A stretch of DNA of 54,936 nucleotides from Candidatus Micrarchaeia archaeon (GCA_049976305.1 JBMFIM010000004.1:1-54936), one strand, 5' to 3'; positions 1 to 54,936 are shown, numbered from the stretch's first letter. The notes: generated from the letters alone by a model not told the origin. Program-made: numbers and translations.

Positions 1-90
1 GTAAGCCTTAACCAAGAGCTTCTTTGTTATGATAGGATAGGTATGGCGATGTATTTTAGAACGTTTATTATATATCATGCTTTTCTGCAT
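1..90 (-). CDS. 5' part of a hypothetical protein running off the window edge (MQKSMIYNKRSKIHRHTYPIITKKLLVKAY...)
   Basis: ATG at 90 on the minus strand, preceded by an SD-like GTGAGG; frame is open to position 1. Confidence 0.4.
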   Translation of the reverse strand, partial: MQKSMIYNKRSKIHRHTYPIITKKLLVKAY

Positions 91-162
91 GCCCTCACTG
101 ATAGTATTGAAAAAAACAATAAATAGCTTGCTGCCTGCTTGGAATTGCGATTGCTATGCATA

Positions 163-270
163 AGCCCCCGCCGGGGATTGGACCCGGGACCTTTCGCTTA
201 CCATGCGAACGCTCTCTAGTGGGCTAAGCTAGGAAAAATCCCGCGCAGCCTACCACTGAGCTACAGGGGC
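163..270 (-). tRNA. tRNA-Thr(GGT) with a 36-nt D-loop intron (216..251)
   Basis: Acceptor stem GCCCCTG/CGGGGGC; anticodon arm TTCGC-ATGGTAA-GCGAA; T arm CCGGG/CCCGG; bulge-helix-bulge AGTG/CACT with GTA and AGA bulges. Confidence 0.92.
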
Positions 271-273
271 TTA

Positions 274-522
274 TCAAAATACTTTGTAGACCGTGTCGCC
301 TTCTCTTACTGGCTGGTCCACCTTCAGGCCTATCGTGTCGCCCTTGTTAGCCTCATCGACGTTTATGTGCTCTATTTGTATGCTCTGCACCTGCTGCTCG
401 AAGTTTGTGTTTTTGCCCTTTATGCTTATCCTGTCCCCTCTTTTGAGGTTGCCGTGCAGCTCAACGATTGCTACGCCTATCTTGTCATAGTAGTGGGTTA
501 TCTTGCCTACTTCTTCTTCCAT
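274..522 (-). CDS. Small translation-factor domain II-like beta-barrel protein (U32 peptidase C-terminal-like)
   Basis: MEEEVGKITHYYDKIGVAIVEL...FEQQVQSIQIEH...IGLKVDQPVREGDTVYKV; ATG at 522 preferred over the upstream alternative start. Confidence 0.75.
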   Translation of the reverse strand: MEEEVGKITHYYDKIGVAIVELHGNLKRGDRISIKGKNTNFEQQVQSIQIEHINVDEANKGDTIGLKVDQPVREGDTVYKVF

Positions 523-570
523 GCTTATATTGAAAACAAGAAGATTAACAAAACTTACGCTAAGCAAGGT

Positions 571-673
571 TGCAGGGGGTGAGATTTGAACTCACGAAGG
601 CGCAAGGCCACAGGATCTTAAGTCCTGCGCATTTTTCTGTGGCTTTCGCCAGACCAGACTCTGCCACCCCTGC
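571..673 (-). tRNA. tRNA-Leu(TAA) with a 19-nt D-loop intron (634..652)
   Basis: Acceptor GCAGGGG/CCCCTGC; anticodon arm CAGGA-CTTAAGA-TCCTG; long variable arm; T arm GTGAG-TTCAAAT-CTCAC; BHB-like helix TCTG/CAGA with a TGGC-GAAA-GCCA intron hairpin. Confidence 0.92.
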
Positions 674-702
674 ACTCTAAATGCGAAAGGGCAAAACGTG
701 GG

Positions 703-1440
703 CTAGACGTAAGTAGGCGGCTCAGCTGTCGCTTCTGCCGCCTTGCTGTAGTGGTCGTGCGTTTCTTTTGCCTTCTTCAGTATCTCTCTCACCTTTGCCT
801 CGACTTCCTTTGCCTCTTTGTCAAGCTCTGAAAGGTCTATGCTTATCCCCAGAAGCTTGTTCAATGCTGAGATTGCTATCTCCGCATATTTAGGATCCAT
901 TATCTCTGGATTGACCTCTACAAGTATGTAAAGCATAGGTATGTTGAACTCTGCAGCGCCAGTAAGCAACACGGCGCTCACGCCTGCGATTACACCCTCG
1001 TCTATTGGCTTGAAGCCCTGCTTTATCGCCTTTTCAGACAGGTCCTTTTGCGAGGCTATGACATAAGCAACATTTGAAAGCTGCTGGGAAGGCATGCCGC
1101 CTATAGATACCATCTTCGATACGCCGTTCTTCCTTACAAACGAAAGCAGCTCCTCGCCGAGCGCATGCACGGCGTTTGTCGGTATGGTAAACTCTGACAG
1201 CACAACAAGCAGCTTGTTTTTTGGATCGGCATAGATCCTTGCAGTAAACATTGGCACGCCGTCGTGAATGGCTGTTATTGGCGGAAAAAGGTCGCTGTCT
1301 ATGTAGCCTATGTATTCCATGTTGAGCTTTTCTATTATGTAGCTAGCGGCCATCGGGCCTACAAGCCCGGCGCCGGGGAATCCCTCTATGAGCGTGTACC
1401 CTTTTAGGTTTTTATTCTCGAAAAGTTTGATTTCTAGCAT
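703..1440 (-). CDS. Proteasome assembly chaperone PAC2 family protein
   Basis: IEGFPGAGLVG motif, FPP...RIY, PDP-like MDPKYA, C-terminal coiled coil and HbYX-like tail (PTYV). Confidence 0.88.
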   Translation of the reverse strand: MLEIKLFENKNLKGYTLIEGFPGAGLVGPMAASYIIEKLNMEYIGYIDSDLFPPITAIHDGVPMFTARIYADPKNKLLVVLSEFTIPTNAVHALGEELLSFVRKNGVSKMVSIGGMPSQQLSNVAYVIASQKDLSEKAIKQGFKPIDEGVIAGVSAVLLTGAAEFNIPMLYILVEVNPEIMDPKYAEIAISALNKLLGISIDLSELDKEAKEVEAKVREILKKAKETHDHYSKAAEATAEPPTYV

Positions 1441-1618
1441 AGTATCATTGATGGTATAATTGAATGGTAACTTTTAAAATCGTTCCGTGGCATCTCCGCA
1501 CTGATGGTTGCAGCCTTGCGTTGCAGAAGGCGTTTCGATGCTAGGCTGCTACTTTTGCTCTCGGAGTTTCGAGGATAGATATTTAAATTATTAGGTAGAT
1601 GTTTATTCGGTGGAAGAT

Positions 1619-1843
1619 ATGGGAGAAAGAATTAGCAAGGAGAAAATTGAAAGAGAAGACGGATACCTGTACTACCTTGGCAAGGACGGCTATGTCTGGC
1701 GCACGCCAATGAAGACAAACCCTAGAGGAAGAAAGGCCAGGGTAGGAACTGAGAAGATAGAACGAGAAGAAGGCTATCTCTACTACATAGACAAGGCAGG
1801 CTATGTAGCAAGAGCAAAGATGAACAGGAGAGGAAGAAGGTAA
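1619..1843 (+). CDS. Small basic protein with an internal tandem duplication
   Basis: EKIEREDGYLYYLGKDGYV / EKIEREEGYLYYIDKAGYV; SD-like GGTGGA upstream, T-rich tract downstream. Confidence 0.75.
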   Translation: MGERISKEKIEREDGYLYYLGKDGYVWRTPMKTNPRGRKARVGTEKIEREEGYLYYIDKAGYVARAKMNRRGRR

Positions 1844-1921
1844 TTTGTTTTTGTTTTTCTTTCTGCTTTTCTGCTTTATGCTAATGCTAAATAATCTTTT
1901 CCTTTTAATATTACTGATTCT

Positions 1922-2311
1922 ATGAAGATTGTTTATTCCGATAGAAAAACTGGGAAAACGGCACAGGCAGATGTGCCTAAAGAGAAAGAGGCAATGCTCC
2001 TTGGCAACGCAATAGGCGACATAATAGACGGATCAGTAATAGGCCTGGAAGCCTACAAGCTGCAAATAACAGGGCTTACGGACAAGGCCGGAACACCATC
2101 CAGAAAGGACCTCGAAGGCAGCAGAAAAGCCTATGCATACTTGCTCGATAAAAAGCTAGGAAAAAGGGGCTTGCGAAAAAGAAAGCTTGTAAGAGGAAAG
2201 GTCATAGCTGCAGATACCGAGCAGATCAACACAGTAATAGTGCAGTATGGCACAAAGCCTGTGGAGGAGCTCTTCAAGCCAAAAGAGGGCCAGGAGAAGA
2301 GCGAGAAATGA
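1922..2311 (+). CDS. rps6e: 30S ribosomal protein S6e
   Basis: MKIVYSD.KTGKT, LQITGLTDKAGTP, GLRKRKLVRG, QINTVIV; adjacent to aIF2-gamma as is usual in archaea. Confidence 0.93.
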   Translation: MKIVYSDRKTGKTAQADVPKEKEAMLLGNAIGDIIDGSVIGLEAYKLQITGLTDKAGTPSRKDLEGSRKAYAYLLDKKLGKRGLRKRKLVRGKVIAADTEQINTVIVQYGTKPVEELFKPKEGQEKSEK

Positions 2312-2339
2312 TAATGAGTTATGCTTCAAAGGTAGGTAG

Positions 2340-3542
2340 ATGAATAGCCCGTTCAAGCAAAGCCAGATGAACATAGGCACACTCGGCCACGTAGACCACG
2401 GCAAGACAACATTGACTAGCGCCATAACGCACACGTGGACCGATACCCACAGCGAAAGCATAAAGAGAAGCATGACCATAAAGCTTGGCTACGCCGACGC
2501 AACTATCTACCTGTGCGGCGATGCAGAAAAGCCCGAGTCCTATACTACGCAACCGAGCTGCGAAGATGCCAAGCCTATAAGAAGAATCTCAATGCTCGAC
2601 GCCCCAGGCCACGAAATGCTAATGGCTACAGCCATCGCCGGCTCAAGCATAATCGACGGGGCAATATTTGTAATAGCGGCCAACGAGCCGTGCCCAATGC
2701 CGCAGACAAAGGAGCACCTCATGATAATAAACGCGCTTGGGATAAAGCAGGTTGTCGTTGTGCAGACAAAAATAGACTTGGTGGGCAAGGAAAAGGCAAA
2801 GCAGCACTACGCCCAAATCAAGCAGTTCCTCAAGCACACCATCATAGAAGACGCACCCATAATCCCTGTTATGGCGAACAAGGGGATAAACGTTGACGTC
2901 TTGCTGAAGCAGCTCTCTGCGATTCCTATTCCTGAGAGGGACACGACATCAGACCCGATAATGTATGTGGCAAGATCTTTTGACGTCAACAAGCCTGGCA
3001 CACCGATTGCAGAGCTGAAAGGCGGCGTCGTCGGAGGGTCCATACTAAAAGGTAAGTTTAGAGTAGGCGACGAAATAGAGATAAGGCCTGGCGTGCTTAG
3101 TTCGCAGAAGAAGGAGACATACGAGCCAATAGTAACAAAGATAGAGAGCATATCCTCTGGAGACCAGATGCTTGATGAAGCAATAGCCGGGGGCCTGATA
3201 GCGTTCGGCACAGATATAGACCCGACTTATACAAAGGCTGATGCACTCGTGGGCCAGCTGGTAGGCCACGTTGGCAAGTTGCCCGAGGTGCAGACCAAGC
3301 TAAGCCTTAGCTATGTTGCATTGAAAAGGGACGATCTTCCACCGCAGCCTTTCAGAAAAGACGAGCCATTACTTCTAGGCATAGGTACAGGCACTTTCGT
3401 TGGCTACGTAAGGAACGCCAAGAAAAACAACATAGAAGTGGAGCTTAAAAGGCCGGCATGCATAGAGGAACATGCAAAAATTTCTGTGCTTAGGAACTTC
3501 GGCCAAAGGTGGCGCCTGACAGGCTATGCAACTCTGGCATAG
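2340..3542 (+). CDS. eif2g: Translation initiation factor 2 subunit gamma
   Basis: GHVDHGKTT, MTIKLGYA, DAPGHE, QTKEHL, RSFDVNKPG, GGVVGG, C-terminal RWRLTGY. Confidence 0.97.
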   Translation: MNSPFKQSQMNIGTLGHVDHGKTTLTSAITHTWTDTHSESIKRSMTIKLGYADATIYLCGDAEKPESYTTQPSCEDAKPIRRISMLDAPGHEMLMATAIAGSSIIDGAIFVIAANEPCPMPQTKEHLMIINALGIKQVVVVQTKIDLVGKEKAKQHYAQIKQFLKHTIIEDAPIIPVMANKGINVDVLLKQLSAIPIPERDTTSDPIMYVARSFDVNKPGTPIAELKGGVVGGSILKGKFRVGDEIEIRPGVLSSQKKETYEPIVTKIESISSGDQMLDEAIAGGLIAFGTDIDPTYTKADALVGQLVGHVGKLPEVQTKLSLSYVALKRDDLPPQPFRKDEPLLLGIGTGTFVGYVRNAKKNNIEVELKRPACIEEHAKISVLRNFGQRWRLTGYATLA

Positions 3543-4561
3543 ACATTGGCTATTTTCTCCACAAACTTTTTCCTGTCATGCTCTGTATTCAACCTTGTGC
3601 CTTTGCTCAGGTTAAAGCCTGCCGCGTGCGGATGCCCGCCACCTCCAAACGCCTGTGCTAGCCTTGAAATATCTTTTTCCTTGCTTCTTATGCTCGCCTT
3701 TCTTTCTACAGTATTGACTGCTATCACTATTTCCTTTCCGCTTTTCTTGAAAAGAGCATCTAAGAGATCATCAAACACGAGCTTGTTGCTTGCAAAAGCA
3801 ACTGCTATATCGCCAGAGTAATATATGTTTGAAAGGGCCTTGCTAATTTCCTTCTTGCTCCTTTCTTCAAAGCTCTTTGCAAGCTTTGTTATCTCTTTGC
3901 TTACTAGCACGCCTTTGCTTATGCTGTCTGCAAATCTTCTCAACAGCTTTTGCCTGCTGGCCATGCTTAGTGTGTTGGCATATGTTATGGCAAGCTGGTA
4001 TTTTCTGAGAATACGCATGCCATCATTCTTTATCGCGAAATCGTCTGCATGCACAAGCTTTAGAAGCATTTTATCTCTCGTGCTATTAAAGCCCAGAAGC
4101 CTAGCAACTATCTCAGAAGCACAATACTGCCTGTTTTCTCCAAAAATGGCGAAATCGCACATCTCAGCTATGCCCACGCATTCCTTAGCCCAAGGATGGT
4201 GGTCCAGCCATATGATCTTGCTACCATTTGACTTGGCCTTTGAAATCGCCTCTTGCCACAAGCGCCTATGGGCTATGTTTACATTCAAATCCGCTATGAA
4301 GACAATTCCTCTGAAAGAAGAAATTCGTGCTAGCGCATGCCTAATGCTTTGCAGCGTATAATCTGTGAACACTGTGCCAGCATCAGAATAGGCGCGCAGC
4401 AAAAGCGCTGCTGAGGCTATTCCGTCAAGGTCTGTTGAGTGAGAAACTATCAATACACGCGTGCTTACCAATTGTTGGGCAAGCCCCAGCCTTTCGTCTA
4501 TTTCCTTCTGCCTTTTAGCATCAGGATAAATTCTGAATTTGTAGGCCCCTGCCACTTCCAT
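3524..4561 (-). CDS. DHH/DHHA1 phosphoesterase with an in-frame N-terminal TnpB (IS605 OrfB) fragment; native start possibly TTG at 4471
   Basis: SHSTDLDG, FIADL, WLDHH and FGGGGHPHAAG motifs; first 31 aa (MEVAGAYKFRIYPDAKRQKEIDERLGLAQQL) resemble a TnpB N-terminus. Confidence 0.88.
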   Translation of the reverse strand: MEVAGAYKFRIYPDAKRQKEIDERLGLAQQLVSTRVLIVSHSTDLDGIASAALLLRAYSDAGTVFTDYTLQSIRHALARISSFRGIVFIADLNVNIAHRRLWQEAISKAKSNGSKIIWLDHHPWAKECVGIAEMCDFAIFGENRQYCASEIVARLLGFNSTRDKMLLKLVHADDFAIKNDGMRILRKYQLAITYANTLSMASRQKLLRRFADSISKGVLVSKEITKLAKSFEERSKKEISKALSNIYYSGDIAVAFASNKLVFDDLLDALFKKSGKEIVIAVNTVERKASIRSKEKDISRLAQAFGGGGHPHAAGFNLSKGTRLNTEHDRKKFVEKIANVYARVA

Positions 4562-4691
4562 TACACTCCCTGTACCATAACTTTTACTAAAATATACTTA
4601 TATGTCTTTTGATACATATCTGTAATAGCGGTAGCAGCAGTTCGCTCTCATGTGCCTCTGAAGAGCGCGGATTTCCCGCCAGCTTTGCTAA
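4469..4691 (-). mobile_element. IS200/IS605-family remnant: end hairpin, promoter, SD and first 31 codons of tnpB
   Basis: AYKFRIYP..KRQ..I motif; upstream AGACATATAA TATA box and GGGAGTG SD; hairpin element at 4632..4691 with a second copy at 46785. Confidence 0.75.
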
Positions 4692-4765
4692 ATATATGTG
4701 AGGTTGAGTTGTTCCGGTCTAGAAGCCAGACAGTCTACATAGAAAAGCAAGGTTGAAAGAATTAG

Positions 4766-4795
4766 AAAGGCCTGCTGGGGGAGCGGCAGGCCTTT
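4766..4795. terminator. GC-rich stem-loop immediately after the stop codon of the wHTH gene
   Basis: AAAGGCCTGCTG-ggggag-CGGCAGGCCTTT inverted repeat. Confidence 0.55.
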
Positions 4796-4800
4796 TTCCT

Positions 4801-5304
4801 CTATTGAGGGGGTGTTATCAGTATTTCGTTTTGAGTCGCCTTGCCAGCATAACGGTAGTAAACCTTGTGACCAAGTTGATAGCGCTCCAAAAGGCCGCGC
4901 TTGTAAAGAAGGTTGAGCCTTGCCGAAGCTGCGTTCTTGCCCTTGTAGCCCATGAATGCTCTAAGTTCCTCTGCTGAGGCCATGCCTTTTGCCTGCACGA
5001 ACTCTATTACCTTTGTGTCTACAGGGCTCAGCGGAACAGGCTTTGCCTCGGCAATATTCTCTTCAATAGGAGCGGCCTCTTCAGAAGCAGGCTGTGCGAT
5101 GAGCTCTTCCAGCTTTTCAACCTGCTTTGTAACAAGCTCAAGCTGCTTGTTGGTGCGCTCTCTTTCCTCCACAAGGTATTTTACCAATGCCGCAAGGCTT
5201 GTTTCATCTACGCGTTCGCGAACGCCTGCATTTTGTATCGCTACCTGCTCAATTTTTTCCTTAAGCTCCTTTATCTGCTTTGTTAGCTCATCGAGTTTTG
5301 TCAT
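4801..5304 (-). CDS. Coiled-coil plus C-terminal winged-helix DNA-binding protein
   Basis: Heptad-rich N-terminal half; LSPVDTKVIEFVQAKGMASAEEL...ASARLNLLYKRGLLERYQLGHKVYY has a wHTH pattern. Confidence 0.75.
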   Translation of the reverse strand: MTKLDELTKQIKELKEKIEQVAIQNAGVRERVDETSLAALVKYLVEERERTNKQLELVTKQVEKLEELIAQPASEEAAPIEENIAEAKPVPLSPVDTKVIEFVQAKGMASAEELRAFMGYKGKNAASARLNLLYKRGLLERYQLGHKVYYRYAGKATQNEILITPPQ

Positions 5305-5384
5305 GCAGGCACCACGAACTTTCACGCAACACTCACGAAAGTTTCATGCTTCATGCATGAAACAATCATGAATCAATCATAGAA
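5301..5384. repeat. Array of 8 degenerate TCAYGAA-like motifs at ~11-bp periodicity
   Basis: Motifs start at 5301, 5312, 5322, 5333, 5344, 5355, 5366 and 5377. Confidence 0.7.
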
Positions 5385-5536
5385 TAAACCTAAAAGATAT
5401 TTAAATATTATGCCAAGCTTGGCGGAAGTATAGTATATCAAAGTAGATCAACAAACCGTGTTTGCAAAACGCAAGCGAACCGGGTTAAGAAAGTCATAAA
5501 TATATTTTCTCGATAAAAATGTGATAGGATTGTGAT

Positions 5537-6040
5537 ATGCGCCAGATACTCATACCCACAGCCAGAGCTAAGCTGCTCAGCAAAGACGACACGCTGAAGC
5601 AGGTCTCAGAAAGGCTAGCGTGCAAAATAAGCATAGAGAACGGCAATGAGGTAGTCATAGACGGCGATCCCTACAATGAGTACCTTGCAGCAAATGTTAT
5701 CGAAGCATTTGCAAGAGGCTTTGACATCAACACTGCCTACAAGCTTCTCAACGAAGACATGTACTTCAAGTCAGTAAACCTCAAGGAGATATTCAAAAAC
5801 GAAAAGCAGATAAGAAGGATAAAGGCAAGGATCATAGGAAAAGATGGCAAGACGAAAAGATACATACAGGCCGTAAGCGGTGCGACGATAGAGCTTTACG
5901 GCGGGACTGTAAGCGGTATAGGCACCCTAGACCAGCTAAGAATAGCTTACACGGCCATAGACATACTCATAGAAGGAGGAACGCACAAAAAGGCCTACAG
6001 GGCCATCGAGAGAGCAAGAAGAGAGCTTACAACACAGTGA
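5537..6040 (+). CDS. KH-domain rRNA-processing protein (Dim2/Pno1 family)
   Basis: AFARGF, RIKARIIGKDGKTK KH GxxG motif, LIEGGTHKKAY. Confidence 0.9.
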   Translation: MRQILIPTARAKLLSKDDTLKQVSERLACKISIENGNEVVIDGDPYNEYLAANVIEAFARGFDINTAYKLLNEDMYFKSVNLKEIFKNEKQIRRIKARIIGKDGKTKRYIQAVSGATIELYGGTVSGIGTLDQLRIAYTAIDILIEGGTHKKAYRAIERARRELTTQ

Positions 6041-6044
6041 TGGC

Positions 6045-7676
6045 ATGCAAGAAGAAAGCATAAAAACTGCTGACGAGATATTCAAAGAATTTAGAGAGCA
6101 CAGCGTAACCGAGTTTTTCAAGAAGAACAGCCAAATGCTAGGCTATGCCGGCAAAGTGCGTTCCCTTACTACTGTAGTGCACGAGTATGTAACAAACAGC
6201 TTAGACGCCTGCGAAGAAGCGGGCATATTGCCGGAGATAAGCGTTGAAATAAAGCAGGTTGGCGAGGAGAAGTTCAGAATAACAGTAGCTGACAACGGGC
6301 CTGGAGTGCCGAAAAGCCACATAGGCAAAGTTCTCGGCAGCGTGCTAAAGGGAACAAAGTTTCATAGAAACATGCAGCAGAGAGGCCAGCAGGGCCTTGG
6401 CGGCAGCGGCTGCACGCTCTATGCACAAATAACAACAGGCAAACCAGTCCATGCTGAATCAAACACAGGCAAAGAAGCATACGCCTGCGATGTTAGCATA
6501 GACATAAAGGAGAACAAGCCCATAGTAACAAACCTTGTTGCTTTGCCTGTCGAAGGCCACACAGGTCTAAAAGTCACTGGTGAGTTTGGAGAAATGAAGT
6601 ATGAAAGGAGCGAGCACGGTGCCTTAGAGTACATAAGAAGAACAGCGATAGCAAATCCACATGCACATCTTGTGCTTATAGAGCCCGACGGCAACATGGT
6701 TGACTTTCCAAGATCTACTAACACTATGCCACAAAGACCAAAGCCGATAAAGCCGCATCCTCTCGGTCTGAACGTGGCAGACCTTGTAGACTATGCAAAG
6801 GCAAGCACCGCTAGAAAGATCTCTTCATTTTTACTTGAATCTTTCTCGAGAGTGACTTATGACAAGATAAACGAGCTGAAGGGCATAGCAGGCATTGATT
6901 TTGACAAAAGGCCGCAAGACCTTACTTGGGAAGATGCCGAAAAGCTTATAAGCGCATTCAAGAAGGTCAAGTGGCTGGCTCCAGAGATGGATGCACTCTC
7001 CACGATAGGCGCAAGCCGTATAGAGACTGCTATGAAGAACATTCTCAATCCGGAATTTGTAAGCGTGGTGGAGAGAAAGCCGAAGGTTTTCAGAGGGGGA
7101 ATACCCTTTGTTGTCGAAGCAGGCATAGCCTACGGCGGCAATGCCGGAACAAAAACAAGCCAGGGCGTAAGCGGCACCATAATGAGGTTCGCAAACAAGG
7201 TGCCTTTGCTATTCGACAGCGGCAGCTGCGCAATAACTGAAGCGGTAAATGAAATAGACTGGAAGAGATACGGCATAAAGGACTTTGACCAAGAACCTAT
7301 AAGCGTGTTTGTAAATGTGTCTTCTGTCTATGTTCCTTATTCGGGCGTTGGCAAGCAGGCAATAGCGCAGGAAGAGGAGATAATAGACGAAATAAAGCTT
7401 GCAGTGATGGAAGCGGCGAGGAAGCTGCAGGTGCACCTAAGCAACAAGAGGAACAGGAACCTGCAGGAAAGCAGGTACAAAACCATAATGCGCTATGTCG
7501 ACCAGCTTTCAAGCGATCTTGCCGACATAACAAAGATGAACAAGGAAGAAATAAGAAAAAGCCTTGTTAGGCTGATAGAGAGCAAATACAGCCAGCTATT
7601 CAAGGATGTCAGCCTAGCAGGCAGCGAAAAAGAAAATCAGCAGGCTGAAGGGGCTAGCGGCGAAGAAGTAAGCTAA
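6045..7676 (+). CDS. top6B: DNA topoisomerase VI subunit B
   Basis: HEYVTNSLDACEE, DNGPG, QRGQQGLG, RFANKVPLL, VPYSGVGKQAI. Confidence 0.97.
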   Translation: MQEESIKTADEIFKEFREHSVTEFFKKNSQMLGYAGKVRSLTTVVHEYVTNSLDACEEAGILPEISVEIKQVGEEKFRITVADNGPGVPKSHIGKVLGSVLKGTKFHRNMQQRGQQGLGGSGCTLYAQITTGKPVHAESNTGKEAYACDVSIDIKENKPIVTNLVALPVEGHTGLKVTGEFGEMKYERSEHGALEYIRRTAIANPHAHLVLIEPDGNMVDFPRSTNTMPQRPKPIKPHPLGLNVADLVDYAKASTARKISSFLLESFSRVTYDKINELKGIAGIDFDKRPQDLTWEDAEKLISAFKKVKWLAPEMDALSTIGASRIETAMKNILNPEFVSVVERKPKVFRGGIPFVVEAGIAYGGNAGTKTSQGVSGTIMRFANKVPLLFDSGSCAITEAVNEIDWKRYGIKDFDQEPISVFVNVSSVYVPYSGVGKQAIAQEEEIIDEIKLAVMEAARKLQVHLSNKRNRNLQESRYKTIMRYVDQLSSDLADITKMNKEEIRKSLVRLIESKYSQLFKDVSLAGSEKENQQAEGASGEEVS

Positions 7677-9079
7677 AACCAGAGCCAAGGAAGAACGTTG
7701 AGGAGTATGCTAAGTATGGTTATAGCTACAAGTGCATTGAGCAGATGCTTGCTTCTTATCTCGTTCTTGTAGATGCGCCAGCCGTCAAAACCAGGGAGCG
7801 GAAGCAGGTTGAATATCGCCACAAACAGGTTGAGCGAAAAGGAAAGCACAAGCACTGCAAGCAATGAGTCGACAAAGCTGTAGGCTGGAGTAATCTCAGC
7901 AGGCGCCAAGTAAACGCCGAGCTTGCCATTAGACATAGGCTTTATGCTCACTGTGCCTTTGCTAGTGAGAAGCTCTACGGTTCCGCCTGAATAATTGCTT
8001 TCTATTTTTTCTAGTGCGTATATGTTAGTGATGGGTATATTGTTCCACTTGAGCAGTGTCTCGTTTATGCTTAGCACAGATGCAGCGGGCGTATTGGCTT
8101 CTATGCCCACTATCTTAACTCCGTTTGTGGGCAGATATGGCAAGATGGCATAGATTACAAGCATTGTCAAGAAGAAGAATAAAATTGCAGTAAAAACATT
8201 CGCGCTTACGCCTGCGATAAATATCCTGTTCTGCTTCCTTTTGCTTATCCTCCTTACCTTCCTTTCGTCGGGCTCTACGAAAGCACCAAAAGGAATTATA
8301 CCGAAAAGCACAACGCCGACGGACTTGATCCTTACTTTTGCTATCCTTGCCAAAACGCCGTGTGAAAATTCGTGGACAACAAGAAGGATTGCAAGCGAAA
8401 TTATGCCTGCAACAAGCGGTATGGTGATCCCTGGAAGCACAGGCATTACACCAGGAAGCTGGCTCGATAGCGTTGAGTAGTTTGAGGTATAAACTGCTTT
8501 GCCTATTGCTAGCACGATCTCTATCCCGCTAAAGAGCAGCAGCGATATGGTGAGAAGGGCAAAGCCGCCGACAAGGCTGCTTAGCAAAAGCAGTATGTAG
8601 ACAAGCGAAAAGGTAGGCTGGGAAGCTGCTGGCTGCTCGCTTGCAAGCCTTGAGCTTATCACTGGCATGTACTGGAACATAAGAGAGAGGTTTGGAAACA
8701 TGAAAAGGATTATGAAAACAAGTACCACGATGCCAGATGCAACTGCCTTCTTATTTTCCACAAGCCCTATGCTGAAAAGGCCTGTGCCCATTGCCAGGCC
8801 CATGTCTGCAAAGAAATTCCATGCTTCACGGCCCTTGCTTGAAAGCTTGCTTATCAGCTTTATCCCTCTTTTCCCACCTACGAGATAAAGGCCATAAGCG
8901 CCTTCTAGCCTGTTTGAGCGCCTTATCAACTCCCCGCTCAGCATCAGCACAATTACCCCAACAAGCCCTCTTGCCAATATGCTTCCTGGAGTTATGACTA
9001 GATAGAAGATGGCAAGAAAATCTGCCATGATAGCAAGCCAAGCAATAGCTTTGGCTAAAACCTTGGACTCCTGAGCCAC
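7673..9079 (-). CDS. Site-2 protease (M50) membrane metalloprotease with PDZ-like insert
   Basis: HEFSH, GAFVEPDE, AGVSAN and NLLPLPGFDG motifs; GTG start at 9079 chosen from the upstream GAGGG. Confidence 0.92.
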   Translation of the reverse strand: MAQESKVLAKAIAWLAIMADFLAIFYLVITPGSILARGLVGVIVLMLSGELIRRSNRLEGAYGLYLVGGKRGIKLISKLSSKGREAWNFFADMGLAMGTGLFSIGLVENKKAVASGIVVLVFIILFMFPNLSLMFQYMPVISSRLASEQPAASQPTFSLVYILLLLSSLVGGFALLTISLLLFSGIEIVLAIGKAVYTSNYSTLSSQLPGVMPVLPGITIPLVAGIISLAILLVVHEFSHGVLARIAKVRIKSVGVVLFGIIPFGAFVEPDERKVRRISKRKQNRIFIAGVSANVFTAILFFFLTMLVIYAILPYLPTNGVKIVGIEANTPAASVLSINETLLKWNNIPITNIYALEKIESNYSGGTVELLTSKGTVSIKPMSNGKLGVYLAPAEITPAYSFVDSLLAVLVLSFSLNLFVAIFNLLPLPGFDGWRIYKNEIRSKHLLNALVAITILSILLNVLPWLWF

Positions 9080-9137
9080 AAGCAACCCTCTTTTTAATTT
9101 TACTTTCAAGTTAATAAGGATAAGCCTAAGTGGGAGT

Positions 9138-9608
9138 ATGGAGTGCGAGATCTGCGGGGCAGAGGTTGAAACCCTCTACGAAATAGAGATAGAGGGCACG
9201 ACAATGCTAGTGTGCAGCGTATGCGCAAGAGGCAAGCATCTCACCGGCAAAGTAGTAAAGTCGAAGGAGGAGGCAAATACGGAAAACAAAGCAAAGCCCG
9301 GCGCAAGGCCAAAGGAAAAGGAGGAGCTAGAAATAATAGACAACTACGGAGAGGTCATAAGGAAGGCGAGGGAGAAGCTAGGCTTGCCGCTAAAGGTACT
9401 GGCGGAAAAGATAAGCGAAAAAGAGAGCACGCTTGAAAGGGTAGAGAACCAAAAGACTCTGCCAAACGACAAGCTGGTGAGCAAGCTGGAGAAGGAGCTT
9501 GGAATAAAGCTCACAAGGCCTGTCGAGCAAGGCGCACGAGTTTCTGTCACGAAACCCAGCGAGCCTCTTTCGCTATGGGACGCTGCTGAAAAGAAGAAAA
9601 AGGGCTAG
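9138..9608 (+). CDS. Multiprotein bridging factor aMBF1 (Zn ribbon plus HTH)
   Basis: MECEICG...VCSVC, IIDNYGEVIRKAREKLGL, KLEKELGIKL. Confidence 0.92.
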   Translation: MECEICGAEVETLYEIEIEGTTMLVCSVCARGKHLTGKVVKSKEEANTENKAKPGARPKEKEELEIIDNYGEVIRKAREKLGLPLKVLAEKISEKESTLERVENQKTLPNDKLVSKLEKELGIKLTRPVEQGARVSVTKPSEPLSLWDAAEKKKKG

Positions 9609-9611
9609 CGC

Positions 9612-10670
9612 ATGGCTGTCGAGCTCGGCCCTCTTGTTGCGAGCGTGAAGGAGCACATAACGCTAGATTCGCTGAAGGGCAAGCTCATAGCAATCGACGC
9701 ATACAATACCATATACCAGTTTCTCTCAATAATCAGGCAGCCAGACGGCATGCCGCTGAGGGATTCCCACGGCAATGTCACAAGCCACCTCTCCGGACTT
9801 TTTTACAGGACCATAGACTTTTTGCAGCACGGGCTTGTGCCCATATACGTGTTTGACGGCAAGCCGCCAATGCTCAAGATAAAGACCATAGAGGCGAGGA
9901 TGAACAAGCGTGAAAGCGAGCTTGAAGCTTGGAACGAGGCGCTTGAAAAAGGCCTGCTTGAAGAAGCTAGGCAGCACGCTATGGCAAGCACAACGATAAA
10001 CAAGGAGATAGTAGAAAGTGCAAAAGAACTACTGGACTACATGGGGATTGCATGGCTCCAGGCGCCGAGCGAAGGAGAAGCTCAAGCTGCACACCTTGCA
10101 AAATCTGGTGCGGTTTACGCTGCAGCAAGCCAAGACTATGACCTTTTCCTTTTCGGCTCGCCTATAGTGGTAAGAAACCTGGCAATAACCGGCAGGAGGA
10201 AGCTGCCTAAGAAAAACATCTATGTCAGCATAAAGCCTGAGCGCATAGTGCTTGATAGGCTCCTCTCTAGTTTGGGGATAACGCAAAGGCAGCTTGTGTG
10301 GCTTGGCATGCTAGTTGGCACAGATTTCAACGAAGGCATAAGCCGCATAGGACCGAAAACTGCACTGAAGATAGTGAAAAAGTGCAGGAGCTTGGAAGAG
10401 GTAGAGGCTGAGCTTGCTAAGAACAACTATCAAAGTTTTGAAGTCGATGCGAAAGAGGTAGAGCGCATATTCCTGGATCCGGAAGTGGAGGAAATAAATG
10501 CAAGCGAAATTGCAAGAAAAGCCAGCTCCTTGATGCCTGACAAGGAAAAGCTCATAGACTTCATGTGCGGCAAGCATGATTTCGACAAGGAGCGGGTTGA
10601 AAAGTTTGCAGACATGCTTGTGAAGCTTAAAAGTGGGGCGAACCAAAGAAGCATATTTGAATGGTCCTAG
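9612..10670 (+). CDS. fen: Flap endonuclease 1
   Basis: IDAYNTIYQFLSIIRQPDG, TSHLSGLFYRT, APSEGEAQAA, SQDYD, GTDFN, C-terminal PIP box QRSIFEW. Confidence 0.97.
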   Translation: MAVELGPLVASVKEHITLDSLKGKLIAIDAYNTIYQFLSIIRQPDGMPLRDSHGNVTSHLSGLFYRTIDFLQHGLVPIYVFDGKPPMLKIKTIEARMNKRESELEAWNEALEKGLLEEARQHAMASTTINKEIVESAKELLDYMGIAWLQAPSEGEAQAAHLAKSGAVYAAASQDYDLFLFGSPIVVRNLAITGRRKLPKKNIYVSIKPERIVLDRLLSSLGITQRQLVWLGMLVGTDFNEGISRIGPKTALKIVKKCRSLEEVEAELAKNNYQSFEVDAKEVERIFLDPEVEEINASEIARKASSLMPDKEKLIDFMCGKHDFDKERVEKFADMLVKLKSGANQRSIFEWS

Positions 10671-10732
10671 CTTCTTTCGTCTTTGATTTAGATAGGTTTT
10701 TATAGGATGAATGCAAGAATATTACGAAGGCC

Positions 10733-11842
10733 ATGAACAAGCTTGTGGCGATGCTTACACTGCTACTGTTAGGCGTTGCTTTTGCAGAAAGTGGCCCTTT
10801 GAGTACACTGCCTTCGGTGCCCATTGCTGCATATTTGCCTGTTTCGCTGGTTGCCTTTACCATTTCTTTGGATGTAGTTGCAATAGGCTATATAATTAGC
10901 AAGCTTTTCCCAAGCGCAGGCATAAGCGGATGGATTAACGCGGAGTATTGGGAGCTTGCGAAGACCGCGATGCTCATTGCGGGCATATATGCAATATTAG
11001 TTTTCATAAGCAGCGTTGCAGTAATAGTAAGTGGCGGAACGCCCTCAACGAGCAATGTGCTGGCGAACTTTAACTCCATAATAACTTCCTCTAACGAGTA
11101 CTTTGCTCAGACTGAGAACGCAATAGGCTTCAGCATGGACACCATGTATTATATTTCCCAAACAGCAGGAGCCCTAAAGTCGATAACCCTTTCGGTGCAG
11201 CCTTTCTTAAATGTTCCGCCCGTACCTGAGTCGCCGGTATATTTCAAATGGGGTTATTCCGAATCCATTTATGCAAACCAACTTCTCGAGCAAGGTATAA
11301 CTACAGGCACGTATGAGTCTATGATAAACGATGCATTCGTACTCCTTTATATTCCAATGGCCTTTCTTACCTACATACTCCACATAGGAATATACTATGC
11401 AATAGTGCTCGGCCTATGGATTCTGCTGCCAATAGGCATTCTTTTCAGAGCTTTTCCATTCATAAGAGGAATAGGAGGAACGCTTATAGGAATAGGCATG
11501 GGAATAGGCATAATATTCCCTGCAACGATTGTCATGTTTAACATCCCATTAAGCAACGCCATGCAGTTTCTAATGCCACAAAGTATTGGCGTGCAAGCGT
11601 CAAACTTTCTCAACCTTGGAGGGTTTGGTCTTTTTCTTACAGGCCTTACGAATTTATGGTATATAATTGGCTCGATTTACTATTTCCTCAATCTATTCTG
11701 GTCATATGGCGCATACTTGATATTGCTGCTGCTTACATACATATTAGATCTTGCCATAGTCTACGCGCTTGCAGACAATATAGCTAGAACCTTCGGCGGC
11801 TCGTTCAGGCTAGGCTTGACGGGCAAGATGAGGCTGGTATAG
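10733..11842 (+). CDS. Multi-pass membrane protein, CedA/VirB6-like paralog 1
   Basis: Signal peptide; GYIISKLF...EYWE motif; GILFRAFPFIRGIGGTLIGIGMGIGIIFP. Confidence 0.7.
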   Translation: MNKLVAMLTLLLLGVAFAESGPLSTLPSVPIAAYLPVSLVAFTISLDVVAIGYIISKLFPSAGISGWINAEYWELAKTAMLIAGIYAILVFISSVAVIVSGGTPSTSNVLANFNSIITSSNEYFAQTENAIGFSMDTMYYISQTAGALKSITLSVQPFLNVPPVPESPVYFKWGYSESIYANQLLEQGITTGTYESMINDAFVLLYIPMAFLTYILHIGIYYAIVLGLWILLPIGILFRAFPFIRGIGGTLIGIGMGIGIIFPATIVMFNIPLSNAMQFLMPQSIGVQASNFLNLGGFGLFLTGLTNLWYIIGSIYYFLNLFWSYGAYLILLLLTYILDLAIVYALADNIARTFGGSFRLGLTGKMRLV

Positions 11843-13017
11843 TGGTTAGTTTGCTGCTCGCTAGCGTATGCGGCGTCTTCGCCAATGGTATGAGCGTAGG
11901 CTATGGCGGGGCTTGGGAGAAGCAGTGGCTTGCTGTAAGCCTATTTGTAGTGCTTGCTGTGCTTTCGATATCTGGCCTACTTTACGCGATAAGCGGAGTT
12001 ATGCCGACAAAAAGAAGGGAAAAGCTAAAGGGTATAATACATTATGAGATGTTTGAGGCGTTTGTATCTATCATATTAATCTTCTCAGTCCTCTTGCTTT
12101 CAGGCTTGGCGTGCTATGCTGGCTCTGTTCTTTTCCAATCATCAAGCTACCAAGGCCTATTTTACAACGATGAGATCTACATCGGCGACCTTCTTTTCAA
12201 CAGAGGAACCGCATTGGTAAGCCAGCTTTATACCTCTGCCATAGAGTACGGAATAGCTTCACAGGCGCTGAGTTACGTCATAGGCAACGCCCTTACTTAT
12301 ATCCACAACGCTCTTGTAACAGCCCACCCGAACTTTGTCATATTTACTGGGCCGAGCATAGACATATTTTCAATTCTCAACACATATGCTTCACAGTTTC
12401 TTGGTACATACGGTACATACGCTTCGATTGTACTGATAGTATGGGGAGTCCTTTTCATTATTTTTCTCAGCCTTCCGCTCATACAGGCAAGCGCCCTCAC
12501 CGTTGTTTTGCCAGTGGCAATAATAACGAGGCTGTTTGCATACTCTGGACCGAAGCTAAGAGAAGTATCAAATACTTTCATAGCCTTTGCAATTGGCCTT
12601 TTCTTTGTGTTCCCTCTGACTATAGCGCTTGACAGCCAAATAACCACCTGTCTCATCACGCCTACAGCAAGCAACTGTGGCTGGCTTTATTCTCAGTATA
12701 TTCAGCCTGTACCTGAGCAGATCCCTGTATCTTCACTCTTTACGTCAAGCACAGCGCCTATAAGCGGTTTCCAAGTCTCACTAAACGTGTTTAGCGCGAT
12801 TGCTACAAGCGGAGCAGCGCCCGGGCTTTCAATGGTTACGCTTCTTTTCAACGCACCGGTAGTTGCTTGGGACTATGCTACAAAAATAGCAGACTATGTC
12901 TTCATGGGAATAGTCCTTATAGGAATAGACTTTCTCATAACAATAGGATTCATAGCGGGCTTTGCAAAGGGGCTCAGCTCAATATCTGGGCTCTTTGAGG
13001 GTGGAGAGTTTTGGTGA
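11842..13017 (+). CDS. Multi-pass membrane protein, CedA/VirB6-like paralog 2
   Basis: LYAISG...EMFE motif; AIITRLFAYSGPKLREVSNTFIAFAIGLFFVFP; GTG start overlaps the previous TAG. Confidence 0.68.
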   Translation: MVSLLLASVCGVFANGMSVGYGGAWEKQWLAVSLFVVLAVLSISGLLYAISGVMPTKRREKLKGIIHYEMFEAFVSIILIFSVLLLSGLACYAGSVLFQSSSYQGLFYNDEIYIGDLLFNRGTALVSQLYTSAIEYGIASQALSYVIGNALTYIHNALVTAHPNFVIFTGPSIDIFSILNTYASQFLGTYGTYASIVLIVWGVLFIIFLSLPLIQASALTVVLPVAIITRLFAYSGPKLREVSNTFIAFAIGLFFVFPLTIALDSQITTCLITPTASNCGWLYSQYIQPVPEQIPVSSLFTSSTAPISGFQVSLNVFSAIATSGAAPGLSMVTLLFNAPVVAWDYATKIADYVFMGIVLIGIDFLITIGFIAGFAKGLSSISGLFEGGEFW

Positions 13018-14741
13018 AAATAGCAAACTTGTTGCCATTAGCAGCTTTTGCAGTATTAGCTAATGCATTCGCTTCAAGCACACAGGTGTATTTACCTTCT
13101 TACTCGCCGCCTACCAATTTGTCTCCAATAGCTTCGCCTTACTCAGCATTCACCAGCTGGCTGCCAGTAGTATTTATCGCAGTGTTGCTTGGAATTGTAA
13201 TAACCTCTATATATTATATTCTGGGCTATCTTCTGAACAACCGTAATGTAAAGTCTAAAGCAATATCTGAGCTCATCCAAGCAGTTGAAACAGGGGTAAT
13301 CGCAATCTTCATAATAATCATATTCTCGATAATAGGAAACACTATTCTTTCGCCAATCTCTGTTTTGCAGCCTTCTGTTACAAACACATTGTGCACGCAG
13401 CTACAAAGCAGCAAATTGGACTTTTTGAATCCCAATACAATAGTTACGAAGTCCCCTACAAATGCCATATGCAACGGCATAATAGCACCCATAGCAAGCG
13501 GGCATGCTGGCATTACCGAAAGCATCGACTACGGGCTTGCAGCTACATATGTAGTCTTTGCAAATGTAACAAACCAAATAGCAAACAACCTAAATGCATT
13601 TTATGTATATGATGGTATGATAAGCTTCCTTTCAAAATTCCAGTCAATAAATGGGTTCGGGATAAGCGCAGCAGAAAATTCGTATCAAGTCGCCTTCCTC
13701 TATACGCCCCTTGCAGGCTACACGTTTCTCAAAAAGATGAGCCTCGCTGTAGGCGTGGTGAGCGGTCTATCGTTTTACGCTCAAACAATTCAAATGATAA
13801 TAATCCTGCTTATACTTCAAGTGTGGCCTTATCTGCTAGCCGCAGGCCTTATCTTCAGAGCCCTTTCTTATACAAGAAGGCTTGGCGGGCTTCTTATTGG
13901 CATAGTCCTTGCACTGGTCATAATACTACCTTTTATAGTGTTGTTTGAATACGCTTCGCTAACTTCTCCACAGGCATATCCTATAGGGGTAAACTCTATG
14001 CCTTATTTGCCCATCTATGAAGCGGCGCCAGACGGCAACACAATCGTTTATGGCGATTCTTCAGGTTTTGCATATTTGAATGGGCAGTGGGTATATGAAG
14101 TGCAATGCGGCAACCCTAGTACTGCCAATTATGCATACACTACGCTTTCGCCTAGTCCTCTGCAGGAATGCCCAAATTGCTACATAAAAGACAGCAGCCT
14201 CTGCCCTAATGGTGGATATGCTTATGAGACGGTTTGTGGGGATCCAAACACTGCTGAAAGAGCGGGTTTCTTAGGCTTGTCATACTATTGCACAAATAGC
14301 CCAAGTCCTGGAATTCAGGTAGTAAACAGCCCGGCTAACGTAATTCCTAGAGGCGCTGGAATAAGCCCGTTCATACTGCCTAATGCAACAGCTACGCTCA
14401 AGCATTATTCCTGCTGGTCATCAAACCTGCCTGCCTATGAATTGGAATTTAGTGCATTTTACCTTATCCCTGGCTATGGTCTTGCGACAGGCGCCGCTTC
14501 TGCGTTTGTTTCAAGTGCATTAGTAACTAGTCTACCGTTGACGCCGACAAGCATATTGGGCTGCTCGCCTCCGGAAGCGATAGATGCGGGGCTTGCACTT
14601 ACCAACATATACGGCATAACCTCTATAACCGCATTCCTTATACCACTTTTCAACGTCCTAATAATCTATGGAGCTGCTATGGGCCTTTCAAAGATGATGG
14701 GCGGTGAAAGCGACATACTCGGGATTAGCAAGTTGATATGA
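13014..14741 (+). CDS. Multi-pass membrane protein, CedA/VirB6-like paralog 3, with a Cys-rich external insert
   Basis: YYILGYLLNN...ELIQ motif; GLIFRALSYTRRLGGLLIGIVLALVIILP; GTGA overlap with the previous stop. Confidence 0.7.
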   Translation: MKIANLLPLAAFAVLANAFASSTQVYLPSYSPPTNLSPIASPYSAFTSWLPVVFIAVLLGIVITSIYYILGYLLNNRNVKSKAISELIQAVETGVIAIFIIIIFSIIGNTILSPISVLQPSVTNTLCTQLQSSKLDFLNPNTIVTKSPTNAICNGIIAPIASGHAGITESIDYGLAATYVVFANVTNQIANNLNAFYVYDGMISFLSKFQSINGFGISAAENSYQVAFLYTPLAGYTFLKKMSLAVGVVSGLSFYAQTIQMIIILLILQVWPYLLAAGLIFRALSYTRRLGGLLIGIVLALVIILPFIVLFEYASLTSPQAYPIGVNSMPYLPIYEAAPDGNTIVYGDSSGFAYLNGQWVYEVQCGNPSTANYAYTTLSPSPLQECPNCYIKDSSLCPNGGYAYETVCGDPNTAERAGFLGLSYYCTNSPSPGIQVVNSPANVIPRGAGISPFILPNATATLKHYSCWSSNLPAYELEFSAFYLIPGYGLATGAASAFVSSALVTSLPLTPTSILGCSPPEAIDAGLALTNIYGITSITAFLIPLFNVLIIYGAAMGLSKMMGGESDILGISKLI

Positions 14742-15871
14742 TGAACAAAATAGGCACAACGTTGCTTGTCTTCGCGTTCTTGGCTAGTTCTGCCACTCTT
14801 GCCAATGCACAACAAATCGCAGGCGAAACTGTTTGCAACGCCATGTTTAATGCAGACAACCTATCGGTATTGAGTGCGAGTTATGCCACTTTGTTGAATG
14901 TATCTCTTGTAATTGTGCTGATGGTACTTTCACTTCTTAGCATAATATATGCGATAGGCAGAGCTTTTGGGCTTGCAAGACTTGTTTCCTTTGTACAAAA
15001 GGAGTATTTAGAAAGCATATTCAACATAATACTCATAACAATAGTAATAGGTGGCCTTGGATTTGCAGATGCTTCTGCAAAATTCTTCGCATCAATCTCT
15101 GCCATCTATGCAACTAGCCCGCCAAGCATACCAAACACTGCAAACGGTTTGCTTTTGCAACTATGCACAAACTACTTTAACAATGGAGCGTACCAAGCCC
15201 TAAGGGATGTTGTTTATCTTCTTCCTGCTTTTGCTACTGGAAGTTTTCTAGATACCCTTACCTTTCAATTTAACACGCCACAAGGTGCTAACGTGACATT
15301 GCATAGAGTAATCCCCGCACCGGTTGGGGTTAGCATAGGCTTTTCTATTTCACCTTTTAAAGGCGTATATCCTTATTTGATAATCCTTAAAACCGAGGCC
15401 GATGTTGCAGTAGGGATCGCAATGATCTTAATAGGTGTTGGGATGCTACTTGCTTTTATTGCCGCCTTGTTTCCTCTTCTTTTCTATGCAGGAATATTTC
15501 TAAGGTCTTTTCCTTGGATGAGGGCGGCAGGCGGGTCGTTAATAGCACTTTTCATTTCCTTCTACATAGTTTTCCCTGGAATAGCCTACGGCGCGTCTAT
15601 CTTACAAAATGCAATACCAAGTCCGCCACAGCTTCAAGGCTTTGGAACATTGGCTGCAATATTGACTGCAATTACTAATCCTTTAGAGGTTTTAATACTT
15701 CATCTAATGCCACAAATAGAGAACACAATAAACACATTTATCTATTCGGTTATTCAGATTTTTGCCATAGGCGTTGCTTTCTTAATTTCTTTCGATCTAC
15801 TTGAAGCCCTTGGAGACTTGCTTGGGGCTCCTTCACTACAATCAAGCAAGCTATTCAGCAAGGTGATATGA
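14738..15871 (+). CDS. Multi-pass membrane protein, CedA/VirB6-like paralog 4
   Basis: IYAIGRAFG...EYLE motif; GIFLRSFPWMRAAGGSLIALFISFYIVFP; ATGA overlap. Confidence 0.7.
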   Translation: MMNKIGTTLLVFAFLASSATLANAQQIAGETVCNAMFNADNLSVLSASYATLLNVSLVIVLMVLSLLSIIYAIGRAFGLARLVSFVQKEYLESIFNIILITIVIGGLGFADASAKFFASISAIYATSPPSIPNTANGLLLQLCTNYFNNGAYQALRDVVYLLPAFATGSFLDTLTFQFNTPQGANVTLHRVIPAPVGVSIGFSISPFKGVYPYLIILKTEADVAVGIAMILIGVGMLLAFIAALFPLLFYAGIFLRSFPWMRAAGGSLIALFISFYIVFPGIAYGASILQNAIPSPPQLQGFGTLAAILTAITNPLEVLILHLMPQIENTINTFIYSVIQIFAIGVAFLISFDLLEALGDLLGAPSLQSSKLFSKVI

Positions 15872-16893
15872 TGTTCCTGCTTGATGCCTGCACTGGCGCT
15901 GCTGTTATGACGAATGGATGGTTTCTGGTAGCTACGGCTGGCGCACTTGCTGTAATGGCGGTGCTTGCGTTAATCTACGCTATCGCGCCTCTGGCAGGAC
16001 GAAATGAACTAAGGCCATGGGCTAGAATAAAAATATTTGATGTGCTTTTTTCTATTGTGCTTATCTTTATCTTCTTCTTTATTATAACAGAACTGAATTC
16101 CATAAACTATGTAAACCTGTTTGGCAGCTCACTTGTACCTACTGCCTGCATTAGTTCGCTAACCTCGGCTTCTACGTCTGGAACCCTGAGCTGCAGTCAT
16201 GTTTTGCCAGCAGTAGCAATGTGCGACCTGAACCAGTTCAACGGCTATGCCGGCAAGTTTAACATACTCGCATACCTAATCCAATTCTTCCTCTCAACCT
16301 CATCCGGATTAAATATAGAAGGGGATATAGGAAATTGGGGCGCATACAGTGCAAAGATATCAATAAACATATCTTCTTTCCAAAATTTCCTGTTTTTGAG
16401 CATTTTGTTCTGGTTTTACATCCTAAGCAGAGTATTGCTTCTTCTTTTGTCGGTATCTACGCTTTTGCTTAGCCTAACTTTGACAATAGGCCTCCTTGCA
16501 AGAATATTTCCAGTCACGCGCACATTTGGAGGGGCGATGATTGCGTTTGGTATGGGGATAGGAATCATACTCCCACTGATGGTTTCGCTGACCTATGGTT
16601 ACTTAGACATTGGGCTTCAAAATACATTTTCGAACATATCAACCCAGACTTTGATAAATACTATATATTCCTTCCTCCTTTACGCTTTAATTCCGATTGC
16701 TTCAACAATTGCTTTAACACAAGAAGCAATAAGCCTAATAATAAACTTAATAGTGTTTTCAGGGCTAGTTATTGTAGGTCTTGCATTCGTATCCATCTTT
16801 GACTTGGTGATAGTGGATGTATTCATTAGGGACTTTTCCCAAGCGGTTGGGGAGAGGCTTGACCTGCTAAGCATACTTATGAGCGTGGCGTAA
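15868..16893 (+). CDS. Multi-pass membrane protein, CedA/VirB6-like paralog 5
   Basis: IYAIAPLAG...KIFD motif; GLLARIFPVTRTFGGAMIAFGMGIGIILP; ATGA overlap. Confidence 0.7.
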   Translation: MMFLLDACTGAAVMTNGWFLVATAGALAVMAVLALIYAIAPLAGRNELRPWARIKIFDVLFSIVLIFIFFFIITELNSINYVNLFGSSLVPTACISSLTSASTSGTLSCSHVLPAVAMCDLNQFNGYAGKFNILAYLIQFFLSTSSGLNIEGDIGNWGAYSAKISINISSFQNFLFLSILFWFYILSRVLLLLLSVSTLLLSLTLTIGLLARIFPVTRTFGGAMIAFGMGIGIILPLMVSLTYGYLDIGLQNTFSNISTQTLINTIYSFLLYALIPIASTIALTQEAISLIINLIVFSGLVIVGLAFVSIFDLVIVDVFIRDFSQAVGERLDLLSILMSVA

Positions 16894-17946
16894 ATGAAAG
16901 CATTAACTATTGCTTTGTTTGTGCTTATTGGCTTGGTATTTGGGCAGGTTACTAGCTGCCCAGCTTCTGCGAGCGCATTGGCGCCATGGTACTGCAGCCA
17001 AATAAACCAAGCAGTGTATCAGACATGGGCTGAATGGGAGCCGATAGCAGTTGCAGCTGCACTTGTATCTTTCATGGTGGCAATGATAATATTTGTAATA
17101 GGTACAGCAGCCAACAATAACAGAATCAAAAGCTTTGGAATGGGCGAAATATACGAAGCCATAGCTACGATAATAATTGTTGCTGCATTTTCCTTCATAG
17201 CCGCTGAACTTTTTGGCGTTCTGCCATCGACAGTCGCTGGGCCGATAGACCCGTATAACGGAGCGCTTACCTACTTAGCGAAGAACATAAATGAGACAGC
17301 AACGCTTGTAAAGGCCCTTTTTGGCACATATGTGGTTGGAGCATACTATGCCAGCATATCCTTGGACTTTGCACTTGCCAGTGAATCTGTAACTATAGTG
17401 AAAAATGTTTATATGGTATATGCGGTTGCTATAAGCATATTCTTCCTGCTTCCAATAGATGCAATAATCAGTATAATTCTTGAAGGACTCCTGTTGCTGT
17501 ATGTAGAGTTTTACCTAGTGCTGTTTGCAATGTACGCCAGCATTCCTGTTTTCTTCATACCGGGCATAGTACTAAGGGCAATATTGCCTACAAGAAATGT
17601 GGGGGGAATGCTTATGGCGATGGGCATAAGCTTCTACCTGATAATGCCAACACTGTTTGCGGTTGCATATTACTTCACTACTAGCGGCGCCTTAGCGTCG
17701 CTCTACTCGCAGACACAAGCTATCGAAGCGAACAGCCAAGGCACAGGCGTTATAACCAATGCAATAAGCCCAACAAGCCCGCTTGTGCTAGACCTAAAGG
17801 GCATAGAGACAGGAATGGGTGCATATTGGATGGCTGTTCTTTTCTTCCCCTCACTTATTATTGCCATAACCTATGAAAGCACAATGATTATAGGCGAATT
17901 TATAGGCGGGTTCTCAAAGAAAAGTGGCCTATTGAGGGCTGTTTAG
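16894..17946 (+). CDS. Multi-pass membrane protein, CedA/VirB6-like paralog 6
   Basis: IFVIGTAANN...EIYE motif; GIVLRAILPTRNVGGMLMAMGISFYLIMP; TAA directly followed by ATG. Confidence 0.7.
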   Translation: MKALTIALFVLIGLVFGQVTSCPASASALAPWYCSQINQAVYQTWAEWEPIAVAAALVSFMVAMIIFVIGTAANNNRIKSFGMGEIYEAIATIIIVAAFSFIAAELFGVLPSTVAGPIDPYNGALTYLAKNINETATLVKALFGTYVVGAYYASISLDFALASESVTIVKNVYMVYAVAISIFFLLPIDAIISIILEGLLLLYVEFYLVLFAMYASIPVFFIPGIVLRAILPTRNVGGMLMAMGISFYLIMPTLFAVAYYFTTSGALASLYSQTQAIEANSQGTGVITNAISPTSPLVLDLKGIETGMGAYWMAVLFFPSLIIAITYESTMIIGEFIGGFSKKSGLLRAV

Positions 17947-18819
17947 ATGCAAGAGAGCGTATTGGCAAAGCTAGGCAAGAATAGCATCTCGGCTACTGAC
18001 ATTGCAAACCAGTTTTGGTGCGAAAAGCAGGTCGAGCTCAATTACCTATACGGAAAGAAGTATACAGAACAAATGCAAAAGGGCAAACAGCTGCATGAAG
18101 AGTTGAAGGCAGAGACATATATTCCTCTCAACATAGAACCGGTTACATATGCAGACCTGCTTTACAAGATAGGCTATGAAAATTACATGGCCCTAAAGGT
18201 TCTAGGCGAAAAGAAAGTTTGCAGGGAGCTTACCATATATGGCTCATTAGGGGGATTCAAAGTAGTCGGCCAAATAGACGAGCTGAGGCTTGACGAAAAC
18301 GGTGTTAGGATAATAGAGCTTAAGACCGTAGACTTTAGGCAGGGCTTTAGCACAAACCAGTCTAAGCTAAAGCCAAATATTGTTCAAGTCATGCTTTACA
18401 AGAAGCTACTTGACGATCTGAGGCTGAGAAGGTATACGCTCTACAATTTTTCAAAAGCTTACGGCTTGCAAACTAAAAAGCTCTCTGATTCGTTCTTAAG
18501 GGCTCTTCATGAACTTGGTATAAAGGAGGAGTATACAAACATAAGCGAGATATATAGGCTTATGTTCGACGAATTTTATGCCATGCCGAAGGTAAGCGAC
18601 AAACTTGAAATAAGATACGTTGACAGGCTTACGGGCAAGCAGATAAGCAACATTATAATAAATTATGATGAGGAAAGGATTAACAGAGATCTTTCTTTTG
18701 CTTTGAAGTACTGGCAGGGTGAAAGAGAAGCCATGCCGGTAAGCAAGGAGGAAAGATGGAAATGCAGACTTTGCAAGTTTTACGGAAAGGAATGCAAGGT
18801 TTGGTGGCCTCCAGGGTGA
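17947..18819 (+). CDS. Exonuclease V (Exo5/Dem1)-like, Cas4-like PD-(D/E)xK nuclease with an Fe-S staple
   Basis: ISATDIANQFWCEKQ, GKQLHEEL, GQIDEL...IIELKT, QVMLYK, C-terminal WKCRLCKFYGKEC (1+3 Cys). Confidence 0.82.
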   Translation: MQESVLAKLGKNSISATDIANQFWCEKQVELNYLYGKKYTEQMQKGKQLHEELKAETYIPLNIEPVTYADLLYKIGYENYMALKVLGEKKVCRELTIYGSLGGFKVVGQIDELRLDENGVRIIELKTVDFRQGFSTNQSKLKPNIVQVMLYKKLLDDLRLRRYTLYNFSKAYGLQTKKLSDSFLRALHELGIKEEYTNISEIYRLMFDEFYAMPKVSDKLEIRYVDRLTGKQISNIIINYDEERINRDLSFALKYWQGEREAMPVSKEERWKCRLCKFYGKECKVWWPPG

Positions 18820-18823
18820 GCAT

Positions 18824-21463
18824 ACGGAGCTGAGCAAAGAAAAGCTTAGGGAGGAATTTTGGAAGCAGCCTGAGAAATACTATAAAGTAAAGCTCTTTGA
18901 AGAGCTTGGCTTCGAGAGGAAAAAATGCGAGATATGCGGCAGATACTTCTGGACAGCAGACCCCAACAGGACCACTTGCGACGATTCCTCGCACACGCCA
19001 TATTCATTCTTCAAGGAAAAGCCTAAGCCAATAGGCTATGTCGAATTCTGGAAGATGTTCAGCAAGTTCTTCGAAGATAATAAGCATGCAATAATAGACA
19101 GATACCCGGTAGTTAGCAGATGGAGGCAAGATCTATATTTCACCATTGCCGGCATACAAGACTTCCAAAGGATAGAAAACGGTGTTATGAGCTTCGAATA
19201 TCCTGCAAACCCTCTCCTTGTTCCCCAGATGTGCATGAGGTTCAACGATGTGGAGAATGTAGGAGTTACAGGCAGGCACTTCACCGCTTTCATGATGGCA
19301 AACCAGACATCTTTCAACTGGCCCGAAGAAGGATATTGGAAAGACGAAACTATAAGGCTCAACTTTGAATTTCTTAACAAGGTTTTGGGCATAAGGAAAG
19401 AGGATATTATTTACCACGAAGACGTATGGGCCATGCCAGACTTTTCAGAGTTCGGCCCCAGCCTAGAAACGTTCTCCAAAGGCCTAGAGATTGTAAACAG
19501 CGTATTTACAGAGTTTGGCTTGATAAACAACGAGATAAAAGAGCTCAAAGGCAAGGTTGTCGATGCTGGCTGGGGATTTGAAAGGGCCTTGTGGTTTTAT
19601 TCGGGATTTGATAATGCTTACGAGGCGGCGTTTGGTAGCATTATAAGAAAGATAGAGGAGGAAAGCGGGATAAGCATAGATACAAATCTTTATAGGAAGT
19701 TTGCTGCTTATTCTGGCTCCCTCGACTTCGAAGAAAAAGGAAGATCCAGTCTCGAGAAAGTGCTAAAAGAGCTTGGCATAAATTGGGAAGAATATGAAAA
19801 CCAAATAAGAGTTGCACAAGCTATATACGCGACTGTAGACCATGCAAGGACCTTGCTTTTTGCGATAACCGATGGAGCACTGCCCTCAAACATAGGTGGC
19901 GGATACAATTTAAGAGTAATTCTGAGACGCGCCTTCGACTTTATTGAAGGCTATGGAATAAAACCTTCGCTTACCGAAATAGCTGAGCTCATAGCACAAG
20001 ACCTCAAGGGCCTTTATCCTGAACTGCTTGGTAGCATAGACACCTTTGACAAGGTAATAGGCATAGAAAGGGAAAGGTACCGCAAGAGCGTAGAAAATGC
20101 AAGGCATATTGCAGAGGTCACAATTGCAAAGGGCAATGTAAACGCTCAAACGCTCAAGACGCTCTATGAAAGCTACGGCATAACGCCGGAATTGCTGCAC
20201 AAAATCGCAAAGGAAAAGAAGATTGAGCTGCACATTGAGGAAAATGCTTACAAGCAGCTTCTAACAGGCGACATGGTAAGAAAGGAAAAAGAGAAGGAAT
20301 TGCCTTTCAGCGTAGAAGGCTTGCAGCCCACAAAGCCTCTTTACTATTCTTTCACTACAAAGGCCAAGGCAAAGGTAGTTCTCACACATGATAAGTTTGT
20401 AGTCCTTGATCAAACGCCGTTCTACCCTGAAGGCGGCGGACAAGAACCTGACTTGGGTACAATAAACGGAGTAAAAGTAGAGGATGTGCAGAAAGTGAGC
20501 GGGGTAATAATTCACAAGCTTGAAAATAACCCATTCAAAGTGGGTGATGAAGTATATGCTGAAGTAGATGAAAGAAGAAGAAACAGGCTAATTGCCCACC
20601 ACACAGCCACGCACCTGATAAGCGCTGCTGCAAGAAAGCTTCTTGGCAATCATGCATGGCAAGAAGGCGCTAAAAAAGGGCCTGAAAAGGCGCATATAGA
20701 CATAGCACACTATGAAAAACTCAGCGAAGAACAGCTTCTGGCAATAGAGAACCAGGTAAACGAATGGCTCATGCATGGCATAAAGGTCAACGCCCAAGAA
20801 ATGGACAGAAAAGAGGCCGAGGGCAAGTATGGCTTCGGCATATACCAAGGCCACGGCGTGCCTGCAAAGACACTAAGAATCGTTACGATAACTGATCTTA
20901 ACAACAACCTAATAGACGCTGAAGCATGCGGGGGGCTCCACGCAGTAGGCAGAGAGTATTTGCTGCTAATGGTCAAAATAATAGGAAGCGAAAGAATCCA
21001 TGACGGCGTAGACAGAATAGAATTTGTAGCGGGAGAGGCTGCTTTGAAGTATTTGCAGAGGGAGCATGCGATAATTGAAAAGCTGGCTACGCAGCTGAAC
21101 GTAGAGCCGGAGAAAATAGAGGAAAGGCTTAAAGCATATTCTGAGTCTGCAGAAAAAAAGAGCAAGGAGCTTGAAAAGGGCTACGATGCTCTTGCAGAAT
21201 CTCTAGCCAAAGCCTATGAAGGGAAAGAAGAGATAGAGCTCGTGATAGACCTCCCAGGCAATATGCTCGCGAAGATAGGGGACAAAATTGCGAAGGCCAA
21301 CAAGAAAGGAATAGTAGTAATAAGAAACAAGGCTGGAGACCTTATTTGCATAGCTGGCGAGCAGTCAGGCAAAAGCGCAATAGATTATGTGAAGCAGAAA
21401 TTCAAGCAGTTCAAAGGAGGGGGAAGTGTGAAATTTGCCAGCGGAAGAGTTGAAAAAGTATAG
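18824..21463 (+). CDS. alaS: Alanine--tRNA ligase (archaeal type); N-terminus extends upstream of the ORF-track ATG to a probable ACG start
   Basis: In-frame ELSKEKLREEF...LFEELGFERKKCEICGRYFWT upstream of 19055; RYPVVSRWRQDLYFTIAGIQDFQ, DHARTL, HHTATHL and EACGGLH editing motifs. Confidence 0.96.
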   Translation, partial: TELSKEKLREEFWKQPEKYYKVKLFEELGFERKKCEICGRYFWTADPNRTTCDDSSHTPYSFFKEKPKPIGYVEFWKMFSKFFEDNKHAIIDRYPVVSRWRQDLYFTIAGIQDFQRIENGVMSFEYPANPLLVPQMCMRFNDVENVGVTGRHFTAFMMANQTSFNWPEEGYWKDETIRLNFEFLNKVLGIRKEDIIYHEDVWAMPDFSEFGPSLETFSKGLEIVNSVFTEFGLINNEIKELKGKVVDAGWGFERALWFYSGFDNAYEAAFGSIIRKIEEESGISIDTNLYRKFAAYSGSLDFEEKGRSSLEKVLKELGINWEEYENQIRVAQAIYATVDHARTLLFAITDGALPSNIGGGYNLRVILRRAFDFIEGYGIKPSLTEIAELIAQDLKGLYPELLGSIDTFDKVIGIERERYRKSVENARHIAEVTIAKGNVNAQTLKTLYESYGITPELLHKIAKEKKIELHIEENAYKQLLTGDMVRKEKEKELPFSVEGLQPTKPLYYSFTTKAKAKVVLTHDKFVVLDQTPFYPEGGGQEPDLGTINGVKVEDVQKVSGVIIHKLENNPFKVGDEVYAEVDERRRNRLIAHHTATHLISAAARKLLGNHAWQEGAKKGPEKAHIDIAHYEKLSEEQLLAIENQVNEWLMHGIKVNAQEMDRKEAEGKYGFGIYQGHGVPAKTLRIVTITDLNNNLIDAEACGGLHAVGREYLLLMVKIIGSERIHDGVDRIEFVAGEAALKYLQREHAIIEKLATQLNVEPEKIEERLKAYSESAEKKSKELEKGYDALAESLAKAYEGKEEIELVIDLPGNMLAKIGDKIAKANKKGIVVIRNKAGDLICIAGEQSGKSAIDYVKQKFKQFKGGGSVKFASGRVEKV

Positions 21464-21476
21464 GCAAGCAGGCGAA

Positions 21477-21977
21477 ATGATGAATTTGGTATATGCAGCG
21501 TTTGTTTACCCTATTCTATACATACTTCCTGCATACGTGGCAAATGGCGCACCTGTAATATTTGGCGGAGGAAAGCCATTAGATATGGGAAAAAAGTTCA
21601 GAGGTAAAAGGATATTTGGCGACCACAAGACAGTAAGAGGGCTTGTTGCAGGCTTAGTGAGCGGCATAGCAATAGGCAGCATTGAATCCCTTTTCATTCC
21701 ATACATGCTCCTAGTCGGTGTGCTTCTCAGCATCGGAGCCCATGCTGGCGATCTGCTTGGAAGCTTCGTTAAGAGGCAAGTAGGCATAAAAGAAGGCGGC
21801 AGATTGCCGGTGCTCGACCAATACTTGTTTTTTGTTTTCGCAATTTTGTTTGCTTGGCCACTAGGTCATCTTCCAAGTGGGTGGGGAATCCTGTTCCTCG
21901 TAGTCCTTACTGGCCTGCTTCACATCTCTACAAATTTCGGCGCATACAAGCTGAGGCTGAAAAAGGTTCCTTGGTAG
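21477..21977 (+). CDS. carS: CDP-archaeol synthase (DUF46)
   Basis: PAYVANGAPVIFGGGKPLD, IFGDHKTVRG, GDLLGSFVKRQ, PVLDQ, LKKVPW. Confidence 0.93.
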   Translation: MMNLVYAAFVYPILYILPAYVANGAPVIFGGGKPLDMGKKFRGKRIFGDHKTVRGLVAGLVSGIAIGSIESLFIPYMLLVGVLLSIGAHAGDLLGSFVKRQVGIKEGGRLPVLDQYLFFVFAILFAWPLGHLPSGWGILFLVVLTGLLHISTNFGAYKLRLKKVPW

Positions 21978-24284
21978 TTAGACAATAAGCTGGTCCAGTG
22001 TTTCAAGGCTTATCAGCTTGACGTAGCTGTAGTCTATGGCAAGCTTTAGCACGCTAGCGGACTTGGTATACGAAAGGTAAAGCTTCTTTGTAAACTCCCT
22101 CTTTATGTCCTCGTTAAGGAACACTATGAAAGTAGGAAGCCTGCTGCTTACTGAGAACTTGCGCATGCCACTTTGGCTCGAGTATATAATTACAGCCGCC
22201 TGCCTGCTGCTCTTTGTTATCAACATGTCAGCTATCGGTTCGGTATTCAGGTCAGTGAACAGCATTGCGTGCGACACGCAATAGTCTCTGAGCTGCCTGA
22301 AAATTACAAGGTATTCAGCGTCGTGCTTTGAAGCGTCAATCCAAGAAGTAAGCAAGTAATATCCGTTCGCTTCAGTAACCAATCCTTGCTTTATCAATTG
22401 CTGAAGAAGGTTTTGGGCATTTTGTGTAGTTATTGAGATGGGTGCATTTCCTATGCGAATGTAATTGCTTATCCCATTTTTGAACTCGTCAAGGGTTATT
22501 GGCATAAAGGACCAGTGGTAGTAGTAGTTTAGCTTTTCAAAAACAGAAACTAGGTCCTGTGGCGTGGTCTTAGCAACCTCCTTCTTCTCTGGCAGAAAAG
22601 TAGGCACATCTATATAGTACTCATCCCTGTTAGGCGGTTTAAGCACAAGATTAAGGAGCAGTATAGCGAGCAGCACGATTCCCAGTTCAATGTAAAATGC
22701 AGGTATGTGCATTATCTCTTTCGAGTATGTGACAGAATAGGTAAGAGTCGTTCCAAATATGCCAAGCTTAAAAGTCTGCTTGCCGTAGCTTACTAGGGTA
22801 CCTTTTGGCAAAGAATAAAGCAGCTTGCCTCCTTGTATGCTCACATTTTCAGCATAGGCGCCATCTAAAGAGAGTATGCCAGAAGCAGTAACCGGGTAGG
22901 TGCCTGAGTAAACGTTAAATACGAAAGTCCCGTTCTTGAAATTCAAAGACACGGGCGTAAGCACAAGTTGCGGGATTTTGAAAACAGCTATAGAGTAGTT
23001 TTCATCAAACTGGTTTCTAAGCAGGGCAACATATGTGCCGCTAGGAAGCGTGAAGATGTGCCTGAGCTCAAACGCTACTGTTCCGGAAAAAGAATGAAAC
23101 ATAGGGATTGATTCTACATAGCTAAGGTTTTGATTCAAAAGGTCTATATGGAGCTGCACTGGTGTTGGCGAGGTGACATTTACAAATATAGTAGTGTTTG
23201 CCGCGTCGTAAACAACGCTTGGCAGGCTAAACTTTGCTATGCCGGAGTAGTTCGCTTTGAAGACTGCTATTTTTGTAAGGTAAGATGTGGAGTTGCTTAT
23301 GGTGAGCCTTGCAATGTTTGTAGAGCTGTTTGCCTCGTTGCTATCACCGAAAGGTATGCTTGTTTGGTTTGTAAAAATGCCAAGCTTTCCTGTCGCGTTT
23401 GTTACATTTTCCTCAACATATGCCAGCTTAGGTATCCAGAAAGCGGCGTTTATGGAGTAAGCAAGAGCATGGGCGAAAGAAGTCAGATTGGACCAGGCAA
23501 AAGTGGGATAGTTCGAGAAAGCTATGAAGGTGCCGTTGCCTGCTTTTGTGTATGCTATGTCATTCCAAAGGCTGCCGTGGCTAAGTGCGAAAGTGGGCTT
23601 ACTAAACAATGATGAATTTGGCTTAGACATGTTCGAAGGAAGGGGAAAGGAAGTTATGTTATAGCTTGCGAGCTGGGAAAGCATGCTTGGCGGCGTTATG
23701 TAGATTATGCCACCGCTACTAACCGACTTGTTAAATGCTTGGCCTATGTATATTATAGTGTCGCCCTTGTTTAAAAGCTCAAATATTCCTGATGAGTTTT
23801 GCAAAAGCGGCAAAGGCATAAGGCCTGATGGTACTATCACGATTGAACCTGGCTCGATAGCTGACAGGTTTTGCAATGAAACATAATTGAAGCTGCTTCT
23901 GTTGAGTATGAGACCTAGGTTTGAAAGGTAGCTTTCCAAAGCAGAAACAAGATCCTGCTCATTAAACGTGTTGATCGAGTACTGAGTTACGTTTAGAATG
24001 TAAATCGGCCTTATAGGATTTGAAGAATAAGAAGCTATGGAAAGCAGTGCGGAAGAAAAGTTGTAGGCAGAATACGAGAGCAACGTATAAAGGGCCAACC
24101 TGCTTGCATTGTTGTAAGATGCAAAAAACGCTTTATTTACATACAAACTAGAGGAAAGAGGGCCTATGTGACTTACTGAAATATGGGCAAGGCCTGAATA
24201 AGCCATGCTTCTTACTTCCAAAACAAGAGCTAAAAGAATCACTAGCAGGATAACGGCAATTACTACAAATTTCAGGCCTTTCGT
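21978..24284 (-). CDS. Large secreted/membrane-anchored protein with a cytoplasmic C-terminal domain; probable ACG start
   Basis: (M)KGLKFVVIAVILLVILLALV signal/anchor, many N-x-S/T sites, second TM ELGIVLLAILLLNLVL, charged C-terminal domain. Confidence 0.75.
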   Translation of the reverse strand, partial: TKGLKFVVIAVILLVILLALVLEVRSMAYSGLAHISVSHIGPLSSSLYVNKAFFASYNNASRLALYTLLSYSAYNFSSALLSIASYSSNPIRPIYILNVTQYSINTFNEQDLVSALESYLSNLGLILNRSSFNYVSLQNLSAIEPGSIVIVPSGLMPLPLLQNSSGIFELLNKGDTIIYIGQAFNKSVSSGGIIYITPPSMLSQLASYNITSFPLPSNMSKPNSSLFSKPTFALSHGSLWNDIAYTKAGNGTFIAFSNYPTFAWSNLTSFAHALAYSINAAFWIPKLAYVEENVTNATGKLGIFTNQTSIPFGDSNEANSSTNIARLTISNSTSYLTKIAVFKANYSGIAKFSLPSVVYDAANTTIFVNVTSPTPVQLHIDLLNQNLSYVESIPMFHSFSGTVAFELRHIFTLPSGTYVALLRNQFDENYSIAVFKIPQLVLTPVSLNFKNGTFVFNVYSGTYPVTASGILSLDGAYAENVSIQGGKLLYSLPKGTLVSYGKQTFKLGIFGTTLTYSVTYSKEIMHIPAFYIELGIVLLAILLLNLVLKPPNRDEYYIDVPTFLPEKKEVAKTTPQDLVSVFEKLNYYYHWSFMPITLDEFKNGISNYIRIGNAPISITTQNAQNLLQQLIKQGLVTEANGYYLLTSWIDASKHDAEYLVIFRQLRDYCVSHAMLFTDLNTEPIADMLITKSSRQAAVIIYSSQSGMRKFSVSSRLPTFIVFLNEDIKREFTKKLYLSYTKSASVLKLAIDYSYVKLISLETLDQLIV

Positions 24285-24332
24285 TTAATCAACCTTTGCC
24301 AAGTTCAATGCAAGCATGCATGATCTCGCTCT

Positions 24333-24488
24333 CTATTGCTGGCTTGACTGCTGGTTTTTGCTTATCAGCTTGTCTATAAGCTTGGAGAAGGCGATTGAGA
24401 GCTTGTTTTCTTGCTGGCCTATCTTTTTGACTATCTTGTAGACCTTTATGTAGCGGTACTTTTTGTTTATTGAGACTATGTATTTCAT
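24333..24488 (-). CDS. Small basic hypothetical protein (MKYIVSINKKYRYIKVYKIVKK...)
   Basis: ATG 2 nt after the upstream gene's stop codon; 51 aa; fills the gap in a minus-strand operon. Confidence 0.4.
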   Translation of the reverse strand: MKYIVSINKKYRYIKVYKIVKKIGQQENKLSIAFSKLIDKLISKNQQSSQQ

Positions 24489-24490
24489 AG

Positions 24491-25243
24491 CTATCCCTTA
24501 AGCTCGAGGTAACCAAGGCCAACCATCTTGTCAAGTATTTGCTCCACTCTAGGCTCAGGGACCTTATAAGTCTTTGCAAACTCCTCTATGTCTATTGTAC
24601 TGTCATGCACCTCGAGCCAGTCCTCTATCATCGCCATCAGGGCCTCATCAGAGTAGGTCTGCAAGGCCTTAAGCTGCTCCTGGAGCTTTTTGTTTTCCTC
24701 GCTCAGTTGCGAAGCTTGAAGGGTTAGGTTTCTGTTGGCATTGCTAAGCTCGGTTGCAAGCTTCCTAAGCTCTGAGAACTCTGCAAGCAAAGAGTCGTAT
24801 TTGTTGAAAAGCGTGCTATAATTATCATTAAGCCCGCTGAGCAGGTCCGAGATTACCGAATCTATGTATTGGAAGAACTTCTGCGTGTTGATTTTGAAAT
24901 CGTCATCGATCATTGCCAAAATGCCGGACAGGTTTTTCAGCACAGTTGCCCTTCTCATCCTGTCGCTCGTATTAGGCACTATTGAATAGGTAAGCCCAAT
25001 CTCGTTGCTCCTCAGCTTCACGATGTAAAAAAGGAAAGGCTCCTTGCGCACATTCCTGCTTTCTACGTGAACTATATCAAGCTCGTCCTGAGCCTGAGTA
25101 AAGGTATAAAATGGTACTTGCGAAAGTTTTCCTTTTATTGCTTCAAAACTGCTGGTAAGGCTGCCTGGAAACTGTATCTCTTCTATCTTTGGCTCTATCA
25201 ATTCCTCTTCTGCCACCTTCGCACCTTTAAATGTATCGCTCAT
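24491..25243 (-). CDS. Hypothetical protein with coiled coil and C-terminal winged helix
   Basis: Heptads at LLAEFSELRKL...LQEQLKAL; IDIEEFAKTYKVPEPRVEQILDKMVGLGYL. Confidence 0.75.
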   Translation of the reverse strand: MSDTFKGAKVAEEELIEPKIEEIQFPGSLTSSFEAIKGKLSQVPFYTFTQAQDELDIVHVESRNVRKEPFLFYIVKLRSNEIGLTYSIVPNTSDRMRRATVLKNLSGILAMIDDDFKINTQKFFQYIDSVISDLLSGLNDNYSTLFNKYDSLLAEFSELRKLATELSNANRNLTLQASQLSEENKKLQEQLKALQTYSDEALMAMIEDWLEVHDSTIDIEEFAKTYKVPEPRVEQILDKMVGLGYLELKG

Positions 25244-25320
25244 TTATTTTATAATTCTATCTGAGTTTCGGCAATAAGCAGGAAGAAACATTTTAAATTT
25301 TATACTACCTAGTAACCAAT

Positions 25321-26322
25321 ATGCAGAAAAAGCAAGCTAAGCCGGCGCGACCAAGGATCGTCTCCCCCGTAAGGTTTTACACATTCGTAGCAATAGTAGT
25401 GATAATAGTCGCTATTGTCGTAGCCATTGTTCTGCAAAAAAGCTCAGTAATCAGCATTACAAACCCGATTCTGCTGACACTGCATAAAAACCAGACCTTG
25501 CTCTTGAGGCTACAAAACACAACAGATGCTATATACTTGGCAAACTCCAATACAACAGGTGCCTTGATTTACTTTGGGCCGATGCCATTTGGACTGGCTA
25601 ATTTCGGAGAGCTACGGCTAGGCGAAAATGCATCGGTAAATCTAAGCTCTTCATTTGGCAGTGTTGCAGACTTAAACATAAAATTGGTGGCAAGCAATGC
25701 AACATCTGCCAAGCTGTATTTCACACCTATAGCTGCTTACCTCGGCATTAAGCCAGCAAAAATTGCCATGCTTGGCCCTACTCCAATACAGATCGAGCAA
25801 GGCCTCAAATTGATAGTAACAACTTCTTCGACCACCACCTCCACTACCACCTCAACAATAAACTATACTTCGCAGCTCCTAAACAATGCAATCAACTATG
25901 CCAACACGAAAACAAGCGTAGGCCAACTTTTACTGGCATATAAGCAGCTCTATATCAAGGACAAGGTATGCAATGCGACAGTTTATAACGAGACATTTTA
26001 TCACTATTACAACAAAATGCCTTCTGGCCCCCAGAGTTTTGCCAACATGACTAAGATAGTGCCTATCAGCATAAACGAAACGGCTTCCCAACTCTATGGC
26101 AATTTGGTATATGTCAACTTCACACCTGTTCTGCGCAATGGTACAATGCATACTCCAATGTTCTCAATGCTTCTAAACCTCACTCCAAACGCACAAGCGC
26201 CAATCATAGAGACAAGATTTGAAGGCATTCTATTCGGAGACAATTATACTATATTGAATGCCACGTACCAGTTCCAGAGCAGGATAACGAACTATTGCGG
26301 GGCGTATATAGAACCTCCTTGA
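25321..26322 (+). CDS. Membrane-anchored surface glycoprotein with Ser/Thr linker
   Basis: Basic N-terminus plus TM, TTSSTTTSTTTST linker, many N-x-S/T sequons, paired Cys. Confidence 0.75.
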   Translation: MQKKQAKPARPRIVSPVRFYTFVAIVVIIVAIVVAIVLQKSSVISITNPILLTLHKNQTLLLRLQNTTDAIYLANSNTTGALIYFGPMPFGLANFGELRLGENASVNLSSSFGSVADLNIKLVASNATSAKLYFTPIAAYLGIKPAKIAMLGPTPIQIEQGLKLIVTTSSTTTSTTTSTINYTSQLLNNAINYANTKTSVGQLLLAYKQLYIKDKVCNATVYNETFYHYYNKMPSGPQSFANMTKIVPISINETASQLYGNLVYVNFTPVLRNGTMHTPMFSMLLNLTPNAQAPIIETRFEGILFGDNYTILNATYQFQSRITNYCGAYIEPP

Positions 26323-26375
26323 ACAAGACAGGCTTAAGTAATATTAATGTTTTATTGTAAACATAAGGCAGGTAC

Positions 26376-27209
26376 ATGCTGAGTGGCAAAAACCTTTTCA
26401 TAGCAATTATTTTCGTGGCGATTTTGCTAGTACTTGTTCTTTATCTTGTGCCGCTACCTTGGCCTGCAAGGGCCATTTTAGCAATAATTATACTGGGCAT
26501 AGATCTCGTTGGATTCGCTACAAAATATTATGACTATTTCCTGATTCCGTTGTTGCAGATGAAAAACAGAACAGTAGTGCTGAGCGAAGAGCCCGCGTTC
26601 AGAATAGCCCCGGATGACAACACTATTCTCAAAAACGTCCCGGGAGGCGTTTATGCAAGCGCCTTTATAAACATACCAATCTACAAATCGGCAACTGAGA
26701 TGGACGATGGGATGAGGCTAGATATAGCTACTACCTTTTCAAAAATACTTTCGCTCAGCAAGGAACCTATGAAATTCTCCACGATACTTTATGTTGTGAA
26801 CAAGGATGAGTATATACAAGAAATAAGAAACAAGCTTGATGAAGCAGAAGCAAAGTATGCGCAGTTGAATGCTCAATCGGCTCCTGGTGTTGCAAATCCG
26901 GAATTGGAAAGGGCAAAGGGCGAAGCGACAATGTGGAGAAACTTGTTTGACAACATAAGCAGGGTAAAATCAAGCGCTCTAGCTAACATAATTATGGTAA
27001 CGGCTTTTGGCGGGAATGAGGAAGAAGCAATAGCAATAGCTTCGCAGAAGGCTGAGGAAATTGCGGCAGGGGTAAGCGCGCTCCTCGGAGTAAATGCCTA
27101 TATTATGTCCTCTAAGGAATTCCTTAAATTTATAGAACCGGAGGAGCTCATGCCCATAGGAACCATAAGCGAGGAACTTAAGGAGAAAATCGCAAGCGTA
27201 GGGGTATGA
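26376..27209 (+). CDS. Two-TM membrane protein with coiled coil; possible VirB3/VirB4-N-terminal-like subunit
   Basis: Two N-terminal TMs, soluble alpha/beta domain with central coiled coil; paralogous layout to the next gene. Confidence 0.65.
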   Translation: MLSGKNLFIAIIFVAILLVLVLYLVPLPWPARAILAIIILGIDLVGFATKYYDYFLIPLLQMKNRTVVLSEEPAFRIAPDDNTILKNVPGGVYASAFINIPIYKSATEMDDGMRLDIATTFSKILSLSKEPMKFSTILYVVNKDEYIQEIRNKLDEAEAKYAQLNAQSAPGVANPELERAKGEATMWRNLFDNISRVKSSALANIIMVTAFGGNEEEAIAIASQKAEEIAAGVSALLGVNAYIMSSKEFLKFIEPEELMPIGTISEELKEKIASVGV

Positions 27210-27210
27210 C

Positions 27211-28035
27211 ATGGACGCAAATACACTCACTTACATAGCAACGAGCTCAATAGTTGCACTGCTCGTAGGTTTTGGAGCTGGGCTTTACGGTCCGGCTGCG
27301 ATATTCATAGTCATATTGAGCATACTCGCCATTCTTCTAGTATTCATAATTAACTATGCAGACTTCCTGCTCTTTCCGCTTTTCACCCACATACTCCGAA
27401 TAAAAATAATACCTACCAAAGACTATTACATACCTCCTACCAATGATTGCGTCATAAAGTATGTCAATGGACTTTATTATGCTGTGGGCTACCTAACAGC
27501 CAACATCTACAACTATGTCTTCAACATAGAAAAGATTGAAGAAGGCATGGAGGAAGCATTGGCTGAAGCCCCAAACACATGGGAAAGGATAGTCCAAAAC
27601 ATAAAATTCCCGTTCAAATACAACTTTATAACCTATGCTGAGGATATTCAGAAATACAGAGACGAGCTTGAGGCTAAAAGAGGCATGCTTGAATTCCAGC
27701 TTTCGAAAGAAATGGAGTCGCAAAACCCAAGCCAGCTGACAATAGAAGACCTGCAAAGAAGGATAAACATAATACAGGCTAGAATAGACAGGCTTTCATC
27801 CGGCGAGAGACCCATAAACGCGGTAATGTATATAGAAACAGAAGCAGTGGGAGTAAGCGAAAAAGACGCTAGAGACCAGCTTACTTCACAGCTTGACCAC
27901 CTTACCACACTCTTTGGCGGCTTTGACGTAAGCATAACAAGGATTGTTGGCAGAGAACTCTATCTTTTATTCAAGTATGGCTACTTCCTGCCTGATATAA
28001 TGACCCTCAACCAGGTATTCAGCATACAGAAGTAG
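27211..28035 (+). CDS. Two-TM membrane protein with coiled coil; paralog of the previous gene
   Basis: YADFLLFPL vs YDYFLIPL; YAVGYLTANIY vs YASAFINIPIY; PFKYN vs PMKFS; AVGVSEKDA vs AFGGNEEEA. Confidence 0.65.
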   Translation: MDANTLTYIATSSIVALLVGFGAGLYGPAAIFIVILSILAILLVFIINYADFLLFPLFTHILRIKIIPTKDYYIPPTNDCVIKYVNGLYYAVGYLTANIYNYVFNIEKIEEGMEEALAEAPNTWERIVQNIKFPFKYNFITYAEDIQKYRDELEAKRGMLEFQLSKEMESQNPSQLTIEDLQRRINIIQARIDRLSSGERPINAVMYIETEAVGVSEKDARDQLTSQLDHLTTLFGGFDVSITRIVGRELYLLFKYGYFLPDIMTLNQVFSIQK

Positions 28036-28065
28036 GCATAAATAATTTATGAGAGATGTTTAACT

Positions 28066-29571
28066 ATGAGCCTTGTGCGCATTCAGAACGTAATGAGCAA
28101 CGAATTAGGAAAGAGGGCTACGATAACAAGGCCTCCGGAACCGCCACATGATTATCTCCTCAATGATCCTGCAAACTCGATCTTCGTTGGAATAACAAAG
28201 ATGTTTGAAGTACCTTTCACTTGGACTTTCGCGACACTTACAAACCCTCATATAGCGGTAGTTGGAATAACCGGAGCTGGCAAAAGCTTCTTTGTTAAGA
28301 CTTTTCTTACGAGGGCAAGCTTCGTTTGGAATACTAACGCGATAATAATAGACTGGGCTGGAGAATACAAGGCTTGGGTTAAGCAAAGTGGTGGCACGAT
28401 AGTGGCGCTTGGCAAAGGAGACTACCTCAACATAATGGACCTTTCAGGCATGAAGCCGCTAGACAGGACCAAGCAGATAATGACCTCTTTTGAAATACTT
28501 ACAGACATAGGCCTATACCCTGAGCAGAAGAGGCTTACAGAAGAGGCAATAGAGCAGGCTTATGTAAATTTTGGCTTCAACCTTGCAGAGACGCCGCCGC
28601 CTGAGAAAGAGGCTCCTACGCTGAAAGATGTCATAGCGCTTCTAGAGGAAAAGTTGCAAGAAGGAACCTATGAGTACCCTGCAGAGCTTGAAAACGCAGT
28701 ATACAGGCTTAGGCAGTTTTCAAGAGAAGGCGAGGATTACTTTGCAAGAAAAAGCACAATAGACCTTGGCAAGCTTGCAAGTTCAGGTCTAGTAGATATA
28801 GACCTTTCAGGCCTGCCAGATGAGAGGTTTAGAGCCCTTGCCGCACTCTTCATGCTTCAAACCTTGAAGGAAAAGATGAGGATGGAAGGTTGGTCTGCAA
28901 GCAAAGGTCTGAAGGCTTTTGTTGTGCTTGATGAGGCTTGGAAGGTTGCAAGCGACGACAGGAGTGATGCAATTACAATAGTGAGGGAAGGCAGAAAATA
29001 CCAGTTCGGTCTTATCGTTGCTTCGCAAAATCCTACAGACATAAACGAGGCCATATTCTCCAATGTAGGCACTACAGTAGTGCTTAGAATAAAGTTTGAA
29101 AGATTCCTTGACTATCTTCAGGGCTCTCTTAACTTCTCAGACTTCCTGCGCAGGGAGATAAGCAAGTTCGGAGTAGGCCAGGCAGCAATAGACATGTCTT
29201 TCCAGACAAACATAGAATTCCCAGGCACGTTCCTTATAGAAAGGGTAATTGGAGAGATACCGCTGGATGTCTATACCATCAATGTTTCTGAAGTGCTAAG
29301 CCAAAGTGAGCTAAACGATGAAAACGTGCAGAAGGAATATTTCCTTGAGAAGATAGACCTTAATGCGAAGCTCATAGAAAACAATGTACCCTCAGAAACC
29401 ATAAACGATATTTTCAAGGAACTTGATACTAGAGGAAGGCTTATAGACATAAGGGCCCTTGTCCAGATCATGCTTAGCAGGCAGGTAAGCAAAGAATCTA
29501 TTGTAAACTTTATGAGGGCATTGGGCATAACCGACACAGTAATAACAAGGGCATTCTTGTACGTGACATAA
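28066..29571 (+). CDS. VirB4/HerA-like (DUF87, CedB-like) P-loop ATPase
   Basis: NPHIAVVGITGAGKS Walker A, IIIDWAGEY, VVLDEAW Walker B, REGRKYQFGLIVASQ. Confidence 0.9.
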   Translation: MSLVRIQNVMSNELGKRATITRPPEPPHDYLLNDPANSIFVGITKMFEVPFTWTFATLTNPHIAVVGITGAGKSFFVKTFLTRASFVWNTNAIIIDWAGEYKAWVKQSGGTIVALGKGDYLNIMDLSGMKPLDRTKQIMTSFEILTDIGLYPEQKRLTEEAIEQAYVNFGFNLAETPPPEKEAPTLKDVIALLEEKLQEGTYEYPAELENAVYRLRQFSREGEDYFARKSTIDLGKLASSGLVDIDLSGLPDERFRALAALFMLQTLKEKMRMEGWSASKGLKAFVVLDEAWKVASDDRSDAITIVREGRKYQFGLIVASQNPTDINEAIFSNVGTTVVLRIKFERFLDYLQGSLNFSDFLRREISKFGVGQAAIDMSFQTNIEFPGTFLIERVIGEIPLDVYTINVSEVLSQSELNDENVQKEYFLEKIDLNAKLIENNVPSETINDIFKELDTRGRLIDIRALVQIMLSRQVSKESIVNFMRALGITDTVITRAFLYVT

Positions 29572-29572
29572 T

Positions 29573-29869
29573 ATGGGAGTAACCTACACTATTTCAAGGC
29601 AGCGCCTCCAGCGCATGCTTACCCTTCTAGGCGTTAGCGAAAAATCTATCCAAGAATTGATTAACGAGCTGAACAAGGAGCACAGGCACATCAATGTTGT
29701 TTCGCTTGCAGGGCTCCTTGAAAAAATAGGCTTAAAGGAGACTCAGACGGCAAACGTCTTGAGGAGAATAGGCATAGACGATGTGACAATTACAAGCATA
29801 ATGAATGCGCTAGACGAAGAAAAAATAAAGAGAGCATACGGCAGGTTGGTGGAGCTTGAGTTGGGTTAA
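29573..29869 (+). CDS. Small helical protein resembling the C-terminal domain of the upstream ATPase
   Basis: INVVSLAGLLEKIGLKETQTANVLRRIGIDDVTIT vs IDIRALVQIMLSRQVSKESIVNFMRALGITDTVIT. Confidence 0.7.
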   Translation: MGVTYTISRQRLQRMLTLLGVSEKSIQELINELNKEHRHINVVSLAGLLEKIGLKETQTANVLRRIGIDDVTITSIMNALDEEKIKRAYGRLVELELG

Positions 29870-29870
29870 C

Positions 29871-30257
29871 ATGAGAAATCAACCAAAAAGCGTTTGCATA
29901 ATCTGCGGGCAGGAAAAGCCAGGAATAGAGGTAAAAGAAGACAACGTGATAAGGGCAATAAGATGGTTCAAGAGAAACGTGACAAAGAACGAGCAGGGCA
30001 ACAAGCTTGTTGTATGCAAAGACTGCTATGTGAAATACAGCGCGCTAAGGTCAAAATACGAAAGCAGGCAGAAGCTTTACATTGCGCTTGGCATACTTTT
30101 TGTCATATTCTCAACTATAGTCTCGACAAACAAGCTAGTAGGGTTGGGCATAGGGATTTTCATATTTTTGCTTCTTTACCTGATATCCTTCCTTAGTTAC
30201 ATTCCTGCTTTGAACTTGCCTAAAACTTCGGAGGCAAAACCTAAAAAGGAAAAGTAA
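29871..30257 (+). CDS. Zn-finger membrane protein
   Basis: CIIC...CKDC followed by two TM helices. Confidence 0.72.
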   Translation: MRNQPKSVCIICGQEKPGIEVKEDNVIRAIRWFKRNVTKNEQGNKLVVCKDCYVKYSALRSKYESRQKLYIALGILFVIFSTIVSTNKLVGLGIGIFIFLLLYLISFLSYIPALNLPKTSEAKPKKEK

Positions 30258-30302
30258 TAAATTATTGCACACAGAATAACAATTAGTGCGACCGGTGTTT
30301 GT

Positions 30303-31523
30303 GTGAAAAGCCTCGAAGAGGTGGAGTCAGATATAATCTCGCTTATAAATGATAAGCAGGAAATGGCGTATGCTGAAATAAAGAAATACGCAGAAACCTA
30401 TGGCATAGAAGATGGGCTTCTGGAGAGAAGCCTAAAAGAGCTCGAAAAAGCGAACGCTATAGCATCTAGAAACAGCGGCGGCGTACTGACATACTACATG
30501 CTCCAAGAGGAGCAACCAATCAAAAGGGTTTTCATAGTTGAAGACGACAGGAACATAAACAAGCTGATGGCCCTTTCCATAGGCAAGGAATTTGAGATTA
30601 CTCAGATATATGACGGAAAGGAGGCGATGGAAAGGATAAAGTATGAGAAGCCAGACCTTGTGATACTCGACCTGATGCTTCCGGGCATGGATGGCTTAGA
30701 GATTTGCCAGAGGATAAAGTCGGATGAGAGCTTGAAGGATACTGTAGTGATAATAGTAAGCGCGATGGACGCAACCTCCAATAGGTTCAAGGGCATAAAG
30801 TATGGAGCGGACTACTACATAAAAAAGCCTTTTGACCCTGCTGAGCTCAGAAGCCTAGTTACAATATTCCTAAAAAAGAAAGGCAGGCGATTCGACCCAC
30901 TAATAGACCTGCCCAACGAGGAAAGGATAACAAACGCTGTGGAGAACGCAATGAAGCAAGGCTCTTTGCAATCGACAATAGGCACTCTCAAGGTAGAAGG
31001 CCTTGCTGAATTTGCAAATGCGTTTGGCACAGAAGCGGGAATGACAATATTAAGGCTTGTTTCGCAGCTTCTTCAAGACAAGGTAAAGGAAATAGGCAAT
31101 GTGTTTGTGGGCTTTCTCAACAGCAGTGATTTTGTAATAGCAGGCGATGAGGCAGGCGTTAGAAAGCTTGTTGAAGGGATAAAGGCTGAATTCTCTGCAG
31201 TGCTGCCTTTCGTATACCAAAGCGAAGGCTACAAGCCTATAGAGCTAGGTGTCGAAAACGCGTACAGCAGCCCTGTTCCTTCGCTTTCGCTATCGTTTAC
31301 CGCAATAGGCAAGCAGGAAATAGCTGAAAGAAGGGCAGAGGTGCTCAAGAACAAGCCTGTAGACAGCATAGGCGCCTATACCTACGAGGAGCTTAGGCAC
31401 ATTCTAGGGAGTGAGGACATAGACGTTACGATAACTAGGGATCCTTCAGGCGTTAAGCTCTCTGTAAGCAAAAGAAACTCTAAGGAGAAGCCTGAAAAGG
31501 ACAAAGACCTCAAAGCAATATAG
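30303..31523 (+). CDS. Response regulator: N-terminal wHTH-like domain, REC domain and degenerate GGDEF-like domain
   Basis: IVEDD, ILDLMLPGMDG, IVSA, GADYYIKKPF; RFDPLIDLPN...FVGFLNSSDFVI. Confidence 0.85.
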   Translation: MKSLEEVESDIISLINDKQEMAYAEIKKYAETYGIEDGLLERSLKELEKANAIASRNSGGVLTYYMLQEEQPIKRVFIVEDDRNINKLMALSIGKEFEITQIYDGKEAMERIKYEKPDLVILDLMLPGMDGLEICQRIKSDESLKDTVVIIVSAMDATSNRFKGIKYGADYYIKKPFDPAELRSLVTIFLKKKGRRFDPLIDLPNEERITNAVENAMKQGSLQSTIGTLKVEGLAEFANAFGTEAGMTILRLVSQLLQDKVKEIGNVFVGFLNSSDFVIAGDEAGVRKLVEGIKAEFSAVLPFVYQSEGYKPIELGVENAYSSPVPSLSLSFTAIGKQEIAERRAEVLKNKPVDSIGAYTYEELRHILGSEDIDVTITRDPSGVKLSVSKRNSKEKPEKDKDLKAI

Positions 31524-31796
31524 TCACTTGCGCTTTTTCTTCTTCGCGGCTTTAGGTTTATGCTGCTTGCTGTGTTGTTGCTTCTTGCTGGCACTTCCTA
31601 TCTCCAAGCTCGTTCTTTTTATTTTGCTGCGCTCCAAAAGGTCGAGCACATGAGAATCCTCTGTAGGCCTTTGGTCGTCAGCGCTTGTCTGTAATGCAAC
31701 ATTCTGAATGCCGCCCTCTTGTAGTATGTCCCTAGTTTGCTGGAGCTTCCTAAGGGCCTCTAGCTTCTTGCGAAGCTTTTCCTTGCTCTCTGCCAT
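31524..31796 (-). CDS. Small basic hypothetical protein
   Basis: 90-aa ORF with Lys-rich tail; shares an AT-rich divergent promoter region with lhr. Confidence 0.55.
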   Translation of the reverse strand: MAESKEKLRKKLEALRKLQQTRDILQEGGIQNVALQTSADDQRPTEDSHVLDLLERSKIKRTSLEIGSASKKQQHSKQHKPKAAKKKKRK

Positions 31797-31861
31797 GAAA
31801 TCGCAAAGTTTATTATATTGGAAAATTTAAAATACTAACTACAATTGCAAAAAGGACTTGC

Positions 31862-34540
31862 ATGATCGCATTTTATGAAAAACCTTTCACAGAGGCAGAG
31901 AGCCTAGAAAGCCTCAACCATATAATCAGGGACTGGTTCAGCAAGAAGTACAAGCAGCTTACTCCGCCTCAGCGTTACTCTTTCAAGCTGATAAGAGAGG
32001 GCAGGAGCCTGCTCATAACAGCGCCGACAGGTAGTGGAAAAACCTTCTCTGCATTCATGGCCATACTCAGTGACCTTATGGACATGGCGGAAAAGGGCGA
32101 GCTGGAAGACAAAACTTATTGCATATACATCTCCCCGCTGAGGGCACTTGACAACGACATATTCCGCAATCTTACCGGGCCACTGAACGAGATCTACAAT
32201 GAGCTTGAGAAAGGCGGAAAGAAGTTGAAGCGCATAACAATAGGAGTGAGAACAGGCGATACGGAGCAAAAGGAAAGGCAAAGGCAGCTTGCACGGCCGC
32301 CAAACATACTGGTGACAACTCCGGAGAGCATAGCAATCCTGCTTAACGGCGCGAGGTTCTCGGAGAACCTAAAGAGCGTTAAGTATGTAGTTATTGATGA
32401 AATCCACGAGCTTGCGAACAACAAGAGAGGAGTTCATCTCAGCATATCCTTAGAGAGGCTTGCAAATCTGGCGGGGCACGACTTCGTGAGAGTAGGCATG
32501 GGCGCAACTCTCTACCCGCTTGAAAATGCGGCAAGATTCCTTGTAGGCTACAAGCCTGATGGTAGCGAAAGAGACTGCTACATTATAGACGCAACGTGGG
32601 ATAAGCCTATGAAATATCTTGTCATCTCGCCTGTAAAAGACTTGGTAAACGCAAAGGACGAGCAGATAGAAAGCGCAATTTACAAGGTCTTAGATTCTAT
32701 AATCAAATCCAACACTACCACTCTCATTTTCACCAATACGAGGAGCGGAACCGAAAGGGTAGTATTCAATCTTGCAAAAAGATTCCACTACACTGAGGAG
32801 CAGCTGGCAGCGCATCACGGCTCCCTGTCAAGGGAGGTCAGGCTTGAAGTGGAGGAAATGCTAAAAATGGGCAAACTTAAGTGCGTAGTTTCCTCAACGA
32901 GCCTAGAGCTGGGCATAGATATAGGAAGCATAGACAACGTTGTGCAGCTCGGATCGCCGAAGAGCGTTACGAGGGCAATTCAGAGAATAGGGAGAAGCGG
33001 CCACAGGTTTTACGATGTTGCCAAAGGAGAGATTGTGGTTACAAACAGAGACGACCTTGTAGAATGCAGCGTAATGCTCAAGGCTGCGCAAGAACGCCAC
33101 CTCGATTCCTTTTCAACTCCGAAGAACGCACTCGACGTGCTCGCGCAGCATGTAGTGGGCATGAGCTTAATAAGGAAATGGAAGGTGCAAGAAGCATATG
33201 ACATGATAAGGCAGGCATATCCTTATCACACCCTGCCAATGAAGGACTTCGAGTCTTTGCTTGAATACTTATCTGGCAGCTACGTGGGCTTGGAAAGCAG
33301 GCGCGTATATGGAAAAATATGGTATGATGCAAATACGGGAGAATTCGGCAAGAGAGGCAGGTTTACAAAGCTCATCTACTACCTCAACATAGGCACCATA
33401 CCAGACACTGTCGCGGTAGATGTTTATACCTTGGACAGAAAATGGATCGGCAGCATAGAAGAAGACTTTCTTGCAAGGCTGAAGCCTGGTGACATCTTTA
33501 CCCTCGGCGGCAGGCTCTACCAGTTTGAATTTTCAAGGCAGCTGAACTGCTATGTAAGGCCTGCAAAAAGCAACACGCCAACAATACCTCCTTGGTTCTC
33601 TGAGCAGTTGCCTCTGACTTTCGAGCTGGCTTTGGAGATAGGAAGGTTCAGAAAAGAAATGGAAGAAGCCGTAAGAAAGGACCTGGAAGAAGCAAAGCGC
33701 AAGTCATTATTCAAAATGCTTAAGGCAAACAGCCTCAAGGTTGGAGAAAATGCAAGAAAAATACTTGACAACATGCCAATAGACGAAAACGCCAAGAACT
33801 CAATTTTCAACTACTTTGTGGAGCAGATACTGTTCTCAAACAAAGTGCCGAACGACAAACTTGTACTCGTAGAGATAACCAAGGAGCCGAAGAGCGGAAG
33901 AAGACTTGTAGTTTTCCACAGCCTTTACGGCAGAAGGGTAAACGACACACTTTCAAGGCTTTTCGGCATTGCAATATCAGACATATTAGAAACAGAGGTT
34001 GGTATAATAGTCAGCGACAATGGCTTTGTGCTAATGCTTGACCCTGGCATTAAGATAGACAAAGGACAAATAGACGAGGCGTTCAGCACAGTACTTAATG
34101 AAGATGTTATGGATGTGCTGAAGAGCAACGTAAGGCGTACAGAAATGATGAAAAGAAGGTTCAGGCACTGTGCGGTGAGGGGCTTTATGGTGCTGCGCAA
34201 CTACAAGGGGAAGAAGATAAGCGTAAGAAAGCAGCAGGTCAACTCTGAAGCGCTGCTAAGCGCTGTGGAAGAGCTGAGCCCTGATTTCCCAATTCTCAAG
34301 GAAACTTATCGCGAGATTCTGGAAGACGTTATGGACTTGCCAAGGACAAAGGAGCTTCTTGACGCGTTTAGGAAAGGAAGCCTGAGATATGAAGTTTTCT
34401 CCACACCCTTGCCGTCGCCATTCGCGCACATAATGATAACCTTTGGAGAAGCAGACATCGTGATGATGAAAGACAGACGCAAGCACCTCAGAGAGCTGAG
34501 GAACTATGTCCTTGCAAAAATCAAGAAAGACCGCAAATAG
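31862..34540 (+). CDS. lhr: ATP-dependent helicase Lhr (archaeal Lhr-core)
   Basis: APTGSGKT, ISPLRAL, RTGDT, TTPES, DEIH, HHGSLS, SLELGIDIG, QRIGRSGH, PSPFA. Confidence 0.95.
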   Translation: MIAFYEKPFTEAESLESLNHIIRDWFSKKYKQLTPPQRYSFKLIREGRSLLITAPTGSGKTFSAFMAILSDLMDMAEKGELEDKTYCIYISPLRALDNDIFRNLTGPLNEIYNELEKGGKKLKRITIGVRTGDTEQKERQRQLARPPNILVTTPESIAILLNGARFSENLKSVKYVVIDEIHELANNKRGVHLSISLERLANLAGHDFVRVGMGATLYPLENAARFLVGYKPDGSERDCYIIDATWDKPMKYLVISPVKDLVNAKDEQIESAIYKVLDSIIKSNTTTLIFTNTRSGTERVVFNLAKRFHYTEEQLAAHHGSLSREVRLEVEEMLKMGKLKCVVSSTSLELGIDIGSIDNVVQLGSPKSVTRAIQRIGRSGHRFYDVAKGEIVVTNRDDLVECSVMLKAAQERHLDSFSTPKNALDVLAQHVVGMSLIRKWKVQEAYDMIRQAYPYHTLPMKDFESLLEYLSGSYVGLESRRVYGKIWYDANTGEFGKRGRFTKLIYYLNIGTIPDTVAVDVYTLDRKWIGSIEEDFLARLKPGDIFTLGGRLYQFEFSRQLNCYVRPAKSNTPTIPPWFSEQLPLTFELALEIGRFRKEMEEAVRKDLEEAKRKSLFKMLKANSLKVGENARKILDNMPIDENAKNSIFNYFVEQILFSNKVPNDKLVLVEITKEPKSGRRLVVFHSLYGRRVNDTLSRLFGIAISDILETEVGIIVSDNGFVLMLDPGIKIDKGQIDEAFSTVLNEDVMDVLKSNVRRTEMMKRRFRHCAVRGFMVLRNYKGKKISVRKQQVNSEALLSAVEELSPDFPILKETYREILEDVMDLPRTKELLDAFRKGSLRYEVFSTPLPSPFAHIMITFGEADIVMMKDRRKHLRELRNYVLAKIKKDRK

Positions 34541-34600
34541 ATCGATGCAATCCCTACAGAATTAGAAAATGCTGAGACATCAGGGCAGGTTTACAAAATG

Positions 34601-34668
34601 CTTAGCAGAAGGCCCGCAATTTCAATCGTGGGATGAATGCGGATTAGACAAGCGCATAGACATATAAA
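34601..34668 (+). mobile_element. Solitary IS200/IS605-like end hairpin with adjacent TATA-like motif
   Basis: AAGGCCCGCAATTTCAATCGTGGGATGAATG resembles the IS605-type subterminal hairpin; followed by AGACATATAA as in the tnpB remnant. Confidence 0.55.
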
Positions 34669-34807
34669 GGGCGTTTCCACTAAAATAGATAAAAACCTCA
34701 ATTTGCGCTGGTAAAAATCGACTTGTGTTCTTCGTTGACCATAATCGCACCCTGCCTTACTTAGCACTCAAATTTATATTTTGCCTGCGTATATGTAGAA
34801 CGATTTT

Positions 34808-37471
34808 ATGGAGCCTGAGGTTTACTTATTCGAAGAAGCTGCGAAGATGAACCTAGACAAGTTCATACTTGGAGGAAAAGGCTATGGCCTTGTGGAAATG
34901 CAGAGAATAGGCCTTCCAGTGCCTCCTGGAATTGTCATAACGACGCACATGTGCAACGAATTCTTTGCAAGAGGCAAGAAGATATGGCCAGAACTCAGGC
35001 AAGCAATCCTTGGCAAGCTTGAAGTGCTTGAAAACAAGACTGGAAAAAGGTTCAACGACGAGAAGAACCCTCTGCTTGTTTCCGTTAGGTCTGGCGCACC
35101 TTATTCAATGCCTGGCATGATGGATACTGTGCTCAACCTGGGAATAAACGACAAGATAGCAAAGGCCCTTGCAGAAAAAACCGGCGACGAGAGGTTTGCC
35201 TATGACACCTACCGCAGATTCATCCAACTTTTCGGCAAAATCGTGCTTGGAATAGACGGCAGCAAGTTCGACGCTCTGCTTGAAAACCTGAAGAAAAGCA
35301 GGGGCTTTGGCTCTGATGCAGAAGTAGATGCTGAAGGCTGGAAGCAGCTTGTGGAGCAATACAAGCAGCTAGTTAAGAAAGAAACAGGCTCTGAGCTAGA
35401 GCAAGACCCGGAGAAGCAGCTGATGCTTGCAGTTGGAGCCGTGTTCAATTCTTGGTGGAACAAGAGGGCGATTGAATACAGGAAGATATACAACATACCA
35501 GATACGCTCGGCACAGCAGTCAACATAGTAATGATGGTTTACGGCAACATGGATGACAAATCAGGCACAGGCGTCGCGTTTACTAGAGATCCTTCAACCG
35601 GCGAGAAGAAGCTTTATGCTGAGTTCTTGACAAAAGCACAGGGCGAAGATGTAGTGGCAGGCATAAGGACGCCTTTGCAAGTAGACGAGCTAAAGAAAAA
35701 ATTCCCAGAAATTTACAAGCAGCTTCTAGACATAGCAGACAAGCTCGAGCACTACTTCAAAGACATGCAAGACATTGAGTTCACTGTCGAGAGTGGTAAG
35801 CTTTACATGCTCCAAACAAGGAACGGCAAGCGCACAGCGCAGGCCGCGCTCAAGATAGCAATCGACATGGTGAAGGAGAAGCTCATAAGCAAGGAAGAAG
35901 CGGTGCTGCGCATTGAGCCCGAGCAATTGCAAAGGCTTCTCTACAAACAGCTAGACCCCAAGGCAAAGGCAGAGCCCATAGCTAAAGGTTTGCCTGCAAG
36001 CCCTGGCGCAGCAGTAGGCAAGGTCGTGTTCACAGTCGAAGACGCAGTGGAGGCAAAGAAGAAAGGGGAGAAGGTGATAATGGTAAGGCCTGAAACAACA
36101 CCTGAGGACATAGCTGGAATAGCGGCATCAGAGGGCGTGCTTACAAGCAGGGGCGGCATGACTAGCCACGCGGCAGTGGTGACAAGAGGAATGGGCAAGC
36201 CTTCTGTGGTGGGAGCTGAGGCTGTGAAAGTAGACGTTTCTGGCAACAAGTTTGAAGTCGGCGGCAAGGTTGTGAAGAAAGGCGACATCATCACCATAGA
36301 TGGAACCACTGGATCGGTGTTCCTAGGAGAGATGCCGCTGGTAGAGCCAAAGCTTGGAGGAGATCTTGCAACCCTGCTCTCATGGGCAGATTCCATAAGG
36401 AAGCTCGGAGTAAGGGCGAACGCAGATACTCCTGAAATGGCAGCAAAGGCAAGGGAAAACGGCGCAGAAGGCATAGGCTTGGCAAGGACGGAGCGAATGT
36501 TCAACTCGCCTGACAGGCTTTCGATAGTGCAGGAGATGATACTTGCTGAGGACAGCGATGAAAGGGCTAGGATACTGCAAAGGCTTAAGCCTTTGCAAAA
36601 AGGCGATTTCAAGGAGATATTCAAGATAATGAAAGGCTTGCCGGTTACAATAAGGCTACTCGACCTTCCGTTGCATGAGTTCCTGCCGAAGCTTGACGAG
36701 CTACTGCCCAAGGTGACGGAGCTAAGGCTAAAAGGCGACACGAAGGAATTGCCGAAATACGAGCGCATACTCAACAGAGTTTTGGAGCTTAGGGAGCAGA
36801 ACCCTATGATGGGCCAGCGTGGCGTAAGGCTTGCGCTAATGTACCCTGAGATATACAGAATGCAAGTAGAGGCTATAATCGAGGCAGCGGCAGAGGTGGC
36901 GAAAGAAGAGGGCGAGGCGCCTATAGTAGAGATTATGATATCGCAGGTTGCAAGCGCGGGAGAGCTCAAGAAGGCAAGGGAAATAGTTGAACAGACTGCG
37001 CAGGAAACGCTGAAGAGGCTCAATGCAAAGATAAAATACGAGGTTGGCACAATGATAGAAACCCCTAGGGCAGCGCTTACTGCAAAAGAGCTCGCAAACG
37101 TTGCCGACTTCTTCTCCTTTGGCACAAACGACTTAACCCAAGCCACTTTCGCATTCAGCAGAGATGATGTTGAAGCAAAATTCGTGCCTTTCTACATCGA
37201 GAACAAAGTACTAGATGCAAATCCTTTCGAGACAATCGACACTAGCGGCGTTGGAAGGCTTGTGCAGATGGCTTCTGAGGAGGGCAAGCAGGCAAATCCG
37301 AAGCTCAAAGTAGGAGTATGCGGAGAGCATGGTGGAGACCCCAACTCAATTATGTTCTTCAGCACTACGAAAGTAGACTACGTAAGCTGCTCTCCTTACC
37401 GCGTGCCAGTTGCCAGGCTGGTTGCTGCGCAGGCGGCGATAAAAGGAAAGAGCAAGGCAACAACGGCATGA
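34808..37471 (+). CDS. ppdK: Pyruvate, phosphate dikinase
   Basis: LGGKG, PLLVSVRSGA..SMPGMMDT, GGMTSHAAVV phospho-His, IGLARTE, FSFGTNDLTQ, CGEHGGDP. Confidence 0.97.
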   Translation: MEPEVYLFEEAAKMNLDKFILGGKGYGLVEMQRIGLPVPPGIVITTHMCNEFFARGKKIWPELRQAILGKLEVLENKTGKRFNDEKNPLLVSVRSGAPYSMPGMMDTVLNLGINDKIAKALAEKTGDERFAYDTYRRFIQLFGKIVLGIDGSKFDALLENLKKSRGFGSDAEVDAEGWKQLVEQYKQLVKKETGSELEQDPEKQLMLAVGAVFNSWWNKRAIEYRKIYNIPDTLGTAVNIVMMVYGNMDDKSGTGVAFTRDPSTGEKKLYAEFLTKAQGEDVVAGIRTPLQVDELKKKFPEIYKQLLDIADKLEHYFKDMQDIEFTVESGKLYMLQTRNGKRTAQAALKIAIDMVKEKLISKEEAVLRIEPEQLQRLLYKQLDPKAKAEPIAKGLPASPGAAVGKVVFTVEDAVEAKKKGEKVIMVRPETTPEDIAGIAASEGVLTSRGGMTSHAAVVTRGMGKPSVVGAEAVKVDVSGNKFEVGGKVVKKGDIITIDGTTGSVFLGEMPLVEPKLGGDLATLLSWADSIRKLGVRANADTPEMAAKARENGAEGIGLARTERMFNSPDRLSIVQEMILAEDSDERARILQRLKPLQKGDFKEIFKIMKGLPVTIRLLDLPLHEFLPKLDELLPKVTELRLKGDTKELPKYERILNRVLELREQNPMMGQRGVRLALMYPEIYRMQVEAIIEAAAEVAKEEGEAPIVEIMISQVASAGELKKAREIVEQTAQETLKRLNAKIKYEVGTMIETPRAALTAKELANVADFFSFGTNDLTQATFAFSRDDVEAKFVPFYIENKVLDANPFETIDTSGVGRLVQMASEEGKQANPKLKVGVCGEHGGDPNSIMFFSTTKVDYVSCSPYRVPVARLVAAQAAIKGKSKATTA

Positions 37472-37475
37472 TTAA

Positions 37476-37790
37476 ATGAAAGAAAAAGCCAGCGAGAAAA
37501 GAGAGGAGGGCGGGGATACAAAGGTAATGCACAGCAAAGGGAAGTTCTACGTCAAGACCCCTCATGGAATTGCAGTGCTGCTCTACAAGCCTGCAGGCAA
37601 GGGCAAAATAAACATGTACCACACTTTCGTTCCAGACGAGGACCGAGGAAAAGGAATTGCAGAGAAGCTCGCCTTTGCTGCTTTTGCATACGCAAAGGAG
37701 AAGGGGCTGAAGGTAATACCTGGCTGCTCCTATGTCAGCTATTTCGTGGAAAAGCACCAGGAGTACAACAGCATGATAGTATTCAGATAG
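37476..37790 (+). CDS. GNAT-family (YjdJ-like) N-acetyltransferase
   Basis: HTFVPDEDRGKGIAEKL, KVIPGCSYV. Confidence 0.88.
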   Translation: MKEKASEKREEGGDTKVMHSKGKFYVKTPHGIAVLLYKPAGKGKINMYHTFVPDEDRGKGIAEKLAFAAFAYAKEKGLKVIPGCSYVSYFVEKHQEYNSMIVFR

Positions 37791-38445
37791 CTGCAAGGGC
37801 CAAGTAGGCAATGAGCGAAGAGGCTGCTGCGCAGGCAAGGTTTGAAGTGTACTTGTTGCCTACTCCTTTCTCTTCAAAATAGCCAAGCAAAGAGTCGACA
37901 ATATTGCCTAGAAATCCAGAAACAGCAACTACAACAACGCCAAATGCCCCTATTCCCACAATCGGCAAAGTCAAAGCAATTATCAAAGCCCCTACAAAGC
38001 TCGATACAGTGCCTAGCCAGGTAACACCGCCAGAAGTTCCTTTCTTGACCTTTTGCATTGTGAGCAGCATAAGCGGCGTGCCGTCAAGCACTCCTATCTC
38101 GCTTGCAAACTTGTCGGCAGTTATGCCGCTAATGCTTGCGGCATAGACCAGTATGAGAAGCTTTGCAGAAGCAAAGTGGTAAATGCCATTGGCAAAGAAC
38201 AAAGCGGCAAGGACTACTGCTATTCCGCCATTGGCAAGCACGTTTTTCCAGCCTCTTGCACGCTCGTATTGGCCAAGCTGCTTTTTCTGCCAAACTCCCA
38301 GCTCAGTCACAAGCGCTGAAAGCATGAGAAAGAGCAGAAGCAAGAATAGGAAATAGGCGCCGGCATAAGAGCCAAGGAGCAGCACAGCTATTCCCATCAG
38401 CACAGCAGACACAAGGCCTTTCGAATCTAAGGTATAGACTCTCAT
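37783..38445 (-). CDS. DUF92/TMEM19 family membrane protein
   Basis: RGWKNVLANGG, ADKFASEIG, GTSGGVT.LGT, VDSLLG. Confidence 0.9.
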   Translation of the reverse strand: MRVYTLDSKGLVSAVLMGIAVLLLGSYAGAYFLFLLLLFLMLSALVTELGVWQKKQLGQYERARGWKNVLANGGIAVVLAALFFANGIYHFASAKLLILVYAASISGITADKFASEIGVLDGTPLMLLTMQKVKKGTSGGVTWLGTVSSFVGALIIALTLPIVGIGAFGVVVVAVSGFLGNIVDSLLGYFEEKGVGNKYTSNLACAAASSLIAYLALAAI

Positions 38446-38534
38446 AGCACCAATGCTACCATTTTTATGGAATGCCTGGAAAACGCAAGGTTTTTAAATC
38501 TAAATAATGCCATAATATCAGTCATACGAATCCT

Positions 38535-38912
38535 CTACTGTGGGGAGGTATGAAACTGGTCGCCTTGCCAGCGCGCGTCCCACGCGCGTGCTGGCCTATT
38601 TCTTCTTTCCTCTATAACCTTGCTGGCATATTCCTCAATGCTCTTTATTGTGCCGCTTGTCTTCAAGCTCCAAAGCGCTATTTCCTCTTGGCCTATGCTT
38701 CTTGTCAAAGCAGTCGCCTCTATAAGCTTGCCTTCATAGCCCCTGATGCACCTTATTACAAACAAATCTTTGTCGAAAAACTTTATTATGCTTAGGTCTG
38801 CAAGCGCGTAAGCCAAGCCCAGCCTGGGTCGCAGGGCTTCTAGCAATTGCTTTGCCTGAACAGGCTTTGAAGCGAGCACAAGCACATACCTATGCTTTTT
38901 CCTTACTAGCAT
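38535..38912 (-). CDS. Ribonuclease P protein component Pop5/Rpp14
   Basis: RKKHRYVLV, FVIRC, KTSGTIKS; adjacent to Rpp30. Confidence 0.82.
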   Translation of the reverse strand: MLVRKKHRYVLVLASKPVQAKQLLEALRPRLGLAYALADLSIIKFFDKDLFVIRCIRGYEGKLIEATALTRSIGQEEIALWSLKTSGTIKSIEEYASKVIEERRNRPARAWDARWQGDQFHTSPQ

Positions 38913-39384
38913 CTAGCCACCTTAGCATGGACTTTGCCTCTGGCATGTCGGCGCCTAGCAGCATGGCCAAGCGGATTAGCTGCATTGGCGAGAACAGCTC
39001 AAGGTCTTTTTTTGCAAAGCTTGCTATTACTGGCAATGCCTTTGCACGCTTAGCCCTGGCAAAAGCGAAGCTTGCGTGCTTAAGCCTTAGCTCATTAGCT
39101 ATGAACGCCCTCGCACTTATAGCAAACACCTTCCTATCCTCGCCCAAAGCCTTGAAGACCTGTTCGCCTATAGGCTTGCTGAATTCTGAAACGGCGCCTA
39201 TGCACATCGGGCTTTTTATAAGCTTGGCTGCCTGGGAGTCACCCATGAGATCAAGAGCCACAAGCAGGTTTTTTGCCTGCTTTGTGCCTATGTTTACATC
39301 CTTGCCTATAATCAAGGCCTTTTTGAAGCCAAGAAGGTGTAAAAGATCTAGGCTTACGCCGTTTTCAACTATGTCCGCGTACAC
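38890..39384 (-). CDS. Ribonuclease P protein component Rpp30-like (shortened)
   Basis: C-terminal PVIASFAKKDLELFSPMQLIRLAMLLGADMPEAK pattern; adjacent to Pop5. Confidence 0.68.
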   Translation of the reverse strand: MYADIVENGVSLDLLHLLGFKKALIIGKDVNIGTKQAKNLLVALDLMGDSQAAKLIKSPMCIGAVSEFSKPIGEQVFKALGEDRKVFAISARAFIANELRLKHASFAFARAKRAKALPVIASFAKKDLELFSPMQLIRLAMLLGADMPEAKSMLRWLDASKEKA

Positions 39385-39392
39385 GCATGCAC

Positions 39393-40619
39393 CTAATCGG
39401 CCTTGCCTTCTTCGCCAGCAGGTCCTTTTTCCAAAAACAGGCTTTTCTCTATGGTTTCTTTTATCTTCTCAGGAGAGTAAAGCAGCTTGATAAGCTTTGT
39501 GTGGCCCTTTATTCCCTTGCCAGATTCAAAGGTTGTTATAAGGCCCTGCATCTCCAAGTCTGCCAAGTATTTCCTGTACCACCTTGCCTTCTTGGGCTCC
39601 ATATGAAGCTGCTCGGCTATCGCCACGTATTTGTTGTAGACCTCGCCGCTCATTAAGTACACATCAGTGCCGTCTGCCAGCTTCTTGAACCTTGCGCCGT
39701 GGCTTGTGAGCAAAGCAATTGCGTAAAGCAGAAGCCTCTGGTGCTCGGGCAGAGTTGCTACAGCTTCATAGGCGATCTCCTCTTCTGCATCTTTCTCAGC
39801 CTCTTCCACTTCTTTCACGGTAACCATTGGCAGCTTCCTCTCTTCAGCAATTTCTCCTGCTTTTGAAATTATTTCCAGGGCAAGCCTTGCGTCGCCGCTT
39901 TCCTTGGCAGCTATCGCAGCTGCGAGGTTTATGCTTTCCTCATCGATCTTCCCTGGTTTGAAGCCTTTCGCAGCTCTATCCTTCAAAATGGCCGCGAGCT
40001 CGTTGGCGTTGTAAGGAGGAAACACGATCTCGTTCTCGTAAAGCGAAGACAGGCTCCTTGGGTCAAGCTCTTCCTTGAAATTGAGCTTGTTTGATATGCC
40101 CACGATTACCACGCCGCCCTGCTTTAGGTCGCTGTTGGCCCTGGCAAGCGTGTAAACAAGGTCGTCTAAGTCCTTTACCATGTCTATCTCGTCAAGCACT
40201 ACTATCAGTATTTTGCCGTCTTCCTCTATCCAGCTTATTAGCTTCTCGTAAATCTCAGCAACGCCGTAGCCGCGCTTGGCATAAAAGGGCAGGTGGTCGC
40301 TGACAATCTTGCTCAGGACCCTGAACCTTGAATTGTATATCCTGCAGTTTACATAGCTAACCTTCGCCCTTATCTGCGGCAGCTTGTTTATCTCATCGAT
40401 GACGTGCTTTATGCATGAGGTCTTGCCCGTGCCAGTCTTTCCATATATGAACAAATTCCTCCCGCGCTCGCCTTTCAGCGAGGGCGCTATTGTGCGTTCT
40501 ATAGCCTCTATCTGGGCGCCTCTAAAAAGAAGGTTTTCCGGAACGTAATGAGGGGAAAGCACGCTTCTGTCTGCAAAAATCTCTGACTCTTTTAGCAACT
40601 CCTCGAAAGGCTCGGCCAC
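39393..40619 (-). CDS. cdc6: Orc1/Cdc6 replication initiator
   Basis: LSPHYVPENLLFR, IYGKTGTGKT, VNC, VLDEID, FPPYNANEL, GDARLAL, C-terminal winged helix. Confidence 0.96.
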   Translation of the reverse strand: MAEPFEELLKESEIFADRSVLSPHYVPENLLFRGAQIEAIERTIAPSLKGERGRNLFIYGKTGTGKTSCIKHVIDEINKLPQIRAKVSYVNCRIYNSRFRVLSKIVSDHLPFYAKRGYGVAEIYEKLISWIEEDGKILIVVLDEIDMVKDLDDLVYTLARANSDLKQGGVVIVGISNKLNFKEELDPRSLSSLYENEIVFPPYNANELAAILKDRAAKGFKPGKIDEESINLAAAIAAKESGDARLALEIISKAGEIAEERKLPMVTVKEVEEAEKDAEEEIAYEAVATLPEHQRLLLYAIALLTSHGARFKKLADGTDVYLMSGEVYNKYVAIAEQLHMEPKKARWYRKYLADLEMQGLITTFESGKGIKGHTKLIKLLYSPEKIKETIEKSLFLEKGPAGEEGKAD

Positions 40620-40635
40620 AGCACTCCCCCAGTAA

Positions 40636-41421
40636 CTAATGCAACATATCCTTTAATTTGCTTGCTATTCTTATAAACTCTTCCCTTATTTCGCTGTCTT
40701 CTTCTACAGGCACTTTGCCCGAATCGCTAAACTTGTTGAATTTTTCATTGTAAGGAATTGTACCAAGGAGCTCTGTGTTGAGCGCTTCTGCAACTTCCTT
40801 GCCACCACCAAGGTTATCTGCTGTCGACATGTTCTCTATTACTCCAAGCACTGCAACATTTAACCTCTTGATCATGAGCCCCGAGCGTATGGTGTTCAAA
40901 GCTGCTATGTGCTGAGGAGTTGTGACAAGTATGAAGCCATCCATGTCTAGAAGCTGCATTATGCTTAGCGGCGAATCGCTAGTGCCAGGAGGCAGGTCTA
41001 TCACAAGGTAGTCGAGCTCCCCCCATGCAGTGTTCTGCATAAAGTCCTCAACCAGCTTTGCTATAAGGGGCCCGCGCCAAATTATCGGCTTTTTGGAATC
41101 GTCCATGAAAAGCGACGAGGAGATGACCTTTACGCCATCTTTCTCAACCGGCTTTAATGGATACGCGCCCTCCGCCCTCTGGTTTATCCCAAGAAACAAA
41201 GCAACATTGGGCGTGTCGATGTCGGCATCGAGCAGGCCTACTTTGTAGCCGAGCTCCTTAAGCGCATAGGCCAGGTTTATTGCTATAGTTGTTTTGCCAG
41301 TTCCCCCTTTTGCACTGTAAATTCCTATTTTGTGCTTCACCTTTTCCAAGTTGGCCTTTACCAACTGCTTTTTCGAAAGCACCGCTGCTATGAAGTTCTG
41401 ATTACCAGCTTGTTCTTGCAT
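40636..41421 (-). CDS. Mrp/NBP35-family ATPase lacking cysteines
   Basis: SAKGGTGKTT, LLDADI, IWRGP, WGELDYLVIDLPPGTSD, VTTPQ, GVIENMS. Confidence 0.9.
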   Translation of the reverse strand: MQEQAGNQNFIAAVLSKKQLVKANLEKVKHKIGIYSAKGGTGKTTIAINLAYALKELGYKVGLLDADIDTPNVALFLGINQRAEGAYPLKPVEKDGVKVISSSLFMDDSKKPIIWRGPLIAKLVEDFMQNTAWGELDYLVIDLPPGTSDSPLSIMQLLDMDGFILVTTPQHIAALNTIRSGLMIKRLNVAVLGVIENMSTADNLGGGKEVAEALNTELLGTIPYNEKFNKFSDSGKVPVEEDSEIREEFIRIASKLKDMLH

Positions 41422-41477
41422 AATTTAGAATAAGCAGGCAAAGTATAAATGCATATTCCATGAAACCGCATTAGTTT

Positions 41478-42500
41478 TTAGTTGCTCCTTATTTCAAAAT
41501 CAATTACCACTTCGTCTTCGCTGGGCGAGTAAGGCCTGACTACCCTGCTAAACAAGAACTTGACTTTCTTTCCTCTCTCTTCGAAAAACTCCTTTATCTT
41601 TTGCTCGTTTTCCTCTACCGCTTGCTTTGCTTTTCCAAAGCAGTAGTAATGCACAACGCATCTGTCTTTTGCGGCAACAAGCACAGAACCTAGGAAGGAA
41701 TAGGCACTCTTAGGCAAAGGCATCACTATGCGGTCAGCCCAGCCTTTGTATTTTTCCACTGCTTTTGCCACGTCTCCCTTTACTGCAACAACATTTGTAA
41801 CCTTGTTCAGCTTTATGTTTTCGACCATGCTTTTGTAGGCATTTGCGTTAAGCTCGATGGCGACGACATTGCAGGCTTTGCACGCTTTTGCAATCTCTAT
41901 GGCAAAAGGCCCAACGCCCGCAAACATCACCATCACATTCTCTGCCTTTTTGGCCTTTGCGACAAGCTCAGCAATTCTCTTGCGCTCATATGCTAGCCTT
42001 GAGGAAAAGAATACTTTCCTTATGTCAAACACGAACATCGCTCCATTTTCTCTATATGCCGCAACAAAATTCCTTTTGCCTAAGATGTGGACAAACTCTC
42101 TCGTGCGGTATTTGCCGCTTACTGCACTTTTTTTCATTACCACTGTCTTTACATTCGGATTTGCCTGCAAAATCGCCTTTGCAAGCTTTTTTGCATGTTT
42201 GGTTTCGTTTATGACGGCTATGTTACCAAGCAGGTCATAGGCCTTTGGCAAATCCTCCTTAATGAGCTTTCTTATGGATTCGCCCCTTTTCATTGTCTGC
42301 TTTTGAAATTTTACATTGCACAGTTCGCCACCTAGCTTTTTTATTTCGTTTAGCTCTTTTCTGCCTGGCCTTGCTATCAGTGGAATGTAGACAAGGTCAT
42401 TATTGCTGAATATCTTGTGTTCTAGATCTAGCAGGCCTGCTGCCCTTAAGTATTTCCTTAATTCCTCAGCCCTTATCTTTTCTATTTTTACTCCTTGCAT
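41478..42500 (-). CDS. trm5: tRNA (guanine37-N1) methyltransferase Trm5 / Taw2-like
   Basis: YDLLGNIAV, YRENG..F.FDIRKVFFSSRLAYERKRI, MFAGVGPFAI, ELNANA, DRIVMPLP. Confidence 0.85.
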   Translation of the reverse strand: MQGVKIEKIRAEELRKYLRAAGLLDLEHKIFSNNDLVYIPLIARPGRKELNEIKKLGGELCNVKFQKQTMKRGESIRKLIKEDLPKAYDLLGNIAVINETKHAKKLAKAILQANPNVKTVVMKKSAVSGKYRTREFVHILGKRNFVAAYRENGAMFVFDIRKVFFSSRLAYERKRIAELVAKAKKAENVMVMFAGVGPFAIEIAKACKACNVVAIELNANAYKSMVENIKLNKVTNVVAVKGDVAKAVEKYKGWADRIVMPLPKSAYSFLGSVLVAAKDRCVVHYYCFGKAKQAVEENEQKIKEFFEERGKKVKFLFSRVVRPYSPSEDEVVIDFEIRSN

Positions 42501-42548
42501 ACAAACAAGCAATACACAAAAAGAGTTAATATTGGTTTTGAAAAGAAA

Positions 42549-42623
42549 CGGGCATGACGGGATTTGAACCCGCAACCAGCGGCTCCGCAAGCCGCCGTGC
42601 TATCCAAGTTACACCACATGCCC
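42549..42623 (-). tRNA. tRNA-Arg(GCG)
   Basis: Acceptor GGGCATG/CATGCCC; anticodon arm GCGGC-TTGCGGA-GCCGC; T loop TTCAAAT. Confidence 0.95.
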
Positions 42624-42690
42624 GCTTATCTTTATATACTTTGCTTCTTATATATTTACACCTGTTTTGATTTTAGTAATTGGTGAATTG

Positions 42691-42858
42691 ATGAATGATA
42701 GCCCTGGAAAGATTTGCACCTCATGCGGAAAGCTGACAAAAGACTATGTTGAGTTCAAATGCCCAAAGTGCAATGAAGGCGTAATAATAAGATGCAGGGA
42801 ATGCAGGGAAAATTTCAGAAGCTACAAATGTAGCGTATGCGGATTTGAGGGACCTTGA
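42691..42858 (+). CDS. Zn-ribbon protein (DUF1610 / HVO_2753 family)
   Basis: CTSC, FKCPKC, RCRECR, YKCSVCGFEGP; directly upstream of EF-1beta. Confidence 0.9.
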   Translation: MNDSPGKICTSCGKLTKDYVEFKCPKCNEGVIIRCRECRENFRSYKCSVCGFEGP

Positions 42859-43106
42859 TGGGCAACGTAGCCGTGCTTTTTAGAGTATACCCCGAAGAGG
42901 GGAAAGCAGAAGAGGTAAAAAAGGAGATAATAGACGCAATGAAGCCACAGAGCATAGCCTTGGAGGATGTTGCATTCGGAATAAAGGTGATAAAGGTTCT
43001 TTTCATACACGACGATTCCAAGGGCAGCTCAGAGTTTGAGGAAGGGCTTAAGAACCTAAAGGGAGTCAACGAAGTAGAAGTTTTAGAAGAAACCCTTATT
43101 TCATAA
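42858..43106 (+). CDS. ef1b: Elongation factor 1-beta
   Basis: MGNVAVLFRVYPE, EDVAFGIKVI, GVNEVEV; TGATG overlap. Confidence 0.92.
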   Translation: MGNVAVLFRVYPEEGKAEEVKKEIIDAMKPQSIALEDVAFGIKVIKVLFIHDDSKGSSEFEEGLKNLKGVNEVEVLEETLIS

Positions 43107-43120
43107 TTTCATCAATAATT

Positions 43121-43588
43121 TCATAAAGACTTTTCTATTCTCTTTGCTTCCTTTAACCTGGATTCTATCTTCTTCCAGTGTGAGCCATGCCAATAAACCC
43201 TGCCGCATTCTGGGCATTTGTAGAAAACGCGATAGCGCCTTGCTACTTTTTCCGGAAGCTTGATCTTAGATTTATCTACTCTGATAAGCCTTGCGTTGCA
43301 ATAAGGGCATATGCCAGATGGTTTTGTAGAAAGCCTAAGACCCAAATTCTTTGCAACAAATGCTAGCTGTTCCTCTATGCCGTTTCCCTTGACAAGCAGA
43401 GCTCGGAAATGCTGGCGCCTCGCCCTGTTCGCCAAAGCTTCATCTTGCGTCAGCAGCACGGCATGCCTTGTCCTCACGTATTTTATCAAAGAATCATCGC
43501 TGTTTGTTATTGCGTCTTCTATTTTATGCCCTCCAAGCCTAATCCACCGTGCAAGCTTTGCAAGCATCTTATCGGCAACGAGCCTCAT
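43121..43588 (-). CDS. Mut7-C RNase domain protein (DUF82)
   Basis: ADKMLAKLARWIRLGG, LLTQD, CPYCN, CPECGRVYWHGSHW. Confidence 0.92.
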   Translation of the reverse strand: MRLVADKMLAKLARWIRLGGHKIEDAITNSDDSLIKYVRTRHAVLLTQDEALANRARRQHFRALLVKGNGIEEQLAFVAKNLGLRLSTKPSGICPYCNARLIRVDKSKIKLPEKVARRYRVFYKCPECGRVYWHGSHWKKIESRLKEAKRIEKSL

Positions 43589-43600
43589 AAAAAGCCAGAC

Positions 43601-44239
43601 CTATTTCCAAGCACATATCCAGACAGTGCCCTTAACCCTGCTCGGCAAACGCTTTGCGTTGAAACCAACCTTTGCAAGAGTCTGCTCTATTATTTCTACA
43701 GGGCCAAATGAATTGTAGGCAAGAATCTGCATGCGATATACTTTGCTGAAATCAACACAGCATTCAAGTGCGAAGAATTCGCAGCCATCGCAGTTTATCT
43801 TGAGCACAGCGTTATCTTCAACCTTGTTTAGCACAGTATCCAAACCCAAGACCTCTATTTCATCGCCATTGCCCAATTCCAAAGGTGCGTATGCTTCCTC
43901 TTTTATGTCCTTAACCTTAAGCTTGTAGCTTGAGCCAGGCTTGCCTATCGCGGCGTTGAACAGCTTTATTTTTTCTTTTCTTGGGCTTCTGCTTACGTTG
44001 GCTTTGAGTGCTTCAAAATTGCTTTTGTAGGGCTCGAAGGCCCAAACCTCTTTTATGTTAGGCTGCATTGCAAAATAAAGAGCGGTATCGCCGACATAAG
44101 CACCTACGTCTATGGCAATGGTGTTGGGCTTTAGACCGCTGACAAGCCAGAGATAATCCTCATAGACGAAAGTACTGGTAAATATCTCGAGCGCGTCTCT
44201 TTCTACTTTCCTAAATGGGAAATGACTGGAAAGGGCCAC
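43601..44239 (-). CDS. FkbM family SAM-dependent methyltransferase
   Basis: IDVGAYVGDTALYFA, AFEP, LKINCDGCE. Confidence 0.88.
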   Translation of the reverse strand: MALSSHFPFRKVERDALEIFTSTFVYEDYLWLVSGLKPNTIAIDVGAYVGDTALYFAMQPNIKEVWAFEPYKSNFEALKANVSRSPRKEKIKLFNAAIGKPGSSYKLKVKDIKEEAYAPLELGNGDEIEVLGLDTVLNKVEDNAVLKINCDGCEFFALECCVDFSKVYRMQILAYNSFGPVEIIEQTLAKVGFNAKRLPSRVKGTVWICAWK

Positions 44240-44280
44240 ATTAAAAACATTACAGGCAGAATTTAAAAAGAGAATAGATA

Positions 44281-44364
44281 TGCGCCGACCGGGATTTGAA
44301 CCCGGGTTTCGAGCTGTTTCCTCGTTTGGGAAGCTCGCATCCTACCAGGCTAGATTATCGGCGC
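44281..44364 (-). tRNA. tRNA-Gly(CCC) with an 11-nt intron at the canonical 37/38 position (44316..44326)
   Basis: Acceptor GCGCCGA/TCGGCGC; CGAGC-TTCCCA[AACGAGGAAAC]A-GCTCG; TTCC/GGAA central helix. Confidence 0.93.
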
Positions 44365-44415
44365 TATAGGAAATAACACATGAAAAGTTTATGATACTTG
44401 AAGCAAAAGGAAAAG

Positions 44416-45183
44416 CTACCTTATGTAGTTTGGATGCTCTCCGACCTTTGGAGCGCCTTCCTTGCCCGCTGCTTCTTCTAGCTCTTTGATGAGCTTTTCT
44501 GTCTCGTGCTGTATTGCTACAAGCTCGTTCAGGTTTATTTTGAGGTCAAACATCTTGACTAGAAGCTGGAGCACGCTTCTGGCCGCATTAGCGTCCACTT
44601 CAAGCAGACCCGTTTCACCCATTATGCACGCCGACGGCATCTTTGCGCGATCCGCAAAGGCCATGACAAGACCCGCTGCGCCTATTATTGACAGATTGGG
44701 CGTTGCACCTATCATCACGCCAAGCTTTGAAAGTCTTTCTTTGAGGGATTTGTTGTTGGTAACGCCAAACACCCTAGGATTTTGTATTATCCTCGCCTCT
44801 GCACTGTAGCCGCCTATGGTATAGACCTCCTTGCCGCCCAAAGACTTGAAGAATTTTACTATCATGTCGTTGACTTCGTATTGGCCTTCGGAGGTCGCGG
44901 GCTGGTAGTCTCCTATGAGTAGGACAAGGTCGTTTCCTTTCTTGTTCGGGTTTTTATAATAGAAGAATCTGTTGCTTACAAGCCTGTGCCCTCCATCTGG
45001 AGTCACTATTACCAAATAAGGAAAATGCTGCGAATAAAGCTGCGCGAATTCCTTCGCGTTAAGCTGCTGAATCAGATACTGGACTACTAGGCTGCCAACG
45101 TTGCCTATCCCTGGCAAGCCCACTAGCAAAATTGGGTTGTGAAGCTTTACTTTTTTTGCTACTATGTGAGTCTTCATGCTCAT
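44416..45183 (-). CDS. Proteasome assembly chaperone PAC2 family protein (second paralog)
   Basis: VGLPGIGNVG, YSQHFP, GDYQP, IGGY, IIGAAGL, GET, C-terminal YIR; follows aIF2-alpha as is typical. Confidence 0.9.
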   Translation of the reverse strand: MSMKTHIVAKKVKLHNPILLVGLPGIGNVGSLVVQYLIQQLNAKEFAQLYSQHFPYLVIVTPDGGHRLVSNRFFYYKNPNKKGNDLVLLIGDYQPATSEGQYEVNDMIVKFFKSLGGKEVYTIGGYSAEARIIQNPRVFGVTNNKSLKERLSKLGVMIGATPNLSIIGAAGLVMAFADRAKMPSACIMGETGLLEVDANAARSVLQLLVKMFDLKINLNELVAIQHETEKLIKELEEAAGKEGAPKVGEHPNYIR

Positions 45184-45938
45184 ACCTTCGTAAGTACGTA
45201 GTTAAGCTGGTGCTTGTAGCTGCTTAGCAAGTTCTCGCCTGATTTTATTATGCTCTCTGCCTTTGGATAAGTCTCTGCCTTTGTCTTTAGCAAGTAATGT
45301 GGTGCACCTTCATAAATTATATTTATCCCCAATTTTTCAAGCTGGCCCAAGACCTGCTTTAGGGTATAGATATTGGCCTGGCCGTTTCTTGCACTAAGCT
45401 CAAGCTTATAAGAGACCTCGTATACCTTAGGTTTTATGTTCTTCTCTGCTATCTCATAAAGCACATTTGCAAGGCTGCTTCCCAACAGCTTCTCTATTCT
45501 CTGGTCCTTGTTGTATGCAGCATTTATCAACTCGGTATAGGTGGCAAAGGCTGTAGCAAGCTTTTGTATCACTGCCTTATCGTCTGCTGTGCCCGCCTTC
45601 TTCAAAGCCTGCCTGAACAACTGCTCCGACCTTTTCTCAAGCCCATACTCTGCAAGCTTGTCCTTCTTTTCCTTTGTGCTTACCTTTTTCAGCGAAACGT
45701 CTACGGCCCTTTTTTCTGGGTCTACGAATATGACCTTCGCCACATCGCTCTGGCCTTCCTTTATGAATTCGTGTATGTTCTTAATCCAGCCTGTTGCAAC
45801 CTCCGCTATAGGCAAATACGCGTCTATGTTGTACTCTGTGAGCGTGCAATACGCGCCAAAGGGCATTACCTTGTTTATCTTTATCAGTACTACTTCCCCT
45901 TCCTCAGGCAAAGGCTTTGGCACTATCAAGCAAACCAC
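45180..45938 (-). CDS. eif2a: Translation initiation factor 2 subunit alpha
   Basis: PEEGEVV, S1 domain GAYCTLTEY, EVATGWIKNI, VDVSLKKV, GAPHY. Confidence 0.93.
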   Translation of the reverse strand: MVCLIVPKPLPEEGEVVLIKINKVMPFGAYCTLTEYNIDAYLPIAEVATGWIKNIHEFIKEGQSDVAKVIFVDPEKRAVDVSLKKVSTKEKKDKLAEYGLEKRSEQLFRQALKKAGTADDKAVIQKLATAFATYTELINAAYNKDQRIEKLLGSSLANVLYEIAEKNIKPKVYEVSYKLELSARNGQANIYTLKQVLGQLEKLGINIIYEGAPHYLLKTKAETYPKAESIIKSGENLLSSYKHQLNYVLTKV

Positions 45939-45982
45939 TTCTTAAATTTATGATCAGACAAAAATAACAAAGCAACAATAAA

Positions 45983-46264
45983 TCATTTCTTGATTTCTAT
46001 CTTTTTCTTTGTTCTCTTAGGAAATACCCTTATCACAGACTTCTTGCAGACTGTGCACTCGAGCAGCACCCTTTGCTTCTTGCCCTGCTTCTTTACTATG
46101 AGCCTAGGCTCTACACTTCCTACATACCCGCTTGCTGTCCTTTCATGCTTCCTGTTCCTGAACGAGTTTGGCCTTATTTTGCCTGTTGGCACAGGCCTAA
46201 CGTTATGAAGCGTGTGCTTCTTGCAATATGGGCAGTATGCCATTATCTGCTTTTCAATCTTCAT
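45983..46264 (-). CDS. rpl44e: 50S ribosomal protein L44e
   Basis: YCPYCKKHTLH, GYVG, LECTVCKK. Confidence 0.92.
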   Translation of the reverse strand: MKIEKQIMAYCPYCKKHTLHNVRPVPTGKIRPNSFRNRKHERTASGYVGSVEPRLIVKKQGKKQRVLLECTVCKKSVIRVFPKRTKKKIEIKK

Positions 46265-46266
46265 TA

Positions 46267-46725
46267 TCACACCTTTTCTCCTATGCTATTCATGAGCACA
46301 AACTCAGCATCTTCCTCGCTTATTTCAACAACCTCTCCTGTCTTGAAAGGCCCAAGCTCCTTGCCGCTTGGCGTTACAATCTTAGGCAGGTCTGTTTTTA
46401 TTTTTATCTTTACAGTGTGCGAGGAGTTATTGCTAATTAATTTAGCTACTTCATTATATAAACTTTCCTCTTCCTCAGGTATAGGCTTCGGGAGAGGCTT
46501 ACCATAGGCAAGATAGATGAGCAGCTTCTGTTTTCTTTTCTCCTTTATCATGCTGAGCAGCTTTCTTGCATTCTCCGCTTCTGTTGCATTGCCGGCTGCC
46601 GCCAAGTCGTTTATATACTTTTCTGCTATCGCATAGAAATCAGCAGGCATCGGGAGGAGCTCTCCTGTATTGCGCTCGGACTTGAGCTTGTTGAACAAAT
46701 CAGTTATGCTAATGTACTCTGCCAT
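46267..46725 (-). CDS. DNA replication GINS family protein (Gins15/51-like)
   Basis: ER..ELLPMPADFY, KRKQKL, EEESLY, DLPKIVTPSGKELGPFKTGEVV; upstream of L44e. Confidence 0.8.
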   Translation of the reverse strand: MAEYISITDLFNKLKSERNTGELLPMPADFYAIAEKYINDLAAAGNATEAENARKLLSMIKEKRKQKLLIYLAYGKPLPKPIPEEEESLYNEVAKLISNNSSHTVKIKIKTDLPKIVTPSGKELGPFKTGEVVEISEEDAEFVLMNSIGEKV

Positions 46726-46784
46726 GCAGCTTCCCCCTCTAATGACTTAATCAAAAAACTAATTTAAGTCTTTGCCAAACTTTT

Positions 46785-46844
46785 TAGCAGCGGCCCGCTC
46801 TCATGTGTCTCTGAAGAGCCGGGGTTTCCAGCTCACGTTGTTAA
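46785..46844 (-). mobile_element. Second copy of the IS200/IS605-like end hairpin seen at 4632..4691
   Basis: TAGCAGCGGCCCGCTCTCATGTGTCTCTGAAGAGCCGGGGTTTCC vs TAGCAGCAGTTCGCTCTCATGTGCCTCTGAAGAGCGCGGATTTCC. Confidence 0.7.
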
Positions 46845-46888
46845 CGACGATAAAAAGATTTATAATTTGTCAGGATCCTATTTAACAC

Positions 46889-47311
46889 ATGCAGCAAACG
46901 CTGAAGGATCATGTTATAGTGTGCGGCTACGGCCTTGTAGGCGAGAAGGTTGTTGAACTTTTGCAGCAGTACAAAATCCCTTATGTTGTGGTAGAGATAG
47001 ACAAAGCAAAGGCAGACGTGCTCAAGGAGAAGGGCATACCCGTAGTATGCGGCGACGCCACGTCATCAAAGGTATTGAAAGAGGCAGGCATAGAAAAGGC
47101 GAAGGCCATAGCAATAGCAACCGATGACGATGCAAAGAACTTCTTTACCGTAATAACTGCGAAAAGCCTTAACAGCAAAATAATAATTGCAACAAGGGCC
47201 AACAGCGAGCTCATAGTCAACAAGCTCAAAGAAGCCGGTGCAAACTTTATAGCTACGCCCAACAAGTCTGCTAGCGAAGAGCTTTTTAGGGAGCTCACAA
47301 GGGGCGTTTGA
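46889..47311 (+). CDS. Stand-alone TrkA-N/RCK domain protein
   Basis: HVIVCGYGLVG, GDAT..VLKEAGIEKA, DDAKN, ATRA, AGAN. Confidence 0.9.
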   Translation: MQQTLKDHVIVCGYGLVGEKVVELLQQYKIPYVVVEIDKAKADVLKEKGIPVVCGDATSSKVLKEAGIEKAKAIAIATDDDAKNFFTVITAKSLNSKIIIATRANSELIVNKLKEAGANFIATPNKSASEELFRELTRGV

Positions 47312-48087
47312 TGGCTTTCGAAGCAAAGGTAGAAGCTACGGACGTAATGCTTGTAGCAATAGTGATAGTTGCCATTGTGATCATTGTGTCTTTTGCAATC
47401 TTGTGGGTTTTTACAAGAGACATCTACCTAGACCTTTATTTTTTGCTTGATTCCTTCTTCGAGGCACCGAACACAGCTGCATCGTCAAGCTTGGCGGAGC
47501 TCGCATTTTCAAGCGGCACCTACAAACTCGCCACAATCTTCATAGTTGTGGTCGTAGACAGCTTAAGCAGGATACTTGTGACGAGCTTCATAATAGCGGC
47601 AGTAATAGACATATTGAACTATGCAAACATAGAAGAAGTGCTTAACGAGTTTAGGGCAAAATTCTTCAGCGGGCACATCATCATCTGTGACTACAACGAG
47701 CTTGCTGAAGAGCTTGTGCAAAAGCTTCGCAGCAAAGGTGCAAAATACTTGCTCGTGGTAAACTCAACAGAAAAAGCGGCTAAGCTCAGTGCGAAGCACA
47801 TACCTAACCTTTCGCTGGACTTTACAGAAGAAAAAACACTGAGGCTTGCGGGCATACAAAGTGCAAGGGCGATAGTTTTCGTTTCAGAAAGCGATGTGGA
47901 CAATACGCTTGGCGCACTAGTGGCTAGAAGGCTTAACCCGAATATCAAGATACTGCTCAGGCTCAAAGACGAACATTCGAGGAAAAAGGCATATGTTGCT
48001 GGTGCGGACATGGCAATCATCCCAGAGCATCTTGCAGGCCTAGAGATGGGCGAGTTTATAATAAGAGGCGTTAAGGCGGGAGCATGA
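47308..48087 (+). CDS. MthK-like 2TM plus RCK channel homolog without a GYG filter
   Basis: TM-pore-TM layout, GHIIICDY, LRLAGIQSAR, AGADMAIIPE. Confidence 0.75.
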   Translation: MMAFEAKVEATDVMLVAIVIVAIVIIVSFAILWVFTRDIYLDLYFLLDSFFEAPNTAASSSLAELAFSSGTYKLATIFIVVVVDSLSRILVTSFIIAAVIDILNYANIEEVLNEFRAKFFSGHIIICDYNELAEELVQKLRSKGAKYLLVVNSTEKAAKLSAKHIPNLSLDFTEEKTLRLAGIQSARAIVFVSESDVDNTLGALVARRLNPNIKILLRLKDEHSRKKAYVAGADMAIIPEHLAGLEMGEFIIRGVKAGA

Positions 48088-48800
48088 AACTTGTGGAGTA
48101 TGTTTCAATAATGCTCATACTTTCGCTCTTTGCTCTATCTTCGTTGCTAGTATTCTTCGCATTGCACAATCCAGCCTATGCGCTTATTTTTGGATTTGTG
48201 AACATACTTGGTGCAACATTCCCGCCTGCAAGCACGTTGGTTGATGCACACAACCCCTTTGTGCTTTTGTCAATATTATTCGGCATAATAGGCAACATCG
48301 CACTTACTATTTTTTTGGCCTCTTTGCTCTATGGATTCCTCAGCAACATAAGCCTGGAGGAGTTTTGGGCCAAGCAGCAAATAAATGGCCTTAAGGGCCA
48401 TGTGATCATCTCTCCAATAAACGGCCTTAGCTTAGAATTTGCAAACCTGCTGAAAAAGAATGGGATAAAATACGTTTTCGTAGACACTAACAGGGCAAAG
48501 GTGAGAGAGGCAATAAGGTCCGGCCATCTGGCTCTCTGGGGAGATGTTGCACAGCAAAACGTGCTGAAGCTCGTAAACCTGAATTCAGCGCTCGCCCTTC
48601 TTCCTCTCTATGACTATGACATAAAAAACGTTTTTGTTACCACAGCTGCAAAAAGCGCGAACCCGCAATGCAGGATAATTTCCAGGATAGGCCGCATAGA
48701 GGACATACCGAAGCTTGAAAACGCTGGCGCAAGAAGGATTATCTTGCCAGAAGCCGCGGTAGGCAAGGAAATCGCTGACTTCATAATCTCAAAATACTGA
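48084..48800 (+). CDS. MthK-like 2TM plus RCK channel homolog without a GYG filter
   Basis: TM-pore-TM layout, LKGHVIIS, GDV, NAGARRIILPE. Confidence 0.75.
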   Translation: MKLVEYVSIMLILSLFALSSLLVFFALHNPAYALIFGFVNILGATFPPASTLVDAHNPFVLLSILFGIIGNIALTIFLASLLYGFLSNISLEEFWAKQQINGLKGHVIISPINGLSLEFANLLKKNGIKYVFVDTNRAKVREAIRSGHLALWGDVAQQNVLKLVNLNSALALLPLYDYDIKNVFVTTAAKSANPQCRIISRIGRIEDIPKLENAGARRIILPEAAVGKEIADFIISKY

Positions 48801-48889
48801 AACCCTATTCATAGTTTGAATTTCCTTGATGAATTTGCCATATAGCGTTGCCCGAAAGCATAATAAACTTTATAATACCTATTACAACC

Positions 48890-50110
48890 ATGGCAGACCA
48901 GGCGCAAGGTTCTGTAACTACCTCAATAGACGACTTGGTAAAGTATATTGACGAGCATGGAGAAACTGACTCTTTCACGCTGGCCAAGGACCTTGGCGTT
49001 AGCGAGCCTGTAATAGAAACTTGGGCAAACGTGCTGGAGAAGGCCAACATGGTAAAGATAAGCTACAAAGTAGGAAAGATGTATATAGCAAAGGCCATAG
49101 CAAGCAAGGAAGAGGAGGAAAGCATAAGAAAGACCTCCGAACTGAAAAGGGCTACGCTTGAAAGCGAAGTTGTTGCGCAGACGCAAATGCTTAACGAGAT
49201 AGGCACACGCATTGATGCATTCAGAAAGTACATGCTCGATGTAGAGAATATTTACAAGGAAAAGGCTGGCGACATAAAGGAGGTCATGGACAAAATAACA
49301 GCTTATGAAAACGAACTAAGCGGAGTAAGGGCAAAGATCGCAGAAAACCAGGCATATATAGAAAGCGTTAAAAACAGCCTAGAAGCAAGCCTTTCGGCGC
49401 TTGGCGAGAAGGCCAACGTGCTCAGCACAATGGCAAACAACCCTGTTTACATAGATGCCGAAAAGCTTCTGCAGGACCTTGTCGCCAAAGCCAATTATGA
49501 AAAGAAGGCAAGTGAGGAGCTAGCTAAGGAGATAGACGCTAGGCTGGAAAGCTTCAGAAAGCTTATGCTTGAAACGAGCGAGGCGGCTAGGAAAGAAGCA
49601 AAGCAGCTTGACATACTAATAAGCCAGCTTGAGGACCAGATAGCAAGCTACAAGCAAGCAATGGCAAATTATTCAAAAGATGCAGAGAAGCTGAAGCACC
49701 AGATCGCCGCGGATTCGCAGAGGCTTGTAGATGAGTTTAGCAAAGCGACGCAGCGTGCGAGCGCATTGCAGAAAGCTGCGCAGCAAGATGCCGACAAGCT
49801 CGAGAGCATGCTTAACGAGATAAAGCAGCGTTTTCCTGAAATAGCACAGCTGAGTGATTCCATTGCAAGCATAAACCGCGACTTGGAAAAGGCAAGCAAG
49901 GAGAAGGATGAACTGGCAAAGGAGCTGCAAGAGCTCAGCCAGCAGCTCCAGGCTTTGAAGGCTTTGAGCGAGGCAGAGATCGGCAAGAAGGCGGAAGGCG
50001 TACAAAAGGCAGAACAAAGCGCTGGAAGAGCTTCGCAAAGGCTCAAGAAACTGGGCAAGAGCGTTGATGAAATAGACGAGAAAATAAAGAAGCTTGGCAA
50101 AGGAAAGTAG
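48890..50110 (+). CDS. Winged-helix plus long coiled-coil protein heading the pilus locus
   Basis: TTSIDDLVKYI...LAKDLGVSEPVIETWANVLEK followed by ~330 aa of heptads; ATG at 48890. Confidence 0.8.
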   Translation: MADQAQGSVTTSIDDLVKYIDEHGETDSFTLAKDLGVSEPVIETWANVLEKANMVKISYKVGKMYIAKAIASKEEEESIRKTSELKRATLESEVVAQTQMLNEIGTRIDAFRKYMLDVENIYKEKAGDIKEVMDKITAYENELSGVRAKIAENQAYIESVKNSLEASLSALGEKANVLSTMANNPVYIDAEKLLQDLVAKANYEKKASEELAKEIDARLESFRKLMLETSEAARKEAKQLDILISQLEDQIASYKQAMANYSKDAEKLKHQIAADSQRLVDEFSKATQRASALQKAAQQDADKLESMLNEIKQRFPEIAQLSDSIASINRDLEKASKEKDELAKELQELSQQLQALKALSEAEIGKKAEGVQKAEQSAGRASQRLKKLGKSVDEIDEKIKKLGKGK

Positions 50111-50118
50111 GTTTTGAA

Positions 50119-51636
50119 ATGGAAGAGCAATCGAAGGTTTATGCATCTTATGACCTTGATGCACATGGGCTGCCAGTGAAGGTGAGCATAGCTGATAAAG
50201 GCGACTTCGTACCAATCTATGAGGTAACAGTGCCAGGCCTCGGCGAAGCCACAAAAATACTCATACTCTCGCTCAGGCAAGAACTTCTTTCAATGGTGCC
50301 GATAGACCCCACGCGAATAGAAGACAAGGAATACATGGACGAGCTCACGAACAAATACATACAAGCCGCTTCTATACTGATAGACAGGTATTTGCCTGGC
50401 ACAGGCCCTGACCAGAAAAAGATACTTATTGCCTATATTCTAAACATGATGCTTGGCCTTGGGGATCTTGAGTTGCCACTTGCCGATGACAACCTTGAAG
50501 AGGTTGTGGTCAACAATTCTAAAGAGCCCATTTGGGTATTCCACAAGAAATACGGCTGGTGCAAAACAAATGTCAGGCTTGAAACTGAGGAAACAATCTA
50601 CGACTTGGCAGAGCAAATAGGAAGGCGCGTTGGAAGGCAGATAACAAACCTCACGCCACTTATGGATGCTGAGCTTCCAGATGGCTCTAGAGTCAACGCT
50701 ACCCTTTACCCGGTTTCCAACAAGGGCAATACCATAACCATAAGAAAATTCGGAAAGAACCCTTGGACGATGCCGGCAATGATAGCAAACAACACGCTCT
50801 CGCCAGAGATTGCAGCGCTTGTGTGGCTAAGCATACAAAACGAGATAAGCATGCTAATTTCTGGAGGCACTGCCAGCGGAAAAACAAGCTTTCTTAACGC
50901 AATGAGCATATTCATACCTGCAAACAGGAGAATTGTGTCTGTTGAGGAAACAAGAGAGCTTTCCCTGCCTTCTTTCTTGCAGTGGGTTCCGATGCTTACA
51001 AGACAGCCTAACCCTGAAGGCAAGGGAGAAGTTACGCTATACAACCTAATGATAAACGCCCTTAGGCAAAGGCCTGATTTCCTGCTAGTAGGGGAAATAA
51101 GAACAAAGCAAGACGCTGAGACGCTGTTTGAAGCAATTCACACAGGCCACGCGGTATATGGCACTGTGCACGCCGATAACGCGCAAGACACCATAGTAAG
51201 AATGTCAAACCCGCCTATAGACATACCGAAGATAATGCTTAACGCATTTGGAGGCGTAATAACCCTCTTCAGGCACAGAAGGCTTGGGATAAGGCGCGTA
51301 CTTGAGTTTGGAGAGATGCTTAACAGCGGCGATGTAAGCGTGGTATACAGATGGGATATGCGAAATGACATATTCACCAAGCTCTCTGAGATGTCAAGGC
51401 TAAGGGATATTCTCTCGCTCTATGGCGGCTATACCGAAGAAGAGCTGGAGAAGGAGATAGAAGAAAAAAGCAAGGTACTAATGTGGATGGTCCAGAACAA
51501 AATCGTTGACGTAGATACATGCGGATATGTAATCTCAACCTATTACAACAACAAGGAAAAGATACTGAAGCTTGTAGAAGGGAAGGTGCCATTCACGCAA
51601 GACGTATTCCAGAAGCTTAGGCAGGGTGAACTATGA
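50119..51636 (+). CDS. Type II/IV secretion (type IV pilus) ATPase, VirB11/TadA/FlaI family
   Basis: LPDGSRVNA, ITIRKF, SGGTASGKTS, SVEETREL, ALRQRPDFLLVGEIR, TGHAVYGTVHA. Confidence 0.95.
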   Translation: MEEQSKVYASYDLDAHGLPVKVSIADKGDFVPIYEVTVPGLGEATKILILSLRQELLSMVPIDPTRIEDKEYMDELTNKYIQAASILIDRYLPGTGPDQKKILIAYILNMMLGLGDLELPLADDNLEEVVVNNSKEPIWVFHKKYGWCKTNVRLETEETIYDLAEQIGRRVGRQITNLTPLMDAELPDGSRVNATLYPVSNKGNTITIRKFGKNPWTMPAMIANNTLSPEIAALVWLSIQNEISMLISGGTASGKTSFLNAMSIFIPANRRIVSVEETRELSLPSFLQWVPMLTRQPNPEGKGEVTLYNLMINALRQRPDFLLVGEIRTKQDAETLFEAIHTGHAVYGTVHADNAQDTIVRMSNPPIDIPKIMLNAFGGVITLFRHRRLGIRRVLEFGEMLNSGDVSVVYRWDMRNDIFTKLSEMSRLRDILSLYGGYTEEELEKEIEEKSKVLMWMVQNKIVDVDTCGYVISTYYNNKEKILKLVEGKVPFTQDVFQKLRQGEL

Positions 51637-52364
51637 CCGACTATCAAGAGGCGGTTAATCTGATAAAGATGGCAGAAAGCAAGTCTAGCGTTAACGAGCA
51701 GGAGTTCAGCATAGACCCTCAAGAATTGCAGGCAAGCGTAGAAATCAGGCGCCTAGCATATGGCGAAGTTATAAGGCAGCTTGGATTTGAAAAAGAGGAA
51801 AAAGGGCCGGAAGCCCCAGCAGCAGAGAAAGCAAAGCCCGAAGAAATGGCGCAGGCCAGGCCCAAGATTGCTGCAAAACCTTTTGCTGCGCAAAAGCCTC
51901 AGTCTCAGCCGAAGCAAGCGGCAGAGGCGGAAGCGGCAAAGCCTCAAATTCAGCCACAGCCCCAAGCTCAAGCGGCAGCGCAAGCAGGCAAGCCGCTGAA
52001 ACCAAGAAAACAGCTCTTTGCACAGGAGTTGAAGTCTGCTACTGCTAGCTTGGAAAAGATCGCCAAGGTAAGCAAGGAAATAGAGGAAGCAGTAAGCAAG
52101 CAAAAGGAGGAAAAGAAGCTCAAGGGGCTTGTGCTTCCTACGCTCTCGTTAAGCGACCAGATAAGCGACTTGGAGAAGATAAAAGAGGGGCTTGAAGAGC
52201 GTGTGTTCAACGAGCAGCAGCTTGAGATAATAAAGCTAGAGGCGAACGGCCTGGCAAGGCTCATAGCAGAAGGCAAGCAGCCAAATGCGCCGACAGACCT
52301 TGCAGAGACGAGGAACAGCTTGCTCAAGGAAGTAATAGATATGGTTGGTGGCTATGCTGTTTAA
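51633..52364 (+). CDS. Hypothetical protein with Ala/Gln/Pro-rich linker
   Basis: ATGA overlap with the ATPase; low-complexity middle; helical C-terminal LVLPTLSLSDQISDLEKI domain. Confidence 0.7.
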   Translation: MTDYQEAVNLIKMAESKSSVNEQEFSIDPQELQASVEIRRLAYGEVIRQLGFEKEEKGPEAPAAEKAKPEEMAQARPKIAAKPFAAQKPQSQPKQAAEAEAAKPQIQPQPQAQAAAQAGKPLKPRKQLFAQELKSATASLEKIAKVSKEIEEAVSKQKEEKKLKGLVLPTLSLSDQISDLEKIKEGLEERVFNEQQLEIIKLEANGLARLIAEGKQPNAPTDLAETRNSLLKEVIDMVGGYAV

Positions 52365-53415
52365 GAAAAAAGCTGCTCCGCTAGGTGAGAAGCCCATAGG
52401 CTTTACAAAACCTAAGCGCTTTCTATTTTTCAAGATAAGATCGAAGCCTATTTACCAAGCAGAGCAGGCCAGGCCTGCAAAGCCTCTTTTCAGCTTCAAG
52501 CCCAAGCTAAAAGCACAGGCACAACCCCAAGCACAGCCCAGAGCAGCAGCACAAGCTGCTGGACAAGCATCAAAACAAAAGCTTTCAACACTTCAGAACT
52601 ACATAGCCAAAACGTTGCTAAAGCACAAAGACTTGGAAGTGGCACTTAGAGAAGTCGGCATAAAAGAAACTGCCTATGACTTTGTAAAAAAGATGCTTGT
52701 AAACGCGATAATAATCAGCATAGTCATAACTATAGCAGTTGCAGCTATGCTTCTAAAGTTCGGGCTTGGAATAACAGGCATTATACTTAGCCTAGTGCTC
52801 GGCTACGCAATGTTTGAAGCTTTCTTCAACCGCTTCCTTGAGTTCCCAATGCAGAAAAGCAAAGCCCTGGCAAAGAGTGTTGAAAGGGATATTCTCTTTG
52901 CCGCCAGGGATTTGGTAGTGAGCCTGCGTTCAGGCATGCCTCTTTTCAACGCAATAACCGCTGTGAGCACAGGCTACGGCGATGCAAGCAAGGAGTTTGC
53001 AAAGATTGTCGAGCTTGTGCAGCTCGGCATGCCGATTGAGCAAGCAATAGACAGGGTAAGCGCGGAGAGCCAGTCAAAGACTTTCAAGCGAATAATGCTG
53101 CAGGCAAGCGTGAGCATAAAGGCAGGTGCAGACATTGTAGGGGCTTTGCAAGGAGTAGTTGACGACGTCACCCAGGAGCGTGTCATAGAGCTTAGAAGAT
53201 ACGGCCAAAGGCTCAACGCCCTTGCAATGTTCTACATGCTTTTCGGAGTCATATTCCCAAGCATGGGCATTGCAGTAGCAGCTATACTCACAACCTTCAT
53301 AAACATCTTCTCAGTAACGCCCACCGTGCTGCTCTTCGCGCTTGTAGGCATATTCTTCCTGCAGATCATATTCCTCAACATAATGAAGAGCTCAAGGCCA
53401 GTGTTCACGATGTGA
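52354..53415 (+). CDS. Type II secretion system F family (TadC-like) pilus platform protein
   Basis: Two TMs, LRSGMPLFNAI, GYGDASKEF, GMPIEQA, C-terminal TMs ending SSRP. Confidence 0.9.
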   Translation: MLFKKKAAPLGEKPIGFTKPKRFLFFKIRSKPIYQAEQARPAKPLFSFKPKLKAQAQPQAQPRAAAQAAGQASKQKLSTLQNYIAKTLLKHKDLEVALREVGIKETAYDFVKKMLVNAIIISIVITIAVAAMLLKFGLGITGIILSLVLGYAMFEAFFNRFLEFPMQKSKALAKSVERDILFAARDLVVSLRSGMPLFNAITAVSTGYGDASKEFAKIVELVQLGMPIEQAIDRVSAESQSKTFKRIMLQASVSIKAGADIVGALQGVVDDVTQERVIELRRYGQRLNALAMFYMLFGVIFPSMGIAVAAILTTFINIFSVTPTVLLFALVGIFFLQIIFLNIMKSSRPVFTM

Positions 53416-53419
53416 TAGA

Positions 53420-54436
53420 ATGGTGCAATTCGAGCGTTTGGTTTCAAGGCATATCGCAGAGCTAGTCGCGCACGAGCTCAAGCTCGCAGGCGTTAAGACC
53501 CCGCTTGAAACCTTCCTAAGGCAGGTCATACTCAGCAGCCTGGCCTTGTTTGTAATAGTTCCTTTCACTCTATTCCTAGTTTTCAAGGTAAACATCTTCC
53601 TCTCAGCACTTGCTGGATTTATAGCGGCAGCAATACCATCAATTGTCGTATACGCACTACTTGAGGTAAGGATAGAACAGAGGAAAACATTCGTTGAGCA
53701 GATACTGCCGGACTTCCTGCAGATAACAGCTGCGAACATAAGAAGCGGAATTTCAATAGACAAGGCAATAGTTGTTGCAGCAAGGCCCGAATTCAAGTAC
53801 TTCAGCGATGATGTAAGGGAAATAGAGAAGGAGCTATACGGAGGCATGACGCTCCAGGCCGCTTTGGAAGACCTTGCAAAAAGATACCGCTCTCTGCAGC
53901 TCCAGCACACCATAAGAATGATAATAGAAGGAGTGCTATACGGAGGCGGCATGACTGACTTGCTCAACCAAATAGCAAGGGATATCCGTTCGCAGCAGAC
54001 GATCCAGAAGGAAATATCTGGCCAATTGTTCCTTTACACAATCTTCATAGCCTTCGCTGCGCTTATAGGCGCTCCAGTGCTCTACGGCCTTACAAGCCAA
54101 ATGATTTATGTCACAGATACAGTGTGGGCGGGAATTCTGAAGTCGAACCCTGGTGGTCTGCCCACTGTGGGCGTTTCGTTCTTAAGGCCAAGCCCACCGA
54201 AGATCACAATAGCTATGTATCACAACTTCGCACTCACGGCAGTTATGCTTATTACGGGCTTCGCCGCATTCATTGTTAGCGCAATTTCGAGTGGATCAAT
54301 AATGAGGGGCATAAGGTATTTGCCTCTGTTCCTTCTAATTGGCGTAGGCGTATTCTTCATAACTGCGGCAGTAATAGGCGGCATGTTCTCATCGATAAGT
54401 GGCGGAGCTGCAGGCGTTTCAGGAGCCGGCATATGA
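53420..54436 (+). CDS. Type II secretion system F family (TadB/TadC-like) pilus platform protein
   Basis: VEQILPDFLQITAANIRSG, ARPEF, GGGMTDLL, three C-terminal TMs. Confidence 0.9.
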   Translation: MVQFERLVSRHIAELVAHELKLAGVKTPLETFLRQVILSSLALFVIVPFTLFLVFKVNIFLSALAGFIAAAIPSIVVYALLEVRIEQRKTFVEQILPDFLQITAANIRSGISIDKAIVVAARPEFKYFSDDVREIEKELYGGMTLQAALEDLAKRYRSLQLQHTIRMIIEGVLYGGGMTDLLNQIARDIRSQQTIQKEISGQLFLYTIFIAFAALIGAPVLYGLTSQMIYVTDTVWAGILKSNPGGLPTVGVSFLRPSPPKITIAMYHNFALTAVMLITGFAAFIVSAISSGSIMRGIRYLPLFLLIGVGVFFITAAVIGGMFSSISGGAAGVSGAGI

Positions 54437-54478
54437 AAAAACAGAAATAGAAAGTGTATGCATGTGGTTAATAATTTT

Positions 54479-54936
54479 TCAGCCGACAAAGCCCAGCGCC
54501 TGGAATTCGTCAGCAACACTGTTTAACGAGGAAAGACCCGGCGCGGTATATGTGCCATTAAGAGATACATATGCCACATTTGTTTGCGTACCGTTATAAC
54601 CAAAGCCACTGTAGTCATTGGCATTACCATCGAGAGGCCACCAGCCAACAAGATTTTTTTCGCTTATTGGTGCACCATTTACTCCTTCGCCATATAATTG
54701 AGTAACTTGACTCTGTGTAAGATTGACGTTGTAAAATTGCACGTTTGCTATGCTACCGAAAAATTGGTTGCCACCCAAACCGTATGCAGTAGTTAAGCCT
54801 ATCTGAAAGTTACCGGCAGACGCACCAGACAAAGACTCCGTCTTAGTCCATATCACGTTGCCATCTAAGTATACCTTATAACCGGTGCCATTATATACCG
54901 CTCCAACAAAATGCCACGTATCTAGCGGAAAGGTAG
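54479..54936 (-). CDS. C-terminal part of a LamG/concanavalin A-like domain surface protein (5' end lies outside the window)
   Basis: TWHFVGAVYNGT...VYLDG, FFGSIANVQFYNVNLTQSQVTQLY, LVGWWPLDGNANDYSG. Confidence 0.88.
   Translation of the reverse strand, partial: TFPLDTWHFVGAVYNGTGYKVYLDGNVIWTKTESLSGASAGNFQIGLTTAYGLGGNQFFGSIANVQFYNVNLTQSQVTQLYGEGVNGAPISEKNLVGWWPLDGNANDYSGFGYNGTQTNVAYVSLNGTYTAPGLSSLNSVADEFQALGFVG

Follow-up and report, generated by a model that had tools for sequence, protein, structure and literature searches.

Two DNA-import systems of archaea, Ced in the Sulfolobales and Ted in the Thermoproteales, are described as domesticated derivatives of type IV secretion systems (T4SS); in that account CedB/TedB is VirB4-like, CedA/TedA is VirB6-like and CedA1/TedC is a VirB2-like pilin (PMC9905601). 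In the Patescibacteria a chromosomal T4SS without a relaxase has been retained and is reported to be essential for epibiotic growth; as characterized there, its type is MPF-FATA and its VirB4 is not split, and the authors report no VirB3-VirB4 fusions (PMC12102498). Giant SPEARE surface proteins of nanohaloarchaea are described as carrying VirB4/TraG-like ATPase domains, which are proposed to secrete effectors (PMC10266531).

The locus considered here lies in a 54,936-nt stretch of DNA (the window; GCA_049976305.1, JBMFIM010000004.1:1-54936) from a Micrarchaeota (DPANN) archaeon with a genome of 0.72 Mb, 93.7% complete. Six genes, A to F, all on the + strand, are tightly packed at positions 25321-30257 with spacing near zero; C starts 2 nt past the stop of B, and F overlaps E by 14 nt. 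A check of ORFs, strand and spacing confirmed the co-directional six-gene run claimed in a preliminary description of this DNA. The run is not a chance arrangement, since in the sample of 16 related loci used for synteny D, E and F are adjacent in all 16 and the pair B-C immediately precedes D in 14.

The operon represents a fragment of a larger cluster of 13 genes, in which six M genes are followed by B-C-D-E-F-g250-g754. The cluster is collinear in most relatives; in the present genus it is broken and rearranged. With five or six M genes it is whole in loci L025, L027-L029, L031-L035 and L038, and also in two genomes of another family (L103 and L104) at ∼58% identity of D; in two of the 16 relatives (G022 and G039) C is separated from D by 137 kb and 24 kb, respectively. 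Orthologues of D, with 55-99% identity, occur in 261 of the 301 genomes sampled from the phylum, and the C family also occurs in 261 of 301. The family-by-family patterns of the two are the same except in families f1 and f3; for both, presence is 0/7 in f10, 2/15 in f11 and 0/5 in f15. Identity of D drops in step with taxonomic distance, from 99-63% within the order (63-83% across three of its families) to 55-61% in the class. GC content of the cluster, 0.42-0.44 compared with 0.42-0.50 across the window, is unremarkable.

The preliminary description had also held that no relaxase, coupling protein, NurA, Mre11/Rad50 or integrase lies nearby, and that the locus is not a conjugative element; both statements were borne out. 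A Pfam scan of 48 ORFs of the window found no relaxase, VirD4-type coupling protein or integrase, and no NurA, Mre11 or Rad50. There were zero matches to PF02534 and PF03432 in the 93.7%-complete genome, while control genomes did respond. In most relatives the six-M array adjoins B-C-D, and the cluster is found phylum-wide without mobility genes. Given the lack of these genes, the vertical inheritance and a conservation that is unusually strong, in a genome of 0.7 Mb, we do not regard the machine as a conjugative element.

Gene D (28066-29571, + strand) encodes a protein of 501 aa with a VirB4/CedB-type P-loop ATPase core (∼40-385) and a C-terminal helical domain (∼422-501). It carries the motifs GITGAGKS (67-74), VVLDEAW (286-292) and VREGRKYQFGLIVASQNP (306-323); both Walker motifs, A and B, are intact, and the domain belongs to the P-loop ATPases of the FtsK-HerA-VirB4 superfamily. 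The best Pfam match is DUF87/HerA central (3e-18), followed by AAA_10 (1e-12) and the TraG P-loop (3e-8). All scores against VirB4-family models were far below the curated cut-offs: 33.8 bits against 643 for VirB4 (TIGR00929), 69.3 against 325 for CD1110, 51.4 against 567 for TraC, 58.2 against 700 for CedB and 68.1 against 600 for CedD. Two HerA models scored 51.0 and 48.3 bits, below cut-offs of 800 and 970; since these scores of 48-51 bits are about equal to the VirB4-type ones, HMM scores alone do not discriminate. The ATPase match begins at about residue 45, and the VirB4 N-terminal domain is not in the D polypeptide; the HerA-model match begins at model position ∼130, and the HerA N-terminal barrel region is absent.

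In an ATPase tree of 77 rows (LG+G4), D is excluded from the clade of HerA, CedD and defence-like proteins (99/91). It groups with TraC, a CD1110-type VirB4 and a family of fused proteins (87/93), with TraC/CD1110 branches that are long, so that this may be a long-branch join. Tree labels were checked by NCBIfam on a sample of rows: TraC was over its cut-off, and the Firmicutes rows had antiphage HerA as best match, yet below cut-off. The preliminary description had called the ATPase VirB4/CedB-like. The tree favours a placement away from HerA; bona fide CedB was not resolved beside D (92/58).

Upstream of D are B (26376-27209, + strand; 277 aa) and C (27211-28035, + strand; 274 aa), each with two N-terminal hydrophobic segments and a cytoplasmic domain that resembles the VirB4 N-terminal domain. 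The two are paralogues (BLASTP identity 31% over 160 aa, E 5e-10; profile-profile probability 98.3%, E 1.3e-14, 230 columns). The preliminary description had placed the VirB4 N-terminal part on these separate proteins, in trans, and the structure prediction for C agrees with that placement. Taken as a whole its reading is supported, since fold, fused homologues, tree and synteny all spoke for it. An AlphaFold2 model of C (mean pLDDT 83.4, from a 134-sequence alignment) had as its top 11 Foldseek matches only TrwK/VirB4 of plasmid R388, with probabilities of 0.95-1.0 and E-values of 0.018-0.092, which are above the 0.001 bar. In a search independent of Foldseek, TrwK/VirB4 was the sole match with Z ≥ 8 among 48,161 chains (7o42_A; Z 9.3, rmsd 3.4 Å, 166 residues). 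A further comparison gave Z 11.7 for 8rtd_g (3.1 Å, 155 residues), where model residues 70-274 align to TrwK 221-385. Over structures of the R388 inner-membrane complex, which comprises TrwK/VirB4, TrwM/VirB3 and TrwI/VirB6 (PDB 7o41, 7o42, 7o43, 8rtb and 8rtd), the soluble domain of C superposes on TrwK ∼220-385 with Z of 8.5-11.7. The match is to the VirB4 N-terminal domain only, and covers its second half alone; this stretch of TrwK directly precedes the ATPase, which begins near VirB4 model position 423.

Homologues in which two TM segments, a B/C-like domain and a D-like ATPase are fused in one chain do exist. Their N-terminal part is matched by the profiles of B (probability 95.1%, E 3e-8) and C (81.8%, E 1e-5), and the fused proteins align to positions 13-587 of the 590 in the NCBIfam CedB model (E 6e-41). 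Direct profile comparison with seven true CedB, the ORFs of which start with hydrophobic segments, was weak (B: E 3e-3, 11%; C: E 1e-3, 22%).

The M genes form an array on the + strand. M369 (10733-11842), syntenic in relatives, has a signal-peptide-like N-terminus and several TM segments; three HMMs of the M family (A5, A6 and A7) match it with E from 1e-5 to 3e-14. M391 (11842-13017) is matched by A6 (E 1.1e-6), and has orthologues at the same place in nine of the 16 loci. M576 (13011-14741), with A5, A6 and A7 matches of E 5e-12 to 1e-8, has an inserted Cys-rich extracytoplasmic region, 10 Cys and the motif RALSYTRRLGG. M377 (14738-15871; family alignment A7) and M341 (15868-16893; A6) are related by hhalign to the family of M350 with probabilities of 99.1% (E 5e-19) and 99.0% (E 1e-17). 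M350 (16894-17946), the best conserved paralogue and a possible VirB6/CedA-like channel subunit, is immediately 5′ of B in 12 of the 16 loci; none of its 13 orthologues examined had a Pfam match. Its AlphaFold2 model (pLDDT 83.9, pTM 0.77) is a bundle of long helices. Comparison with TrwI/VirB6 gave Z of 8.3-9.3 with rmsd 5.8-7.1 Å over 231-243 residues (at best Z 9.3, 5.8 Å, 231/268 residues), values within noise for helical proteins, IncA scoring higher at Z 13.4. The M proteins showed no resemblance to the CD1112 VirB6 (E 0.77), and hhalign to CedA-like neighbours of CedB-like genes was weak (E 6e-3 and 2.5e-3). On these data, a VirB6/CedA-like nature of the M proteins is suggestive only.

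Downstream of D, E (29573-29869, + strand; 98 aa) is an all-helical protein and a free-standing paralogue of the C-terminal helical domain of D: hhalign of the two families placed E 2-98 on D 422-501 (98.6%, E 5.4e-16), and hmmsearch agrees. F (29856-30257, + strand; 133 aa), found downstream of E in all 16 loci, has an N-terminal Zn-ribbon with four Cys (CxxC...CxxC) followed by hydrophobic TM segments; its real start may be an internal ATG, because in F orthologues the N-terminus lies a little ahead of the first CxxC. The ancestral cluster's last two genes are inverted here, on the - strand. g250 (24491-25243) encodes a coiled-coil protein of the cytoplasm that ends in a winged-helix-like domain; it matches Pfam HTH_Cmi2_C (E 4e-5) at 24.3 bits, below the cut-off of 27, as well as coiled-coil families, and follows F in 15 of the 16 loci with 39-71% identity. 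g754 (21978-24242), for which no Pfam or NCBIfam match was found, encodes a 754-aa protein that spans the membrane once, at 516-534, and has an ectodomain rich in sequons (24 N-X-S/T) and a cytoplasmic tail of ∼220 aa; it follows g250 in the same direction in 15 of the 16 loci, and also in L103 and L104. The first gene of the run, A (25321-26322, + strand; 333 aa), encodes a surface protein with a single TM segment, at its N-terminus; it has 16 N-X-S/T sequons and a linker rich in Thr, features that point to a glycoprotein. A homologue of A was seen in one of the 16 loci only, that of the same genus (L039); A is genus-specific and probably not a core part of the machine. Sequon counts assign an extracellular location to A and the ectodomain of g754, and an intracellular one to B, C, D and E.

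Like Ced and Ted, the cluster is chromosomal, relaxase-less, archaeal and probably T4SS-derived, with polytopic membrane partners; like Ced it has a VirB4-type ATPase, probably membrane-anchored, with an N-terminal 2-TM and N-terminal-domain module, the fused family bridging to full-length CedB. In contrast to Ced, the Micrarchaeota ATPase is divided over three or four genes (B, C and D, plus E as an extra D tail), the tree does not make D the sister of CedB, and where Ced has a single CedA the cluster encodes six polytopic M paralogues. Its 14 proteins include none with the size and type of a VirB2/CedA1-like pilin, and no pilin was recognised. F, g250 and g754 are additional conserved partners. 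The system extends across the phylum, a DPANN lineage that depends on its hosts, and has no known UV or DNA-damage context. The order of polytopic protein, small membrane protein and ATPase recalls the VirB6-like, PrgI/VirB3 and VirB4 genes of a monoderm T4SS on pAPRE01. Unlike in bacterial T4SS, different polypeptides carry the N-terminal and the C-terminal domain of VirB4, the former in two copies; VirB2, B5, B8, B9, B10, B11 and D4 were not recognised in the Micrarchaeota cluster. With the Patescibacteria/CPR system, as described, it shares a VirB4-centred, relaxase-less cluster, kept by the greater part of a phylum whose cells are ultrasmall and host-dependent, and located among replication genes, an Orc1/Cdc6 gene here lying within ∼10 kb of the cluster in the same window. 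Theirs is bacterial; the Micrarchaeota components are missed by standard VirB profiles. The SPEARE proteins, likened here by their description, also link a VirB4-like ATPase to large surface proteins with proposed host exchange in a DPANN lineage, but there the domain is part of a giant protein with Ig repeats, while D is a separate protein in a 13-gene cluster.

We consider it reasonably probable that the six-gene operon encodes the motor half of a 13-gene machine, present across the phylum Micrarchaeota, that has a split VirB4-type ATPase and transports macromolecules at host contact. Such a machine would share its stock with the inner-membrane core of type IV secretion and conjugation systems and with archaeal Ced/Ted DNA import. 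D would supply the hexamer-forming P-loop domain, and B and C, anchored by a two-helix hairpin, would supply the VirB4 N-terminal domain in trans and probably tether D to the membrane. The six M proteins would probably form a membrane channel or platform in a VirB6/CedA-like role, with E, F, g250 and g754 as putative accessory, substrate-handling or surface parts. Most likely, a macromolecule is moved across the symbiont membrane at the contact with the host. By analogy with Ced, nucleic acid moving inward is the leading candidate for cargo and direction, a choice that we rate as less likely than not to be right. A tiny symbiotic archaeon would then keep a machine related to conjugation and DNA import as a core chromosomal cluster, its motor split over several genes, and the cluster is a good candidate for large-molecule transfer between symbiont and host.

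The same genes could serve a protein-export or surface-assembly machine that secretes or inserts g754 or A, or builds a conjugative-type pilus or attachment structure, with no nucleic acid moved. The constant last position of g754 in the cluster and the signal-peptide-like starts of M proteins fit such a role, as does the proposal that nanohaloarchaeal VirB4-like domains secrete effectors (described in PMC10266531); an ESM Atlas feature search with M350 also led, as a lead only, to a same-phylum cluster with Pfam CedA1 in 23% of members (score 0.89). We judge it unlikely, as no small ORF of the cluster was recognised as coding for a VirB2/CedA1-like pilin, the genome has its own type IV pilus locus (window 50119-54436), and E, the C-terminal domain of D and the winged-helix-like part of g250 appear to resemble nucleic-acid- or partner-binding modules. 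A housekeeping role, in which a membrane-anchored HerA/FtsK-like pump moves the cell's own chromosome in segregation or septum clearance and the likeness to VirB4 reflects common FtsK-HerA ancestry only, would account for a near-universal and very highly conserved cluster in reduced genomes, close to Orc1/Cdc6. Inteins favour essential information-processing proteins, and in two D orthologues inteins interrupt the P-loop domain at Walker A and Walker B; g250 has weak coiled-coil matches, e.g. to ZapB and MreC, and the C homologue P0323 is labelled 'cell division protein', an automatic name. Such a pump would not be expected to come with six polytopic paralogues, a membrane protein bearing a Zn-ribbon and a surface glycoprotein of 754 aa, however, and the VirB4-N fold of C together with the CedB-like fused relatives indicates the secretion/import branch. 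D shares with HerA-NurA(-Mre11-Rad50) and anti-phage HerA the ATPase superfamily and its best Pfam match, but it lies outside their clade and has no nurA, mre11 or rad50 near it. Since D and C are missing from whole families of the phylum (f10 and f15, and nearly so f11), a universal division function is argued against, and we hold the chromosome pump to be quite improbable.

There is very little likelihood that the cluster is a decayed integrated conjugative or viral element present by chance. VirB4-type ATPases are described as typical of mobile elements (PMC12102498), and the closest fused relatives come from three MAG loci of Thaumarchaeota/Thermoproteota, in one case beside a tyrosine integrase. 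This origin is contradicted by the presence in 261 of 301 genomes, the vertical pattern of identity, the conserved gene order, the unremarkable GC content and the lack of mobility genes in window and genome.

Two further observations concern related genes elsewhere. Another ATPase, on the HerA side, is encoded in the same genome on contig C24. On contig C6 there is a mini-module of an M-like gene, a B/C-like gene and a short ATPase, in the same gene order as in the cluster.

The operon (25321-30257) comprises six head-to-tail ORFs, all on the + strand. A (333 aa) carries 16 N-X-S/T sequons and a single TM segment. In B (277 aa) and C (274 aa) alike, the N-terminus holds two TM segments. D (501 aa) is the ATPase, in which Walker A reads GITGAGKS and Walker B VVLDEAW, and which also has the REGRKYQFGLIVASQNP block. 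E (98 aa) is a helical protein, and in F (133 aa) a CxxC...CxxC pattern is followed by TM segments. The genome, that of a Micrarchaeota (DPANN) archaeon, amounts to 723 kb at 93.7% completeness; the nearest D homologues carry the source names Candidatus Micrarchaeia/Micrarchaeota. Paralogy of B and C was evident both in BLASTP (E-value 5e-10) and in profile-profile comparison (probability 98.3%, E-value 1.3e-14). Pfam models matching D were DUF87/HerA-central, AAA_10 and TraG P-loop; as the NCBIfam models CD1110 VirB4, CedD, CedB, TraC and HerA scored comparably on D, all sub-threshold, profile scores do not classify it. B, C, the polytopic M proteins described below and g754 had zero matches in Pfam or NCBIfam, and the profiles of B and C, compared with PDB by sequence only, reached best E-values of 0.71 and 0.028, respectively, with unrelated proteins.

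Comparison of the E and D family profiles aligned E with the C-terminal ∼80 residues of D (98.6%, E-value 5e-16), so that by this comparison E is a free copy of that part of D; the relationship was visible by profile comparison only, BLASTP of E versus D being not significant (E-value 0.24). For F the listed start codon is TTG, with an overlap with E of 14 nt (29856-29871). F orthologues start a few residues ahead of the first CxxC, so translation may in fact begin at an internal ATG (residue 6).

The operon turns out to be one piece of a larger conserved cluster. Using tblastn, we compared 21 proteins of the window with 16 loci, each spanning at most 18 kb, in the genomes of relatives. D, E and F were adjacent in 16 of the 16 loci; the genes g250 and g754 lay downstream of F on the same strand in 15; B and C were immediately 5′ of D in 14, and M350 was immediately 5′ of B in 12. 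The same collinear cluster was found in two genomes from another family of the class (L103 and L104, D identity about 58%), with five M genes visible in one and six in the other. Ancestrally, the genes were ordered M369-M391-M576-M377-M341-M350-B-C-D-E-F-g250-g754. The cluster has been interrupted in the window's genus by Exo5-AlaRS-CarS and by an inversion: the array of six membrane-protein genes (10733-17946, M350 last) is separated from the remaining cluster by Exo5, AlaRS and a CDP-archaeol-synthase-like gene (17947-21977), while g250 (24491-25243) and g754 (21978-24242) are inverted. A is confined to this genus (1 of the 16 loci). The C gene was located 137 kb away from D in one genome (G022) and 24 kb away in another (G039). 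A sister species (locus L039) has the same pieces rearranged differently. In genome G221, an open frame of 790 aa at C, considered as a possible fusion, turned out to be separate ORFs for C (266 aa) and D (512 aa).

Of the two genes closing the cluster, g250 encodes a coiled coil with a winged-helix-like end; a literature search pairing its Pfam name, Cmi2, with archaea found no paper. The g754 product has a sequon-rich ectodomain of 515 residues, one TM segment and a cytoplasmic tail of 220 residues, the latter scoring no higher than 0.83 in an ESM Atlas search. Directly 3′ of F in the window is an ORF (30303-31523, + strand) whose response-regulator receiver domain (Pfam, 9e-27) is preceded by an N-terminal extension and followed by a C-terminal region of weak GGDEF resemblance (E-value 0.022); in relatives, where g250 comes after F, this ORF is outside the cluster.

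The preliminary description had proposed that B and C supply the N-terminal part of a VirB4 in trans. Structure prediction and structural searches supported this for C. The AlphaFold2 model, built on a 134-row alignment (mean pLDDT 83.4), starts with a long helical hairpin, after which comes an alpha/beta domain that itself includes a helical hairpin. Foldseek placed TrwK, the VirB4 of plasmid R388, at all of ranks 1-11 (prob 0.95-1.0), with E-values of 0.018-0.092 that miss our bar of 0.001. A Foldseek-independent search of 48 161 chains again ranked TrwK first and as the sole match with Z ≥ 8 (Z 9.3, 3.4 Å, 166 residues), the subsequent rows being coiled-coil matches of ∼55 residues. Comparisons with five TrwK entries gave Z of 11.7 (8rtd_g, 3.1 Å, 155 residues), 9.3, 9.3, 8.9 and 8.5, and all five superpositions put residues ∼69-274 of the C model onto TrwK ∼220-385. 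This is the part of VirB4 just ahead of the ATPase, because D aligns to the VirB4 model from position 423.

Single-chain homologues uniting the separate chains gave the in-trans idea further support. An exhaustive representative search detected proteins of 690-913 aa whose first ∼270 residues contain two TM helices and a B/C-resembling domain, and in which residues ∼280-640 are 30-33% identical to D (E-values of about 1e-42 to 1e-46). Profiles of B (95.1%, E-value 3e-8) and C (81.8%, E-value 1e-5) aligned collinearly with the fused family, and the relationship was seen by plain hmmsearch and BLASTP too. The fused proteins in turn covered positions 13-587 of the 590-position NCBIfam CedB model (E-value 6e-41, 141 bits against a cut-off of 700 bits). 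Since direct hhalign comparison of B and C with seven cut-off-passing CedB sequences was weak, if in the expected N-terminal region, the link of B and C to CedB rests on the fused intermediates.

Among named genomes, the full-length fused family was found in three Thaumarchaeota/Thermoproteota MAG loci, one of them beside a tyrosine integrase. Small islands in two Thaumarchaeota MAGs (L045:8243-14090 and L047:8927-15171) contain fused 2TM-NTD-ATPase-wHTH/nuclease-like proteins with a polytopic protein of 290-300 aa 5′ of the fused ATPase; the L045 island also has a tyrosine integrase and the L047 island a Zn-ribbon+TM2 protein. In another relative, P0239, a Zn-ribbon is fused behind the ATPase, reminiscent of F.

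The position of D among related ATPases was assessed in a tree of 77 ATPase cores (385 columns, LG+G4; supports are ultrafast bootstrap/SH-aLRT), with NCBIfam-verified CD1110 VirB4 and two TraC among its rows. D formed a clade of 35 rows with its distant relatives and with a family of shorter paralogues (99/94), and the fused family formed a separate one (98/90). TraC and CD1110 VirB4 grouped together (96/92), on long branches that we flag, and the three groups were united at 87/93. CedB and CedB-like proteins formed a clade (100/99) whose position was only weakly supported (92/58). In this tree D lies outside a clade (99/91) that contains repair HerA, CedD, the C24 ATPase of the genome itself and antiphage-HerA-like proteins, in agreement with the initial separation of this motor from HerA of repair or defence. 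The short ATPase paralogue encoded on contig C6 was excluded, its aligned core of 209 aa being below the 220-aa limit. Four proteins of 538-638 aa from Firmicutes chromosomes (L052, L055, L057 and L064), retrieved by a shared KEGRKYG motif, were rejected as VirB4: NCBIfam shows them to be antiphage-HerA-like, with best matches to anti-phage-associated HerA models (E-values 2e-32 to 5e-40, below cut-off). The Lactococcus plasmid protein L095 was likewise rejected, being CedD/HerA-like.

The six M proteins belong to one family, as seen from hhalign (99% among the M350, M341 and M377 families), HMM matches to all six and a common motif around R-x-x-P-x-T-R-x-x-G-G. The M350 model (pLDDT 83.9, pTM 0.77) consists of very long helices bundled together. 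Its match to TrwI, the VirB6 of R388 (Z 9.3, 5.8 Å, 231 of 268 residues; others Z 8.3-8.5), is within helical-protein noise; TrwI was the only natural membrane protein matching over nearly the whole length, IncA reaching Z 13.4 across half of the model. The M proteins have a weak, motif-level likeness to the polytopic proteins encoded next to CedB-like and fused ATPases, and the ESM Atlas lead for M350 is a cluster bearing CedA1. Both hint that M may be VirB6/CedA-like; hhalign of the M family with a CD1112 VirB6-like protein gave an E-value of 0.77.

A mini-module on contig C6 (5730-8252; loci L002 and L003), also present in relatives, repeats the gene order of the main cluster: an M-like polytopic protein (325 aa, E-value 3.7e-16), a B/C-like protein (178 aa, E-value 2.8e-9, matching the soluble-domain part of the C profile only) and a D-like ATPase (342 aa, E-value 5.6e-51) without the ∼103-238 insert of D. 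Near it, two ORFs (C6:3202-3705 and C6:14290-15273) have N-termini resembling those of archaeal type IV pilins.

All 41 close relatives had a D orthologue (63-99% identity), as did 261 of 301 genomes drawn from across the phylum (E-value ≤ 1e-40); the C family was likewise found in 261 of the 301. Both share family-level gaps: f10 (0/7), f11 (2/15) and f15 (0/5), as well as seven single- or two-genome families (f17, f18, f20, f22, f26, f29 and f31). Some genomes, e.g. G192 and G206, gave two split matches to D in this search. Among the 48 ORFs scanned in the window we found no integrase, relaxase, coupling protein, NurA, Mre11 or Rad50, and PF02534 and PF03432 had zero matches in the genome (93.7% complete). 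Distribution and gene content thus reject a mobile-element reading, and the vertical pattern, without relaxase, coupling protein or integrase, upholds the earlier view of a chromosomal, non-conjugative motor. In two distant D orthologues the ATPase is interrupted by inteins with LAGLIDADG homing-endonuclease domains, after Walker A GSGKS in P0123 and at Walker B (..LF | C..) in P0122. A housekeeping pump for the cell's own chromosomal DNA, the main rival explanation, would account for these inteins and for the conservation, but it leaves the six polytopic proteins, the surface glycoprotein and the distribution gaps unaccounted for.

Our analysis shows that the cluster encodes a machine related to T4SS and Ced, that it is chromosomal and vertically inherited, and that its VirB4-type motor is split. 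B and C probably bind D and the M proteins probably form the channel; the cargo may be nucleic acid, and transport may be directed inward, from the host. One could speculate, tentatively and with more doubt than confidence, that Micrarchaeota depend on the machine as a T4SS-derived conduit, built of a split VirB4 motor (B, C, D and E), a channel of six different VirB6/CedA-like subunits and a surface glycoprotein, for drawing macromolecules, nucleic acids or others, from their Thermoplasmatales hosts. If true, such a conduit would correspond in DPANN to the essential chromosomal T4SS that Patescibacteria have, and it would elaborate the Ced/Ted importers into a heteromeric form.

VirB4/VirB6-type machines move DNA and proteins between cells. 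To our knowledge, no dedicated transfer machine has been established for Micrarchaeota, and the supply of nucleotides, lipids and building blocks to DPANN archaea from their hosts is an open question; the cluster, present in most of the phylum and built on the VirB4/VirB6 theme, is a concrete candidate for it. VirB4 is moreover naturally dissected here: two paralogous membrane-anchored chains carry the N-terminal domain, a third chain the ATPase and a fourth a duplicated C-terminal helical module, which informs how the N- and C-terminal domains of VirB4 cooperate. The closest analogies are the Ced/Ted systems, described as domesticated T4SS derivatives for DNA import (PMC9905601), the chromosomal T4SS without relaxase of Patescibacteria (PMC12102498) and the host RNA uptake by a Patescibacteria epibiont, tied to possible T4SS pili in a 2026 preprint (10.64898/2026.06.21.733656). 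Alongside Ced/Ted and the Patescibacteria system, the cluster strengthens the case for repeated domestication of conjugation-type machines for chromosomal functions.

In full-text literature on VirB4, HerA, Ced, DNA import and type IV secretion in Micrarchaeota/DPANN (supplements and subscription journals being outside this scope) the cluster was undescribed, and the words HerA, VirB, secretion and pili are absent from the text of a paper on cultivated Ca. Micrarchaeum harzensis. One source name assigns a C homologue to cultivated Candidatus Mancarchaeum acidiphilum; with the cluster present in a cultivated species, localisation and pull-down are therefore feasible in existing co-cultures.

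Other genes of the window include Orc1/Cdc6 (39393-40619, − strand); lying some 10 kb away from the operon, it may mark a nearby replication origin. A near-origin position is also reported for the Patescibacteria T4SS (PMC12102498). A TrkA_N (NAD-binding) domain occurs in each of three consecutive genes (46889-48800, + strand). A separate type IV pilus/archaellum-like locus (50119-54436, + strand) encodes a T2SSE-family ATPase (7e-35) and two T2SSF/PilC-like membrane proteins, and two unannotated ORFs (48848-50110 and 51633-52364) are found in its region.
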